A DNA stretch of 59,451 nt. Origin: Candidatus Thorarchaeota archaeon SMTZ1-45. Its GTDB lineage: Archaea > Asgardarchaeota > Thorarchaeia > Thorarchaeales > Thorarchaeaceae. Each line of letters starts with the position of its first letter. The first letter of the stretch is position 1. A program made the translations under genes and the position numbers. Below, in pieces: positions 1 to 59,451 of this stretch. A model generated the notes under the pieces. That model saw only the letters and a program-made list of their open reading frames with translations. It ran no database searches and had not been told where the DNA came from. The stretch spans positions 1-59,451 of the forward strand of contig LRSL01000015.1 of NCBI GenBank assembly GCA_001563335.1, read 5' to 3'.

Positions 1-16
1 TACAGAATATGATGAG

Positions 17-616
17 ATGGCGGAGAATTATGACGAATTAGTGAAGCTGTATGATGAGTGGCTCGGGATTGATATGATGAAGGAACGAGAGAACTTCTAT
101 CAGTTCATTCCAATAGAGGGTCCAGTGAGAGTAATTGATGTCAGCATAGGAACTGGTGCAAACTTCATTGCACTCAATAATCAGTTCAAGAACCAGATTG
201 GTAGATTCAAACTTCACGGTATGGACTTGTCCACGGGTATGCTAACAGTTTCAAGAACCAAATTTGTAAAGAACGAACTTGATGTCTGTCTGACTCATGG
301 AAGTGTATTCAATATCCCATATCAAAAGAACCTCTTTGATATAGTTCTCCACTCTGGAGGGATCAATACATTTTCAGACATCCCGGGAGCTCTTAATGAA
401 ATGTTAAGGATTACTAGACCAGGGGGATTTGTTGTAGTAGTCGATGAGGGATTATCTCCGAAAAAGAGGGAAACAGAAGAGGGAAAAGACATCATGAAGA
501 CGAATGCACTATTTGCGTCTAGACCACCTTTGAAACACATTCCCGACCCTGCAAAAGATGTTGAAGTTACATATGTGATGAATGAAACCTTCTATCAAAT
601 CGTCTTCAGAAAATAG
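17..616 (+). CDS. Class I SAM-dependent methyltransferase (UbiE/Methyltransf_11-like); may be 5'-truncated by the window edge
   Basis: Motif I VIDVSIGTG, motif II GMDLSTGML, FDIVLHSGG and ALNEMLRITRPGG. Confidence 0.8.
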   Translation: MAENYDELVKLYDEWLGIDMMKERENFYQFIPIEGPVRVIDVSIGTGANFIALNNQFKNQIGRFKLHGMDLSTGMLTVSRTKFVKNELDVCLTHGSVFNIPYQKNLFDIVLHSGGINTFSDIPGALNEMLRITRPGGFVVVVDEGLSPKKRETEEGKDIMKTNALFASRPPLKHIPDPAKDVEVTYVMNETFYQIVFRK

Positions 617-676
617 ATAGAGTATTGGAGTTAAACACCAAATTGTACAACTAAATTTCAGAAAAAGTAGAAGTGC

Positions 677-793
677 TCAGGTGGCTTCCCACAGGAGTAC
701 ATCTTCAACTGATATATCGCGTTTCTTAGAAACGCTCATAGGACGGCTCGTATCCTTTGGATCAGAGCTAGTAGTCTTGTTATTTTTTGACAT
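677..793 (-). CDS. Putative microprotein, 38 aa (MSKNNKTTSSDPKDTSRPMSVSKKRDISVEDVLLWEAT)
   Basis: Hand-translated ATG-TGA ORF, third of three closely packed minus-strand micro-ORFs; followed by a T-rich tract. Confidence 0.4.
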   Translation of the reverse strand: MSKNNKTTSSDPKDTSRPMSVSKKRDISVEDVLLWEAT

Positions 794-799
794 TGATAT

Positions 800-889
800 C
801 TACCTGTATGTATATGCGTGGGTGATTGCATCTGTGGAGATCTGCTTCTTGAACACAAGCTTCTTTCTTGCTATTTTATCTAGTTCCAT
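800..889 (-). CDS. Putative microprotein, 29 aa (MELDKIARKKLVFKKQISTDAITHAYTYR)
   Basis: Hand-translated; AGGAGGT lies 8 nt upstream of the ATG; C-terminus resembles that of the upstream micro-ORF. Confidence 0.5.
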   Translation of the reverse strand: MELDKIARKKLVFKKQISTDAITHAYTYR

Positions 890-895
890 AGTGCT

Positions 896-1003
896 TTACC
901 TCCTATATTGGTAGGCATACCCAATCGCGATAGTTGTGTGAACTTTCGCAATCTTGTTGTTCAACTTCACACGTTTATCCTCAGTCAGATTCATGCGATA
1001 CAT
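896..1003 (-). CDS. Putative microprotein, 35 aa (MYRMNLTEDKRVKLNNKIAKVHTTIAIGYAYQYRR)
   Basis: Hand-translated; lies downstream of an AT-rich promoter region; shares the AIxxAYxYR motif with the next ORF. Confidence 0.5.
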   Translation of the reverse strand: MYRMNLTEDKRVKLNNKIAKVHTTIAIGYAYQYRR

Positions 1004-1020
1004 TATTTATCACTAGGCGT

Positions 1021-1200
1021 ATACCAACCAAAAGTACATATAAGGTTTGTGTAACAAACTATTATTGTTTTTTACGTTGATATATTACACTATTTATATA
1101 TGAATAGATTATAAATAAAGATTAAACAAACTTTTCATTCTTGAATAGTTTACCATCACCAACAACTTTAAATAATTAGTTTGTCAATGAGAACACGAAT
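1021..1200. promoter_or_regulatory. AT-rich divergent promoter region between the micro-ORF cluster and the wHTH regulator
   Basis: Several TATA-like boxes (TTTATATA, TTATAAAT, TTTAAATA) in a non-coding divergent intergenic region. Confidence 0.5.
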
Positions 1201-1311
1201 TTGAAGCGTTTTAACACGCTTCTGGTGGGTTCTATATTAAAAACCCAAAGAGAGTACGGACGATTCCAGAGCCATCCGAGTCGCTTGTTGAATCGACGGA
1301 TCTAAAATGCA

Positions 1312-2082
1312 TTGGTGAATAGTAATATGGGCGACGACTATGTAACAACAGAAATCACGGATAGCCTCGAGGGAATTGTCTTAACCAAAGAGGGGAAAAT
1401 ACCACAGAAAGAGATTGTTTTTGTGACGAATGAAGAAGTGGCAGATGTTCTTGATGAGCCTGTCCGCTACAACATCCTGCAGACATTAAGAAAAGGAGTA
1501 GAAGACACACTGACCACAAAGTCGGTTGACAAGGAAACTGGTGATACGATAATTCGACAGAGAGTTGTCAAACGAGATGTGTTATCAGTAGTCGAAATCG
1601 TGAAGCAATCACCTGATTGTTGTCATGAGAGCGAAGAGATTACTAAAAATCAGGTGTATCATCATTTACCAAAACTGATTGAGAGCGGTTATGTAATCAA
1701 GTATGGAACTGTTACCAAAGGTAAACGTAGTACTGACTACTATCGACGAACTGCCAAGGGGTTCATGCTGACAACTGGCGCATGGGGAACTGAGGAGAAA
1801 AGAATCCGAGAAAAGCTTGAGAGCTTCACAGATAAGATGCTTGAAACCTTCAATCTGAAGATCTCAAAGGAGCAACGTGAGGAGCTGATTGAGCTGAGTG
1901 TCAAGAGAGCTCAAATGCAGTATGCTTGGAGAACCAAGATTGCGAATATGGTCAACCTGGATATTGCGACAAAAGAAACTCTCTCAATGTACGAGATGCT
2001 TCTGGACTATTATTCTGTGGGTTCGAAGGAGTATATGAATATCATTAACAGAATTAGAGGTATTCTCTTCCCTGATGACTAG
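1312..2082 (+). CDS. ArsR-like winged helix-turn-helix transcriptional regulator with an insertion
   Basis: VADVLDEPVRYNILQTL ... ITKNQVYHHLPKLIESGYV ... YYRRTAK pattern of archaeal wHTH regulators. Confidence 0.7.
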   Translation: MVNSNMGDDYVTTEITDSLEGIVLTKEGKIPQKEIVFVTNEEVADVLDEPVRYNILQTLRKGVEDTLTTKSVDKETGDTIIRQRVVKRDVLSVVEIVKQSPDCCHESEEITKNQVYHHLPKLIESGYVIKYGTVTKGKRSTDYYRRTAKGFMLTTGAWGTEEKRIREKLESFTDKMLETFNLKISKEQREELIELSVKRAQMQYAWRTKIANMVNLDIATKETLSMYEMLLDYYSVGSKEYMNIINRIRGILFPDD

Positions 2083-2109
2083 ATATCAAAGAAAATGAGG
2101 TATGAAAAT

Positions 2110-2484
2110 TTAGAGGCTTCCTCTTAGCTTTATAGCAGTCTTTTTGATATCTATCATTGTGAGTTCAGGGACTGATGATGGTGCAGCAAATGCAATTGCC
2201 CAAATGTTCCCTTCAATTCTTACAAGAAGAAAATGTCCTTTTTTGCCATCTGCAGTTGCAACGTAGGTATCTTTAGAGGATGCGATACGTTTGTATATCA
2301 CACCTCCCGAAGACAGTTCTGATGATTCCTTTTCAACTGTCTTCATGATGCTCTTGATGTCTTCAACTAGATTCCAATTATCAGTCTGCCAGATGATTTT
2401 TCCATCTTTAACAACTGCAAATGCATGGATCTTTGGATTGTTTGCAAAGAGGATGTTCCATTCGTTTCCGATGACTAGTGACAA
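2110..2484 (-). CDS. Asgard profilin-like protein (paralog 2)
   Basis: AFAVVKDGKIIWQTDNWNL and GKKGHFLL match the Asgard profilin pattern (G.I.WQT.NW....KY....G.G); 124 aa. Confidence 0.7.
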   Translation of the reverse strand: MSLVIGNEWNILFANNPKIHAFAVVKDGKIIWQTDNWNLVEDIKSIMKTVEKESSELSSGGVIYKRIASSKDTYVATADGKKGHFLLVRIEGNIWAIAFAAPSSVPELTMIDIKKTAIKLRGSL

Positions 2485-2569
2485 AACAAACCCACCATGT
2501 CTACAATGGTTCGTATATAGAGAGAACTATGTTGAAGTTTTCCCCAAATACACTTTCAACCAGAAAATA

Positions 2570-2956
2570 CTAGATTTTGCCTCTAAGGGTCTTTGCAGCT
2601 CTATCCACATCGACATAGATACCATCTGGCTGTGCTTGAGCATCAGCCCATGCTACAACCCATCTATCACTTGCGGTATCGATTTTGGTCAGAATTAGAA
2701 TTCCATTTCCTTGGACATTCCGAGCAACAAGACTCTCAGGAGTGGACCGCATTGTCGAATATTTCACTTGATTTTGGACAACGCTAGCTGCTCGAGACTT
2801 CACCGCAGAGATCAAGTTTTTCGCATCAGCAGTCAAGTCCCAATTATTACTCTGCCAAAGAACCTGTCCAGACTCAGATATCACTCCAAAGGCTTGGACC
2901 ATATTTCCTGAACTGTTGTATGCTTGTGTATATGCATCCATTACTGGATCTGCCAT
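2570..2956 (-). CDS. Asgard profilin
   Basis: FGVISESGQVLWQSNNWDL...QNQVKYSTMRSTPESLVARNVQGNGIL; size and motifs typical of Asgard profilins. Confidence 0.85.
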   Translation of the reverse strand: MADPVMDAYTQAYNSSGNMVQAFGVISESGQVLWQSNNWDLTADAKNLISAVKSRAASVVQNQVKYSTMRSTPESLVARNVQGNGILILTKIDTASDRWVVAWADAQAQPDGIYVDVDRAAKTLRGKI

Positions 2957-3036
2957 CGTAATTCACCCCGTAAAATCTACGGTCTATAGTAACTCGGAGG
3001 CGCCTCTCCAAATAAACAAATCCTTGACGGCCTTAA

Positions 3037-3399
3037 TTGGTTAACTTCAAACAGACTCATATGTATATATGCATTCTAGACTTTATGGCCAGTGCTATCT
3101 GGGAGAATGAGAGAGGAACATTCCTAAGAGTCATAGTTCATCCAAATTCAAAAGAGAAGAGATTCATTGCTGAAGTCACTACAGAAGCCATACATATTAA
3201 CTTGAAAGAACCTGCACGAGAGGGCAGAGCTAATTCTGAATTATTGAAAAAACTGTCAAAGGCTCTTAAGATATCCACATCTGAAATCAGTCTTGTTGCA
3301 GGACATAAATCCCGTGAGAAGACTCTGCTCATTATGAGTGTTGATGCAAATCAAATTGCTCGCAAGCTCCTGGATGAGACAAAGGCAGTTAAATACTAG
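3037..3399 (+). CDS. DUF167 / YggU (UPF0235) family protein
   Basis: LRVIVHPNSK, PAREGRANSELLKKL, LVAGHKSREK; true start is probably the later ATG (MASAIWE). Confidence 0.85.
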   Translation: MVNFKQTHMYICILDFMASAIWENERGTFLRVIVHPNSKEKRFIAEVTTEAIHINLKEPAREGRANSELLKKLSKALKISTSEISLVAGHKSREKTLLIMSVDANQIARKLLDETKAVKY

Positions 3400-3427
3400 A
3401 GATAGCAGGGTTGCTTCTCTACAGTGA

Positions 3428-6019
3428 TTGAATTCAAGGAATATCGACTGCTCGGAGACAATGCCTGTGATAAAGATAGACCGGACCACATTTCTTGGAG
3501 CCACTTACGCAGTGGGCTTGATCCTGGTCGCACTGGCTATGATCTCAGGTCGTTATGCACACCCAGATGTCATCATTACACTTGTTGTCGAAACAGGACT
3601 ACTCTATATCTCATTATTTCGAGCCCCACTCAATAAGCGTCAAATTGGAATAATGGTCATCCTTGCATCCGCATATTACCCGCTCAGTGTACTATTAGGT
3701 ATCTTTTCGGATATGGTAATAGTGACTGTGGGTGGAGTTGCAATCTATGTAGCTATGACTGTAAGAGTCGAGCTTCATCCTACAAAGGCACTACTCGGAG
3801 GGCTGTACTCAGCAGGTGTTTTCTTTGCACTATATCTGACTGTTCAGCGGGGTGGATTGTATTCAGATATTTTGTTGGGGCTTGTCATTCATATACTATT
3901 GCTTTACATGGCTCTAAGTAAACGCCCGCCAGATAAGAAGGAACTAGGAGCGATCAGCATGTTGATTATGATATGCATCTCTCTTAGTCTATTCTTTAGA
4001 TTCTTCTCCCTTGTAGTCATTTGGGCAATTCTTAGTTGTGTCCTGTATGGGATTATCAGAGTTGAACCAAAATTCCCCTTGACAAAGCGAGCTATAGGGA
4101 CCGGCCTTATTGTTGGTGTAGTAATGACTTTCATGGGCATCTATCTTGCCCTTAAGATTGGAGTTGTTTTTCTAGTCGGAGCAGAAATGTTAGGAGCCAT
4201 TTTTCTTACCATGTACGGACTATACACCGGAGAGGAGAACACGATTGCAGTCACTATTGCAAATTCCTCCTCAATGGTCACATTAGGAGTGTTGCTAACA
4301 TATCCTGCCATTGCCATTTTCAGGCCAGACAACCCTCTGTTCAATATCAATCATGCTCACTATGACCCCACAACGACTCTCTTTTTCATTATAATCACCA
4401 CAGGGATTAGTGCTATCTTCGGGATTATTCTTTTAGCACCATTCAGAAACCGATTCGAGGAAGACCCTTGGCCTCAGGTTCAACCTCAGGCAGAATGCAT
4501 CAATTCCATTGGTGGAGATGCTGAAGCAAGAAGAAATGTGGGCACGGGACTTGTTGCGTCAGCAGCATATGTAGGTACAATAAAGGCTACAGAGAGTGTA
4601 GCAGGAAGAACACTAAGCACTGTGCCAAATGCTTTGGCACCTGTTATTCCTGCTGCCGCAGCAATCCCCGATTGGATTGGAATAAGCAACTCCCCTCTGA
4701 TTGCAGGTATTGGTTTCTTCGTGGGTTGGAAGAGAGCTCTCATTATGGTAATGGGAAGTGCACTATCAATTCTAATCTGGATATTCATAGAGGGGGCAGA
4801 TGGAACGATTCTTTATGGCATTCATTTGAAGAGACCTGAGATTCTCTATGTTGCGCTGGGTGTATTTGTTACAGTAATACTGGGGGACATACTGAGTGGA
4901 AGGGGCGAAAGAAACCTGACCCCCGAAGAAGTTCAAGACAGGATAAGATCAAAGCGTGAGGATGTAGATAGCACGGTCATTATAGAACACCCACATAAAA
5001 CGGAGGAACTTCCAAGGATTTTACGAGTTCGAGAAGAGCTATTCTCAGTCGAAACCTTCAAGGAGGAGATACGAGAGATTGTTGAAGACCCAAGAGGGTA
5101 TTTACGGTCAAGAAGAGGACAGATTCCTCCATGGATAGCATTTGTATCAATGGGACTGTTCATGATTGTGGGAATCATTGTCTTTTGGTTCATTAAACCA
5201 TTCATGCAGAGTGAAACAGCACCGCTCGAGATTCACTGGCTTCTATTCATTTTTGGAACACCTTTGGCACTTGTTTCAGCATATTTCACGGCACGAGCTA
5301 TTAGTGAAACCGGAATGCTTGCAGGCTATATCTCAGATATTATTGCCATCCCTGCAATAATTTTCTTTAGGGTCACTTTTTCAGCTATTACTACATTCAT
5401 CGGTATGTTGGGGGCGGTTCAGGATGCCGCAATAGCACTATTGGTTCATATCAAACTTGGAAGATTGACAGGCGTTCGTGCAAGAGATATAACGAAGGGA
5501 GTCTTCATAGGATGTGTTCTCGGAACTTCCATCGGTTCCATAATCACTTTCGAAATATTCAGTACATATGGATTTGGGGGTATTGATTTCCCAAGCCCTG
5601 CGGCTCAACTATTTGGATTTCTGGTGCTTAGTCTTGAGGGAATCGGAGACATGCAACTACCAGGCTTGGACAAGTTCCCAGACATTCATCCACTTCTTGC
5701 CTTCCTTTATCTTCTAGTCTGGGCAATAGGAGGGTTTCTTGCTGGTCGCGAGCTCAACAAGCGAGATCTGAGTCCAATTAGCCTTGTAGTTGGAGTACTT
5801 ATTCCACCAGCAACGTCCGTTGCGATTCTATTAGGTGGCTATATCAGCTACAGAATGAAACAACAGGAAAGACCAGTTCATCTATCAGATCTGCCACAAC
5901 AGATTGAAGTCTGCGATGTGGGGGGTAATAAAGTAAACAGGATTCTAAGCGGCGTTATTGCGGGAGAAGCTGTCATGACTGTGATTTGGGTACTTCTGAG
6001 TGCATTCATCTTCATCTAG
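3428..6019 (+). CDS. OPT/YSL family oligopeptide transporter with a duplicated N-terminal membrane extension
   Basis: LTKRAIG...YLALKIG...EENTIAVTIA, FPSPAAQL and SGVIAGEAV OPT motifs; many TM helices. Confidence 0.8.
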   Translation: MNSRNIDCSETMPVIKIDRTTFLGATYAVGLILVALAMISGRYAHPDVIITLVVETGLLYISLFRAPLNKRQIGIMVILASAYYPLSVLLGIFSDMVIVTVGGVAIYVAMTVRVELHPTKALLGGLYSAGVFFALYLTVQRGGLYSDILLGLVIHILLLYMALSKRPPDKKELGAISMLIMICISLSLFFRFFSLVVIWAILSCVLYGIIRVEPKFPLTKRAIGTGLIVGVVMTFMGIYLALKIGVVFLVGAEMLGAIFLTMYGLYTGEENTIAVTIANSSSMVTLGVLLTYPAIAIFRPDNPLFNINHAHYDPTTTLFFIIITTGISAIFGIILLAPFRNRFEEDPWPQVQPQAECINSIGGDAEARRNVGTGLVASAAYVGTIKATESVAGRTLSTVPNALAPVIPAAAAIPDWIGISNSPLIAGIGFFVGWKRALIMVMGSALSILIWIFIEGADGTILYGIHLKRPEILYVALGVFVTVILGDILSGRGERNLTPEEVQDRIRSKREDVDSTVIIEHPHKTEELPRILRVREELFSVETFKEEIREIVEDPRGYLRSRRGQIPPWIAFVSMGLFMIVGIIVFWFIKPFMQSETAPLEIHWLLFIFGTPLALVSAYFTARAISETGMLAGYISDIIAIPAIIFFRVTFSAITTFIGMLGAVQDAAIALLVHIKLGRLTGVRARDITKGVFIGCVLGTSIGSIITFEIFSTYGFGGIDFPSPAAQLFGFLVLSLEGIGDMQLPGLDKFPDIHPLLAFLYLLVWAIGGFLAGRELNKRDLSPISLVVGVLIPPATSVAILLGGYISYRMKQQERPVHLSDLPQQIEVCDVGGNKVNRILSGVIAGEAVMTVIWVLLSAFIFI

Positions 6020-7002
6020 CTATATTTGTCAATATGTTCTGCAAGCATTTGAAGGAATCTTGGAAAATCATTTCTATCAAGGCTTGCACCAGCTGCAGCT
6101 GGATGACCACCACCAGAGCTTCCCTCTATGTCTTTCAGGATGACGTTGAGTGTTTTGTTAAGGTCTACTTTTGTACCTCTTCGGCGTATGCTCATATCTA
6201 CCTCGTCATCCGAAGACCTCGCACTAATACCAACTTTCGAGTTTGTCACATAGGCTGAGAACTTTGCACTTTTTCCGCGGTAACCATTAATTGGTATATC
6301 CAGAATATAACCAACTGGACCAATCTTTCGTGCATTTTGCTGGACATATCTGAATACCTCGTGTTCAATTCTAGTTGCTTTCAGTGCAAGGGCAACTACG
6401 TCATCCATTGAGCTTGGCTTTATTCCCATAGCCAATTGGTGAACTAGATCTTTCGATTCTTTTCGATAATCAATCTCTTGCAATGCTTGGACAAGTATTC
6501 CTGCTTCAAGATAGAGTGTACGTTTGTCTATATCATCAAAATGAGTCCTAGCAAAGGGAGTTTCATCACAATAATCACCAATTGCGCCATAGAGAGCCAA
6601 TCGAAGGGCATGTTCAGGGAGGGAGTCCTCGAATTTTCTGTAGACCAATTCAGCTGCACAGGGACCGGTTTCATGAAACAGGTTTGCCCGTTTGCAAAGT
6701 TCGCGGCGTTCTTTTACAGTCATTGGATGATGGTCGGTCCAATGAATCTGCGTGGATTCTGGAAATCTGTCAAATGCTCTAAGAAGCTCATCGAACATTT
6801 TGGAGTTAATCGCTATGTCACTCACATGTACAATGTCAGGTTTGTCCTTTGCGATACGATAAAGATCCTGATGTATTTGTGATGGCCGTGTGAAATAGAA
6901 GTCAGAACTAGGAAAGACCAGTAATGCGATTGTCCCTGAAGTTATTCCATCAAGATCACCGTGGGTCAAAATGACATTCTTTGACATTGACTTTTCCACC
7001 AA
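6016..7002 (-). CDS. DHH/DHHA1 family phosphoesterase
   Basis: HGDLDG, DHH and GGGHPAAAGA motifs. Confidence 0.9.
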   Translation of the reverse strand: MVEKSMSKNVILTHGDLDGITSGTIALLVFPSSDFYFTRPSQIHQDLYRIAKDKPDIVHVSDIAINSKMFDELLRAFDRFPESTQIHWTDHHPMTVKERRELCKRANLFHETGPCAAELVYRKFEDSLPEHALRLALYGAIGDYCDETPFARTHFDDIDKRTLYLEAGILVQALQEIDYRKESKDLVHQLAMGIKPSSMDDVVALALKATRIEHEVFRYVQQNARKIGPVGYILDIPINGYRGKSAKFSAYVTNSKVGISARSSDDEVDMSIRRRGTKVDLNKTLNVILKDIEGSSGGGHPAAAGASLDRNDFPRFLQMLAEHIDKYS

Positions 7003-7007
7003 AGGCT

Positions 7008-8342
7008 CTATTTCTTGAATGCTTCTTCAAGAGCCTTGTCCCATTCATCCACTCCTGCCTCATCACCCTTCCGCTTTTTCCTGGCTTTGGTACGAGCTTT
7101 TCTGGCTTTCTCAGCCTCTTTCCGTTTTGTAGCCAAGTCCTTCTTTCGCTTTTCTGCTGCCTCCTTCTCTTCTTTGGTGAGTTTCTCCTTCTCAACAACC
7201 TCACGTTTTGACATCCAACTAATGACAGCGGCTGTGAATGGAAAGAGTCCAACCACAGGAACAAGGAATAATACAACAATTTCTGGTTGGATCATTTCAA
7301 CACTGTTTGCTATTCCGATTGGAAGGTTTAGTAGCATATCAACAACATAGGGGCTCATCAGAATGAACGATACTGCAACGACAGTCAGAAACCGTATCGC
7401 TGAACCAGTGAGAGTTGATCCGATGACATAAGCTGAGGATGGAGCTGCTGCTTTTGCAGTTAGTTCATCTCGTGCTCTAGGGTCACTCTGTAGTAGCTCA
7501 TCTACATAGATCTGCAAGCGGCGGACATCTGAAACAGCATCTAAGCTTTCGAGCGCGGATTGACTACCCATGACCTTTCGTTCCATCGCCTCTCTAAGGA
7601 ATGAAAAAGCAGTCGCCCCAGTTGAACGACTCATACCAGTTGTACTTACCTTCTCACCACGTTCAATCGCATCTTGTTTCCTTGTGGCTTGACGTAATGC
7701 TAGGAGCTGTTTTTTGAGGGTTTCTTCCCTGTCTTCAACAGGTTTTCCCACCGAGCTGCTATAGATCATTTGATAACTGACTTCTAGATACGCAAATGAC
7801 ACGAGTCCAAGAATTTGAGCAGGTGAAATAAGAAAGTCCATGAAATCTTGAGGGAAGGGAGTTAGATCAGGGACTATAAGGGCTCTATAGGCTGCAATGA
7901 TTATTATTGCTTGAATAGATATGAATGCACCACCAACAAACTTATGGTCCATTCTAACAAGTGATTGGAGGAATAATGCAATTCCAATACCAGCACAAAG
8001 GAAATAGAGGAACAAGAAGGTATTATCCCAAAGAGCTAGCAACACATTGCTCAGGTTCATCTGAAACGATGCCCATACCTGTTGAATGTTAGTCAAAGGG
8101 TCTGTTAATCCATAGGGCTGCATATACCAGGTCCTGAGAACAAGTATATTGTAGAGCCCAACTATCAGATCTTCAGGTAATGCCCCTCCTGTGAAAGCAC
8201 TAGCAAGACCACTCACCATTGTTGTTGCTAGAAAGAACACAATCAAAGACAACAAACGAAACACTGTCACAACAAATGTATAGGGTGCATCCCAATGCCA
8301 AATATCGTTAGGGTCAAGTATATCATATACTAAGAAAGCCAT
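7008..8342 (-). CDS. Multi-pass membrane protein in the MoxR operon
   Basis: Hydrophobic helices and a Lys/Arg-rich C-terminus; co-oriented with DUF58/MoxR. Confidence 0.6.
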   Translation of the reverse strand: MAFLVYDILDPNDIWHWDAPYTFVVTVFRLLSLIVFFLATTMVSGLASAFTGGALPEDLIVGLYNILVLRTWYMQPYGLTDPLTNIQQVWASFQMNLSNVLLALWDNTFLFLYFLCAGIGIALFLQSLVRMDHKFVGGAFISIQAIIIIAAYRALIVPDLTPFPQDFMDFLISPAQILGLVSFAYLEVSYQMIYSSSVGKPVEDREETLKKQLLALRQATRKQDAIERGEKVSTTGMSRSTGATAFSFLREAMERKVMGSQSALESLDAVSDVRRLQIYVDELLQSDPRARDELTAKAAAPSSAYVIGSTLTGSAIRFLTVVAVSFILMSPYVVDMLLNLPIGIANSVEMIQPEIVVLFLVPVVGLFPFTAAVISWMSKREVVEKEKLTKEEKEAAEKRKKDLATKRKEAEKARKARTKARKKRKGDEAGVDEWDKALEEAFKK

Positions 8343-8392
8343 AGCTGCAAAAGTGGCAATGGATGCAATGCGGAGAATCCACGTGACGACCT

Positions 8393-9715
8393 TCAGAACA
8401 TTGCCACCCCCCGTTGTTTTGCTTGCTCATATGTACGTATGATAGTTGGAAGGAAGTCTTCCGGACCGACATTGATGACATTAATCCCAAATCGTGATAG
8501 TGCACGAGCCATCTTGTTGCGACGTTCCCAGAGCTCTTCAGACACAGCTTCAGACAACACCTTTTCAACCGGACCAAATTGGCCAACCGGTGCTTCAAAC
8601 CATGGACCAAACGGACTGATCACAAGTGCTCTGTGACCATTGGCTACTAGTGTCTTCATAGCATTTAGTAGAGGCGCAGGACTCTCTTCGAGATCGGTCA
8701 TCCAGATAATTAGAGACCGCTTCTTACTCTGTCCAACAACATGAGCAATGGCAGTCTCATAGTCACTCCACCCTTTTGGTTCAGCCATGGCCAAGATTTC
8801 AAGAACATCATACATATGATTGGGTCGTGTCCCAGGAGGAACGTATCCATGAACTATGTCGCTGAAGACACAGGTTCCTACAAGATCTTTCCTCTCAAGA
8901 CCCAGATGAGTAAGAAGAACAGCTGCGCGGATTGCGTACTCGAGTTTTGTGTTCTCGGGATAGCCATTCCCCATGCTCCCGCTTGTGTCCACCATGCAAA
9001 TCAGCTGCACGTTTTTCTCTTGTTCCCATTGTTTGACAACCATATCACCACGTTTGGCGCTTGACTTCCAGTCAATTAGTCGGAACTCGTCTCCTGGCAC
9101 ATACTCTCGGAAACCAGCGAAATCAGTGCCCATTCCCACTGTCTTGGTCCGATGAGCACCAAACATGAGACCTAGTTGTCTTTGCTTTGCAAATGACTCA
9201 AGACGACGAACATCTTTCCAAGTTGGATAGACAAGAACTTCGGTCTGTTCCTTCAAGGTTCTCTTGTAATAGTGAAAGCCAAGTCGGTCCCGCATGATGA
9301 CTTCAGTCGGACCGAGGTAGTATCTTCCACGCATTCGTGCTTGAAGGATGTATGAGAAAGTAATACTACTACCTGGTTCAATTCGAGATGCAATGAAATT
9401 CTCTCCAATTGCCAATATCCAGGTTTCCGGATATTGATCATGAACCTCAATAAAGTCAAAATGGCGTCGGGAGGCATTTCTTATTGTAACGCGAACACGC
9501 AGAAAATCTCCCGAGAACACCTTTACTTTGTCAATCTCACGATCTACTTCAATACCTGCTAAGTTGGCTGTCAATGCAAAGAGAGGCAACGTGACTACTA
9601 AACCAATCACACAATAGACTCCAAGAAGGACGAGGTAGAAGTTAATGAAGGAGAACCCACTTGTTAATAGTAAGACTCCTGCGAACACTACCACGAAGCC
9701 TCTCTGCGTTATCAA
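8393..9715 (-). CDS. DUF58 family (VWA-like) protein
   Basis: GTDFAGFREYVPGDEFRLIDWKSSAK; MIDAS-like DTSGSM. Confidence 0.9.
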   Translation of the reverse strand: MITQRGFVVVFAGVLLLTSGFSFINFYLVLLGVYCVIGLVVTLPLFALTANLAGIEVDREIDKVKVFSGDFLRVRVTIRNASRRHFDFIEVHDQYPETWILAIGENFIASRIEPGSSITFSYILQARMRGRYYLGPTEVIMRDRLGFHYYKRTLKEQTEVLVYPTWKDVRRLESFAKQRQLGLMFGAHRTKTVGMGTDFAGFREYVPGDEFRLIDWKSSAKRGDMVVKQWEQEKNVQLICMVDTSGSMGNGYPENTKLEYAIRAAVLLTHLGLERKDLVGTCVFSDIVHGYVPPGTRPNHMYDVLEILAMAEPKGWSDYETAIAHVVGQSKKRSLIIWMTDLEESPAPLLNAMKTLVANGHRALVISPFGPWFEAPVGQFGPVEKVLSEAVSEELWERRNKMARALSRFGINVINVGPEDFLPTIIRTYEQAKQRGVAMF

Positions 9716-9759
9716 TCCATATCTTCTCCATATATCTTAGGACATGAATTTCTCAGTCA

Positions 9760-10749
9760 CTACTTAGGACAGTCAACCTCACCGAGTATCTTGGTCACTA
9801 CACGCTGTACTGTTAATCCTTCGAGTTCCGCTTCTGGTTTGAGGATAAGCCTGTGATTCAAAGCTTGTACCGAGAGCCGACGAACATCCTCAGGTATTAC
9901 GTAGTCTCTACCATGCATTGCAGCACGAGTCTTTGAAGCATTCATGAGCACCAGTGATGCTCTTGGCGAGCCTCCAAGGAGAATTTGTGGATCATTTCGA
10001 GTTCGAACAACAATGTCACGGATGTAGTTGATGACATCTTCTTCGATGAAGACGGTCTTACATGTATTCTGCATTCTCACCATTGCAGCAGGATCAGCAA
10101 GAACATTCAGATCAGTTGCTTCACCAAGATGTTTTCTTCGAACAATCTCAGCTTCTTCTTGGTCAGTGGGATAGTCAAGTATCAGACGGAACATGAACCT
10201 GTCAAGTTGAGCCTCAGGTAGAGGATATGTGCCCTCCTGCTCAACTGGATTCTGAGTAGCAATGATCAGAAATGGTTTCGGGAGTTTACGGGTGACACCC
10301 TCTATTGATACTTGTCGTTCCTCCATTACCTCGAGTAGTGCACTCTGCGATTTGGGGGGACATCTATTAATCTCGTCAGCCAATACAAGGTTTGAAAAGA
10401 CTGGACCCTTTCGGAACCAGAACTCTCCCGTTCGCTGATTGAACACATTACTCCCCAGCAAGTCAGCTGGAAGTGTGTCAACAGTCAGTTGTATTCTCTT
10501 GAAGGCGCAACCTAAAATGGATGCGAATGTTCGAGCCATGTAGGTTTTAGCAATGCCAGGTACTCCTTCAAGAACAACATGACCGTTCGAGAGAAAGGCA
10601 GTGAGGACATCACGCAAGATGTCTTCTTTCCCAACGATTATGCGACTGCATTCTCGAATAATATCACTCGTGAGCTTGTGAACCTCGTCGATTGACATGG
10701 TCGCCGAGGTGTCAATTGCCACAGTGTCGTTCGTTTCTTCTATTGTCAA
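9760..10749 (-). CDS. moxR: MoxR family AAA+ ATPase
   Basis: Walker A GVPGIAKT, LADEINR, ATQNPVEQEGTYPLPEAQLDRF. Confidence 0.95.
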   Translation of the reverse strand: MTIEETNDTVAIDTSATMSIDEVHKLTSDIIRECSRIIVGKEDILRDVLTAFLSNGHVVLEGVPGIAKTYMARTFASILGCAFKRIQLTVDTLPADLLGSNVFNQRTGEFWFRKGPVFSNLVLADEINRCPPKSQSALLEVMEERQVSIEGVTRKLPKPFLIIATQNPVEQEGTYPLPEAQLDRFMFRLILDYPTDQEEAEIVRRKHLGEATDLNVLADPAAMVRMQNTCKTVFIEEDVINYIRDIVVRTRNDPQILLGGSPRASLVLMNASKTRAAMHGRDYVIPEDVRRLSVQALNHRLILKPEAELEGLTVQRVVTKILGEVDCPK

Positions 10750-10756
10750 TTTAGTT

Positions 10757-12166
10757 CTACCTCTTTTTTGTGTCTATCATATGTGATTGGATATTACGCA
10801 TGAAGAAGAAGAGCTCCATCATCTCATTCTCCTTTATCTTGATATTCGGATCTGAGGAAATCTCTTCGATCCGTGTGATAGTTTTGAAAAATTCGCTCTC
10901 TTTCAACTTCGAGTCCTTATATCGCATTATTTCCCATACTCGCTTTGTATCATATTCAGTCCACTGCTGTGTTTTTCGTATTCCACGTCGCAAACGGCGA
11001 TATAGCATCTTGACTACTCGTGTGTAGTTACCTTCGGTTCGATAATACGTCATGCGTTCGCTGAAATACGTCTGGCCCTTTCGTAGGAAAACATCTGAAA
11101 CACTCTTGACCTCAGGCTTCTTTATGTCAGGCAGGTATTTCTTAATACCGAGGGTGGTAAAGAGAGGATATACAGCTGATAGCCCTAGGGGTAGTGAGGA
11201 GAGCCATAAGATCCTACCCAGGTATAGCCCGAAGAAGAATTCACTCTCCCACCAAGGAATCTCAAGGAGCTGCTCGCAGAATAGAATGGGTTGGGATGTA
11301 TTTCCGTGTGAGAGCCAGTTGATAACGTTGTCACCAAATCGTTCATTTCCTGAGAATCGGCCCAACATGTCATTGTTGAATATACTAGGATCACTGACTG
11401 CAACCAGTCGTCCACCTCCAGATCCCCCAGGTCCAGCGAGGTCAATGGCACCCACCACTGGAAGACTTCCAAATAGTGATAACTCATAGGGAGTGTCAGG
11501 TTCAGGCGTTGGATCTGTAATATTTGTTTCACACCATGAGCTAGGTGTAGTCCAAGCGATTCCAGATAGTCCTAGAAGACAGTAAGGATTGATTGCTGAT
11601 GCCCAGTTGAGATGAAGTTCTGATACTCCTGCTGTGAGCGCCCCGCCATCAAGCCCTGCTCGAAAGTCCCTTATGATTGGCAACCTAGGTTCCTTTTGAG
11701 GATCATAGGAGTCTAAATCCAGAAGAACACCATCAATGAATGACAGTAGACCTCGAGTTGTATTGTCTGGAATAAATTGGTCCAAGAGAAAATTAAGCAG
11801 AGCCAAGGACATGTTCGCTGATCCAAAGTCATCTGCTATGAGCACACCACCACCAGCCATCAAATGCGTAAAGATGACCAGTGCCGCATCAATTGTGAAG
11901 TCCCGAACAGGACCCATGATAACGATCACAGCAGACCCATTGTACCTTGAGGCAACACTCATACTTGCTTGAATGGACATTACATCGTAACCGTTGTTTT
12001 GAATGTTACTTGCGAATTGGCTGGTCCCGTTATACTGTTCATTGTATATGGAGAAATCGTAGTTATAAGTGCCCTCTGCTCCAATCAATGTACTTCCAGC
12101 TAGAATACCAACTGGAATCCATGCTAAGATGAAGAGGGTCACTTGCAGGATTTCTTTCCAGCCCAT
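10757..12166 (-). CDS. DUF4350 domain membrane protein
   Basis: FSIYN..YNGTS, GGVLIADDFG, GRLVAVSDPSIFNNDML; standard MoxR operon partner. Confidence 0.75.
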   Translation of the reverse strand: MGWKEILQVTLFILAWIPVGILAGSTLIGAEGTYNYDFSIYNEQYNGTSQFASNIQNNGYDVMSIQASMSVASRYNGSAVIVIMGPVRDFTIDAALVIFTHLMAGGGVLIADDFGSANMSLALLNFLLDQFIPDNTTRGLLSFIDGVLLDLDSYDPQKEPRLPIIRDFRAGLDGGALTAGVSELHLNWASAINPYCLLGLSGIAWTTPSSWCETNITDPTPEPDTPYELSLFGSLPVVGAIDLAGPGGSGGGRLVAVSDPSIFNNDMLGRFSGNERFGDNVINWLSHGNTSQPILFCEQLLEIPWWESEFFFGLYLGRILWLSSLPLGLSAVYPLFTTLGIKKYLPDIKKPEVKSVSDVFLRKGQTYFSERMTYYRTEGNYTRVVKMLYRRLRRGIRKTQQWTEYDTKRVWEIMRYKDSKLKESEFFKTITRIEEISSDPNIKIKENEMMELFFFMRNIQSHMIDTKKR

Positions 12167-12177
12167 CCGTATCTCTC

Positions 12178-15100
12178 CTATTCTTTCTCCACAGGTGCAG
12201 CTGAATCGATTCTGGGATAGAGGTCTGTGAAGATTCGAACCGCCTCTTCATACCTCTCACGTGTCATTTCATGATGTGAGAAGCGAGCCTCTTCGTATGT
12301 CTGTACAAATTGTTCAACAGTCGCGCCATCAAGGGGAATTGCCTGCAAAACCCTATCCAAAAACTCGCGTGCGGTTTCAGAATGACCGCGCTCAGAGCCC
12401 ATCTTGGTGCCGCACATCTGCTCGAAGGTACGGTATGCCAGAGTGATAGACGCACCGTATTTTCCAGAGTCTGCGAGCTTCTTGATGTTTCGTAGTTTGG
12501 TCGGGATATCAATTCCTCTCGAAATAACAGGACTGCGGAACATTCCTCTTACTATGTACAGGTACGCCAAAACAGCGACTACTGCACCTACGAGCAAGAT
12601 ACTTGCTAAAAGTAAATCTGTTCCTTGCAATGGATTACCACCTGTTGTTTGTATATTGATTGTGAACGTATTAGATTGAATATTACCCACTTGTGTTGAT
12701 AAGAGCGTGACTCTAAAGTTGATGACTGTCCCATCAGCTTGCGCTGATACCGGATGTCTGAATCTCCCGTCTGTGTCTGTAATATAGGGATACACATCAG
12801 TACCATTGTAATTCAACCGTACTGGACGGAATCTAACAGGATTACCTTCTGAATCTTGGATGGTGACTTCTATATTGAATGCCTGACCAGGATTTACCCT
12901 GCTGGGAGTTGCTGAGAATATTGGATAGTTAAAGATGTGAATTGATTCGACTGACTCAGAGGAATCGGGATTGATGTACAATGCACCATTGTATTCAGCC
13001 AAAACCTCATAGTATCCATCACCCTCATCCCAGGACAAAGGCACAGTCAGAATGAATTCCATCCCCTGTGCATTAATGAGTTGAACATCAGTGATATGTG
13101 TAGAACCTAGGTAGACAGCCACCCATTCTCCATGAAGGTAAGCCCCATCATCATCCTCGAGTCGAAGAGTCACATTGAATGTTTCTCCAGGCATTAATGA
13201 GAACTGATTCGTTTGAACATAGACTCTTGAGCCAATATAGACCAAGATAGTCCAATCTGTAGGACCGTTTCTAAGCTCATGAAATATTGATGTGACACGG
13301 ACACTGATGATATATGACCCACTTGGTTGCGTGGTGGGAACTTGGAGTGAGATGGAATATCTACCATCTGCCGCTGTATCGTCTGTTGAGAGTGTTCCAG
13401 CTCCATCAACCAATGCCTCTACAGTGACTCCATCTGCCGCAAAACCGCCATCATTAAGCACATACCCTGTAATAACTAGTGTATCTCCACGACTAATAGT
13501 GTTGTCCACAGGTTCAGGGTCCATGAAGACATCTACGCGCTCAAGAACCGTGACATCTTCAAAAGAGTTCGATGTATCAGAAGCGCCCCAGGCAATTGAT
13601 GGGGGTGAGAACACAGCAGATCCTGAAAGGACACCAATTCTATTGGAATAAGATATCGGATGGACATAGCTGTAGGCACCAGCTACAGGATCACTAATGG
13701 TGATTGTAGTAAGAAGGTCACCTCCCCACCATATCTCGAGGTTGTATCCTACCAAAGGAGTACCATTGACAAACTGTAGTGTTCCTGAAAATGTCAGAGT
13801 ACCACCTAAGTACACTGTTGTGAGGTCCACAGCGGTTGTGATGGAAACCGCATAGATGTCAATTAGTATTGGTACACGTGGAGACTCTCCAAATGTGGCA
13901 TATCCAGCTGGATCAATGTATGCCCATACCTCCCTAGGACCAACAAGACCAAGGTCATCAGGAATTGGATAAAGATAGGAAAACCTGCCACTGCCATCGG
14001 TCAGAAAATCAATGACAAATGGTCCATTTCCTCCAAAGTAATCGCCCCAATACAAGTCTACGGGCGAGTTTGCATATGGGGTGCCATTGTCCCATGTCAC
14101 TCTTCCTGTAACATTTAGTACTTGATCCAAATAGATGGTTGTGGGTGTCACAGTGAACTCAGGCCATAGATAACCAGGTGCGATTACTTCAATCTGGGGT
14201 AATGCAAACGAAGCATCAGTTATCCAAGGATATGGCGAGTTGAATTCAATAAACAAGTCATAGAAACCTGGTGGAAGAGTTCCAGGAATGTCCCAGCTCA
14301 GAGTGAACGAGCCATCTGACGCTGTCACATCTGAGGCTCGAGTAATTCCTAGAAGTGTCAGTTCAACTGTTGCACCGACATAAGGAGTGATGGGGAGTGT
14401 GTACTCGAGATTCCCGGTGACAACAACAGTTTCGCCTAGTCTGTACAAGACCACTGGTAGGTTGACAGCAGTGAATGTTGTCTGCCACTGATTCAGTGTG
14501 AGGATGTTATGGAAGGACTCATTTGAAGCATGAAAGACTGTTCCTGCATATATGCCATAGACCTCAATTCCGGTCCTGACTGTGTCCCAGCTCATTCCCG
14601 AGTAGTAAAGATCACCCTGGCCAATCCCATCTGTTATGATATTGCCCAGAAATGGAAGGGGAATGGTTCCATTGTTCCAATAGATGGAAATAGTGGCACC
14701 TGAGAGTGCGGACCCATTGTGTGCAAAATAGGCATATGCATGGACAGTAAGTGTTTCATTTTGCATGACTGGATTGGGGTTGATTGTCACTTCGAGATTG
14801 ATTGAGTACTTTATTCGAGTGAGATCAAAGTATGTGACTGTATCATTGTTCAGAGGATTTGTACTATTGTATACGGCTCGAAAGTAAATAATACCCTCTT
14901 CGAATGTTGCAAAGCCAAGGGATGTAAGAAAGCCTCCGGTTGAGTTTGTAGTTGGATCATCAAGTTCATACCAGCCAGCACCGTCCCAATATTGAACAGA
15001 CACTGTTTCGCCAGCCAGTGGTGGCGCACCTCCAAGGTGTGATAGCACGCCCGCAATGTCGAGAATTGGTTCATCAATATAGAGTTGAGTTGGAGCTGTG

Positions 15101-18100
15101 ATAGTTATCTCAAGGTAGTATCTTTGAAGCTGGATTTGGGGAGCGATTGAACTAAACGCATCGTCATAGATGGGAGTCCACGAGGTCCAGTTCACATAGA
15201 CATCTATCAGTCCCGGTGCATCTTGAGTCGGAGTACAGTTATAGAGCATCTGATAGTAGCCAGATGCATCAGTTGTCTTCGTGTAAAGGAAGATTCCAGA
15301 TGCATTCACCCAGTGGATGTAGACTGTTTCAAACTGGATTGGAGTTCCATTTGAGAACTGGAGGGTTCCGTATAGCAGAATGGTTTCATTTAGATAATAG
15401 GTAGTGAAGTCTTCCTGAATCGAGATGAGTGTACCAGTAGCTTGAATATCGAGTGCTTCGTGGAGAGACTCACCATCATAGACCGTATAGTATGGCGACG
15501 TGTAGTTTGCCCAGATGTAGACTGTTTCAGTTGCCTGTCCGATTGGAATAGTGTATTGATAGAAATAGCCCCCTGTGGCGTTGGTCATATCACTTCCAAT
15601 GTAGAAAATCCCAGTACTGTTCTGCAGCCAGAAGTCGACCCATTCATTAACAAGGTAATATAATGGAGCCTCAGGGAGGCTTAAATTCCCCTGAATATCA
15701 ACTGGTTGAAGAAGGAACACAGGATCCGGTGTGACGAAGATCGGGTCTAGAGAAACATCAAGTTTCTTCACATTTGTAAATAGATGAACTGATTCAGAAC
15801 TTGCCAGAGTTGGTTCAACCGAGGTGAAGCTTGACCAGTACTCAATTGGACCTTCATCAGATTCGAGAACCGTGTAATTTAGTTCATAATATCCATCTGA
15901 TGCAGTGAGTACAGTTCCCAAAAGGAAGTTTGACCCATTGTTCCAATAGATTTCGACCCAACGACCACCGATACCAGTACCATTGGACACATGAGTCAAG
16001 TATCCAGCGATTGTGATATTCTGGCTAACATAGAGAGGGTCTGATAATGCGAAGATTGACAGTTGTGTGCCACTTGAGCCAACATTTACTGGAATAGAAA
16101 TGCTCCAATTCCCTTCAATCAGTGGCCATGGAGAACTCCAGTTTGCATATGCGAAATAAGTACCATCAGGCTGTGAAATCGGTATGACATAGCTCCATGA
16201 GAAGCCTCCTGTGGAGTTCAGACTTTGTGTTGTATTGGCTTGAGTTGAGAAGAAGACTCCTACCTGCTGTCCCATGGGTAGGAGTGTGCCATTTAGAAGA
16301 TATGCAATCCCATCATAATAGAGTGTTCCGCCAGCAGAAAGATCAGTTGGAAATACATATAGATCAAATCCCACGCGACCCCAGACTGTGACTGTGGAGT
16401 TGTTGCTTGATCTGGCTGGATTGAGTCGAGGGATTCCATACTGGTCCCAATCTCCAAGATACCAGGACCATACTTCATGAGTTCCTATAGTCATGCGTGA
16501 GAGGTCCAATGGGTCAATATAGATGTCGAGATCGTAGTAGCCATACTCGTCAATAGTCGCATTTCCCATGAATGAGTTGTCCCAATAAATTCCGATGTTT
16601 CTGTTATCATGATTTGAACTGTTGACTGGGACTCCACCCACCTTCATTGTACCATAGACATGAATAGTGTCATTCCAAAATGCGATGTGAGTGTCAATAC
16701 CTTGACTAACGTTGAGCTCTCTTGTTTCACTGACTATGAATCCATCAGCTCCAGTTGAAACCATTGGATAGGAATAAGGATCTGGTGTTCCAACTGCATA
16801 GATAGATGTTCGATTTGTGATTGACAGTGTTGAAGTAGTCCATGATGCTGCAATAATATGATAGTCTACGGATGATCCAACAGGAAATGTATGTGTGACA
16901 TTTGCAATAGGCGGATTAGGCGGCTGTCCTATTGTTGCCACTCCGATAAACACGGAGTCAGTTTCATCAAAGAAAGTAATGCTCTCAGGAGTTGTGACTG
17001 GAACGCCATCTATTGTAATTGCGGCACTTAGACCGAATGGGACACCGATCTGTTCCCATGGTTGTCCATTGGTTGGCCAGACAAGAAGTTGAACATTTGG
17101 AATTGGTGTGTTGGTCGGGTCCTCACCACCGCCCATGTCGCTTGGCAGCATTGCTGGAATGACTTGAATCCATTCACCTCCAGTGGGAGATCCCGACATT
17201 GGGATGAAGACTTCAGCCCAGAAGGTCATGTGTCTGACCTTGAGTGTTCTAACATCATAAACTGGGTCGCGGTCACCAACAGCATATCCAAGTGCTAGGC
17301 GAGCTGGGACACCTAGATATCGCATAAAGACACAATATGCAGTGGCGAAGTCCATAGGGAGACCTCCACCACGTTCGAGAAACCAATCAGTCACCTCTTG
17401 ACCATCAGGTCTATCTTGTAATGCAGCAGCATCCGTTCTGACTTCGAATTTACTCTGGAAATAGAGCTGAACAGCCATGGCTTTTTCATAGAAATCATTA
17501 CCGACGAATTCGAATTGTGAGATGTTGTCAGTTACACGTGTACTCAAAGAAGGATAAATCAGATATTCACCGAATCCTCCTGGGACTGTTGAATGTGCAT
17601 TTGCCCTGACATTGTTAATGTCTTGAGTTTCATAGGTGAGCTGAAAGGTCACAATGACCTCCTCTCCTGTGGTTCCCTGTATGACCGGTGTGAAGAGGAG
17701 AGTGCCATAGGCATCAGTTTCTAGGTCATAATGAAGTAACCGACCAGGGTCGGGATAGGGATTACCATTTCCATCGATGCTGTAAGTCATGAAAGAGTCT
17801 TCAATAACTCGTATCTCTGGAAATAGTGAGGGGATCTCTATTGATCCAACAGTAGCTCCTGCAGTGGCATTAAAAGCAACAGTATAGATTTCGTTGGTGG
17901 CTTCACCTATGGTGATTATTTCTGGATCGCTGATGTCCAAAGGTCGTGGAGGGTCCATCAGGGTTTTCCCCCAGTTTGAGCCATCATATTCATCATAAGC
18001 GCCTATCCGCCACAACTGCGGGGGGTCAGCTGGGGCAACTGTAAATATGATGTCATCCAACTGGTCAAGCAGATCATCAGGGAGAGGCATATCGAGAGGA

Positions 18101-18390
18101 ACACTGGTGTAGTTGATATTTTCAAACCAGTTGGTTCTGCCTCCTGTGATATTGGCTTGATAAGGCCAGTAAGGGATGTCATCGTATTCGTAGTGCGGTT
18201 CGTATTGACGAACTGCACCAGACTGAACAATAATGAAGTTGTAGGTTGCCCAGACGAGACTGGCAACTATGAAGATAGCAGTGATAAGGGTAGTAATCCC
18301 CATCCTTCTTCGGGCAGATTTAGCTGCGGCGCTCACTGGACTGATCCTCTCGTTCACCAATTGGGAAATTTGGCGTGTCGTGTAACTCAC
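12178..18390 (-). CDS. Giant surface protein (2070 aa): transglutaminase-like domain, many Ig-like repeats, TM helix, C-terminal DUF4129-like domain
   Basis: DFATAYCVFMRYLGVPARLALGY...WAEVF; repeated ~100 aa units with T.T...G.F/Y; SETAREF...TYEEARFS. Confidence 0.85.
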   Translation of the reverse strand: MSYTTRQISQLVNERISPVSAAAKSARRRMGITTLITAIFIVASLVWATYNFIIVQSGAVRQYEPHYEYDDIPYWPYQANITGGRTNWFENINYTSVPLDMPLPDDLLDQLDDIIFTVAPADPPQLWRIGAYDEYDGSNWGKTLMDPPRPLDISDPEIITIGEATNEIYTVAFNATAGATVGSIEIPSLFPEIRVIEDSFMTYSIDGNGNPYPDPGRLLHYDLETDAYGTLLFTPVIQGTTGEEVIVTFQLTYETQDINNVRANAHSTVPGGFGEYLIYPSLSTRVTDNISQFEFVGNDFYEKAMAVQLYFQSKFEVRTDAAALQDRPDGQEVTDWFLERGGGLPMDFATAYCVFMRYLGVPARLALGYAVGDRDPVYDVRTLKVRHMTFWAEVFIPMSGSPTGGEWIQVIPAMLPSDMGGGEDPTNTPIPNVQLLVWPTNGQPWEQIGVPFGLSAAITIDGVPVTTPESITFFDETDSVFIGVATIGQPPNPPIANVTHTFPVGSSVDYHIIAASWTTSTLSITNRTSIYAVGTPDPYSYPMVSTGADGFIVSETRELNVSQGIDTHIAFWNDTIHVYGTMKVGGVPVNSSNHDNRNIGIYWDNSFMGNATIDEYGYYDLDIYIDPLDLSRMTIGTHEVWSWYLGDWDQYGIPRLNPARSSNNSTVTVWGRVGFDLYVFPTDLSAGGTLYYDGIAYLLNGTLLPMGQQVGVFFSTQANTTQSLNSTGGFSWSYVIPISQPDGTYFAYANWSSPWPLIEGNWSISIPVNVGSSGTQLSIFALSDPLYVSQNITIAGYLTHVSNGTGIGGRWVEIYWNNGSNFLLGTVLTASDGYYELNYTVLESDEGPIEYWSSFTSVEPTLASSESVHLFTNVKKLDVSLDPIFVTPDPVFLLQPVDIQGNLSLPEAPLYYLVNEWVDFWLQNSTGIFYIGSDMTNATGGYFYQYTIPIGQATETVYIWANYTSPYYTVYDGESLHEALDIQATGTLISIQEDFTTYYLNETILLYGTLQFSNGTPIQFETVYIHWVNASGIFLYTKTTDASGYYQMLYNCTPTQDAPGLIDVYVNWTSWTPIYDDAFSSIAPQIQLQRYYLEITITAPTQLYIDEPILDIAGVLSHLGGAPPLAGETVSVQYWDGAGWYELDDPTTNSTGGFLTSLGFATFEEGIIYFRAVYNSTNPLNNDTVTYFDLTRIKYSINLEVTINPNPVMQNETLTVHAYAYFAHNGSALSGATISIYWNNGTIPLPFLGNIITDGIGQGDLYYSGMSWDTVRTGIEVYGIYAGTVFHASNESFHNILTLNQWQTTFTAVNLPVVLYRLGETVVVTGNLEYTLPITPYVGATVELTLLGITRASDVTASDGSFTLSWDIPGTLPPGFYDLFIEFNSPYPWITDASFALPQIEVIAPGYLWPEFTVTPTTIYLDQVLNVTGRVTWDNGTPYANSPVDLYWGDYFGGNGPFVIDFLTDGSGRFSYLYPIPDDLGLVGPREVWAYIDPAGYATFGESPRVPILIDIYAVSITTAVDLTTVYLGGTLTFSGTLQFVNGTPLVGYNLEIWWGGDLLTTITISDPVAGAYSYVHPISYSNRIGVLSGSAVFSPPSIAWGASDTSNSFEDVTVLERVDVFMDPEPVDNTISRGDTLVITGYVLNDGGFAADGVTVEALVDGAGTLSTDDTAADGRYSISLQVPTTQPSGSYIISVRVTSIFHELRNGPTDWTILVYIGSRVYVQTNQFSLMPGETFNVTLRLEDDDGAYLHGEWVAVYLGSTHITDVQLINAQGMEFILTVPLSWDEGDGYYEVLAEYNGALYINPDSSESVESIHIFNYPIFSATPSRVNPGQAFNIEVTIQDSEGNPVRFRPVRLNYNGTDVYPYITDTDGRFRHPVSAQADGTVINFRVTLLSTQVGNIQSNTFTINIQTTGGNPLQGTDLLLASILLVGAVVAVLAYLYIVRGMFRSPVISRGIDIPTKLRNIKKLADSGKYGASITLAYRTFEQMCGTKMGSERGHSETAREFLDRVLQAIPLDGATVEQFVQTYEEARFSHHEMTRERYEEAVRIFTDLYPRIDSAAPVEKE

Positions 18391-18498
18391 GGTGGGTTCA
18401 AGTTACTCTCAAACGTCCTTTCTTAGCAATTAAAGGGTTGTTCAGCTGGACTCAATCTCGTTTATCGAAAGCATCTTGAGAGAGAAACCATCAATAAA

Positions 18499-19182
18499 AT
18501 GTCATATTGGACAGTATTTGATAATCAAATGAGAGTTAAAAAAGAGGTCTACAGGTTGAACGCGACTCATCGTATGATTGAGGAGTTTGTGAGAGAAAGA
18601 CTAGCTAAAAGTGATTTAGGCGCTCATACTTTGGACCATACAAGAAGAGTGTATACCTTGTCCATCGAGATAGGTAGGGAGATTGGAGCAGACCTGAAAA
18701 TACTCGGAGCTGCAGCTCTTCTTCATGATATTGGGCGACCAGAAGAGGCTACAACTAGTATCTCACATGCAATTCTTTCAGGAAACATGAGTCGAGATAT
18801 TCTGAAGAAGGTAGGTCTTGATGATGCAGAGATTGATAAAGTCGTTGACGCAATCAGAACTCACAGGTTTAGTGAGGGGATTGAACCAAATTCGTTGGAG
18901 GGAGAGATATTGAGTGATGCTGACAAACTTGACGCAATGGGAGCAATCGGAGTCTTTCGGGCAATAGCCCAAGCTGCTAGCACAGGAGTAGGGATAGAGG
19001 GATTCCTAAAACATGCTGATGAAAAACTGCTGAAGCTTAGAGATTTAATGTACACAGATCAAGCTAGGATTGAGGCGGAAAACCGTCATCAGACATTAGA
19101 GGTATTTGTCAAGCAACTGAGGGATGAGTCATCAAGAAAAATCAGCGATTTAGATAGAGTTCAAGATAAGACTCACGGATAG
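18499..19182 (+). CDS. HD domain metal-dependent phosphohydrolase
   Basis: HTLDHTRRV, LLHDIG, DADKLDAMGAIG. Confidence 0.9.
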   Translation: MSYWTVFDNQMRVKKEVYRLNATHRMIEEFVRERLAKSDLGAHTLDHTRRVYTLSIEIGREIGADLKILGAAALLHDIGRPEEATTSISHAILSGNMSRDILKKVGLDDAEIDKVVDAIRTHRFSEGIEPNSLEGEILSDADKLDAMGAIGVFRAIAQAASTGVGIEGFLKHADEKLLKLRDLMYTDQARIEAENRHQTLEVFVKQLRDESSRKISDLDRVQDKTHG

Positions 19183-19723
19183 ATTGAGTAGGGTCCAAGC
19201 CAAGATTGTACACAGTTTTGAAGATATATTCTCGTGCAGCAACAAGTTCACCGTTGTTCGTCGCAATACTCTCAAGTTCCACAAATTGCCCAACATCTTC
19301 CACGTCGTCAGTACTGATTATCACTGTTTGTAGACTAAAGAACTGACGTTTCTTTGTCAGTTTTGCTACATGCTTGAACCCCAGACTCACTAGAACGGAT
19401 GTGATATCCGTAGCATTGCTTAGACTCACAGTAGTTTCAGTTCGTGTCTTTGTTGTACTATCAACCTTTGGACCCTTGTAAGTAAGTTCCACTAGGTCAG
19501 TTGATGATTCATATTCATTAGTGTCAAGAGGTCTTCGTATTCTTACTCGTAGAGCTTCGTCAGTTTCTTGAAAGATTCTACATGGATGATCAAAATAAGA
19601 GTCAACCTGAATCTCTTTGTTGATTTTTGTTGCTCCGAGATGCAAGATTCTGTCTTCCATCTCCTCAATGTTATCGATTGCTACCTTGACCTCCACTTCG
19701 TACTTTTTTTTCAGTTCTGTCAA
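19142..19723 (-). CDS. cyaB: CYTH / class IV adenylate cyclase family protein
   Basis: EVEVK, DEALRVR, LTYKGPK, GQFVELE, SYLEL. Confidence 0.9.
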   Translation of the reverse strand: MTELKKKYEVEVKVAIDNIEEMEDRILHLGATKINKEIQVDSYFDHPCRIFQETDEALRVRIRRPLDTNEYESSTDLVELTYKGPKVDSTTKTRTETTVSLSNATDITSVLVSLGFKHVAKLTKKRQFFSLQTVIISTDDVEDVGQFVELESIATNNGELVAAREYIFKTVYNLGLDPTQSIRESYLELYLNR

Positions 19724-19813
19724 CCCCTACTGTTACTCTTGACTCAACCAAAGAGTGCTAGATGCGTCCATTAAATAGTTGAGCCATAAGCCAAATAACG
19801 GCGATGAGTCTTC

Positions 19814-21088
19814 GTGTGGAAGGTTGGTGTCACTTTGTCAAAAATTAAGGCTATCAAATGCGCGAAGTGTGGCAAGACCTACGATAATACCAATGTACCT
19901 CCAAACGATGGATGTGGTGGTAGAATAGACTTCGAGTTTGATCTGGAGAGCATCAAAGAAACCATCACGAGAGATAGTCTTGAGAAGCGAGTTCCGAGTC
20001 TCTGGAAATACTTCGAGCTAATGCCTCTAAGAGAGAGGAAGAACATAGTGACACTTGGGGAGGGAGGAACTCCGCTTGTTGAGAGCAATAGGCTCGCTGA
20101 TGAATACAGATTGAAGAACCTCTCGATAAAGATTGAAACTGTGAATCCGTCTGGGTCTTTCAAGGACCGACCAATCTGCGTTGGAGTCAGTAGAGCACTT
20201 GAAGATGGAGCTGAAACTGTGTCAGCAGCTTCATCTGGTAACGCTGCAGCCTCTATGGCTACATTTGCGGCACGAGCAGGACTTCAGGCAGTCGTCTTTG
20301 TGCCTGAGGACGCACCTAAGGGGAAATTGATTCATCTAAGAACTCTGGGTGCTAAGGTATTCAGAGTAAAGAAAATACGTGAGGGGGTGGATCCCACAAC
20401 TACTCTGCTGCATGCAGCCTGCAAAGAGTTTGGCTGGACACCAGCACCATCCTTTGGACCGTTCAATTGTTTCCAGTTTGAGGGCACTAAGTCCCTTGGA
20501 TATGAGATTGCAGAACAGACTCAATGGAACCCGCCAGATTGGATCCTTTTCCCAACAGGTAGTGGGGGTCTTATGGCTGGGACTATGAAGGGATTCTGGG
20601 AGTTCAAGGAAATGGGGTTGATTGAAACTGTCCCGAAACCAGTAGTAGTTCAGCCGGAGGGTTGTGCCCCAATTGTGAGAGCATTCAAAGAAGCTCAAGA
20701 CCCGCTGAGCATTAGTCCTTGGGACTCAAATGAAACAGTCGCAGGAGGACTCGCAGACCCATTCCCGTGGGATGGAGATGCTGCTCTCAAATATCTTCAG
20801 CTTGGAGAGGGGACAGCAATTGCGGTTCCTGATGATGAGATAGAGAAGGCACTTGTCCTTTTGGGAAAACTAGAGGGAATATTTGCAGAACCTAGTGGTG
20901 TCGCAGCCATGGCTGGGCTGAAGGCTCTGATTGAACAGGGGACAATTGATAGGTCTGACAAGATTGTCGTTCCAATCACCGGGTCTGGTTTTAAGGACCT
21001 GGCAACACCTGATAGGCTTACACCAGAAGTTCAATTAATTCCTCCTGAAACTGCTGCTCTCAAGAAGGCTCTAGAGAATTATCGTTGA
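19814..21088 (+). CDS. thrC: Threonine synthase (PLP-dependent)
   Basis: TLGEGGTPL, NPSGSFKDR, ASSGNA, PTGSGG, EPSG, ITGSGFKD. Confidence 0.85.
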   Translation: MWKVGVTLSKIKAIKCAKCGKTYDNTNVPPNDGCGGRIDFEFDLESIKETITRDSLEKRVPSLWKYFELMPLRERKNIVTLGEGGTPLVESNRLADEYRLKNLSIKIETVNPSGSFKDRPICVGVSRALEDGAETVSAASSGNAAASMATFAARAGLQAVVFVPEDAPKGKLIHLRTLGAKVFRVKKIREGVDPTTTLLHAACKEFGWTPAPSFGPFNCFQFEGTKSLGYEIAEQTQWNPPDWILFPTGSGGLMAGTMKGFWEFKEMGLIETVPKPVVVQPEGCAPIVRAFKEAQDPLSISPWDSNETVAGGLADPFPWDGDAALKYLQLGEGTAIAVPDDEIEKALVLLGKLEGIFAEPSGVAAMAGLKALIEQGTIDRSDKIVVPITGSGFKDLATPDRLTPEVQLIPPETAALKKALENYR

Positions 21089-21097
21089 GGTGGTTCT

Positions 21098-21550
21098 ATG
21101 GATGAGAAGAAAATCAAGAAGTATATGGCTGAAGCAATTGAGGAGGCCAAGAAAGGGCTCTCAGAGGGAGGAATTCCGATTGGGTCAGTCTTGGTCATCG
21201 ATGACAAGATTGTTGGGAGGGGACATAATCAGCGGATACAGAAGGGCAGCGCTGTCCTACACGCAGAGATGGACTGTCTAGAGAATGCAGGTAGACTGAC
21301 TGCAAAAGACTATCGAAAATCAGTGCTGTTCTCAACCCTATCACCCTGTGATATGTGCAGTGGGGCTGTATTACTATATGGTATACCGAGTGTCATTGTT
21401 GGGGAGAACACCACTTTTCAGGGACCTGAACAGTATGTACGTGATCGAGGAGTTGATGTCACTGTCCTCAACGACCCTGAATGCATTGAGATGATGGAGA
21501 AGTTCATACAAGAGAATCCAACGCTCTGGAATGAGGACATTGGAGAGTAG
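21098..21550 (+). CDS. Cytosine/nucleoside deaminase (FCY1-like)
   Basis: HAEMDCLENAGR and PCDMC zinc-binding motifs; WNEDIGE C-terminus. Confidence 0.9.
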   Translation: MDEKKIKKYMAEAIEEAKKGLSEGGIPIGSVLVIDDKIVGRGHNQRIQKGSAVLHAEMDCLENAGRLTAKDYRKSVLFSTLSPCDMCSGAVLLYGIPSVIVGENTTFQGPEQYVRDRGVDVTVLNDPECIEMMEKFIQENPTLWNEDIGE

Positions 21551-21578
21551 AAAGAAAATATTCGTTGGAGATTCGAGA

Positions 21579-22562
21579 ATGACCAAAAAAGAGCTGCGTC
21601 AAAGGGCCAAGGAACTAGCCAAAGAGCATGGGTATCTCCAATACATGATTGAGCGCTATCTCTCTCTGTGGGGCGAAGAGGATACTCTTCGGTTCATTAA
21701 AGCATGTGAGCAACCAATCAGAACAGCTATACGTGTCAACACACTAAAGATGTCTGTGGACTTGCTCATCCCCCGCCTTCAGGAAAAAGGAGTGACACTT
21801 GAAACAGTACCATGGTTGAATGATGGCTTCTATGCTGATTTCAATGAGTCATCTCCTGGAGCACTGCTTGAACACATGCTTGGATTCTACTATGTTCAAG
21901 GTGTTCCATCAATGACTGCTGTCAGTGTATTGAATCCAGAGCCTGGGGATACTGTTCTTGATCTTGCAGCTGCACCTGGTGGAAAGACAACTCATATCGC
22001 GCAGATGATGGAGAATGAAGGATTGGTAATTGCTCTTGAACAAGACAGGCAACGTATGACTAGTCTTCGGAGCAATATTATCAGATGTGGTGCGACTAAC
22101 ACTATGGTCATACGAGGCGATGCAAGAAAACTCGATGACCTACCCTTCCAACCTAACAAGATACTTCTTGATGCACCCTGCTCGGGAGAGGGGCTTATTC
22201 CTTTGGATCCAACCAGGAAAACTAGCAAGACTATGGCAGACGTCAGATTCTGTGCTACTCGAGAAGATGAGATGTTGGAGGCTGCGGTCAATATCCTTGC
22301 AATGGGTGGCACAATGGTATATTCAACCTGTTCAATAGCTCCAGAGGAAAATGAGTATGTTTTGGATGATATTTTGAAACGGCATCCTGAGATGAGTGTA
22401 GTTGAAATTTCGGCTGAGTTTGGTTCATCTGGATATTCTGAGCCCTATGGTATCAGACTGAATGAATCATTGAAGAATGCAAGACGGTTTTTACCACATC
22501 TTCACAAGACTGAGGGGTTCTTCATTTGTAAAATGAGGAAGAAAGAGAGGTCGGCACAATGA
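21579..22562 (+). CDS. RsmB/NOP2 family RNA m5C methyltransferase
   Basis: DLAAAPGGKT, LLDAPCSGEG, YSTCSIAPEENE. Confidence 0.92.
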   Translation: MTKKELRQRAKELAKEHGYLQYMIERYLSLWGEEDTLRFIKACEQPIRTAIRVNTLKMSVDLLIPRLQEKGVTLETVPWLNDGFYADFNESSPGALLEHMLGFYYVQGVPSMTAVSVLNPEPGDTVLDLAAAPGGKTTHIAQMMENEGLVIALEQDRQRMTSLRSNIIRCGATNTMVIRGDARKLDDLPFQPNKILLDAPCSGEGLIPLDPTRKTSKTMADVRFCATREDEMLEAAVNILAMGGTMVYSTCSIAPEENEYVLDDILKRHPEMSVVEISAEFGSSGYSEPYGIRLNESLKNARRFLPHLHKTEGFFICKMRKKERSAQ

Positions 22563-23101
22563 AGTTTGAGTTTGTTGATCCAGTTGCTTGGGGTGCAATC
22601 ACGCAACAGATCGACATTGAGTTTGGAGCAGGTGTAACCAAAAGCCTTCTTGGAAATCGGGCGCCTCTGATGATTTCTAAGAATAGCTCTCAAATGGTCT
22701 ATGCGATACCCCCAGAGTGGATATCAATATTGATGGAAGAGGGTGAGAATCTTGATATCCAGTTCATCGGAAAGGAACTCGGGTCTGTAGAAAAGGGAAG
22801 GTTCAGACTTAGTCTTCATATTCTTAGTGAAGTGGCTAAAATGACCAATAGCTTCATTCTTGTATCTAAAAGGGGGGCAGAGGCATTTACGTATGGAAGG
22901 AGTATCATCAGAGAGTCTGTACTGGAGTTAAATCCCACTTTGGAAAGAGGGCAGAGAGTGTTCGTACTCAATGAGAACAAAGAGTGTTTGGGAGTTGCAG
23001 CCCTATCAGTAGATGCATTCAAAATAAATCGACTGGGAGCAGATAGACTTGTAGCGAAGAATCTTGTCGATATTGGATGGTTCATTAGACGCCTAGGCTA
23101 G
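22559..23101 (+). CDS. NIP7-like ribosome biogenesis protein with PUA domain
   Basis: GRFRLSL, AEAFTYGRSI, KNLVDIGWFIR; overlaps the NOP2 gene. Confidence 0.75.
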   Translation: MKFEFVDPVAWGAITQQIDIEFGAGVTKSLLGNRAPLMISKNSSQMVYAIPPEWISILMEEGENLDIQFIGKELGSVEKGRFRLSLHILSEVAKMTNSFILVSKRGAEAFTYGRSIIRESVLELNPTLERGQRVFVLNENKECLGVAALSVDAFKINRLGADRLVAKNLVDIGWFIRRLG

Positions 23102-23108
23102 ACGAACA

Positions 23109-25578
23109 CAGTAACACACTCTCCGAATGCAATACCCCCTTCTTTTCAAGCTAGATAGACTGTCGCAGAGAGGATAAGATAGTGGAGTTTAGTGAGAATC
23201 ATCCCTGAATGATGAGAGAATCTAACCCTTTGGATTTCATTCTTCTTGAATTGCCTTATATACTAGAAAAATAATGTATAGAGTATTTTCCATTTTGAAT
23301 TATACACAGAGAAACCTGATGAAGGAATTATACGAGATTAATAGGATGTGAAAGAACTAATCTTGTTAAATATTATAGCGAGTTTAAGTAGTATCATCAG
23401 GACTGGGATGTGGAGAATTAAACGGTGGGACAAGACATCCAGTGCCAGTCCTGGAAGCAATGGCAAAGGTCAAGACCAAAACCAAGGCAAGAATCAATGA
23501 TTGGCAAATATTATAGCGGTCCATCGACCAAATATCTTGTCGAGTCGTTTGTTCTCAGCTCTGAGGACAGAGTTGTTTTGAGAAAAGGAAAAGAGAGGAA
23601 ACCTGACCCTTCGTTCAAGGGCAATAGCACACAATTTTCTCAGCTCTCCTCTGCAGTGAGAGGAACAGGAAAGAAGGTCAAGGACATAGATCTTAGAACT
23701 CTTACATTCTATTTCGACAATTACATCAGAGCTGTCAATATTGTTCTTTCAAGGATATACAGGAATTCCAAGCGAGTAGAACAACTTGGAAAGACTCTTG
23801 CAAAGTATAGAGGGAAGTCATACATTCTTCTGAGCAAAGAAAAAGATCTATGCTACCAGCACAATGAAGACATCAAGAAATTGGTCTTTGGTCGTCTGCA
23901 TCGAAATGTCCTTGAACAGGCTGGGAGGATGCTCCTTGCTGACTGGACAAGAAGACAGCTTGTCATATCGGCTCTAAAGGTCCTTAATGATTCTCCGGAG
24001 GAATTGGTTACCATCCTTCGAAGAAGAAGGATTCCTTCATTTCTGATTAGAAAAGTCCGAGATTCCTGTGAGTCCACAAAGAACAACGGGTCAGGGTATC
24101 ACTACGCTATGGGTGTCCTCAGACAACTTCGTCTTGCTATCGATAAATACATTCTTGGTTTTACGAAGAACACGATAGGTTGGAGAGCCAGACAGAGAAA
24201 GAAAGTAGCATCTCTTCTAAAGGATGGTTCACCTGACTGTCAAAGTGTCATCAATATAGTAGAGTCGCAGGTTAAGAGTTGGGTTCAGAATGGATATCCA
24301 TTCACAGTCCCCCAGCTCAGAAGATATAGCCTTGACTTCTCAGCAAGCACCGAGAATTCCACTGGTCAAGGATACTGGTTCACTCCGGATGAGGAACGAG
24401 AGAATGAGATACTCCTTTATCTCAAGCTCCCTCCGGGGTTCAATGGAACTCACCACAAAGACTCACCGTACAAATCTAAGACCCTCACCTTTCGTTTCCT
24501 TGATTGGCTTCCTAGAGCTGCATCTCAGGATAGGAGAAAAGCTGAGAAAGCAGAGCGAGAAGGAAATATCCATCGGGTTGAACAACTAAGATTTCGTGCT
24601 GCAAAGTTCGAGGACATGCATCACCAGCTCATGAATACAATCAAGTTACAACACACAGCCCATAGACTATCAAGGATGAAACAGATAAAGCACAATGACT
24701 TGGATGAGATAATCAGACTACAACAAAAAGTAAGTCGACTGAAAGGCTATAGGAGATGTTCACCTCCTCAACTTCTTCTCAGAGGTCACAAGATCATCCT
24801 TCGGATACCGTTCCTTTCACCTAATGGACCAGTAAGCTCACAGATTTTTGGTGAGAGGAAGTATACAACTAAGGCAGGAGCTGACAGAGGATTACGAGCT
24901 CCAGTGGCGCTCACAGTGGAGAGAGAATGTTCCTTTGAGGACTTCCTCATCACAGTTGGACCGTTAGCCGAGAAGAGAGATAGAATCAGAAAACATGCTT
25001 ACACACTCACCTCAGAGTTAGCAAGAATGAAGAACAACTGGGAAAGCAAACGATCAGGACAGTCATATCCAGCACACATTATGAAGCGGGACAGGCATGT
25101 CGAAGCTCTGTGGAGAAAGGTTCGTCGTCTTGATCGTGAGATTGTCCGGCAGGTGGCCTCTCAGACAGTGTGGTTTTGTGAGGAACACAGAGTGAAGAGG
25201 TTGTTCTTTGAGGATTTGAGGAGCTTCCAAGGACATGCTGGGTCCAAACACGTTTCATACAACCTGACCTCGAATCTGTGGGGAAAAATCATCAATACAG
25301 TACGCTACATGAGAGAATCACTCGGACACTCAAAATATAGTGTGTGGACAGTGAATCCGCGATACACTTCTCAGACCTGTCACCAGTGTGGAGAAAAAGG
25401 CGTGCGAGTAAGGGATGAAAGCTCAATCATTGAGAGCAAGGGTGGAGAATACTTCTACTGCTCTGAGTGTAAAGAGCACTTCCATGCAGACATCAATGCA
25501 GCACGGAATATAATTCATGTTCAAGACTCCAGTGACGTTCCTGGAGGGACAAAGGTTTGTCCAGTTTACAATGAACGT
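23109..25578 (+). mobile_element. Transposase-less insertion carrying a large Cas12/TnpB-like nuclease, flanked by the 10-bp direct repeat TAGACGAACA
   Basis: TAGACGAACA at 23099-23108 and 25579-25588; removing the element plus one copy restores overlapping stops of the NIP7-like and PAC2 genes; no terminal inverted repeats seen. Confidence 0.65.
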
Positions 25579-25581
25579 TAG
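23425..25581 (+). CDS. Large TnpB/Cas12-like RNA-guided RuvC endonuclease (~694-718 aa)
   Basis: RuvC-I AGADRG, RuvC-II FFEDL, VNPRYTSQTCHQC...CSEC zinc finger, RuvC-III HADINAARNI; alternative ATG start at 23497. Confidence 0.85.
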   Translation: MGQDIQCQSWKQWQRSRPKPRQESMIGKYYSGPSTKYLVESFVLSSEDRVVLRKGKERKPDPSFKGNSTQFSQLSSAVRGTGKKVKDIDLRTLTFYFDNYIRAVNIVLSRIYRNSKRVEQLGKTLAKYRGKSYILLSKEKDLCYQHNEDIKKLVFGRLHRNVLEQAGRMLLADWTRRQLVISALKVLNDSPEELVTILRRRRIPSFLIRKVRDSCESTKNNGSGYHYAMGVLRQLRLAIDKYILGFTKNTIGWRARQRKKVASLLKDGSPDCQSVINIVESQVKSWVQNGYPFTVPQLRRYSLDFSASTENSTGQGYWFTPDEERENEILLYLKLPPGFNGTHHKDSPYKSKTLTFRFLDWLPRAASQDRRKAEKAEREGNIHRVEQLRFRAAKFEDMHHQLMNTIKLQHTAHRLSRMKQIKHNDLDEIIRLQQKVSRLKGYRRCSPPQLLLRGHKIILRIPFLSPNGPVSSQIFGERKYTTKAGADRGLRAPVALTVERECSFEDFLITVGPLAEKRDRIRKHAYTLTSELARMKNNWESKRSGQSYPAHIMKRDRHVEALWRKVRRLDREIVRQVASQTVWFCEEHRVKRLFFEDLRSFQGHAGSKHVSYNLTSNLWGKIINTVRYMRESLGHSKYSVWTVNPRYTSQTCHQCGEKGVRVRDESSIIESKGGEYFYCSECKEHFHADINAARNIIHVQDSSDVPGGTKVCPVYNER
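25527..25578 (+). ncRNA. Putative 3' scaffold of an omegaRNA-like guide RNA overlapping the end of the nuclease gene
   Basis: Hairpin CTCCAG/CTGGAG whose loop ACGTTC (25535-25540) is complementary to GAACGT (25573-25578); second hairpin GGACAA/TTGTCC between them. Confidence 0.45.
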
Positions 25582-26324
25582 ACGAACATGTCGCTTGTAC
25601 GATCTGAGTCCTCAATAGACTTTCTCATTTTCTCGAGCCTCTCAATCTCTCGAGATTCTTCGAGAAGCTGCTCGACATTTGCGCCTACTCCATAAATCTC
25701 GTTGATTTTCTCCAGCATAGTAGCTGCAGACCGGGGATCAGGACGACCTCTAGTTGCATATGTTAGTAGGCCAATTGCTGGAGCACCATGCATCTCAAGT
25801 TCTGCGAGAAATAATGCTAGTGGACCAGCGACAAATAGTCCTTCCTCAAGAAGAGGAACTTGCCACTTTTCAAGCATGTCTTTGTAAGCACTTGTTGGAA
25901 CACATCGCATATCTGCTTCATCTTCTTTGAAAGATGCATCTAAGCCTCCAAGGAGTAGGGTTTCTTTGAAGTTATTCTCGGCCACCCACTTCGCGAGCTT
26001 GTCAATAAATCCCCATTGTTCGGATTGATGTGGCTGAAATCGTGGGACAAGAAAAATCATCTTCTTCTTATCATAGGAATAGAGCTCAAATGGTAACACA
26101 AGACGCTCATTCTCCATTGACACAAACAAGGGAAGCATATCGCTCTTGATGAATCCTACTCGTTCAGCTTCAAGGGTTCGAGTCAAATGAGCTGTGCTCA
26201 AGAAGCCTACCTCACCCAGACCATGAAATCCGCAGATGAATGTCGACCCTGGTTTTATCTTAAAGTCCTTCTTCAATATGATTGTGAAAGATGAATCTGT
26301 GGTAGCTACGAAAGCCATGACCAT
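25578..26324 (-). CDS. Proteasome assembly chaperone (PAC2 family)
   Basis: GFHGLGEVGFL, LLGGLD, GPLALFL, PDPRSAA. Confidence 0.88.
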   Translation of the reverse strand: MVMAFVATTDSSFTIILKKDFKIKPGSTFICGFHGLGEVGFLSTAHLTRTLEAERVGFIKSDMLPLFVSMENERLVLPFELYSYDKKKMIFLVPRFQPHQSEQWGFIDKLAKWVAENNFKETLLLGGLDASFKEDEADMRCVPTSAYKDMLEKWQVPLLEEGLFVAGPLALFLAELEMHGAPAIGLLTYATRGRPDPRSAATMLEKINEIYGVGANVEQLLEESREIERLEKMRKSIEDSDRTSDMFV

Positions 26325-26592
26325 TCAAGCCTCAAGAGAGAAAACCGATTATTCAGCCTCTCATTGGTTACTTGTTTGATTCATGGCGGTTGCTTTTGAG
26401 ACTTTGTATGTGTCTGTGTAAGATTGAAATTAGGGATGTGGTTAAACATGCTTTGGGCAGGATTGGTAATTTTCGCAAGTTGTACATTTTTGGAACAGCT
26501 CTACGGTATTTTGACCAGCCACACACAAAACTAATAGGATATGATAGTATATCCTCATAGTAAATCATGCGCATATGATGGAGTAGAATCTT

Positions 26593-28794
26593 TTGAGCAC
26601 TCTCAGGGAATTAGAACTCCAGCAGGTTGCACCTCGTCTGTTGGAGTTGCTCAGACAGCAAGGACTTGCCACACTCACTAGATTTCAGTCCATTTCAGTG
26701 CAGCAAGGGATTATGAGAGGGAATAGTCAGCTCCTTGTTACATACGATTATGATGAAGCATACATGATAGGAGAGATTGCACTCCTCAATCGAGTTGCGT
26801 CGGACCATAATGCACGAGCGTTGGTCCTTTGTCCCAACCCCCATCAAGCTGAGAAACGATTTCGTTCCTTGAGTCAGAAGTGTCGCCGTCTCGGTATCGA
26901 AGCTTCCGAGATTATTAGGAGAAGGAAAGCAATTAGAGAGGGTGCTGGTTCTGGTAGAGTTGTAATCACGACCTATACTTCGCTTGATATTGCATCACGG
27001 ATTAAGCCTGATATTCTGGATAGAGTAGTCTATGTGTTGATTGACCGGCTTGATTTGATCGGACAACCAAGAATTGGAGAACGGCTTGAAACGGTGCTAG
27101 TCACGTTGTTAAGTCACACAGGTATTCAATATGCAGCGATTTGTCCTCCTCTGGAAGACTTAGATGAGCTTGGTAAATGGTTGAGTGCAAAGATTATAGA
27201 AGATCCAAAGAAAGATGTAAAACTGATATTTAGTGTGAAAACCTTTGAAGACTCAGAAGACTCGCTTTCAGACTTGACAGAGTATGTCACGTACCGACAA
27301 GGTCAGGTGATGATCTTATGTGCCAATATAATCACCTGCGAAGATTTAGCACTTCAGCTTGCAGGCATTCGAACAGGGAATAAAGCAGCGGCTCTTGATA
27401 TGAGATTATCACCAGAGCATAGAGATGATCTTAGACTTCTCTCACGTGAAATTGGTGAAAAATATGTTCAATGTGAAACAACTTTGAATCTAAGCAAGGC
27501 ACTATCAAAAGGAGTTGCCTTCATTCATGAAGGGGTTGCAAGGACTCAGAGAAGAACGATTTCGCAAGCTTGGGAGGATGGTCTATTACCAGTTATTATA
27601 ATGCCCACGCGATTTGCAATTGCTAGTGGGTTGAGAGGGACAGTTATCTTCCTGATGGGTGTATTTATGCAAGAGTTTGGCAGGGAGGTATCTCAAGAGG
27701 AATCAGTCAGCATGCTGACTGAGTGGCAATTAAGTGATGTTCTAGAAGCTGCTGGGCGAAGAGGGATTGATAATGAAGCGTTTGGAATTGTCGTGGTCGA
27801 TAATGAGTCTGAAAGAATACGCGTGATAGGAAAATACTTCGAAAAAGACCAACAGGGGAATCTAAAACCAAGATTGGGTGAAGTGGACAGTTTAATGGAT
27901 GAAACTGAGAATGTTCAAGACTTGGTGTTGCGACAGCTGTGTGGCAAGTCCAAGAAAGATGAAGACCCATTTTCAGTAATAGATCGAACATTCTGGGGAA
28001 GCAGTAAAACTGTAACAGATATTCGTCAAGCTGAAAATCAAGATAATAAATCCGTAGAGAAACTACTCACACTTCGTTCTACAAGGTCTACATTCTCCCG
28101 AGCCAAAGAAATACCTGATTCAAGTGTAAAGTTTGTATCAGTCAGACCAGACAAGATTGAAGGGTTGGTGCATAGCGGTAGTAGAGAGATTTGGCACTAT
28201 ACAACGCTGAGAGCAAAAGATGGTGTTTCATGCTCTTGTGAATCATGGAAATACCAAGGCGTCAGGAAACACAGACTCTGTAAACATCTCATAAAATTTG
28301 CAAGATTTGCACTCAATGAGAAAGACACGAAACCCTATGCCGCAGGTGTGATTATGCAAGCTCTTCGTGGACTTGAGGTCTATGATGAGCTAGAAGCTGA
28401 TCGCCTCATAATTCGTGATAGAGGTGGTGCACGTTGTACAGAATTGGGCAAAGATGTTGCTGTTCTTGGTGTGCCAGTCAAAGACGCAAAGAAAGTAATG
28501 AGAGCAATTGCTGATAAGACAAGTGACTTGAAGACAATATTGCGGAATGTTGTTTTGATCCGAACAACTATTCCAAGGGAAGTTGTGGATCGTGTCTTGA
28601 GTAAGCTGCCTGCAAAGACTGTTGAGGAAATTGTATGTCAAGATGATATGCCAGGCATTGTAGAGAATTGTTTGGAGGAGCTTGAATATATCAACTCAAT
28701 CCTGTTGAAACTATTACACTCCAAGCATGCCGCTAGAAAGGACAGTGAGAAACTCGAAGATAGTCTACTTCTGATTCTACAGTCGATGAGGTAA
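26593..28794 (+). CDS. Degenerate Ski2/Hel308-like helicase with SWIM zinc finger (probably ATPase-dead)
   Basis: Q-motif-like LTRFQ, KGVAFIHEG, AAGRRG; Walker A and DExH are missing (VTYDYDEA, IDRLD); CSC...CKH SWIM finger. Confidence 0.7.
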   Translation: MSTLRELELQQVAPRLLELLRQQGLATLTRFQSISVQQGIMRGNSQLLVTYDYDEAYMIGEIALLNRVASDHNARALVLCPNPHQAEKRFRSLSQKCRRLGIEASEIIRRRKAIREGAGSGRVVITTYTSLDIASRIKPDILDRVVYVLIDRLDLIGQPRIGERLETVLVTLLSHTGIQYAAICPPLEDLDELGKWLSAKIIEDPKKDVKLIFSVKTFEDSEDSLSDLTEYVTYRQGQVMILCANIITCEDLALQLAGIRTGNKAAALDMRLSPEHRDDLRLLSREIGEKYVQCETTLNLSKALSKGVAFIHEGVARTQRRTISQAWEDGLLPVIIMPTRFAIASGLRGTVIFLMGVFMQEFGREVSQEESVSMLTEWQLSDVLEAAGRRGIDNEAFGIVVVDNESERIRVIGKYFEKDQQGNLKPRLGEVDSLMDETENVQDLVLRQLCGKSKKDEDPFSVIDRTFWGSSKTVTDIRQAENQDNKSVEKLLTLRSTRSTFSRAKEIPDSSVKFVSVRPDKIEGLVHSGSREIWHYTTLRAKDGVSCSCESWKYQGVRKHRLCKHLIKFARFALNEKDTKPYAAGVIMQALRGLEVYDELEADRLIIRDRGGARCTELGKDVAVLGVPVKDAKKVMRAIADKTSDLKTILRNVVLIRTTIPREVVDRVLSKLPAKTVEEIVCQDDMPGIVENCLEELEYINSILLKLLHSKHAARKDSEKLEDSLLLILQSMR

Positions 28795-28865
28795 CATTTT
28801 TACGTTAGTAGACTTGTGGCGGCTCAGAATTGGGACAATATGAAGTCCAATGTGGTGGTTGACCA

Positions 28866-30011
28866 ATGAAGTTGTTTGAACATGAGGCAAAAGACATCTT
28901 CCGAGCCTTCAATATGCCAACTCCTCCTGGAGGGGTGGCTAGAACTCCAAGAGAGGCAAAAGAACGTGCAGCAGAGGTTGGAAAACCTGTTGTTGTGAAG
29001 GCGATGGTACTTGCAGGTAAACGAGGAAAAGCTGGTGGTGTGAAATTTGCAGATACACCACAAGAGGCAGAAAAGTGTGCTGAAGAAATCCTGAAGATGC
29101 GTATTAACGACCTCCCAGTTGATGCGGTCTTAATTGAAGAGAAGTTAGACATCGAACAGGAAATCTATGCTGGGATTACCGTTGACAGGAATGAACGGAA
29201 GTATGTCGTAATTGGTAGTGCCTCAGGTGGTATGTCAATAGAAGAACTTGCTGAGGAAAGTCCAGAGAAGATAATCAAAATGCATGTGGATCCAAATCTG
29301 GGTTTCCAACCATTTGAAGCACGTCAAATGGCAATAGAAATGGGATTTAGGGGCAAGCATATCAATCAACTCGGAAGCTTCTTTCTGAAGCTGTGGGATA
29401 TCGTTGAAGCCTATGATGTTGAACTGACTGAGATTAATCCGTTAATTCTCACAAAGGATGGAAAGTTCTTTGCCGCAGATGCTAGATTGAATATCGATGA
29501 CAACTCGTTGTACAGACACAAGGAGATTATTGACAAGTTAATGCGTGAGCCTATTGAACAGAACGAGCGGGAAAGACTGGCCACAGAGAATGATATGGCC
29601 TACGTAGAACTTGACGGAAATATCGCATGCATATGCAATGGTGCAGGCTTGACTATGGCAACACTCGATGCAGTATCAGTCTATGGAGGAGAAGCAAGCA
29701 CATTTCTCGATCTGGGTGGTGGTGCGGATGCTGAGAGAGTCGAAAGAGGGATTGAAATTGCATTGATGTATCCAAAAGTAAAAGCAATCCTTGTCAACAT
29801 CATGGGGGGCATTACGAGATGTGACGAGGTGGCCAGGGGAATAGTGGCTGCAAGAAATGATGGCGATATCACGACTCCAATGGTAATCAGAATGGTCGGA
29901 ACTAATGAAGAGGAGGGTCAAGAGATCCTAAAGCAAGCGGGGATACCCTTCCTAAAGACTATGGAGGAGGCAGCCTCAAAAGTAGTTGAACTTGTGAAGG
30001 AGGTTGTTTAG
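28866..30011 (+). CDS. sucC: Succinyl-CoA ligase beta subunit
   Basis: MKLFEHEAK, GKRGKAGGV, EINPL, NGAGLTMATLD, FLDLGGGA. Confidence 0.95.
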   Translation: MKLFEHEAKDIFRAFNMPTPPGGVARTPREAKERAAEVGKPVVVKAMVLAGKRGKAGGVKFADTPQEAEKCAEEILKMRINDLPVDAVLIEEKLDIEQEIYAGITVDRNERKYVVIGSASGGMSIEELAEESPEKIIKMHVDPNLGFQPFEARQMAIEMGFRGKHINQLGSFFLKLWDIVEAYDVELTEINPLILTKDGKFFAADARLNIDDNSLYRHKEIIDKLMREPIEQNERERLATENDMAYVELDGNIACICNGAGLTMATLDAVSVYGGEASTFLDLGGGADAERVERGIEIALMYPKVKAILVNIMGGITRCDEVARGIVAARNDGDITTPMVIRMVGTNEEEGQEILKQAGIPFLKTMEEAASKVVELVKEVV

Positions 30012-30881
30012 ATGGCGGTACTTGTTAACAATGATACCAAGGTAGTAGTTCAGGGGATTACTGGTACACAGGGAAAATATCACACCATATCCATGCTGAA
30101 ATATGGTACTATGATAGTCGCTGGGACATCGCCTGGTAAGTCTGGAGAAGAGGTCAATGGTGTACCTGTCTATGATAGCGTTTCCGAAGCAGTAAAGGCA
30201 GAAGATGCGAATGCATCGATAATCTTTGTTCCTGCACCTTTTGCGGGTGATGCTGCCCTTGAAGCAATAGCCGCAGACCTGAATCCTGTTGTGGTAATTA
30301 CTGAACATGTACCTGTAAAAGATGAAATTCGTGTCATTCACGCCGCAAAACAAAAGGGAATCACCATTATTGGTCCTAATACTCCAGGAATCATTACACC
30401 TAAGGCAAAACAAAAGGTTGGGATCATGCCCGGACATGTTTTCTCAGAAGGAGATGTCGGACTCATGTCGCGTAGTGGAACATTAACCTACGAGATCGCA
30501 GCAGGGATGACAAATGCAGGTATCGGGATTTCCACTGCTATAGGGCTTGGGGGTGATCCCTGTGTGGGGCTCACAACAATTGAAGCTGTTAGACTCTTTA
30601 GGAATGATAATGACACTAAAGCACTGGTCATTGTTGGAGAAATTGGTGGTGATGCAGAGGAGCGAGCTGCAGTGTATATACAAAAGGAATACGACCTACC
30701 TGTTGTCGGATTCATTGCTGGTAGGACCGCACCTCCTGGAAAACGAATGGGACACGCGGGTGCCATTATTAGTGGAAGTTCAGGGACTGCAGCTGCAAAA
30801 ATCAAGGCATTAAGTGACGCTGGAATTGCCGTGGCAGAGAAACCAAGTGATGTTGCCAGACTCCTTAGAGAAGCTCTGTAG
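30012..30881 (+). CDS. sucD: Succinyl-CoA ligase alpha subunit
   Basis: VQGITG, IGPNTPG, SRSGTLTYE, GKRMGHAGA (phospho-His). Confidence 0.95.
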   Translation: MAVLVNNDTKVVVQGITGTQGKYHTISMLKYGTMIVAGTSPGKSGEEVNGVPVYDSVSEAVKAEDANASIIFVPAPFAGDAALEAIAADLNPVVVITEHVPVKDEIRVIHAAKQKGITIIGPNTPGIITPKAKQKVGIMPGHVFSEGDVGLMSRSGTLTYEIAAGMTNAGIGISTAIGLGGDPCVGLTTIEAVRLFRNDNDTKALVIVGEIGGDAEERAAVYIQKEYDLPVVGFIAGRTAPPGKRMGHAGAIISGSSGTAAAKIKALSDAGIAVAEKPSDVARLLREAL

Positions 30882-31002
30882 AGGAATCTATTGAGGCTTT
30901 TTGTGGAAAGAGCACAAGCTTTTAAAACACAACTCAGCTGGAAAGCCGAGCGGGTTAACTAGAAACTACTCTGTTTGCCCTCATTCATTAGAGGTCATAA
31001 TG

Positions 31003-31161
31003 ATGCCAGTAGCTGACATCGAAAAACGTAGATTAGCACAGCACTATCAGCTGTACAAGTCCATTTGCCGTTATTGTGGAGCAACTAATCCACTAAAGGC
31101 AAAGAAATGCAGAAAATGCAAAAACAAGGACATCAGACCAAAGAGGCGTCAGAAGAAGTAG
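31003..31161 (+). CDS. rpl40e: 50S ribosomal protein L40e
   Basis: ICRYCGATNPLKAKKCRKC..DIRPK. Confidence 0.92.
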   Translation: MPVADIEKRRLAQHYQLYKSICRYCGATNPLKAKKCRKCKNKDIRPKRRQKK

Positions 31162-31186
31162 TTCGTTGCTCCTATGGCAGGTAATT

Positions 31187-31294
31187 GGGCCGGTGGTCTA
31201 GCCTGGTTATGACGTCGCCTTCACACGGCGAAAATCGGGAGTGGATCATGACATATGTCAGATTCACCGAATTCGAATCTCCCCCGGCCCACCA
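31187..31294 (+). tRNA. tRNA-Val(CAC) with a 30-nt non-canonical intron in the T arm (~31242-31271)
   Basis: Acceptor GGGCCGG/CCGGCCC + ACCA; anticodon arm TCGCC-TTCACAC-GGCGA; T arm GGGAG/CTCCC with loop TTCGAAT forms only after removing TGGATCATGACATATGTCAGATTCACCGAA. Confidence 0.88.
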
Positions 31295-31377
31295 TTGTTT
31301 CTTATTTCATAGCGTTAGAGTTATAACAAATACATTAGCCGTGGCATCAGAATGTGGAGCTAAAGAAATGATTCAGC

Positions 31378-31399
31378 TTCGAGTCTCGTCCGGCCACCA
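31378..31399 (+). repeat. Degenerate tRNA 3'-end copy downstream of tRNA-Val
   Basis: TTCGAGTCTCGTCCGGCCACCA resembles the T-loop-to-CCA segment of tRNA-Val/tRNA-Ala. Confidence 0.55.
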
Positions 31400-31428
31400 C
31401 ACACAAACAACAAAAATGGTGTTTAGAA

Positions 31429-31644
31429 ATGCCAAAACAGATCTATGATGTCGACAAGTTTCTCGAGATGACAGAGGATGCTCAGGAGTGCCGTGTCAAG
31501 AGAGGCAAGGATCAAGTCAAGTTGAAGCTCCGAACCAGAAGTTACCTCTATACACTCATTGTTGATCCCCAGAAGGCAGAAGAGATACTCCAACAGGTCA
31601 AATGTCAAGTTGTCGAGGCACGATCTGGTGGCGGAGAAGCCTAA
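31429..31644 (+). CDS. rpl38e: 50S ribosomal protein L38e
   Basis: MPKQIYDVDKFL...VKLKLRTRSYLYTL. Confidence 0.92.
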   Translation: MPKQIYDVDKFLEMTEDAQECRVKRGKDQVKLKLRTRSYLYTLIVDPQKAEEILQQVKCQVVEARSGGGEA

Positions 31645-32906
31645 ATCTCGATAGACTCATTTATTTCTGGAACATGAGCTACACATTTTCGTTTTTCTAA
31701 TCTCTCAGCGAGCGCGTCGCACGACTCGGACTCACCATGAACAATATAGAATTCTGGCTCACCTGGTATCTTCAGAAGCATGTCCAGCATGCCCCTTGAA
31801 TCAGAGTGTGATGATAGATGATGCTGACGGACATCAGCAGTCACTTCAAACAGGCGTCCACCAACAGTTACTTTTCTTTTGGCAAGGAGTTCTTCTCCAG
31901 GTGTTCCAGGGATCTGGAAACTGACTAGTACAATAGAGTTGTTTGGATTGTCATGAACCATCTTGAAGTAGAGGTGTGATGCACCGCCCTTGAGCATTCC
32001 AGCAGGGGAGATTATCACTCCACCATTCTTGACTGCATTTGTACGGTCTCGATTGTCGTTTATGATGTGCGTGCGTCCAACAGCACGTTGGAATGCTTGA
32101 GGACTCTGTAGGTATTCTGGGTGCTTCACAAGCACATCGTTCACAGCTCGAGCCAGTCCATCTAAGTAAATGGGGTATTTGTATGGTAAACCGTGTTTCT
32201 CAAGAATACACATTATCTCTTGGCTTCGACCTACTGCAAAGGCAGGTATTAAGACAGTGCCACCTCGTTCAAGCGTTTCAATCACTGAGTCCATCAGGGC
32301 GAGTTCAATCTCTTCTCGATTGGGGTTGGTTCTTCTCGCATATGTGCTCTCAGTTACAACGATATCATGTTTTGGAAGGTTCTTTCTTGCTCCAGGGTTG
32401 AGCTGAGACTCTGTTGCATTGAAGTCCCCGGTGAACAGGATTCTCTTTCCATTAACTCTAACGGATACCATAGAGCTTCCTGGGATGTGCCCTGCATTGA
32501 ATAGGGTCATCTCAAAGTGGTGTCCTAATGGAACTGTTTCTTCGTAAGCTGTTGCTTGACATTGCCGCTTGACAAGAGTAATGTCCTTACGTGAATAGGG
32601 CAAGGGACCCCTCGATATGTTATACATGTCACGAAGAAGTAGAGTACTCAGATCACGGGTGGCGGGTGTACAAAATAACGATGCCTCACTCTGCGAAAGG
32701 ATTCGTGGAATCCCACCGGAATGATCTAAATGAGAATGCGTGAGAGCCACGGCCTGCAACTCATCTGTAGGGACCATGTCTGGAAACGAGGGTGGCTCTG
32801 TAAACTTCACACCATAGTCAACTAAGACACTTTCGTTTCTATCTTCAACAAAGAATCCAGACCGACCAATCTCGCGACAAGAGCCTAGAAATGTGAGTTG
32901 TGACAT
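31641..32906 (-). CDS. Beta-CASP metallo-beta-lactamase ribonuclease (no KH domain)
   Basis: THSHLDH, AGHIPGS, TGD, ESTY, PAFAVGRSQE, SSHSD, VHGE. Confidence 0.9.
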   Translation of the reverse strand: MSQLTFLGSCREIGRSGFFVEDRNESVLVDYGVKFTEPPSFPDMVPTDELQAVALTHSHLDHSGGIPRILSQSEASLFCTPATRDLSTLLLRDMYNISRGPLPYSRKDITLVKRQCQATAYEETVPLGHHFEMTLFNAGHIPGSSMVSVRVNGKRILFTGDFNATESQLNPGARKNLPKHDIVVTESTYARRTNPNREEIELALMDSVIETLERGGTVLIPAFAVGRSQEIMCILEKHGLPYKYPIYLDGLARAVNDVLVKHPEYLQSPQAFQRAVGRTHIINDNRDRTNAVKNGGVIISPAGMLKGGASHLYFKMVHDNPNNSIVLVSFQIPGTPGEELLAKRKVTVGGRLFEVTADVRQHHLSSHSDSRGMLDMLLKIPGEPEFYIVHGESESCDALAERLEKRKCVAHVPEINESIEI

Positions 32907-33097
32907 GTGTTGTTACTTCCTTTTCTCGAGCCAGCACGAAATCAAGAAAAAGGTTTGGCATGGGGCTTCCTTAGTTCCTTTTTAACAAACCGGAAAAATG
33001 ATGAATTAACATGTTTTAAACTCGAAACGAAATCTATATCAGATAAGGACCGCTTCTGTCCTGTGAATGGCCACAGTAGTAGGCGGAGAGACTTCGG

Positions 33098-33436
33098 GTG
33101 ACGGAGGAAAACACTGGCAAGAAGTCCAGCAGCAAGAAAGCCAACACGGAAGAGCTGCAGGACAGCGACAGCATGGATTGCATCTTAGTTGGCAACAAGA
33201 ATGTGATGTCTTATGTTCTAGCCTGTGTGACCTTGTTTAACAAGGGAGCAGAGGAGGTTGTCATCAAAGCAAGAGGGAGGCTAATTAGCCGAGCCGTGGA
33301 TGTTGCTGAAATTACTCGTCACAGGTTTATATCTGACCTCACGGTGAAGAGCATAGAAATCGGTACTACCACTGTTCAGACGGACAAAGGTAGCGACCTC
33401 AACGTATCGACAATTGACATCACGTTGACAAGGTAG
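33098..33436 (+). CDS. albA: DNA/RNA-binding protein Alba
   Basis: [34 protein letters not shown]. Confidence 0.92.
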
Positions 33437-33507
33437 CTGAGTGTTCTGTTGATTCTCGCCCGAAGCCCAGTCTTCTCGGAGCCTTCGAGATTGGCGAGGA
33501 TTGACAA

Positions 33508-34101
33508 ATGCGACTACCTGTATGTAACTTCGATCTTGAATCGGATATGTTGTGTACAAGTTGTCAGGCAAAGCTTGACCGCGGAGAGATTACAACTTTT
33601 GATATTGAATTTAGCAAATGGATGCTAGAGAAGGAGAAAGAACATCCAAATCTAGAAGATCTCACTCTCCTACGAGCAACTAGAATAGAAAGTCGTCTAA
33701 TTCTTATCGTGAAACCAAAAGGAAAGGATCTTCTTCTTGCTGAAGAAACGCTCATGAACGAGCTCGAAGAAAGATTTAGAGAAGTAATGATTTTTGAAGG
33801 TCCCGCCAAACTGAGACGGGTCATTCGAGAGTTCATTGCTCCAGCAATTGAGGTGGGAGTCAATAGTCTGTATCTTCCTGATGGGTCAAAAGAGAGTATT
33901 GTGATGCTTCGTAAAGAAGATCGTGAGAGAATCAAATATTCAGTTGGTGAGCTCAGATCTATTGTGTCTGCAATCATGAATGAATCAGTTCTTTTTGAAT
34001 TTCAGAAAGACAGATTGAAGCCAGACCTTGAGGATGAGGCGCCTGATGAATTTGAACAGCGGATGGAGGAAATGAGTCAACGAAGGTCTAGACGACGATG
34101 A
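33508..34101 (+). CDS. Archaeal NusA-like protein (zinc knuckle + KH-like)
   Basis: N-terminal LPVC..D...LC..C..KL..GEIT..D and GVNSLYLPDG pattern. Confidence 0.65.
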   Translation: MRLPVCNFDLESDMLCTSCQAKLDRGEITTFDIEFSKWMLEKEKEHPNLEDLTLLRATRIESRLILIVKPKGKDLLLAEETLMNELEERFREVMIFEGPAKLRRVIREFIAPAIEVGVNSLYLPDGSKESIVMLRKEDRERIKYSVGELRSIVSAIMNESVLFEFQKDRLKPDLEDEAPDEFEQRMEEMSQRRSRRR

Positions 34102-34102
34102 T

Positions 34103-35473
34103 TCAGACACGGTTTATTGGATGATTCTTCATGATCTCTCGCATCACTACTGTAGCGTAAGACCCTTTCCGAAGGGAGAATCGCATCAACAGACCCTCAT
34201 CTGAACATGAACTTTCTAAATCTGGTAATCTTATGGATGCAAGATGCAATCCCCCGGGTGAATCCAATGATTTCATCTTTGCATTTCTGAAATCAGCAAG
34301 TTCGATTTCCTCATCTATCAGAATCTGCCTGATGAAATCAGATTGCTGAGTAGGTGGCATTCTTGTCGAGTACCCTAGAATTGGCAAAGCAAGTCCATAC
34401 TCCTCTGATTCTACCTGCTGGCATCTTTCTTCTAGCGTAGATTCTGTTACATAGAGCCAAGTATCCCGACCAGAATGTGGTTCATCAAGTTTGATGAGAA
34501 AGTCACCAACTTCTGGAGTATTAACTGATAATCCCTCTTTCGCACGTTTACTGAGGATGCGATTGAAAAGGTAAGATTGGAATGCATGTACTTGTAGAGT
34601 CAAAATTCTTGGGGTTATTTTTTCAACCGCTCTTTGATAGTCATTAGGATGTTTCATGAGTTCTTTCAAAACAATCTTCTCGTAGCCCATGTCCTCAGGA
34701 AGAGATTCAATCATCTTTGGAGTGGGGAGAAGGTTCTCGGATAGCTCTAATCTAATGTTGGTTAACTCTTCAGATTCATATTCACTTGTAGTTGTGAGTA
34801 TGGCGCGAATAGCCCTTTCAAAGTCCCGTTTTATCAACGCCTTTCCTACAAGATGTGTATTTGGTCTAACAATACCAAATCTCTGAACTCCAAAGTAATT
34901 CAGAAGAGGTGTTTCATGAAGTTGATTTACCGACTCTATTGCACGCTTACAATCTGGAGTTATATCCCTGAGGAGAATCGTAAATCTGTTACCCCAGAGA
35001 TCACCAATCCGGACCGGATGCCTTGTATAGTGAATATCACGGATATTAATCCGACTAAGCCTTAGTGTGAGTAGTGATTCAGCAACCTTTGCAGGAACAC
35101 TCATTGATTGAACAGTAATAGCACGTTTGTCCTTGAGACCCGCATAGGTGATGTGGTTCCTAGAGATTCTGAGTGATGAAGCTAAAATGTTGGCGACACC
35201 CATGGTTGAGAGGCCCATTTTCTGAAGTGTGAATGTGACATATCTATCCGATTTCCCTTCCACCGTGAGCGGTATTTCATTCAACTCAGACCATTCATGC
35301 ATGCAAAGAATCGTCCCATCAGCTAAGATTTCTTCTACAACAAAGTCCTCGAATCGTGTCTTCAGCTTACCTTCGATACCTGGAAAATCGGTTGAATAGA
35401 GTTCCATTCCTAATGTTTTTTCAAGAGGATGGGCATCAATCATTTTGCTCACTCTATAGTAATTTGAGCTCAC
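34103..35473 (-). CDS. truD: tRNA pseudouridine(13) synthase TruD
   Basis: EDFVVEE, YAGLKDKRAITVQ, NYFGVQRFG, GSYATVVMRE. Confidence 0.95.
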   Translation of the reverse strand: MSSNYYRVSKMIDAHPLEKTLGMELYSTDFPGIEGKLKTRFEDFVVEEILADGTILCMHEWSELNEIPLTVEGKSDRYVTFTLQKMGLSTMGVANILASSLRISRNHITYAGLKDKRAITVQSMSVPAKVAESLLTLRLSRINIRDIHYTRHPVRIGDLWGNRFTILLRDITPDCKRAIESVNQLHETPLLNYFGVQRFGIVRPNTHLVGKALIKRDFERAIRAILTTTSEYESEELTNIRLELSENLLPTPKMIESLPEDMGYEKIVLKELMKHPNDYQRAVEKITPRILTLQVHAFQSYLFNRILSKRAKEGLSVNTPEVGDFLIKLDEPHSGRDTWLYVTESTLEERCQQVESEEYGLALPILGYSTRMPPTQQSDFIRQILIDEEIELADFRNAKMKSLDSPGGLHLASIRLPDLESSCSDEGLLMRFSLRKGSYATVVMREIMKNHPINRV

Positions 35474-35822
35474 CAGTTACCTCGTCAATAATCTCCGCTT
35501 TAGCAGGACCAATGCCAAGAACCGTAGTTGTACCAGGGGGTAGTTCGGTCATTCCAGCATCACGAATCAATGCATAAGGTAGATTATGACTTGCAGCTTG
35601 ACGTCTTAAGTCGAGAAGCTCCTCTTCAGAACTCACCTTTACAGCCACCTTCTTTTGACCTTCACGTAGCCACGCTTTCCATATGTCCTGCTTGAGCACT
35701 CTTGCCTGCTCTGTAGATGATACAGATCCGTGGGCCACCTGGACTGCAATCTTACCTCTACTCATTCCAAGGTCGGTACGGACAGCAATGACTTGTTTGT
35801 ATACGAATGTTCTTTCAGTCAA
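35454..35822 (-). CDS. pth2: Peptidyl-tRNA hydrolase Pth2
   Basis: RTDLGMSRGKIAVQVAH, GQKKVA, DAGMTE, GIGP. Confidence 0.95.
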   Translation of the reverse strand: MTERTFVYKQVIAVRTDLGMSRGKIAVQVAHGSVSSTEQARVLKQDIWKAWLREGQKKVAVKVSSEEELLDLRRQAASHNLPYALIRDAGMTELPPGTTTVLGIGPAKAEIIDEVTGELKLL

Positions 35823-35972
35823 AGAAGATAACTCCTAGATGAGTTGAGTCCGTAGGTTCATCAGAGGGGAGAGTTAAAAACGTGGTTGTAAAAACAAGCA
35901 GTGTTGACTATGTTGTTGAAGCGGATTTTGTATGAGCTTTTTATCTTTTGACATGACTATGTTCTGACTTCA

Positions 35973-37130
35973 ATGCTTGTTCACAGGGCCTATAGATATG
36001 AACTAGATCCGAATAACTCGCAGAGATCCTCTCTCCTTCAACATGCTGGAGTGTTTCGATTTACCTACAACTGGGGACTTGAACAACGAATTGCACTCTT
36101 CAAAAAGAACCAAGGAGCTGCAAGGTTTACTGATGCAATGAAACAACATAAGCTGTTGACAAGTTTGAAAAAGACACATTTCCCTTGGATGTACGAATGT
36201 TCAAAATGCGCCCCGCAAGAGGCTTCGAGAGACTTGCAAAGAGCATTCAATAATTTCTGTCGAGGTATGAAGACTGGAAAAAGAGTCGGATTTCCTAGGT
36301 TCAAAAAAAGAGGTGTGAATGATAGTTTCAGATTGTATGGAACAATAAGATTTGAGGGACAGAAGATTAAACTCCCAAGAATCGGAAAGGTTCGGATAAA
36401 AGAGAAGAGAAAGAAATACCATGATGGAAAGATTCTCTCTGTCACAGTAAGAAGAAGAGCAGACAGATGGTTTGTATCTATCTCTGTTGAAGAGGAGATT
36501 CCTGATCCAAAACCCATTGAAGGAAAAGCAGTGGGAGTTGACCTTGGAATCAGGACCTTAGCAACACTCTCTGATGGCACAATCTTCCTAAACCCGCAGG
36601 CATTAGGAGTACGATTGAATAAACTAAGAAAACTGTCAAAGAATCTATCAAAAAAACGGAGTGGGAGCAATAACCATGAGAAAGATAAGCTGCGATTATC
36701 CAAAATGCATCTGAAAATATTCAATATTCGACAGGACGCTCTCCATAAGTTGACAACCTATCTTGCCAAGAACCACAGCACGATAGTGATTGAAGACTTA
36801 CATGTGTCAGGATTGATGAAAAATAGGAGGTTGGCTAGAGCTATTGCAGATGTGGGTATGTTTGAGTTCAGAAGACAATTGAGATACAAGTGTCGATGGT
36901 ATTGATCAAAACTCCTTGTTGTATCGAGGACATATCCTTCATCAAAGAAATGTTCGAACTGTGATAATAAGAAAGAAATAACCCTATTAGAAAGAGAGTA
37001 TAGTTGTAAAATTTGTGGTTTGAGGATTGACCGAAACTTCAATGCTGAATGTAATCTAGTCGCCGTTAGTTTGCCGGAAACTCAAAATGCCTGTGGAGAG
37101 GATGTAAGACTTCGATTCACTCCCTCGTGA
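35973..37130 (+). pseudogene. tnpB: tnpB pseudogene (in-frame TGA at 36903-36905; RuvC-III D to N)
   Basis: HTH AYRYEL, VGVDLG, IVIEDL; frame continues after the stop with YPSSKKCSNC...CKICG..IDRNFNAECNL. Confidence 0.88.
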
Positions 37131-37217
37131 GTGAATAAGAAGCGAACCTTAGTGAAGCAGGAACCGAACTTCAATCATGGATCTTGACATCCAAGATTGT
37201 CTAAGTTTCGGAAAACG
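37065..37217 (+). ncRNA. Putative omegaRNA/right-end region of the tnpB element
   Basis: Conserved-looking GCCTGTGGAGAG and GAAGCAGGAA motifs plus hairpins (ATTCAC/GTGAAT, ATCTTG/CAAGAT, CCGAAC/GTTTCGG). Confidence 0.5.
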
Positions 37218-37258
37218 GTTAAAAACGTGCTCAAAGCTCATCTAGTAGGGGTCTATTC

Positions 37259-38452
37259 ATGAACTATGACGCTATCATTATAGGTGCAGGACCTGCTGGT
37301 CTCCTTGCAGCTACAAAGATAGCAAAAGCAGGACACAATGTGATGGTCTTAGAAGAACATGAAAAAGTGGGGGAACCAGATCATTGTGCAGGTCTGCTAA
37401 GCTCATCAGGGCTAAGATCTCTGAATATCAAACCTATTGCGGATGTTGTTCAGAACACAGTTTCAGGAGCGAGAATATATGCTCCATCTGGACATTCCAT
37501 CTTTATAGAAAGAGGACAGCGTGAAGCATTTGTTGTTGATAGACGACGATTTGATTCTTGGCTTGCAAGAAATGCAGTAGATAGAGGAGCCAAGATTGCG
37601 ACTAGTAGTAAGGTTATGCATATTACAGATTCAAAAACAGGTACACGGACTGTTAAGACTAGTAACCAAAACTACGATACTAAGACTGTAGTCATTGCTG
37701 AAGGTATTCGTTCTGTTCTGTCAAAGAGTGTAGGATTTTCAGTGGTGTCTAAAAGCAACAAACTACCAGCTTATCAATACGAGGTCAAAGGCGTAGATAT
37801 TGAAGAAGACCTAGTTGAGATGTTCTATGGACGCCAACTTGCACCTGGTTTCTTTGCGTGGATCATCCCCCTTGGAGAAGGAAGAGCACGGGTTGGATTG
37901 GCAGCTAAGAACAAATCAAAGATTAGACTTGATTCTGCATTACATCAACATCCCATAATTAGTAAGAAGCTGAAGAAAGCCAAAATTCTCCGGGGCATGG
38001 GTGGGACAGTATTAGTATGCCAGCCTTTATCAAGAGTGTCAATTGATGGGATTGTTATAGTTGGAGATACTGCAGGTATGGTCAAAGCTACCACAGGCGG
38101 GGGCGTGATTATTGGAGGATTAACTGCACAGATAGGAGGAGATGTAATTAATAGTGCACTTCATGAGGATGATTATTCAGGAAAGAAACTATCAAGATAT
38201 GACAGACAATGCAAGTCATTGTATTTTCGAGAACTCCAGACGATGTACATGACTCAAAAAGCTCTCACCTCGTTGACTGACAAAGGTCTTGACTCGATTG
38301 TTCGGGATGCTCAAGAATTGGGTTTACTTGATGTTGTACGAAGAGAGGGAGATATGGACCTTCAGGGAAAGGTAATTCGCAAACTCGTTTCGGATCCTCG
38401 CACGTTCTTGTTAAGCCTAAGAGCAATGAGATACATCAACCCATTCCTCTAG
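37259..38452 (+). CDS. Geranylgeranyl reductase family FAD-dependent oxidoreductase
   Basis: IIGAGPAG, HCAGL, DRRRFD, FAWIIP, GDTAG...TGGG. Confidence 0.88.
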   Translation: MNYDAIIIGAGPAGLLAATKIAKAGHNVMVLEEHEKVGEPDHCAGLLSSSGLRSLNIKPIADVVQNTVSGARIYAPSGHSIFIERGQREAFVVDRRRFDSWLARNAVDRGAKIATSSKVMHITDSKTGTRTVKTSNQNYDTKTVVIAEGIRSVLSKSVGFSVVSKSNKLPAYQYEVKGVDIEEDLVEMFYGRQLAPGFFAWIIPLGEGRARVGLAAKNKSKIRLDSALHQHPIISKKLKKAKILRGMGGTVLVCQPLSRVSIDGIVIVGDTAGMVKATTGGGVIIGGLTAQIGGDVINSALHEDDYSGKKLSRYDRQCKSLYFRELQTMYMTQKALTSLTDKGLDSIVRDAQELGLLDVVRREGDMDLQGKVIRKLVSDPRTFLLSLRAMRYINPFL

Positions 38453-38496
38453 CTTTATGAACTGAAATAATCAAAGACTCCAAGAGGTCTAGGTAG

Positions 38497-39861
38497 ATGA
38501 CAACACCTATTCAAAACAATGTATTGGATACTGCAATCAGTATTCTTGAGCAATACACAGTCTGTGATAGGTGCTTGGGTCGACAGTTTGCTTGGTTGAG
38601 CACTGACACATCAAACTGGGTCAGAGGCAACTCATTGAAACTTACTCTTTCAATGATGGCAGATGATGATTTGAAGTCAGGAAATCAAGAAAGGGGTAGA
38701 AAAATCATTAATCTACTAGCTGGTCATGGTCTGTTTGAGCCAGCACAGACTATTGCCAAAAAGAACTTGATTGATTATGAGATAAGGACGGATTGTTACC
38801 TTTGCTCTATCAAGGGCAGTTCAATTTTTGATAGAGTTCAAGAGATATCACAAAGAGCCTCTGATTTAGTCAAAGACATCGAGTTTAACAGCTTTCTTGT
38901 TGGAACTGTACCATTTCCTATGTTAGAGGATAGACAGGACGATCTCAGAGCTAAGTACTCACTCCTTCACGCTGAGGCGCTCAAATCGGATTTCAGTAGA
39001 GAGCTTGGAAAACATCTTCATGAAACGCTAAAGAAGGAAGTAGAATTCGAGCGACCACATCTGGTTTTCATTTATGATATGGTTGAGGAGGATCTTCGAT
39101 TGCAGATAAATCCGGTTTTCATCTTCGGTAGATATCAAAAACTGGTTCGTGGAATTCCGCAGAGCAAATGGGACTGTAAGGCGTGTAGAGGTAAGGGTTG
39201 TGAGGAATGTGAGGGAACTGGAAGACGCTATCCTGACTCTATCTCGGAGTACATAGGAAATGCTGCACAGACATTGTTGAAGGGGACAAGGTTCAAGTTC
39301 CATGCTGCTGGTCGAGAGGATGTAGATGTTCTCATGCTTGGTGAGGGTAGACCATTTGTCGTAGAAATCTCAGAACCGAGAATTAGAAGTCCTGATTTGA
39401 TCCTATTAACGAAGAGAATTAACAAAGAGGCCAAAAAACGAATCAAAGTGAAAGATCTCAAGATTACCAGTAGAGAGCATTCTCAAAAGTTGAAAGAGGA
39501 CGCTTCAAAGAACATCAAAGAATATTCAGCTCTGATTCAGGCCGAAGTTCCTATAGAGAGTGCAGAACTTAGAAGGGTAGAGGCTGAACTCACAGGAAGC
39601 GAGATTGAGCAGCGTACTCCAACGCGTGTTTCACATCGGAGGAGCGATCTTGTGCGAAAGAAATTGATTCACGAGGTTCGATTGAGGAAGCTGAAAGACA
39701 ATGATATCGAGGCTTTCTTCAAAGTGCAGGGCGGCACATATGTGAAAGAGCTGGTCTCAGGTGATGGTGGTCGGACAGACCCATCAATTGCCAGCAAACT
39801 TGGAGTTTCGTGTCTATGCAAAAGGCTTGACGTGATAGCTGTTTATAGCGGCGTAACTTGA
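38497..39861 (+). CDS. pus10: tRNA pseudouridine(54/55) synthase Pus10
   Basis: CDRCLGRQF, RGIPQSKW, FHAAGREDVDV, QRTPTRV, GGTYVKE. Confidence 0.95.
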   Translation: MTTPIQNNVLDTAISILEQYTVCDRCLGRQFAWLSTDTSNWVRGNSLKLTLSMMADDDLKSGNQERGRKIINLLAGHGLFEPAQTIAKKNLIDYEIRTDCYLCSIKGSSIFDRVQEISQRASDLVKDIEFNSFLVGTVPFPMLEDRQDDLRAKYSLLHAEALKSDFSRELGKHLHETLKKEVEFERPHLVFIYDMVEEDLRLQINPVFIFGRYQKLVRGIPQSKWDCKACRGKGCEECEGTGRRYPDSISEYIGNAAQTLLKGTRFKFHAAGREDVDVLMLGEGRPFVVEISEPRIRSPDLILLTKRINKEAKKRIKVKDLKITSREHSQKLKEDASKNIKEYSALIQAEVPIESAELRRVEAELTGSEIEQRTPTRVSHRRSDLVRKKLIHEVRLRKLKDNDIEAFFKVQGGTYVKELVSGDGGRTDPSIASKLGVSCLCKRLDVIAVYSGVT

Positions 39862-39990
39862 CCGAACCAAATCTGCTATAGCTGTTGCGAAATCCTTAAG
39901 TGGTGACTCAAGAGGTCATGCTGGAACTCGGGTGCAGTTTTGACTGAATCTATGCAGTCCGAGATACAAAACCAATACAAGTGATGCTTT

Positions 39991-40287
39991 ATGGTCAAGA
40001 AGAGTCATGGCTACAGAGCACGAACCCGTGGCTTGATGAGCAAAAGAGTACGACAACGTGGACTTGGCTCGCCAAGCAAGGTGTTAGTCGACTATGAAGT
40101 AGGTCAACGTGTAGATGTAGTAATCGATCCCGGTTTCCATAGAGGAATGCCGCACCGTAGGTATCACGGCAGAACTGGTGTAGTCACAGGCTTGAGAGGG
40201 CGAGCGGTTGTGATCGATGTGGGACTTGGAAAAGCCACAAAGACACTCATAGTAAGACGCGAGCATCTCCAACCTAGCAGAGGTTGA
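39991..40287 (+). CDS. rpl21e: 50S ribosomal protein L21e
   Basis: SHGYRARTR, GMPHRRYHGRTG, RREHL. Confidence 0.95.
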   Translation: MVKKSHGYRARTRGLMSKRVRQRGLGSPSKVLVDYEVGQRVDVVIDPGFHRGMPHRRYHGRTGVVTGLRGRAVVIDVGLGKATKTLIVRREHLQPSRG

Positions 40288-40631
40288 TTGGAAAAATGCC
40301 CAAGGAGATTATCAGTGAGGAAGAAGTGACCCTCCCGCAGGTCAAGAAACTTCTTGCCCAGAGAGCAAAGGAAGGAGAACTGTCATTCCAACAGTCCATC
40401 ACACTTGAACATGCTAGTGCTTTCTCAAGGATGGCTCCTGCTGTGGCCACAAAGCTTGTGGAGAGATTGTTAAAGAGTTATGAAATCACTCGAGCTCATG
40501 CAGTCCAGATTGTGAATATTGCTCCAACCACAGTAGAAGAACTCAGGAGTATCCTAGATGTCAAGTCCACAAATCTGACAGATGAGCAGCTGCTTGAAAT
40601 TGTGGACTTAGTGATAAAAAACAGGTCTTAA
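40284..40631 (+). CDS. rpo4: RNA polymerase subunit Rpo4 (RpoF/Rpb4)
   Basis: ELSFQQSITLEH, IVNIAPTTVEELRSIL; conserved position after rpl21e. Confidence 0.9.
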   Translation: MIGKMPKEIISEEEVTLPQVKKLLAQRAKEGELSFQQSITLEHASAFSRMAPAVATKLVERLLKSYEITRAHAVQIVNIAPTTVEELRSILDVKSTNLTDEQLLEIVDLVIKNRS

Positions 40632-40754
40632 CAACTAGAAAACGATAGTTCTCTTGTTTGAATGGCGCAAGGCGTTTCTGAGTCCGAATTGTTTTTATCC
40701 AATCAGAACTATGACTATCTCAATGAACCCTAATAACGAGAGGAGTGTGAATAT

Positions 40755-41369
40755 ATGGAAGGACCACAAAACAGGATGTTTGAGACGCATGCGTATGTCC
40801 TGTCAGTTGTCCCTCCAAAAGAGTTCCTTCGGGATTCACGTCCCCGTGGAGATACGATAGTCCAGGGTATAGGAGAGTCTCATTTTACACTGTTGGAAAT
40901 GATTCCTCATAAAGGAGTAAAGGTACATCCTCAAGAGCGTGTTTCCATTCAACGTAACTCGACAAGTAAGATAGACCATGTCAAAAGAAGGATCTTCTAT
41001 GAAGACCTTGTACCTGAGAGCGTTGCGGAGCTCGCACTGGTGATTGAGATCATAGTAACAAAACATGAGATGAAGTATGTACAATTCTTCAACGAAGCTA
41101 GTCCTATTACGACAAGAATGCATTCACTTCAACTTCTTCCTGGTATAGGACAAACACTCATGTGGGCAATTTTGGAAGAACGTAAACGAAAGCCGTTCAA
41201 GAGCTTCGATGATATCGCGGCACGTACAAAACTGCAAAATCCCAAGAAGGTCATCACAGCTCGTATAATTGACGAACTCAAAGAGGATGTCAAGAGGTGG
41301 TTATTTGTTCGACCACCAAAACGGGAAGAGGACGAACGGGATACTAGAAAGCGTGCACCAAGGCGCTAG
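40755..41369 (+). CDS. DUF655 family putative RNA-binding protein
   Basis: GESHFTLLE, FFNEASPITTRMHSLQLLPGIG, PFKSFDDI. Confidence 0.9.
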   Translation: MEGPQNRMFETHAYVLSVVPPKEFLRDSRPRGDTIVQGIGESHFTLLEMIPHKGVKVHPQERVSIQRNSTSKIDHVKRRIFYEDLVPESVAELALVIEIIVTKHEMKYVQFFNEASPITTRMHSLQLLPGIGQTLMWAILEERKRKPFKSFDDIAARTKLQNPKKVITARIIDELKEDVKRWLFVRPPKREEDERDTRKRAPRR

Positions 41370-41385
41370 ATTGAGTATAACGCAG

Positions 41386-42252
41386 GTGAGTTCTCTGTCA
41401 GACGATATTCGTAGACTTCTCAAGAGATACGATGTAAGACCTAAGAAGAAGCGAGGGCAGAGTTTTTTGAACAGTCAGAGTGTGGCAAGAAACATCGTTG
41501 ATCTTGCCAATCTGTCAGAGCGGGATGATGTCTTAGAGATTGGTGGTGGGTTCGGGGCATTAACAAGATGGATTGCTGAGAGAGCTCAGCAAGTCTATGT
41601 AATAGAGCTGGACCCTCGCCTAGCAAATGCTCTACGCGATGCACTAAAGGACTTCATCAATGTGACCATTATTGTGGGAGATGCACTCAAAATAGACCTG
41701 CCCAATGTGAACAAGATAGTCGCTAATCTTCCCTATAGCATATCGTCTGAGATAACATTTCGAATACTGAGGGAACTAAACTTTGAAGAAGCAATCCTAA
41801 CGTACCAGAAGGAGTTCGCCAAAAGATTAGTAGCAAATCCTGGAACACCCGAATATTCAAGACTCACCATCAATGTGCAGTATTATGCAGAAGTGGAGGA
41901 GATTCTGGAAGTTCCTGCAAACAGGTTCTATCCAATACCTGTTGTTGACTCCATGGTTGTACGAATGATACCTCGAAGAAAGGGAGTATTCGCAAAAGAT
42001 TCCATAGTATTTCATTGGATGATTGAGGGCATCTATCCATATCCAAAGAAGACCCTAAGAGGGGCATTACGAATATGGTTCCGCAATCTCAGAGTAAACA
42101 AGGGTCTGGCAGATGAGGTTTTGAAAAATCTGGACGGAGTCCTATCAGGTGATGAGCGACTTCGATCTATTGGTCTAGAGGGATTGGTTAGTCTTGCAGA
42201 TGTGCTTCTAATGTTGATTGAGAATGGCTCAATCGAAGATCCACGAGTGTGA
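41386..42252 (+). CDS. rsmA: 16S rRNA dimethyladenosine transferase RsmA/KsgA
   Basis: KKRGQSFL, VLEIGGG, ANLPYSIS, YSRLT; start taken at the GTG after DUF655. Confidence 0.92.
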   Translation: MSSLSDDIRRLLKRYDVRPKKKRGQSFLNSQSVARNIVDLANLSERDDVLEIGGGFGALTRWIAERAQQVYVIELDPRLANALRDALKDFINVTIIVGDALKIDLPNVNKIVANLPYSISSEITFRILRELNFEEAILTYQKEFAKRLVANPGTPEYSRLTINVQYYAEVEEILEVPANRFYPIPVVDSMVVRMIPRRKGVFAKDSIVFHWMIEGIYPYPKKTLRGALRIWFRNLRVNKGLADEVLKNLDGVLSGDERLRSIGLEGLVSLADVLLMLIENGSIEDPRV

Positions 42253-42845
42253 AAACAGTGGATAAGGATAGATATGATATCACTGTCTTTCCAGGAGTAT
42301 ATCCTCCCTCGGAGGACACCTATCTTCTTCTCGATAGTCTAGAGATCAAACCAGACGATGCATTTCTAGAAGTAGGGTGCGGAGCAGGACTCATCACTCT
42401 GGTTGCAGCTATGAAAGCCAATGATGTCGTGAGCATCGACAGTTCTCTTGAGGCAGTTCGCAACACTCTGCAGAACTTAACGAGAAATGACCTGCTCAAA
42501 AACTGTCATGTTATTGAATCAGACCTGCTCTGTGCGTTGGCACCTTCAAGTAAATTCTCCCTGATTGTATTCAATCCACCATATCTACCGCAGGATGATG
42601 ACCAGACTGATCTTGACCATGCATTAATAGGAGGGGAAAAAGGGACAGAAATCGCCCAACGATTCATAAGACAAGCATCTGAGCATCTAGTGGCTGGAGG
42701 AAGAATCTTTGTGATTGTATCGACCATTGCAGATACAGACTCAATTCGAGAAACTATGACTAAATGCGGATTTGAAACTGAAACAGTTGCGGAGGCATCC
42801 CTGTTCTTTGAAAAGATACAAGTACTAAGAGGAGTGCTTTGGTAG
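42249..42845 (+). CDS. HemK2/MTQ2 family methyltransferase
   Basis: VYPPSEDTYLL, LEVGCGAG, FNPPY. Confidence 0.9.
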   Translation: MKTVDKDRYDITVFPGVYPPSEDTYLLLDSLEIKPDDAFLEVGCGAGLITLVAAMKANDVVSIDSSLEAVRNTLQNLTRNDLLKNCHVIESDLLCALAPSSKFSLIVFNPPYLPQDDDQTDLDHALIGGEKGTEIAQRFIRQASEHLVAGGRIFVIVSTIADTDSIRETMTKCGFETETVAEASLFFEKIQVLRGVLW

Positions 42846-42923
42846 GACCACAGAGAAACTGTTTTATGAAACCCAGAATGAAGCGGTTAGAAGCGTTCTT
42901 GGAGTCTCGAGAGGGATCAAGAT

Positions 42924-43724
42924 ATGTCAAAGAAGAAATCTACCAAGCAGAAAAAGGCACCAGCTAAGAAAGCCGCTAGCCAAAAGCAGGCTAAAAAGAC
43001 AACAAAAGCAGAAACAGTTGTTGGCGAGAAGAGCCTGGTCTATATTGATTATAGTGCTACAACAAAAGATGATGGTGTTGTATTTGATACAACAATGGAT
43101 GAGGTGGCCAAAGAATCTGGAATCTATAGAGAGAATGATCGATATGAACCAATGTTGGTAGCTATAGGCTGGAACTGGTTGCTCGGAGCTTTGGAAGAGG
43201 AACTAGTTGGAATGAAGGTGGGTGATTCAAAGACTGTTGAGGTTCCACCTGAGAAAGGTGCTGGTCCAAGGGACCCAAAAAAGGTCAAGATGATTGCCAA
43301 GACAAAGCTCGCAAAACACAAGGCTCGCCCTATTAAGGGAGAGCAGATAACATTCGGGAACGAAAGAGGTGTTATCACTGCTGTGCTTGGTAGACAAGTT
43401 CGAGTTGACTTCAACAGTCCACTTGCGGGTCGGACTCTTGTCTTTGACGTGACTCTAAGAAGCATTGTTTCAGACCCTGAGGAGAAGCTTCGAGCGGTTG
43501 TCAAGAGACGTGTGCCTGGCATCCCTGTTGATCAGTTCAAATTCTCAGTCGCAAAGAAAATCGTCACAATTGAGATGCCTAAAGAAACTAGATACATTCA
43601 GGATATCCAATATGCTGAGATTGGCATTGCTGCAGATGCTCTGAAGGTGTTTGATGATGCAAAGGAAGTAAAGCTCGTAGTGACATTTGATAGACCAAAA
43701 CCAATTGAAGGGAACACGACCTAG
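42924..43724 (+). CDS. FKBP-type peptidyl-prolyl isomerase (long archaeal SlyD-like)
   Basis: VFDTT, VPPEKGAG, VDFNSPLAG; Lys-rich N-terminal tail. Confidence 0.88.
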   Translation: MSKKKSTKQKKAPAKKAASQKQAKKTTKAETVVGEKSLVYIDYSATTKDDGVVFDTTMDEVAKESGIYRENDRYEPMLVAIGWNWLLGALEEELVGMKVGDSKTVEVPPEKGAGPRDPKKVKMIAKTKLAKHKARPIKGEQITFGNERGVITAVLGRQVRVDFNSPLAGRTLVFDVTLRSIVSDPEEKLRAVVKRRVPGIPVDQFKFSVAKKIVTIEMPKETRYIQDIQYAEIGIAADALKVFDDAKEVKLVVTFDRPKPIEGNTT

Positions 43725-43770
43725 AACTTTGGTGGTTAGAAGATTCTATGGCCACTGAGAAAACCTTAAA

Positions 43771-44478
43771 ATGTCAAAATCAAGACACAAGGTCGTCACT
43801 AGTTCTCTAGAATTCCTCTCCTATATGGAGTTAATTGACATGGAACATAATACACAACCCCCAGCTGAATTGAAGACGGGGACAACAACTGTCGGTTTAA
43901 TTGCCAAGGATTGTGTTGTCCTAGCCAGTGACCAGCGAGCAACTATGGGCTATCTGATTGCAAATAAAACAGCCAAGAAAATCTACAAAATAACAGATCG
44001 AATTGGTGCAACTATCGCAGGATCAGTGGCTGATGCTCAGTCAATGATGGACCTTCTGATAGCTGAGGCTAAGCTCTTTGAAATCCAGAGAGGTAGACCC
44101 ATTCGGGTCAAAGCCTTGACACGTCTTCTAAGCAATATTATGTTCCAAGGACGAGGACTCTACATGCTAGGATCTCTTGTAGGAGGATTTGATGACGAAG
44201 GTCCTCAAGTCTTCTATACAGACTTTGTTGGTAGTGTAATTCCAGACAAGTACGTTGCAAATGGTTCAGGTTCACCTGTGGCTCTTGGTGTCTTGGAAGC
44301 TGGGTACAAAGAGGACCTGCCCAAAAAGAAAGCAATCGAACTGGCTGTAAACTCGATTGCAGCAGCAATCGAAAGGGATGCAGCCACTGGTAATAACATA
44401 CTTGTTAGTGTTATAGACAAGGATGGGTACCAAGAAGTCGACAAAGAAACCATCATGAAGATCTGGAAAGGGCAATAG
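43771..44478 (+). CDS. psmB: Proteasome beta subunit
   Basis: LKTG|TTTVG propeptide cleavage site, DQRAT, AGSVADAQ, GSGS. Confidence 0.95.
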   Translation: MSKSRHKVVTSSLEFLSYMELIDMEHNTQPPAELKTGTTTVGLIAKDCVVLASDQRATMGYLIANKTAKKIYKITDRIGATIAGSVADAQSMMDLLIAEAKLFEIQRGRPIRVKALTRLLSNIMFQGRGLYMLGSLVGGFDDEGPQVFYTDFVGSVIPDKYVANGSGSPVALGVLEAGYKEDLPKKKAIELAVNSIAAAIERDAATGNNILVSVIDKDGYQEVDKETIMKIWKGQ

Positions 44479-44597
44479 TGGCAATATTTGTTGAAAATCT
44501 AGTGAGATAATCTCTGCTATGTCTACTTGGTACAACCGTACTGGGTAGAACCAAGCACTATGGGGAATTGATTGGCTAAGGATTGTGATGACTATCT

Positions 44598-46520
44598 ATG
44601 CAGCCCAATGAGCAAGAAAAAGAAGAAGAATATGTTGACATTAGAGAGGAGATAAAGAAAGCATTACCTCGCTCAGCCGCAATCAGTTCAGTGGAGTATG
44701 AAGGTCCAGAAGTAGCCATCTATTCGAAAGCACCCAAGATTCTACTAGATGATGGTGACAAAATAAAGGCTTTAGCTCGTAAGATGAGAAAACGGATTGT
44801 TGTCAGGTCTGCTCCAGATGTCAGGTTGACGCATGAAGAGACTGAGAAAGCTGTTCGAGAGCTCGTTCCCAAAGAAGCAGAGATAACATCTATTGACTTT
44901 GATATATCTAGAGGCGAAGTGATAATTGAAGCACAAAAACCTGGGTTAGTGATAGGGCGTAGCGGTACAACTCTCAGAGAAATCACTAGACAGACTTTCT
45001 GGCGACCTAATGTAATGCGGACACCTCCAATTGAGAGCAAACTCATCAAACAAATTCGCTATATCATCCAGTCAGAGGCGGCCACTCGAAACAAATCATT
45101 CAGAGAGATTGGAAGGAGAATTCACCGAGAAACTCTGGTAAACAATGGGTGGATCAGACTTACAGCCATGGGGGGATTTCGAGAAGTGGGTAGGCAATGC
45201 ATGTTCCTACAGACCTCGGAGAGCAACATTTTGGTTGAGTGTGGTGTCAACGTTGGTACACCCACTAAGGCATTTCCAAGACTTGACATGCCCGAATTCA
45301 GTGTTGACAATCTGGATGCAGTGGTAATAACTCATGCTCACCTAGACCACTGTGGGATGGTGCCATTTCTCTTCAAGTATGGATACAGAGGACCAGTCTA
45401 TATGACTCACCCTACACTCAATTTGGCAACTCTTCTTCAGCTTGACTATCTTGATGTTGCAGAGAGAGAAGGGAAACTCCGACCATATCGAGACCGTGAC
45501 GTAAAGGAGTCAATCCTGCATACCGTGCCTCTCAGCTATGGGGAAGTAACAGACATAGCACCAGATGTCAGATTAACCCTTCACAATGCAGGTCACATCC
45601 TAGGGTCAGCCATAGTCCACTTTCATATTGGTGATGGCCAGTACAACATGGCGTATACAGGGGACTTCAAATTCGGAAGGACACGGCTACTCGAGCCTGC
45701 AACCTTCACATTTCCACGACTAGAAACTCTCATTATAGAGAGCACCTATGGACATCCCACTGATAAAATGCCACCACGACAAGAGGTCGAACGGAAGTTT
45801 GCATCGATATTGAAACATGCACTAGACCGCGGTGGTAAGGTGCTGATTCCAGTCCTTGCAGTGGGTCGTGCTCAGGAAATCATGCTTGTGATTGAAGATC
45901 TTGTGTCAAAGGGGCGCATTCCAAAGGTGCCTGTATACATCGAAGGAATGATTGCACAGGCAACTGCAATTCATACAACCCATCCAGAAGCCCTAAGTAA
46001 GAAGATACGTGAAATGATATTCCATCAAGGAGTGAACCCGTTTCTTTCCGACATATTCGTGCAAGTGGACAATCCTGAGCAGCGCGAGGAGATTTCAGAG
46101 GCGGAACCATGTATCATTATGGCTACGTCAGGCATGCTTGCAGGAGGGCCTAGCGTTGATTACTTCAGACTTCTTGCACCAGATGAGAAGAACCTGCTAT
46201 GTTTTGTCAGCTACCAAGGTGAAGGAACTCTCGGACGTCGTATCCAGAAAGGCTGGAAAGAGGTGAATATGAGAAACCGAGAAGGCCAGACCACAGTGAT
46301 ACCTGTGAATCTGGAAGTAGCTACTGTTGAAGGCTTTTCAGGCCACTCAGATAGGAAACAAATCCTGAACTTCGTCAAGAGGGTGAGTCCTGTTCCAGAG
46401 CGGATATTAGTGGCTCATGGTGAGGCGAGCAAGACAATAGGGCTTGCATCAACTATCCATAAAGCGCTGAATGTGGAAACCAGAGCACCAATGGTCACAG
46501 AAACCGTGAAGTTGAAGTAG
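44598..46520 (+). CDS. fttA: Beta-CASP ribonuclease aCPSF1 / termination factor FttA
   Basis: N-terminal KH (KPGLVIG), THAHLDH, AGHILGS, GFSGHSD. Confidence 0.93.
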   Translation: MQPNEQEKEEEYVDIREEIKKALPRSAAISSVEYEGPEVAIYSKAPKILLDDGDKIKALARKMRKRIVVRSAPDVRLTHEETEKAVRELVPKEAEITSIDFDISRGEVIIEAQKPGLVIGRSGTTLREITRQTFWRPNVMRTPPIESKLIKQIRYIIQSEAATRNKSFREIGRRIHRETLVNNGWIRLTAMGGFREVGRQCMFLQTSESNILVECGVNVGTPTKAFPRLDMPEFSVDNLDAVVITHAHLDHCGMVPFLFKYGYRGPVYMTHPTLNLATLLQLDYLDVAEREGKLRPYRDRDVKESILHTVPLSYGEVTDIAPDVRLTLHNAGHILGSAIVHFHIGDGQYNMAYTGDFKFGRTRLLEPATFTFPRLETLIIESTYGHPTDKMPPRQEVERKFASILKHALDRGGKVLIPVLAVGRAQEIMLVIEDLVSKGRIPKVPVYIEGMIAQATAIHTTHPEALSKKIREMIFHQGVNPFLSDIFVQVDNPEQREEISEAEPCIIMATSGMLAGGPSVDYFRLLAPDEKNLLCFVSYQGEGTLGRRIQKGWKEVNMRNREGQTTVIPVNLEVATVEGFSGHSDRKQILNFVKRVSPVPERILVAHGEASKTIGLASTIHKALNVETRAPMVTETVKLK

Positions 46521-46523
46521 TTT

Positions 46524-46931
46524 CTAGAAGCTCACGAATGAAGGAGTGACAATAATACAGTCGTCATTCACAAGTGCGATTTCAGCTTGATAACCACGGG
46601 TTTCGCCACGGATTCGTTCAATTATGCGTCGAAGTTCAAGATGGGTCTGATCATTTCCATCATTGAGCCGTGAGATGTCCAATAATACAATGTTTCCATT
46701 TCTAATCTCGCTAACAATTTCAGGCACATCTGTTAGCGACTCAAGCTTCTTAGTTCTGATGAAAATCTGTTCTAGTTCAGCAAGTCGCTTGATATCATGC
46801 TGCGGGTCTGATTGTTTTGATTCGGAAACTGGTGCGAAGAGACCAAGGCTTGGAAGTGTTCTTTGAGCCTTAGTTTCCTCCGATGAGTCAGTACTTCGAT
46901 TGCGTCTGAATAGAGACCTCACTATAAACAC
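46524..46931 (-). CDS. sepF: SepF-like cell division protein
   Basis: EIRNGNIVLLDISRL...IIVTPSFV archaeal SepF pattern. Confidence 0.75.
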   Translation of the reverse strand: MFIVRSLFRRNRSTDSSEETKAQRTLPSLGLFAPVSESKQSDPQHDIKRLAELEQIFIRTKKLESLTDVPEIVSEIRNGNIVLLDISRLNDGNDQTHLELRRIIERIRGETRGYQAEIALVNDDCIIVTPSFVSF

Positions 46932-47020
46932 CTCAATTCATGATTATAGTTTAAAGTTCGAAGAAAAGACCGAGTATTATAACCAGTAGCCAAACTTTAT
47001 CACAGCCACAATCAAAAGAG

Positions 47021-49687
47021 TTGGTGATTGGAATGTCTACGCGGAGGAAGGAGGACAAGGACCTCTTTGATTTGAGAGAGCAGCTAAAAGCACTTAGCAA
47101 TCGTTATGCAATAGAAATCCTCCAAGTATTGAGTCCTAGGACCGGAGAGATTGTTCCAACACTTGGATGGGACCAGATTGTTGATGGAATACTAGCATTA
47201 GATGGAATCGAAAAGCAATCTTCTAAAATAAAGGAGGAACGAACTCAGGGCCAGGTGGAGTATGAGAGTCTTCGACAGAGTCTGATGTCTGGTGGGACGA
47301 TATATGAAACAATGAACAAGCTCATGCGTTCCGGATTTGTTATCTCAACTGGAGACAAGGGTAGAAAGCAGAGAGGGTTCATGATTACACATGAAGGTAG
47401 GCTTGCATTGGCTTCTATTGGAAGATTGAGTGGACCGATTGGAACCAGAACAGACGTCCAGAGAGCCGCAAAGATACTCTTGAAACACAAGAACTTCGTA
47501 AGTCTTCTTCCATCCCAAGAGAAGTTTGTCCAAGAAATCGGAGATGTAGGGGGTAATTTAGTAATCCAGATGCCTCCAGGGTCAGGCAAGACGTTTCTCG
47601 CAATGATAATCATTCTATTGAGGCTCCAGAAAGGGGTCAGATGTCTGTATCTCAGTCCCTATACTTCCTTGAGTAGACAAATAATTGAGGAATATGGTAC
47701 TCTTTTACAAGAATTGGGATATTCAGTTGTTAGACATGATGGTCTCAGTAGAGCTTCAGAAACGGACCTCGAAACTGGTGACCTAATTATCGCAATGTAC
47801 GAAACATTCTCTGCGGCACAGTTAAAGAACAAAAGATGGACTGAGAACATAGGACTCGCTGTTGTTGATGAATTAACTGAGCTTGATTCTGTTACTCTAA
47901 TGGAACCTCAATCACTAGGAACTGATAGGAGTACAAAACTGGATAGCATTATCACGCTTCTGAAAGACCAGACCCAGTTAGTTACATTATCCTCTCGCTT
48001 TGGTGAAACTGATGAAGTAGCAAGTTGGCTTGATGCCCAGATATTTAGACCAAGTATGCGGCTTGTGCCAGATGAATTCATTGTAAACAAGATTAACGAT
48101 GAGTTCGAGATTGTAAGTAGTGATAGAACCCAACGTGCTAGGTCTTCACATGAAGATGCTCTAGATGCTGTGTTAGATCATCTGGGTAACTATCAGGACA
48201 AATCTGTCCTTGTGGTTGTCGGATCACGATTTCGTGCCCAAGGGATAGCTAGAAGACTTGCTAGGAGTCATCCTAGAACTGTAGCACCAGATATTGTGGA
48301 AAGGATCATTGGACTAGGTGAGGACCTCCCATTAAGCAACAGACTTGCTGACACATTGAAGTTCGGAACAGCCTTCCATCATTCAGGCTTAGATGCAGGA
48401 GTACGTGAACGACTAGAACGAGAAATTAGAAAAAAGTCAATTAGAACAGTAGTATCAACAACTGGAATCACAGCAGGTATTAGTTTTCCATTTGATTGTG
48501 TGTTAATACTGATGAATCAAAACCTCTACTATCTCGAAACGAGAGCAAGATACTTGCAGGTTGCAGGAAGAATAGGGGAGAATCACTTGGCTCAATATGG
48601 GGGGAGAGTCTATCTCGTCTTCGAGGGACCAAACAGAAACATGCCGAATTCACAAGCAATGGAAGAGAAACTGCTTCATCGTCCACTTGAACCTCTCAGT
48701 CCCGGAGTTCTCTATCCAAGTTTGGCAATCTGTGTGCTCACGAAACGCACTTCTAATGGTAGAAAATTCACTCAGGACCAATTAGAATCAAAGTTCCTAG
48801 ACTTTGTGAATAGCACTTTTCGAGGAACCAATGACAAGACGTACAGTTCAGGCATGAAGAGATTCTTCAAGACACTTTTCAACTGGCTAATTAAGCAGGA
48901 GGTCTTCGTGGTGGAAAATAATGGGTTCAAGTTTTCAAAGGACGCACGTAGTGCGGTTCTGGCAGATCTTGAAATCAGCGACTACCTTCGAATCAAAGGT
49001 AGACTTTCCAAAATCGATGACAATTCTGATGAGTCCATTTTGATTGACCTAATATTACAGACTCAACTCCCACAGTCAATCAGACCAAGAACATTCATGC
49101 CATCTAAGACAGAGCTGAAACTGATGGGACTAGACCAACCACAAGACTGGTACATAAGAAGAGTGCCTGAAAGACATGATGTCAAGATGGCTGTACTTGA
49201 GAGCTGGTTAGATGAGCAAGATGTGTCCACAATTGTGAAGAAGGCAGCTGAACTTGCGAGAGGGATCAGTCTGGATGAGGGAGATCTTGACTCATTGTTA
49301 GGAGTTTGCAGCCAAGTGGCAGAGAGTATTAGTGGGTATCTCAGAACTATGAAGAAGCACAATCTAGCTGAACGCATGAATGTGCTCTCTCGACAACTTC
49401 AGTATGGTGTCGGAAAAGATCTCGCAAAATCCGACTTGCTTGAACTAAGACTGCTTCCTGGGGATGATTCACCATCTGGAAGGTTATCAAGACGCATGGC
49501 AAGAGTTCTCTATGAGAAGGGATATACATCAATATCCGATGTGGTCAAGAAAGATCTAGGAGCCAGCAAAGAAGGATATGCTAGAGATCGCTTCGCAAAG
49601 AACTGCGGACTAGAGCCAGACCTTGCTAAAGAGGTCTACAAAGCGGCGTTAGCACACGTTAGAGCCAAGCTCAAGGATGAAGACTAA
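47021..49687 (+). CDS. Ski2/Hel308-like SF2 helicase with N-terminal winged-helix domain
   Basis: Walker A MPPGSGKT, Walker B variant VVDELT, AFHHSGL, QVAGRIG; N-terminal LKALSNRYAIEIL...FMITHEG wHTH. Confidence 0.8.
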   Translation: MVIGMSTRRKEDKDLFDLREQLKALSNRYAIEILQVLSPRTGEIVPTLGWDQIVDGILALDGIEKQSSKIKEERTQGQVEYESLRQSLMSGGTIYETMNKLMRSGFVISTGDKGRKQRGFMITHEGRLALASIGRLSGPIGTRTDVQRAAKILLKHKNFVSLLPSQEKFVQEIGDVGGNLVIQMPPGSGKTFLAMIIILLRLQKGVRCLYLSPYTSLSRQIIEEYGTLLQELGYSVVRHDGLSRASETDLETGDLIIAMYETFSAAQLKNKRWTENIGLAVVDELTELDSVTLMEPQSLGTDRSTKLDSIITLLKDQTQLVTLSSRFGETDEVASWLDAQIFRPSMRLVPDEFIVNKINDEFEIVSSDRTQRARSSHEDALDAVLDHLGNYQDKSVLVVVGSRFRAQGIARRLARSHPRTVAPDIVERIIGLGEDLPLSNRLADTLKFGTAFHHSGLDAGVRERLEREIRKKSIRTVVSTTGITAGISFPFDCVLILMNQNLYYLETRARYLQVAGRIGENHLAQYGGRVYLVFEGPNRNMPNSQAMEEKLLHRPLEPLSPGVLYPSLAICVLTKRTSNGRKFTQDQLESKFLDFVNSTFRGTNDKTYSSGMKRFFKTLFNWLIKQEVFVVENNGFKFSKDARSAVLADLEISDYLRIKGRLSKIDDNSDESILIDLILQTQLPQSIRPRTFMPSKTELKLMGLDQPQDWYIRRVPERHDVKMAVLESWLDEQDVSTIVKKAAELARGISLDEGDLDSLLGVCSQVAESISGYLRTMKKHNLAERMNVLSRQLQYGVGKDLAKSDLLELRLLPGDDSPSGRLSRRMARVLYEKGYTSISDVVKKDLGASKEGYARDRFAKNCGLEPDLAKEVYKAALAHVRAKLKDED

Positions 49688-50190
49688 CTCTTGCCAAAGA
49701 CCCACAGGTCATCATTGATGTGATGAATTGACTTGATTACCTTTCCACTAGTGGCAGCCCTCAAATCTTCTGCAGACATTTTAGATATCCCAACAGCTAG
49801 AGGTTTCCCATGGTTCTCGTCAACTATCATGACAATACCATTTTCCTTTACTCGGGCATCAACTTCTGTTATTCCTGGACGCATGATGTCGGCACCATTG
49901 ACAACAAACTTCACAGCTCCCATGTCAACCGTGACACGTGGTACATCAACTAAGCCATTCAAAAGAGCTCGAAGGGCAGGAAACATTCGTCCTTCGTGTT
50001 GAAAGAATATGATTTCTCCTTTGAGAAGAAGGATTCGAGACCCATCATCAAGTATTCCAGCTTCTAGCTGTGATTTGGCGTCAAGACCTTTGATTGATGA
50101 TCCCAGCTCTTTCTCAATTTTGGCAAGCTCATCCCGTTGTTCACGTTTCTTGAGGAGATGTCGCTTCTTTATTCGTTCAATCTTTGGCAT
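49684..50190 (-). CDS. DUF1947/PUA RNA-binding protein (MCT-1/Tma20-like)
   Basis: VTVDMGAVKFVVNGADIMRPGI, HHINDDLW. Confidence 0.9.
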   Translation of the reverse strand: MPKIERIKKRHLLKKREQRDELAKIEKELGSSIKGLDAKSQLEAGILDDGSRILLLKGEIIFFQHEGRMFPALRALLNGLVDVPRVTVDMGAVKFVVNGADIMRPGITEVDARVKENGIVMIVDENHGKPLAVGISKMSAEDLRAATSGKVIKSIHHINDDLWVFGKS

Positions 50191-50334
50191 TATCTAGAGG
50201 ATATGGTTCAAGCCTTTTGAAGCCTACGCAATAGAATTGCATCAGATAACACCGTCAGCATCGTCATATTTTTAAGCCATGCCCAAAGGGTAGCGAGAAC
50301 ATCGTGTGACCGTCGACCATATGATGTTGTTTCT

Positions 50335-50595
50335 GTGATGGTGATTACAGTGAACGCAGGTAGACCTATGGAACTCCTTCAGAACTCGATTGGGGGTCAA
50401 GTACTTGTCGAGTTGAAAGGCAAGAAGAAAATCAAGGGAAAACTGCGTGGCTATGACCAGCACTTGAACCTCATCCTCGAGGATGCGGAAGAAATCTCAA
50501 CCGATCCTGAAACCGGTGAGCAGATAATCGAAGTGGTCAAGACCGTGATAGTGAGAGGCGACAATGTCGTGATTGTTTCACCTCCACCAAAATAG
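50335..50595 (+). CDS. Sm/Lsm protein
   Basis: GKLRGYDQHLNLILEDA, VRGDNVV; upstream of rpl37e as is usual in archaea. Confidence 0.93.
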   Translation: MMVITVNAGRPMELLQNSIGGQVLVELKGKKKIKGKLRGYDQHLNLILEDAEEISTDPETGEQIIEVVKTVIVRGDNVVIVSPPPK

Positions 50596-50607
50596 TTCAA
50601 GGAGTGT

Positions 50608-50802
50608 ATGATAATGGGAAAGGGAACACCCTCCAAAGGTAAGAAAAACAACCCACACCATATCAGATGCAGGAGATGTGGAAGAAGGTCCTATCACGTG
50701 AGACACAAGAAATGTGCGGCCTGTGGATTTGGTAGTTCTGCTAAGCTACGTCAGTACAACTGGGCGCACAAAAAGGTCCATGGACTCCGTGTTCGTGGAT
50801 GA
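50608..50802 (+). CDS. rpl37e: 50S ribosomal protein L37e
   Basis: [25 protein letters not shown]. Confidence 0.95.
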
Positions 50803-50808
50803 TTGTTT

Positions 50809-51093
50809 CTAAGATTCATCAAAGTAGCCATCGAATTCAGTGGATTCTTCATCAAACACCTCAAGCCGGTCTAAGAATGGGATGAGTGCAACCATTCCTC
50901 CTTTATCGCTTTCTGTCAATAATCTACCTTTACGATAGTGCCTATAGAGAGTACCTTTGTAGAAGATGCGGACAAACAGTTTGATGTAGATGATCAACAT
51001 GATGACGAAAAGCATTGAGAGAGCAAACATCATACCTGCAAGGTTTGAGCCCAACCAGTCCATGAACGAGGCTTGAATCATCATTTTGCGCAC
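50809..51093 (-). CDS. Small single-TM protein, weakly resembling an SPFH N-terminus
   Basis: TM helix followed by ...KGRL...GGMVALIPFLDRL. Confidence 0.4.
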   Translation of the reverse strand: MRKMMIQASFMDWLGSNLAGMMFALSMLFVIMLIIYIKLFVRIFYKGTLYRHYRKGRLLTESDKGGMVALIPFLDRLEVFDEESTEFDGYFDES

Positions 51094-51125
51094 TTTACCA
51101 AAATTGTAAGGACTCTTTATTGCTG

Positions 51126-51392
51126 TTATTGCTCATGCACATTTACAAAGAAGTGATTTAGTAAGATTAGGATTGCAACAAATGCAACCATCACCATAGT
51201 GACGATTAAAGCTATGATTGTTATTTGGTTAGAACTAATAATCACAATCAAGCCAATAAGATCTGTGAAGAAATAAAGAATTGCTAGAACTACTAGTAGA
51301 CCAGTGACACAGGCCAACCGTCTTCGTAGTTTTCTTGCCTCCAATGTCAGTTCTTCATTTGTCAGGCTACTAGTCATGAAACTCCCAATCAT
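51126..51392 (-). CDS. Small two-TM hypothetical protein
   Basis: Two hydrophobic helices. Confidence 0.5.
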   Translation of the reverse strand: MIGSFMTSSLTNEELTLEARKLRRRLACVTGLLVVLAILYFFTDLIGLIVIISSNQITIIALIVTMVMVAFVAILILLNHFFVNVHEQ

Positions 51393-51489
51393 ATGGAATC
51401 TATTAACGCATTTGAATTTACTGAGGAATCTATGGAACTACTCCGCAATTCTTTTAACCGTTCCATTAGGAACTGCGAACCAGCAACAT

Positions 51490-51566
51490 GGGCCGGTAGA
51501 TCAGCCCGGTAGATCGCCTCCTTGGCATGGAGGAGGTCGCGAGTTCGAATCTCGCCCGGTCCACCA
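51490..51566 (+). tRNA. tRNA-Ala(GGC)
   Basis: Acceptor GGGCCGG/CCGGTCC (G3:U70) + ACCA; anticodon arm CCTCC-TTGGCAT-GGAGG; T arm GCGAG-TTCGAAT-CTCGC. Confidence 0.95.
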
Positions 51567-51624
51567 CTTTTCATTCTAATAGTAAATTCACAAGACTCAT
51601 CTGAAGATTTCAAGGAATTATCTA

Positions 51625-52107
51625 GTGTGGAGATTGAGTGTGTCAGCAGTGAGCCCGGTTGAGCAGTCGAACAATATACTACTCAGTAAACTTTCACATC
51701 TGTCACGGATTGTGATGTTTGGTGCATTACCAGTCATAGAACACCTAGATTATGTAGAGTATTATAGGCGTATCATCAGTTACCCTTACAGACCCGGAGA
51801 CGTACTTCCAACCCCCCTGTTTTATCCAATGAATTTCCAAATTACATTGATAGCAGTGATTGCCATTGATCTGATAGTACTCTGGAAATGGTCGAAAAGA
51901 AGAGAGGATTATGAGATCTTTACATCCTGCATGTTTTTGTTTGAGCTGTTCCTGTTATTGTTGACTATTGAAGATTTTGGCAGGATTCCATTTACTCCGG
52001 ATATTGGAAATATTATACTCCTCCTAGGAGTGCTTCTATTTGGTCTTCTTCAGATTCTTCTAATAGCTAAGAGGCGATTCATGACAAGGAAAACAGCTCC
52101 AGCGTAG
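51625..52107 (+). CDS. Cassette 1: hypothetical membrane protein
   Basis: About 4 TM helices; stop codon 4 nt before a tRNA-end repeat. Confidence 0.6.
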   Translation: MWRLSVSAVSPVEQSNNILLSKLSHLSRIVMFGALPVIEHLDYVEYYRRIISYPYRPGDVLPTPLFYPMNFQITLIAVIAIDLIVLWKWSKRREDYEIFTSCMFLFELFLLLLTIEDFGRIPFTPDIGNIILLLGVLLFGLLQILLIAKRRFMTRKTAPA

Positions 52108-52111
52108 TAAA

Positions 52112-52136
52112 AGTTCGAATCTCGCACGGCCCACCA
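52112..52136 (+). repeat. tRNA-Ala 3'-end copy 1
   Basis: AGTTCGAATCTCGCACGGCCCACCA, 23/25 identical to the tRNA end; followed by TTTCTTTCT. Confidence 0.9.
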
Positions 52137-52205
52137 TTTCTTTCTGCAATCAATATCGTAATGAATGGACTTCAATAGAAACGATGCTTTTATACAGAAG
52201 TCACG

Positions 52206-52658
52206 ATGGTCATTATGGTTCAGATGGATTCGACGATATCCTTTGATGATTCATCGCTAGGAAATGCGAATAGAATAAGACTGGTATTCCTTGTTTATGC
52301 AGTAGTGTTGCCCCTTGTCAGTTTCATAATTCCCGAATCAGATCTCCCAGGTAACACTAATCCTTTGTTCCTTTCATGGGTACTTTTAGTGATGATGCCC
52401 ATAGAGCTTTTGCTCATCTACGTGTTCTTCCGTTTCTTTGAGAGGAGTACTCAGTGGGAGAGCATTATGGGTCCAGCTATTCTCATGTATATGGTCGCAA
52501 CAGCACCATCAATCTACGCTTTTATAATTGGATTCACTGACTCTGCTCTCCGGCTTCTCGCGATTCCGGTGGGATTGACATTTTCTCTCACTGGTCTGCT
52601 AATTGCAGCAATGTTCGTTTCGACTCTTTGGGAGAAGGTTTCAACCTCGAATCAATAA
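52206..52658 (+). CDS. Cassette 2: four-TM hypothetical protein
   Basis: Four hydrophobic helices. Confidence 0.65.
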   Translation: MVIMVQMDSTISFDDSSLGNANRIRLVFLVYAVVLPLVSFIIPESDLPGNTNPLFLSWVLLVMMPIELLLIYVFFRFFERSTQWESIMGPAILMYMVATAPSIYAFIIGFTDSALRLLAIPVGLTFSLTGLLIAAMFVSTLWEKVSTSNQ

Positions 52659-52674
52659 GCATTTCTTGTTTAAT

Positions 52675-52694
52675 GAATCTCGCCCGGTACACCA
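52675..52694 (+). repeat. tRNA-Ala 3'-end copy 2
   Basis: GAATCTCGCCCGGTACACCA, 19/20 identical; followed by CTTCTTCT. Confidence 0.88.
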
Positions 52695-52700
52695 CTTCTT

Positions 52701-53072
52701 CTATCTTCTTCTCTTGTCCGAAAGAGCATAGAAAAGAAGTAGATCTCCAATTATGATATTGCTGAGTGCGACAAAAAGATTTTGAACCCAAACTGTAACA
52801 CTGCTGGCAGCTAGTATACAAATCCCCCAGATTCCAGTTGTACTGAGATTCTCACCGATTTTTGAATTTGACTTATCATAGTACAACAAACCTATGGTTA
52901 GTAGAAGGAAAGCTGTTCCAACACCTAGTATTGTTAAAGAAAGTGTCCTCAATTCAGAAAGAAGAGCTATAGAAATTAATATTGATGAAATTGCAATTAT
53001 TAGTGTAATCTCGCCAGTCAAAATAAGTTGCGGATTTTTTCTTGTTGTTTCTGAACACATATTCAACTTCAC
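52701..53072 (-). CDS. Cassette 3a: four-TM hypothetical protein
   Basis: Hydrophobic helices, basic tail; stop codon 6 nt from the repeat CCA. Confidence 0.6.
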   Translation of the reverse strand: MKLNMCSETTRKNPQLILTGEITLIIAISSILISIALLSELRTLSLTILGVGTAFLLLTIGLLYYDKSNSKIGENLSTTGIWGICILAASSVTVWVQNLFVALSNIIIGDLLLFYALSDKRRR

Positions 53073-53204
53073 AGTAAAACGGTAAAATCTACTTTTTGCC
53101 TTGTTAACTGGTTACCATAGTAAAGAAAGTTTATCTGAAATCAATGTGCAAATTATCATTGAATCTTTTGGAGGAGAGTATTTACGCTCAGCTTTCGACA
53201 AGTA

Positions 53205-54866
53205 ATGATTTGGACTTCCATACTAACCACGCTAGTAATTGTAGTACCATTTGTTAGCGGCAATCTGGTTTTACATACTTGGAACGAGTCTGTTTCCAAA
53301 GCGGCGATGTTGGAAATAATCCCTCATGAACCAATAAGAATCATGGAGAATCAGGATTTCATCACTCAAGGGTGGCCTGGAAAGGGAACAATGAGTGAAC
53401 CCTATCTGATAGAGGATCTTCAGATACAGTGCGATGAGGAAACAGGAGTCTTCATAGCAAACATCACAGTCTTCTTCAAAATCAGTAATTGCAAGTTTAT
53501 TGCAGCTGACGGTGGAATGGCATTTTGGCTTATTAACGTAACAAATGGTGAAATCAGAAATTGCATATCTGAGTGGTGTGATTGGACAATCAGGAATTCA
53601 TCGCAGTGTAGAATAGAATCAACTAGTGCATCGGGTAGTGCAGGTTTAGTACTATGGGGCTGTACCAACTGCTCAGTTGTTGGTAACTCCTTGATTTCTG
53701 ATGTTTGGGGCCATGTAATCTTTGATACTTGCACCAATTGCGAATTTTCACGAAATACTGTGGTAGGATGTGAGTCAGAGGGAATTTGGCTTATCAGAGG
53801 CGTAAATTGCTCAATACGAGAGAATGAATTCGCAGAGAACAGTATAGGAATAAGTCTGCTGGGATCAAATGACACCTCGATTAGTGACAACAACATTCAT
53901 GATAATGTGTACTATGGAGTTGAGATTTACGCTTGTGGAGATACTCAACTGGTTGGGAACACCCTTCAGAATAATGGTGTTGTCCTTCACCTTTGGGACT
54001 GGGAATGGAACGGCCATTCAATCTCTGGACGAGAGTTCCTTAATGCCGAGTATCTATTTCAAGACAATACTGTTAATGGAAAGCTGCTAGGCTTCTTTCA
54101 AGATTTGGATGGGAGTAAAATTGATGGGACTTCATATGGCCAAGTTATTCTTTTGAACTGCAGCAACCTATCTATTGACCATGGAACAATTACCAATACA
54201 TCCATTGGTGTTCAGATTCTCTTCAGTGACAACTGTAGTATGACGGATATGACCATCGCTAACTGTAGCGCTGCTGGAACAGTCGTTGAGGAATCGAACA
54301 GCACTAAAGTTTTAGGTTGCAGCTTCTCCAGCAATGTAGACAGTGGCTTATTCTTTGAACGATCATTCAATGCTCTTGTTGCTAATTGCTCAATATCTGG
54401 AAGCCGCAGGGGTCTAGGACTGTGGTTTTCGGGACTATGTACTATCCTCAATACCACTTTGAGCTTCAACACATGGGGAACTGAGTTCTATAACACCTCA
54501 GATTGTTTCTTTGTGAACAACACAGTACTGTACAATAAGGGGGGAGTATATCTAGCCTTTAGCTGCGATAACAACATGATTTTTGGTAACTCGATAGGAT
54601 GGAATGAGTGGTATAACGCGCAAAGTGATAATTATAGCAACCAATGGGATGATGGAGTGAGCCGAGGCAACATGTGGAGTGACTATGATGGCTCTGGTGT
54701 CTATGAGATTAATCATTATGAAGTGGATCGATTTCCTGAACTACTCGTCGGGCCTTTCCCTTACATTGAGCTTGGCTTAATCAGTATTGGTGTGGTTGGA
54801 GGAGCCTTCATCGTAATTATTCTTATTCATATAATTAGGTCACGAAGAATCTCCAACGAGCTGTAA
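53205..54866 (+). CDS. Cassette 3b: NosD/CASH right-handed beta-helix surface protein
   Basis: Signal peptide, GWPGKGT..EPYLIE, repeated GI.L..S.N..I..N units, GNMWSDYDG, C-terminal TM + basic tail. Confidence 0.85.
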   Translation: MIWTSILTTLVIVVPFVSGNLVLHTWNESVSKAAMLEIIPHEPIRIMENQDFITQGWPGKGTMSEPYLIEDLQIQCDEETGVFIANITVFFKISNCKFIAADGGMAFWLINVTNGEIRNCISEWCDWTIRNSSQCRIESTSASGSAGLVLWGCTNCSVVGNSLISDVWGHVIFDTCTNCEFSRNTVVGCESEGIWLIRGVNCSIRENEFAENSIGISLLGSNDTSISDNNIHDNVYYGVEIYACGDTQLVGNTLQNNGVVLHLWDWEWNGHSISGREFLNAEYLFQDNTVNGKLLGFFQDLDGSKIDGTSYGQVILLNCSNLSIDHGTITNTSIGVQILFSDNCSMTDMTIANCSAAGTVVEESNSTKVLGCSFSSNVDSGLFFERSFNALVANCSISGSRRGLGLWFSGLCTILNTTLSFNTWGTEFYNTSDCFFVNNTVLYNKGGVYLAFSCDNNMIFGNSIGWNEWYNAQSDNYSNQWDDGVSRGNMWSDYDGSGVYEINHYEVDRFPELLVGPFPYIELGLISIGVVGGAFIVIILIHIIRSRRISNEL

Positions 54867-54933
54867 TCAAATTCCGCTCTGCATCATAGGTAAACCTTGA
54901 CATATATCATACTCTGTAGTCATTTTCAAAGAC

Positions 54934-54967
54934 GAGGTCGCGTGTTCGAATCGCGCCCGGTCCACCA
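54934..54967 (+). repeat. tRNA-Ala 3'-end copy 3 (longest; variant T stem)
   Basis: GAGGTCGCGTGTTCGAATCGCGCCCGGTCCACCA, 32/34 identical; followed by TTTATTTTCT. Confidence 0.92.
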
Positions 54968-55208
54968 TTTATTTTCTAACAGGGATCAGTCACGAATCTT
55001 TTAGAACTAATTACTCAAGGAACTGCGCTTGCTCTAGAATGACTGTAATTATAGCGTCAAACATTTTCTATTTATATCATGGATGTTATACGAGCTACTG
55101 TGTTACTGCTTGCGTTTCTCTTTGAAGGAAGTGGGCCAAGAATAATCAAGTTCCTTGAAAGAATCACACTAGTTTCGAAATAAAAGACATATTGTGCGTT
55201 AGGAGAAC

Positions 55209-56075
55209 TTGAGAACAGTGAAAGATAACAAGAGAATTATGAAAGAGTACCCTCTAATAAGCGGAATCTTAGTAACAATAGTTTTCAGTCTTGTATTGAG
55301 TATAAATCTCATCCTAAGGCTCGGAGACGTATTAAATGATGCTGGTTTTCCAGAGATATTCATTCTGGTAATTGATTTTTCAGTTCGTTTTCTTTCAGGT
55401 GCAATATGCGTTACTCTGATAATTCCACTCATTCTATACTTCTCACTAAGCAAGAAAATCCTCAAAGTCTATGTTAAGGATGATATCCGTATTAGACAAA
55501 ACGTTTCTATATCTAGATCCAGCTTAGTGGGCGTACTTTCAGCGCTATGTTTTTTCGTTATTTGTATCATAATGGCCTTATTCTTAGGAGTTCTTAGTCT
55601 AGATTTCAGTCTAATATTGAGCTATCCCACAGAGGGATTTGCTGGCTGGTTCATTTTCATTTATGCATTAATTCCAGCCTTATGGGAAGAGATGACATTT
55701 CGTGGAGTCGTACTAAATACAGTCTTGGGAAAATACAGTGAAAAAATCGCAATCCTAGTGAGCAGCTTGTTATTTGGGCTATTTCATTTTACAAATTTAC
55801 TGTTTGAACCATTAGAGTTGGTCTTCTTCTATTTCATAATGTCGACGCTCTATGGTATGGCCTGGGGCTATTCGGTTGTCAAATGCGGTAATGTTATACC
55901 GGGTATTGTCGCGCACTATTTGATTGATGCATTTGGTCTGCCTTTCATTAGTATCCAAAGCGCTGAACAAGCTATTGTGGGCACTTTCTTCATGTCCATT
56001 TCATTCTTGTATCCATTAGTTACGATTCTTCTGCTGTACTATGTTTTTAGTTTTAGAAATAAAACGAGAGGATAG
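55209..56075 (+). CDS. Cassette 4: CPBP/CAAX (Abi-family) intramembrane protease
   Basis: EEMTFRG, FGLFH, AHYLID motifs. Confidence 0.9.
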   Translation: MRTVKDNKRIMKEYPLISGILVTIVFSLVLSINLILRLGDVLNDAGFPEIFILVIDFSVRFLSGAICVTLIIPLILYFSLSKKILKVYVKDDIRIRQNVSISRSSLVGVLSALCFFVICIIMALFLGVLSLDFSLILSYPTEGFAGWFIFIYALIPALWEEMTFRGVVLNTVLGKYSEKIAILVSSLLFGLFHFTNLLFEPLELVFFYFIMSTLYGMAWGYSVVKCGNVIPGIVAHYLIDAFGLPFISIQSAEQAIVGTFFMSISFLYPLVTILLLYYVFSFRNKTRG

Positions 56076-56076
56076 G

Positions 56077-56232
56077 ATACTGGATTCCGGTGATAACGTA
56101 GACGAGGTGCTCGAAGCTGTAAAAGGATCTGGCCGCCAATTGATTGAACAGGGGAAGTTGACACCAAAGACATTGAACACTGTGAGTCGTCAGCTTCTTC
56201 CCATAGAGAGCTATGTACAAGTTGTGGAATGA
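56077..56232 (+). pseudogene. Probable C-terminal remnant of a flavodoxin-like/NAD(P)H oxidoreductase gene
   Basis: DEVLEAVKGSGRQLIEQGKLTPKTLNTVSRQLLP resembles the C-terminal helices of that family; no N-terminus present. Confidence 0.4.
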
Positions 56233-56256
56233 TTAACTGAAGATATCAGACCCATC

Positions 56257-56274
56257 ATCTCTCCCAGTCCACCA
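56257..56274 (+). repeat. tRNA-Ala 3'-end copy 4 (degenerate)
   Basis: ATCTCTCCCAGTCCACCA, 16/18 identical. Confidence 0.7.
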
Positions 56275-56277
56275 GCT

Positions 56278-56946
56278 TCATTTTGAATTAAACATTAGGC
56301 AGTAACTGTGATTATAGCCATAGATGTGTGGACTATCTCCATAATCCGTGCCCTGCCAACATGCAATAATCTCTTTTTCAAAATCAAGGACTTGGGATAA
56401 AACACGACCCACATCCCAAGCCAGGAGGGTCCCTGGTCGAGTACTGGTGGCTCCTAGGTTGAAGACCTCAACAATCACCTTGGCCTCAGGTTTTAGGAAT
56501 GCACGTAACTTCCGAAATATTATCTGAAGCTGATTTAGATAGTCCTGATAGGTCCCATTCTCTGTAAAGCCAGAAAGCGGATTCTTTTTTTCATCACTTC
56601 TCATGAAAATGGGTGATGTGAAAACAAAGTCGATGAGCGGCAATTGGAATTCGTCTAGATTTCGGGAGTCGCCAAGGATGATATTATCCTTGAATTCAAT
56701 TTGGGAGCGGATATACTCAAAACGATCTTTATCAGCCTCAATTCCAAATGGTATCCGATCCATTTCCTCAGCAACAAGGAGTGTCGTTCCAAGACCTGCA
56801 AAAGGATCAAAGACTGTGTCGCCTGGTTGAGTGAACTGATGGATGAGGTATTCAATGAGTGATTCAGGTGTTCTATTGTCATCATCATGGAATTCTTCAG
56901 GAATCTGACGTCGTTTTATGTATGGTAGAAGAATGTATGTCTGCAT
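56278..56946 (-). CDS. Cassette 5: orphan N4/N6 DNA methyltransferase-like protein
   Basis: TPESLIEYLI..FTQPGDTVFDPFAGLGTT (motif I) and FTSPIF (SPPY-like motif IV). Confidence 0.75.
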   Translation of the reverse strand: MQTYILLPYIKRRQIPEEFHDDDNRTPESLIEYLIHQFTQPGDTVFDPFAGLGTTLLVAEEMDRIPFGIEADKDRFEYIRSQIEFKDNIILGDSRNLDEFQLPLIDFVFTSPIFMRSDEKKNPLSGFTENGTYQDYLNQLQIIFRKLRAFLKPEAKVIVEVFNLGATSTRPGTLLAWDVGRVLSQVLDFEKEIIACWQGTDYGDSPHIYGYNHSYCLMFNSK

Positions 56947-57005
56947 ATCCCTAACAGCACCTTAGATAGCTTGATGCTTGATACTTCTTCAGGAACATAA
57001 ACGAA

Positions 57006-57027
57006 TCGAATCTCGCCCGGTCCACCA
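57006..57027 (+). repeat. tRNA-Ala 3'-end copy 5
   Basis: TCGAATCTCGCCCGGTCCACCA, 22/22 identical; followed by CCTCTCTTCT. Confidence 0.92.
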
Positions 57028-57087
57028 CCTCTCTTCTCCATTAAATCCAGCTTGTGAGTTCTTTTTCAAGACAACATAATCAGAACC

Positions 57088-58383
57088 CTATGAACGTCTA
57101 CGAACACGGAAGATATTGATCAGAAAAATTGCTAATACGACACCTGAAACGATGACGAGGACTGGATTGAGATGAGATGCTGGAAACAGACCTATATCAA
57201 CGAGTACTAGATTTCGAATCTCTGTTGTGTTCCGGGCGATGTCATACCAGTCATTGGAATTGTAGTTCAAGATGCAATTCACATTTGAAAGCCAGACATA
57301 CCCCATCATCTTTGTAGGATTGAAGTACATCAGACCCTTATATCCGATAGTAGAACCTCCATGACCAAAGAGACCGTGGGAGAAGATATCCAGACCAAGA
57401 CCATACCCCTCCCAGCGGAGTTCCGATGGAACGGTATTCTCACTGGCGAAGTCTGATACTCTCTCAAGCATCATGTCGATTGTTTCTGGCTGGAGGATCT
57501 GAGAGTCACCGATCTGTCCTCCATTCATGAGGGCGATCATGAGATGTCCCAGATCGCTCACTGTGCTTCGCATCATGTGTTGTCCATCCCATATAGGTAA
57601 CTCAAGGTTTGACCCGGATATGCGTGTGTGAGGTAAGGCATGATGACCTATGAAGTCTGAAGAATTGAATCCTGTGTTGTTCATGAACAACGGACTGAAG
57701 ATATTCTCTTGCATGTAGTCTGAGATAGTCTGTTCTGACACCGTTTCTATAAGATACATCAATATCTTGTAGCCAGCGTTAGAGTAGCTGTACTGGGTTC
57801 CTGGTTCAAATAGCCAGTTAGAACTGCTGTAGTAAGAACCACTTGGAGTCAAGCACTCGTTGAGGAAATCGCCTAATGAAAGGCCGATTACAGGAGTATA
57901 GTATTCTCGCCCATATGCGTAGTCGGGATAATAGGCACCTTCCCAATCATAGCAGAACTCATGTGGTAGAAGAGTAGCCAACCCAGTTCGATGTGCAAGC
58001 AGCATTCTGATTGTGATGGCAACATCGGAGTAACTAGGATTTGAAATTTCAAAGGGAAGGTAATCACTAACATCATTGTCTAATTCAATGCTACCATTCT
58101 CAAAGAGTTGTAGTATTGAGATTGCCACGAGTGTTTTTTGTATAGAGCCTATGAGAAAGACAGTATCATAGGCGGTCTGTGCTCCGAAACCTTTCACCCA
58201 GCTTATCTCGTCATTAGAAACTACGCAAGCATGAAATGATGGGATGTTACCTTCAGTGACAATTCTTCCAATTTCCTCCTCTACACGAGATGAAACAATT
58301 CCGGTCCCAGTGCCATTACATAGGGGAACAAATAGACCAACAACAAGGAGGAGGATGAAGATCGAGGTGATTATCCTCTTCAT
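57088..58383 (-). CDS. Cassette 6: secreted, membrane-anchored serine hydrolase (beta-lactamase/AmpC-like fold)
   Basis: Signal peptide, SxxK (GSIQK), LLAHRTG, YSYSN, GHGG; C-terminal TM + RVRRRS. Confidence 0.88.
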   Translation of the reverse strand: MKRIITSIFILLLVVGLFVPLCNGTGTGIVSSRVEEEIGRIVTEGNIPSFHACVVSNDEISWVKGFGAQTAYDTVFLIGSIQKTLVAISILQLFENGSIELDNDVSDYLPFEISNPSYSDVAITIRMLLAHRTGLATLLPHEFCYDWEGAYYPDYAYGREYYTPVIGLSLGDFLNECLTPSGSYYSSSNWLFEPGTQYSYSNAGYKILMYLIETVSEQTISDYMQENIFSPLFMNNTGFNSSDFIGHHALPHTRISGSNLELPIWDGQHMMRSTVSDLGHLMIALMNGGQIGDSQILQPETIDMMLERVSDFASENTVPSELRWEGYGLGLDIFSHGLFGHGGSTIGYKGLMYFNPTKMMGYVWLSNVNCILNYNSNDWYDIARNTTEIRNLVLVDIGLFPASHLNPVLVIVSGVVLAIFLINIFRVRRRS

Positions 58384-58535
58384 GATTAGTCTCTCTCAAT
58401 AAGGGGAATTCTTCAAGGAATCCTGTGTTTCGATTGCATATATTTGGAGTAGTTGGCGCAATGCCCGACCTTAATCCTATACTCTTCTGAGAAATGGTTT
58501 GCATAGTGAGGAGAAGAGTGATAGTCATCACTGAA

Positions 58536-58558
58536 TTCGAGTCGTACCTAGTCCACCA
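58536..58558 (+). repeat. tRNA-Ala 3'-end copy 6 (degenerate)
   Basis: TTCGAGTCGTACCTAGTCCACCA keeps TTCGA and GTCCACCA at the correct spacing; followed by TTTCGTTTCTTT. Confidence 0.7.
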
Positions 58559-58617
58559 TTTCGTTTCTTTGTTCGAAACTCTTTTCCTATTTCGTGTCAA
58601 TATAGCATGAAAGTGAA

Positions 58618-59370
58618 ATGTCAATTCGTGTACTCACCCTCGTTCTCTTCTGCTCTATCTTACTGGTCCAACCACACCCAATTCTATCACAAAATCAAAC
58701 AGGTCTTCCTGAATTCTTAGATATTGGATCATATGCTCAGTATAAACAAGAGTTCTCAAATGATGAAACACATGAATTATATTGGAAAATAAAATCAGTG
58801 GAACCAGATACTATCGAGATAGAAATTCGCTCCCATGGTCTGATTTTCAATTCCACAACTGACTCGTTTGCCATTGTTCCAGGTGGTGGAAAATTGATAG
58901 TCGATAGAGATTCATTATTCATTCTCAATGCATTTCATCCAAATGGTTCTGAGATCGATGGATATCCAGTGAATAAGAAGATAGCATTCTGGATTTCAAC
59001 CAAAACAAACGAGAGTACTCCAATCAACACGATGTATGAAACAAATGAATATCCTGTGTCTGTTGGACCACTAGAATTTGACTGCTTGCCCACCACACGA
59101 ATATGTTGGTTGACAGAAAATGTATACTCAGTGGGAAATCAGATGAACCGGTATTATGATCAACAAACGGGAATTGTCTTGATGATTGAAACCAATCGTA
59201 GTATTCTCAATGCAGAGATATCAGTGTTAGAAACACTAAATGATACAAACATCCTACCATTAATTGAGAGTTGGAACGATTTCGATTGGGAATTATCGAT
59301 TACTCTTCTAGCTATCAGTATAGTAGGCATTACTCTATTAGTAGCAGTATTCTATCATCGCAGAAGATAA
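58618..59370 (+). CDS. Cassette 7: secreted, membrane-anchored hypothetical protein
   Basis: Signal peptide, GSYAQY, YYDQQTGIVL, C-terminal TM + HRRR. Confidence 0.7.
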   Translation: MSIRVLTLVLFCSILLVQPHPILSQNQTGLPEFLDIGSYAQYKQEFSNDETHELYWKIKSVEPDTIEIEIRSHGLIFNSTTDSFAIVPGGGKLIVDRDSLFILNAFHPNGSEIDGYPVNKKIAFWISTKTNESTPINTMYETNEYPVSVGPLEFDCLPTTRICWLTENVYSVGNQMNRYYDQQTGIVLMIETNRSILNAEISVLETLNDTNILPLIESWNDFDWELSITLLAISIVGITLLVAVFYHRRR

Positions 59371-59386
59371 TCCTGAGAGTAATCCG

Positions 59387-59404
59387 ATCTCGCCCAGTCC
59401 ACCA
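59387..59404 (+). repeat. tRNA-Ala 3'-end copy 7
   Basis: ATCTCGCCCAGTCCACCA, 17/18 identical; followed by TTTCTCCTTTT. Confidence 0.85.
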
Positions 59405-59451
59405 TTTCTCCTTTTGATTTGGGGTACTTATCATCTCCATCTTGATCGGTT

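Follow-up and report, generated by a model that had tools for sequence, protein, structure and literature searches.

We analysed a 59,451-nt stretch of contig LRSL01000015.1 from Candidatus Thorarchaeota archaeon SMTZ1-45 (the window) and identified seven compact units of 558–2273 bp downstream of a tRNA-Ala(GGC) gene, bounded by six clear and one probably degenerate direct copies of the tRNA 3' end (Table 1). The tRNA gene is the anchor of this array, in the part of an attB or attI site; an L37e/LSm gene precedes the array. Searching the whole window with the 18-mer ATCTCGCCCGGTCCACCA at up to three mismatches gave eight occurrences, all on the plus strand, against a chance expectation of 0.02; eight were reached in 0 of 100 shuffles. 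These comprise the tRNA-Ala itself, the copies ending at 52136, 52694, 54967, 56274, 57027 and 59404, and one occurrence at 31277–31294. The latter forms the 3' end of a second tRNA, which contains an intron.

An initial sequence-only reading had counted at least seven direct copies. Six of them stood at this threshold, while the one ending at 58558 was missed by the search. It shares 17 of the 23 nt of the segment from T-loop to CCA, TTCGA and GTCCACCA being unchanged, and is followed by a pyrimidine tract; it is probably a degenerate tRNA-end copy. The span of tRNA identity among the window copies varies from 18 to 37 nt, the minimal repeat being 18 nt with the CCA included; the copy closing Cassette 3 extends 5' into the anticodon stem and has a T-stem with a compensatory variant.

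Table 1. Features of the tRNA-Ala(GGC) array in the window.
Feature	Position	Strand	Description
tRNA-Ala(GGC)	51490–51566	+	Intact, intron-less, CCA encoded; ARAGORN; Rfam RF00005, 65.1 bits
Cassette 1	51567–52136	+	570 bp; closing 23-nt tRNA-end copy 52114–52136
Cassette 1 ORF	51625–52107	+	160-aa multi-pass membrane protein
Cassette 2	52137–52694	+	558 bp, family F1; closing 20-nt copy 52675–52694
Cassette 2 ORF	52206–52658	+	150-aa membrane protein without Pfam family
Cassette 3	52695–54967	+	2273 bp; closing long 37-nt copy 54931–54967
Cassette 3 ORF	52701–53072	−	123-aa membrane protein
Cassette 3 ORF	53205–54866	+	553-aa NosD / right-handed beta-helix protein, C-terminal membrane anchor (Pfam)
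Cassette 4	54968–56274	+	1307 bp; closing 18-nt copy 56257–56274
Cassette 4 ORF	55209–56075	+	288-aa Rce1-like/CPBP membrane protease (Pfam)
Cassette 4 ORF	56041–56232	+	63 aa
Cassette 5	56275–57027	+	753 bp, family F2; closing 22-nt copy 57006–57027
Cassette 5 ORF	56278–56946	−	222-aa solitary N6/N4 DNA methyltransferase (Pfam)
Cassette 6	57028–58558	+	1531 bp; closing, probably degenerate copy 58536–58558
Cassette 6 ORF	57088–58383	−	431-aa beta-lactamase-family serine hydrolase (Pfam)
Cassette 7	58559–59404	+	846 bp; closing 18-nt copy 59387–59404
Cassette 7 ORF	58618–59370	+	250-aa secreted protein, C-terminal anchor, without Pfam family
Cassette 8 (start)	59405–59451	+	Runs off the contig

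Unit lengths in Table 1 follow from the repeat coordinates and, like the intact tRNA and the one or two ORFs per unit in mixed orientation, agree with what had been read from the sequence. The five units with a stop codon close to the repeat were also recovered, at distances of 3–18 nt rather than 3–16 nt. By Pfam, none of the nine cassette proteins has an integrase, transposase or replication domain, nor does an ORF lying upstream of the tRNA; the reading had likewise seen no such genes.

The sole Pfam match of the Cassette 1 protein is 7TMR-DISM_7TM, under the cut-off. Full-length homologues of Cassette 2 (~560 bp) occur in four other array loci in differing contexts, and a homologous protein is present in the array of a closed Thorarchaeota chromosome (G040). 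The methyltransferase stop codon of Cassette 5 lies 3 nt past the preceding CCA, and the closing copy of this cassette is preceded by a family-specific arm, AAACGAA. Cassette ends related to that of Cassette 7 are present in loci L022 and L015. Another ~3 units of the array (~10 in total) probably follow on contig C20, read as its reverse complement: an amidohydrolase cassette, a two-gene cassette and an old-yellow-enzyme-like (OYE) cassette, with conserved Lrp/AsnA-like genes after them; we infer this join, which is not assembled, from a 9-nt terminal overlap and a homologous cassette after the same repeat in a relative (G013).

Repeat anatomy, modularity and distribution of the arrays

The source genome has further arrays behind tRNA-Leu, tRNA-Gln and tRNA-Cys and three more without a recognised anchor tRNA. 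Arrays or copies of the tRNA-Ala end were found in all 18 same-genus genomes searched, and copies of the tRNA-Leu end, many of them clustered, in all 28 genus genomes. The closed chromosome G040 has an Ala array with no tRNA adjoining. The array first read from the window is real, and such arrays characterise several tRNA genes and the whole genus, not the single locus originally described.

Repeats are direct and on the tRNA strand only (88 copies in 20 array loci versus none in reversed-sequence controls). Among 87 copies, the 5' start of tRNA identity lies mostly in the T-loop; identity past the 18-mer amounts to 0–2 nt in 13 copies and 3–5 nt in 31, reaches the T-stem in 24, runs further in 17 and covers the whole tRNA in two. 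Repeat length across arrays is family-specific and ranges from 18 to >40 nt. Ends of Ala, Leu, Gln, Cys and other tRNAs all follow one boundary rule, in which the repeat runs from T-loop to CCA and is accompanied by a pyrimidine tract. In some repeats the tail of a tRNA intron is present, so these are not derived from mature tRNA. Some repeats are strongly decayed; copies farther from the tRNA were not clearly more decayed (rho = 0.25, p = 0.15, n = 35), which lends no support to insertion strictly next to the tRNA. The array units (n = 64) have a median length of 902 bp, a median coding fraction of 0.815 and a median distance from stop codon to repeat of 17.5–31 nt. Forty-four hold a single ORF. 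Units carry promoters and are oriented 38 plus versus 26 minus.

Homology between genomes ends at the repeats, and the repeat and its family-specific left arm move with the unit. The methyltransferase cassette (F2) is present in 11 of the 28 genus genomes, with nucleotide homology confined to window positions 56278–57031 and the family-specific junction AAACGAA/TCGAATC retained. Its places have Ala-type ends (11/14) or no end at up to three mismatches (3/14), and in no case the end of another tRNA species (0/14); the 753-bp unit has identical boundaries in many species in differing neighbourhoods. The initial description of a stack of small integrase-less modules of one or two genes is supported; these homology limits also bear out that each is closed by its own tRNA 3'-end copy. 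G010 has cassette repeats with T-stem variants that match the tRNA-Ala of other species and not its own. Judged by sequence, the tRNA-end repeat belongs to its cassette.

Comparing content and order at the arrays of relatives, as had been proposed from the window, brought out differences between species with breakpoints at repeats. F1 and F2 are separated in the source genome, adjacent in G018 and in reversed order in G010. Between G001 and G012, the OYE cassette is 94.3% identical and the flanks 84–87%, with breakpoints at repeats and unrelated cassettes on either side of the OYE cassette. Cassettes shared with G040 are 77–81% identical versus ~69% for core genes. Cassette homologues are 70–85% identical, a divergence close to that of the species themselves, and their movement may accordingly be ancient. 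Since relatives have stacks of the same kind with different modules, the locus looks like a gene-collecting site.

Recombinase search and origin of the arrays

The assembled source genome (87.7% complete) had no matches for PF00589, PF00239, PF01867, PF01548, PF01797 and PF00078, a set covering tyrosine recombinases (PF00589), serine recombinases, Cas1 (PF01867), IS110, Y1 and reverse transcriptase (RT; PF00078). A custom HMM trained on 17 tyrosine recombinases of the genus and the one of G040 (18 in all) gave no matches at E-values up to 1 in its 6107 ORFs. PF00589 tyrosine recombinases occur in 8 of the 28 genus genomes, 20 being without a match, and a tRNA end was found at 0 of 18 genus integrase loci; the trans-acting recombinase postulated by the sequence-only reading was thus found neither in the source genome nor beside tRNA ends elsewhere in the genus. 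By tblastn, the 18 integrases had a sole match in 112 array loci (713 kb), and none inside any Ala array. The match is an integrase remnant in G001; a fragment of another tRNA, covering T-loop to CCA, lies 728 nt from it. Per this remnant, a matching integrase existed in the genus at some time. In G040 the one tyrosine recombinase is ~660 kb away from the array and without homologues in the genus. Circles excised at the repeats, also suggested at the outset, did not appear in the contigs of four metagenome runs, nor did an empty site or gain or loss within a population.

The best explanation, to which we give an even chance, is serial Campbell-type integration of integrase-less single-gene cassettes at a tRNA site reaching from T-loop to 3' end, with the recombinase supplied in trans. 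Successive Campbell-type events in the 3' portion of the tRNA-Ala gene would have assembled the array in tandem. A unit would be a miniature integrative cassette that combines one gene, in some cases two, with ~60 nt of promoter sequence of its own. A pyrimidine tract resembling a tRNA trailer would form one end of the cassette and its attachment site the opposite end, this site being a tRNA copy that starts in the T-loop or further 5' and extends to CCA. When the cassette site recombines with the tRNA gene, an intact tRNA would be rebuilt and a partial copy left behind the cassette, and repeated rounds would stack the cassettes. Shuffling would proceed via excision and re-entry or via exchange between relatives, and host homologous recombination between repeats may add to it. 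We infer the enzyme, as we do the circular intermediate and the direction of insertion: the cassettes are without a recombinase, so catalysis would take place in trans, most likely by a T-loop-crossover tyrosine integrase on rare mobile elements.

Erosion could also have produced such arrays, although we consider this somewhat unlikely. Each repeat would then record the insertion at the tRNA of an ordinary virus or plasmid, kilobases in size and with an integrase, from which deletions spared one or two cargo genes, later reshuffling would be only homologous recombination between repeats, and the small units would never have been mobile site-specifically. Tandem integration and integrase-gene loss are described for archaeal elements (PMC8371274), and likewise for Prochlorococcus islands with their scattered partial tRNAs and fragmented integrases (10.1101/2020.12.28.424599); the G001 remnant attests to integrase-bearing elements once present in the genus, and the lack of a resident integrase in the source genome and the strong decay of some repeats fit as well. 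Erosion predicts debris and variable boundaries, yet most units are single intact ORFs with the coding fraction given above, the boundaries of the 753-bp F2 unit are identical across species and neighbourhoods, the 713 kb of array loci hold no integrase fragment in any Ala array, and ~10 successive erosions at several tRNAs in every genus genome are unparsimonious. Dedicated capture without a canonical site-specific recombinase, by an undescribed family recognising the T-arm/acceptor of tRNA genes or by host recombination via 18–23-nt repeats, is unlikely in our estimate. It would suit genus-wide arrays where known recombinase families are absent from the source genome and most genus genomes, the single boundary rule at so many tRNA ends and the remote position of the sole tyrosine recombinase of G040. 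However, no candidate protein was found, plasmids and viruses are usually missing from MAGs, attP sites from differing integrase-borne origins typically vary in their length of tRNA identity as these repeats do, and the fidelity of a cassette family to one tRNA type, as seen for the methyltransferase, fits sequence-matched att pairing equally. We likewise think it improbable that the arrays form an integron-like platform for gene capture that is anchored in and works at many tRNA genes at once, stockpiles promoter-bearing single-gene cassettes, exchanges them across genera and is run by a recombinase outside known site-specific families or by host recombination at ~20-nt tRNA-end sites.

Target-site duplication by a casposase/CRISPR-like staggered cut, or a primer-binding-site relic of reverse transcription primed by the 3' 18 nt of mature tRNA, is largely refuted and in our view highly improbable. 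The arrays look like repeat-spacer arrays in form and their minimal repeat is 18 nt including CCA, but a fixed stagger predicts one length and not a family-specific range, tRNA variants of other species occur in the repeats of one genome, intron sequence in some repeats excludes a mature-tRNA origin for these, units with promoters of their own stand in either orientation, and Cas1 and RT were not found in the source genome. Chimeric contigs created by repeats during assembly or binning can hardly be credited: the contig does end within the array and many contigs of relatives break there too, yet the same architecture is shared by at least 18 independently assembled genomes, a closed chromosome and unrelated contigs from metagenomes, and contigs of four runs cover unit junctions with 0 differences (e.g. 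a 4776-nt record equal to 52628–57403).

Comparison with known systems

No description of such arrays was found in the literature searched, in line with the sequence-only reading, which had named no matching described system in Asgard archaea. The identity block of the sites, from T-loop to 3' end, is what tyrosine integrases that target tRNA genes classically leave. The label of an integron/tRNA-island hybrid given in that reading therefore holds for the behaviour of the arrays and not as a demonstrated new mechanism. Integration at tRNA genes and archaeal gene capture were reportedly treated by She et al. in 2001 and Williams in 2002. Tandem integration (accretion) at tRNA genes and gene capture by pNOB8/SSV-type and other tyrosine integrases are described for archaea in PMC8371274; shared with the Thorarchaeota arrays are direct repeats of the tRNA 3' part, a regenerated intact tRNA, an identity block from a tRNA loop, several elements behind one tRNA and the occurrence of integrase-less integrated elements. 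Unlike such elements of ~3–100 kb, the Thorarchaeota units have a median of 0.9 kb with mostly one gene, stand ~10 in a row without an integrase or remnant in any Ala array, and in all genomes of the genus occupy several tRNA genes. The window has the direct repeats from tRNA loop to 3' end and the regenerated tRNA of tRNA-integrase elements, and no recombinase domain in its cassettes by Pfam that could be an element-encoded integrase.

CIMEs, the cis-mobilizable elements of streptococci, have att sites as their limits at the 3' end of a tRNA, carry no integration genes and depend for movement on the integrase of a related element; they are decayed ICEs/IMEs of several kb and require a resident related element. 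The Thorarchaeota cassettes are similar in having att sites on both sides and no integration genes, but no helper with a matching integrase was found in the source genome, and G001 has a degraded integrase near a tRNA-end fragment. Casposons and CRISPR arrays also insert beside a tRNA or leader with a repeat copy after every insert, whereas the Thorarchaeota repeat is cassette-borne and variable in length, with no terminal inverted repeats and no Cas1. Two candidates were rejected, namely Cas1 fixed-length target duplication (repeat length variable and family-specific; PF01867 0 in the source genome) and a retroelement with a tRNA primer-binding site (intron or T-stem sequence in some repeats; PF00078 0).

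Prochlorococcus tycheposon islands (10.1101/2020.12.28.424599) are likewise hypervariable beside tRNA genes, with newcomers pushing older elements inward, scattered partial tRNAs and niche-gene cargo. Unlike the regular Thorarchaeota unit of a single gene plus site, in which no element-borne integrase is seen, tycheposons have their own tyrosine recombinase and replication module, and the partial tRNAs are interpreted there as what degraded elements left behind. In integrons and CALINs, those of archaea among them, cassettes likewise carry a single gene in most cases and end in a recombination site of their own, order is shuffled between relatives, an adjacent integrase is missing from most archaeal examples, and the cassettes encode small membrane proteins, acetyltransferases and function-unassigned proteins (PMC9668308). 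The Thorarchaeota cassettes are short, in tandem, mostly single-ORF and varying in order, but they have their own promoter space and, unlike typical integrons, mixed orientation. Their sites are tRNA 3' ends and not attC hairpins: single-stranded folding of seven 110-nt junction segments gave z-scores of −0.80 to +2.01 versus 200 shuffles, with no inverted-repeat structure at these segments, in keeping with the expectation that the sites are not attC-like. No IntI-type tyrosine recombinase with an attI beside intI was found in the source genome (PF00589 0; genus HMM 0). We rate the Thorarchaeota arrays as a variant of tRNA-site accretion with integron-like behaviour.

The tRNA-Ala array and its continuation

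The window is the entire contig C15 of the 3.54-Mb, 119-contig genome of Candidatus Thorarchaeota archaeon SMTZ1-45 (G000), and the last 18 nt of its tRNA-Ala(GGC) gene recur downstream on the same strand. At up to three mismatches this 18-mer has eight matches in the window compared with 0.02 expected; one of these is the source tRNA-Ala, and another is the 3' terminus of a second tRNA, which has an intron. Six of the seven copies listed in the sequence-only reading were recovered at up to two mismatches, while the seventh is degenerate; the unit lengths claimed there were exact. The units carry nine ORFs in total, none of which is a recombinase, in agreement with the claim that they lack an integrase. 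The products are three small membrane proteins, a 63-aa ORF without family, a NosD/beta-helix surface protein, an Rce1-like membrane protease, a solitary N6/N4 DNA methyltransferase, a beta-lactamase-family hydrolase, and a secreted protein without family. Rfam searches of the array returned no match besides the tRNA, and the methyltransferase was the sole PADLOC match. The G+C content is 0.40 in the array (window 51001-57000) and 0.43-0.46 across most of the contig, which is a weak signal.

Several neighboring features are collected in the table. The spurious 'tRNA-Tyr' shows that tRNA-end fragments can yield false tRNA annotations, and the segment missing from the G014 locus indicates that the 5' side of tRNA-Ala is variable too. 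One TnpB-like open frame has 719 aa and one of the window copies contains an in-frame TGA.

The end of the window shares a 9-nt overlap with the beginning of reverse-complemented contig C20, and the G013 cassette that follows the equivalent repeat is homologous to the C20 end (76% over 1409 nt). The array thus appears to continue on the C20 reverse complement. If joined, C20 would add an amidohydrolase cassette and a cassette of a membrane protein and an HTH protein, both closed by weaker tRNA-Ala ends, as well as an old-yellow-enzyme-like (OYE) cassette, bringing the array to approximately 12 kb and ten cassettes. Lrp- and AsnA-like genes come after the OYE cassette on C20 and also bound the array in G012, while the G001 array stops nearer, at a shared TrmO-like gene. 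Extending the contig by this inferred join, as the sequence-only reading had proposed, reached what is probably the end of the array, and no integrase was found at this far end.

Coordinates of features in the window, on other G000 contigs (C), and at fetched array or tRNA loci of relatives (L)
Feature	Locus	Position	Strand	Remark
tRNA-Ala(GGC)	window	51490-51566	+	sole ARAGORN tRNA in window (default run); Rfam 65.1 bits
tRNA-Ala-end copies	window	ending at 52136, 52694, 54967, 56274, 57027, 59404	+	last 18 nt, ≤2 mismatches
Degenerate copy	window	ending at 58558		17/23 identical
Second tRNA	window	31187-31291	+	105 nt, intron-containing; Rfam 43.5 bits; missed by ARAGORN default run
Spurious 'tRNA-Tyr'	window	53628-54967		ARAGORN with introns allowed; 1.3-kb intron; ends at long tRNA-end copy
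88-aa membrane ORF	window	51126-51392	-	between L37e and tRNA-Ala
Segment holding 88-aa ORF	window	~51130-51440		absent from otherwise collinear G014 locus
tRNA-Ala, array and Lrp/AsnA-like block	window (vs L024, L028)	50335-51566		inverted relative to LSm-L37e genes, G000 vs G001/G012
TnpB-like (Cas12f1-like_TNB)	window	25279-25512; 36864-37055	+	five matches in G000, also on C36, C34 and C69
TnpB-like (Cas12f1-like_TNB)	C69	134465-134632		~200 nt upstream of tRNA-Leu(TAA)
Integrase and tRNA arrangement	L028 (G001)	3560-5196
Truncated tyrosine integrase	L028 (G001)	4305-4888	-	728 nt from inverted T-loop-to-CCA fragment
Multi-intron tRNA	L028 (G001)	5058-5196	+	flanks integrase
Inverted copy of its last 18 nt	L028 (G001)	3560-3577		flanks integrase
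5' tRNA-Ala fragment	L018	959-979
5' tRNA-Ala fragment	L023	7917-7937
5' tRNA-Ala fragments	L026	5823-5843; 8386-8406
5' tRNA-Ala fragments	L027	2020-2040; 3189-3209
tRNA-Ala(TGC) tandem	L021 (G011)	2357-4131		two full genes in 849-bp units, 98.6% identical
G040 array	L155	1757413-1762212		six tRNA-Ala ends in 4.8 kb
Sole other close tRNA-Ala-end match	G040	2269684		ends CTT, not CCA

Modular cassettes and their tRNA-end sites

Twenty array loci contained 88 copies and their reversed controls none; as these loci were selected for carrying copies, the control measures specificity only. The 64 units between neighboring copies are 285-5309 bp long (median 902) with a median coding fraction of 0.815. 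One ORF is present in 44 units, two in 11, and three or more in nine; in some of these nine a decayed repeat probably goes unnoticed. In 38 units the longest ORF shares the strand of the repeats, and in 26 it is on the other strand.

The methyltransferase cassette occurs at 14 places in 11 of the 28 genus genomes, and nucleotide homology to the window is confined to 56278-57031. Every aligned homologue retains the right-hand tRNA end in either intact or decayed form, with AAACGAA or AAACAAA before TCGA at the junction, while the left neighbor varies and at times lacks a repeat. The repeat thus belongs to the cassette, which bears out the sequence-only reading. An Ala-type end (≤3 mismatches) was present at 11 of the 14 places and the end of another tRNA at none. 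The 22-nt junction motif, used to seek near-identical copies of this cassette in other surroundings, had no match in metagenome_contigs. Cassette families F1 (membrane protein, cassette 2), F2 (methyltransferase, cassette 5), and F3 align end to end across genomes but have different neighbors and orders. The clearest mosaic is formed by G001 and G012, whose flanks are 84-87% identical and whose first cassettes are unrelated; their OYE cassettes are 94.3% identical from repeat to repeat, and the segment that follows is again unrelated. Cassettes common to the genus and G040, a closed Thorarchaeota chromosome from outside it, have identities of 77-81%, compared with ~69% for adjacent core genes (to G000), which suggests that cassettes have passed between genera, with unequal constraint as an alternative explanation. 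The tandem tRNA-Ala(TGC) genes of G011 are accompanied by a third, decayed full-length copy and represent a whole-tRNA duplication, not a 3'-end fragment.

Seven junctions fold no better than shuffles, and the sites are not attC-like. Among 87 copies, tRNA identity extends beyond the 18-mer by 0-2 nt in 13, by 3-5 nt (T-loop) in 31, by 6-10 nt (T-stem) in 24, by 11-30 nt in 17, and over the full tRNA in two. This variable length rejects a fixed-length duplication; the boundary is family-specific. Identity that runs from the T-loop to the 3' end is reported (Williams 2002) to be what one class of tyrosine integrases acting on tRNA genes usually leaves. The tRNA-Ala(GGC) gene is intron-less in G000 and has one to three introns in relatives (L014, L015, L018, L024, L025, L026, L028, L030, and L032), located in the D-loop (behind position 21), in the anticodon loop, and immediately ahead of the T-loop. 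The position of this T-arm intron is the exact start of most cassette repeats. Several repeats include the last bases of the intron or the whole intron, and the sites thus derive from DNA, not from mature tRNA. Repeats in one genome also bear T-stem variants of the tRNA-Ala of other species, which indicates that sites were imported with cassettes. Along the arrays, repeats farther from the tRNA were not significantly more decayed. Extra copies of the tRNA-Ala promoter (~50 nt) with the initial 21-51 nt of tRNA sequence occur on the 5' side or alone; as mirror images of the 3' ends, they suggest that recombination takes place in the 5' half of the tRNA as well.

Distribution of arrays and search for a recombinase

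When the terminal 18 nt of each predicted tRNA were used to scan G000, downstream same-strand copies appeared at tRNA-Leu(GAG) (n = 3), tRNA-Gln(TTG) (n = 2), and tRNA-Cys (n = 1), as did three more arrays, with Gly-, Thr-, and unassigned-type ends, that lack a recognized intact anchor tRNA. Upstream copies were limited to side-by-side real tRNA genes or the neighborhood of a spurious ARAGORN call. In all G000 arrays, tRNA identity begins around the T-loop (TTCGAATC or TTCAAATC) and extends to CCA, followed by a pyrimidine tract. Ordinary G000 tRNA genes have such a tract too; it is thus common to tRNA trailers in this genome and not diagnostic, and was rejected as a component of a dedicated site. 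The cassettes of these other arrays, judged by eye from their sequences, presumably encode acetyltransferases, thioesterase-like, HD-domain, and membrane or secreted proteins. The phenomenon is a system, not a single locus.

The search of relatives proposed in the sequence-only reading recovered 3-16 copies of the tRNA-Ala end (≤2 mismatches) per genome in 18 of 18 same-genus genomes. Twelve genomes representing 12 further genera of the phylum had 0-2 copies, low counts that do not equal absence as tRNA sequences there may differ. Reversed controls gave none in either set. The tRNA-Leu end, common to three Leu genes in G000, had 3-21 copies in each of the 28 genomes of the genus and none in the control. 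The exact 22-mer was present in records from Thorarchaeota, Promethearchaeota, Heimdallarchaeota, Aenigmatarchaeota, or an unnamed archaeon. Loci with at least three copies were exclusively from Thorarchaeota, Promethearchaeota, or unnamed; three Heimdallarchaeota loci had one copy each, and of three Aenigmatarchaeota loci two had one copy and one had two. Further arrays were among 31 loci detected by the tRNA-end motif in metagenome_contigs, none with an integrase. The G040 array has no adjoining tRNA-Ala and no 5' exon in the 19 kb fetched; with no anchor beside it, this 'orphan' is comparable to a CALIN.

G000 yielded no match to Phage_integrase, Resolvase, Cas1, IS110 DEDD, Y1 transposase, or RVT_1 models, each of which matched built-in control genomes, and none to an HMM based on 17 tyrosine recombinases of the genus and one of G040. 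TnpB-like frames alone were present among the mobile-element genes sought, without a Y1 transposase. PF00589 matches were obtained from 8 of the 28 genus genomes, mainly on short contigs, and were rejected as the helper, as none of 18 fetched loci contained a tRNA or tRNA fragment. When 112 array loci (713 kb) were searched with 18 integrases, one of them from G040 and the others from the genus, the sole match was the truncated integrase of G001. It sits beside another tRNA and an inverted fragment of that tRNA, an arrangement that could reflect inversion by an integrase or decay of an element. Its position beside a tRNA fragment shows that integrases using such sites have been present in the genus at some time; they are not part of the arrays. 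The single divergent tyrosine recombinase of G040 lies ~660 kb from the array and was rejected as a conserved helper, with matches in none of the 28 genus genomes; both this recombinase and one genus integrase fall well short of the XerA cut-off. A search of viral_contigs for an attP-bearing virus gave no exact match to the 22-nt tRNA-end motif. MAGs tend to miss plasmids and viruses, and G000 is 87.7% complete, so that the absence of a recombinase from G000 is a non-detection, not proof.

Mechanism and relation to known systems

Our favored reading, to which we give about an even chance, is Campbell-type entry and exit of cassettes, catalyzed in trans by an integrase-type enzyme that rare elements would supply. 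The tRNA-end attachment site of a cassette would recombine either with the tRNA gene or with a further copy of such a site; from the anatomy of the arrays we infer a circular intermediate and an insertion point beside the tRNA. Erosion of full-sized elements is less likely, given clean, recurrent single-gene units and no debris. That an undescribed recombinase or host recombination runs the system seems slightly less probable again. Target-duplication or retro-type models are largely excluded, and an assembly artefact is excluded, as independent assemblies show arrays and contigs of four runs cross the junctions without differences. Examined for circles or empty sites, these four runs, in which the stretch is present as contigs only, contain no 'goes back' joint and two 'skips' joints (51572 to 52114; 51568 to 54949), which are ambiguous as their short sides lie inside repeats.

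Asgard archaea are studied for gene acquisition, the machinery of which is little known, and the arrays are sequence-defined places where Thorarchaeota genomes differ by single genes, with a cargo of surface and membrane proteins, hydrolases, a solitary DNA methyltransferase, and acetyltransferases. They account for assembly breaks at tRNA genes in Thorarchaeota, give rise to false or partial tRNA calls, and are easy markers of strain-level variation in sediments. They could also provide a compact (~20 nt) site-specific insertion system for archaea.

CIMEs are one related phenomenon. Others, as far as the available portions of the sources go, are tandem integration at tRNA genes with archaeal gene capture (PMC8371274) and Prochlorococcus islands built by tycheposons, with scattered partial tRNAs (10.1101/2020.12.28.424599). 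Papers on Asgard mobile elements describe, in the sections available, aloposons, integrated viruses, and ICE-like elements and no such arrays. A full-text literature search, limited to main texts, gave no account of tRNA-end cassette arrays. Integrons and CALINs are reported to be enriched in Asgard archaea and are defined by attC sites, with tRNA unmentioned in the accessible part of that report (PMC9668308), whereas the Thorarchaeota arrays have tRNA ends. We regard the arrays as a form of tRNA-site accretion, pared down to integron-like cassettes of single genes, that occurs at several tRNAs and throughout the genus; should the cassettes prove to move as units and their enzyme be identified, the arrays would be a natural parallel to integrons in which tRNA ends replace attC hairpins.
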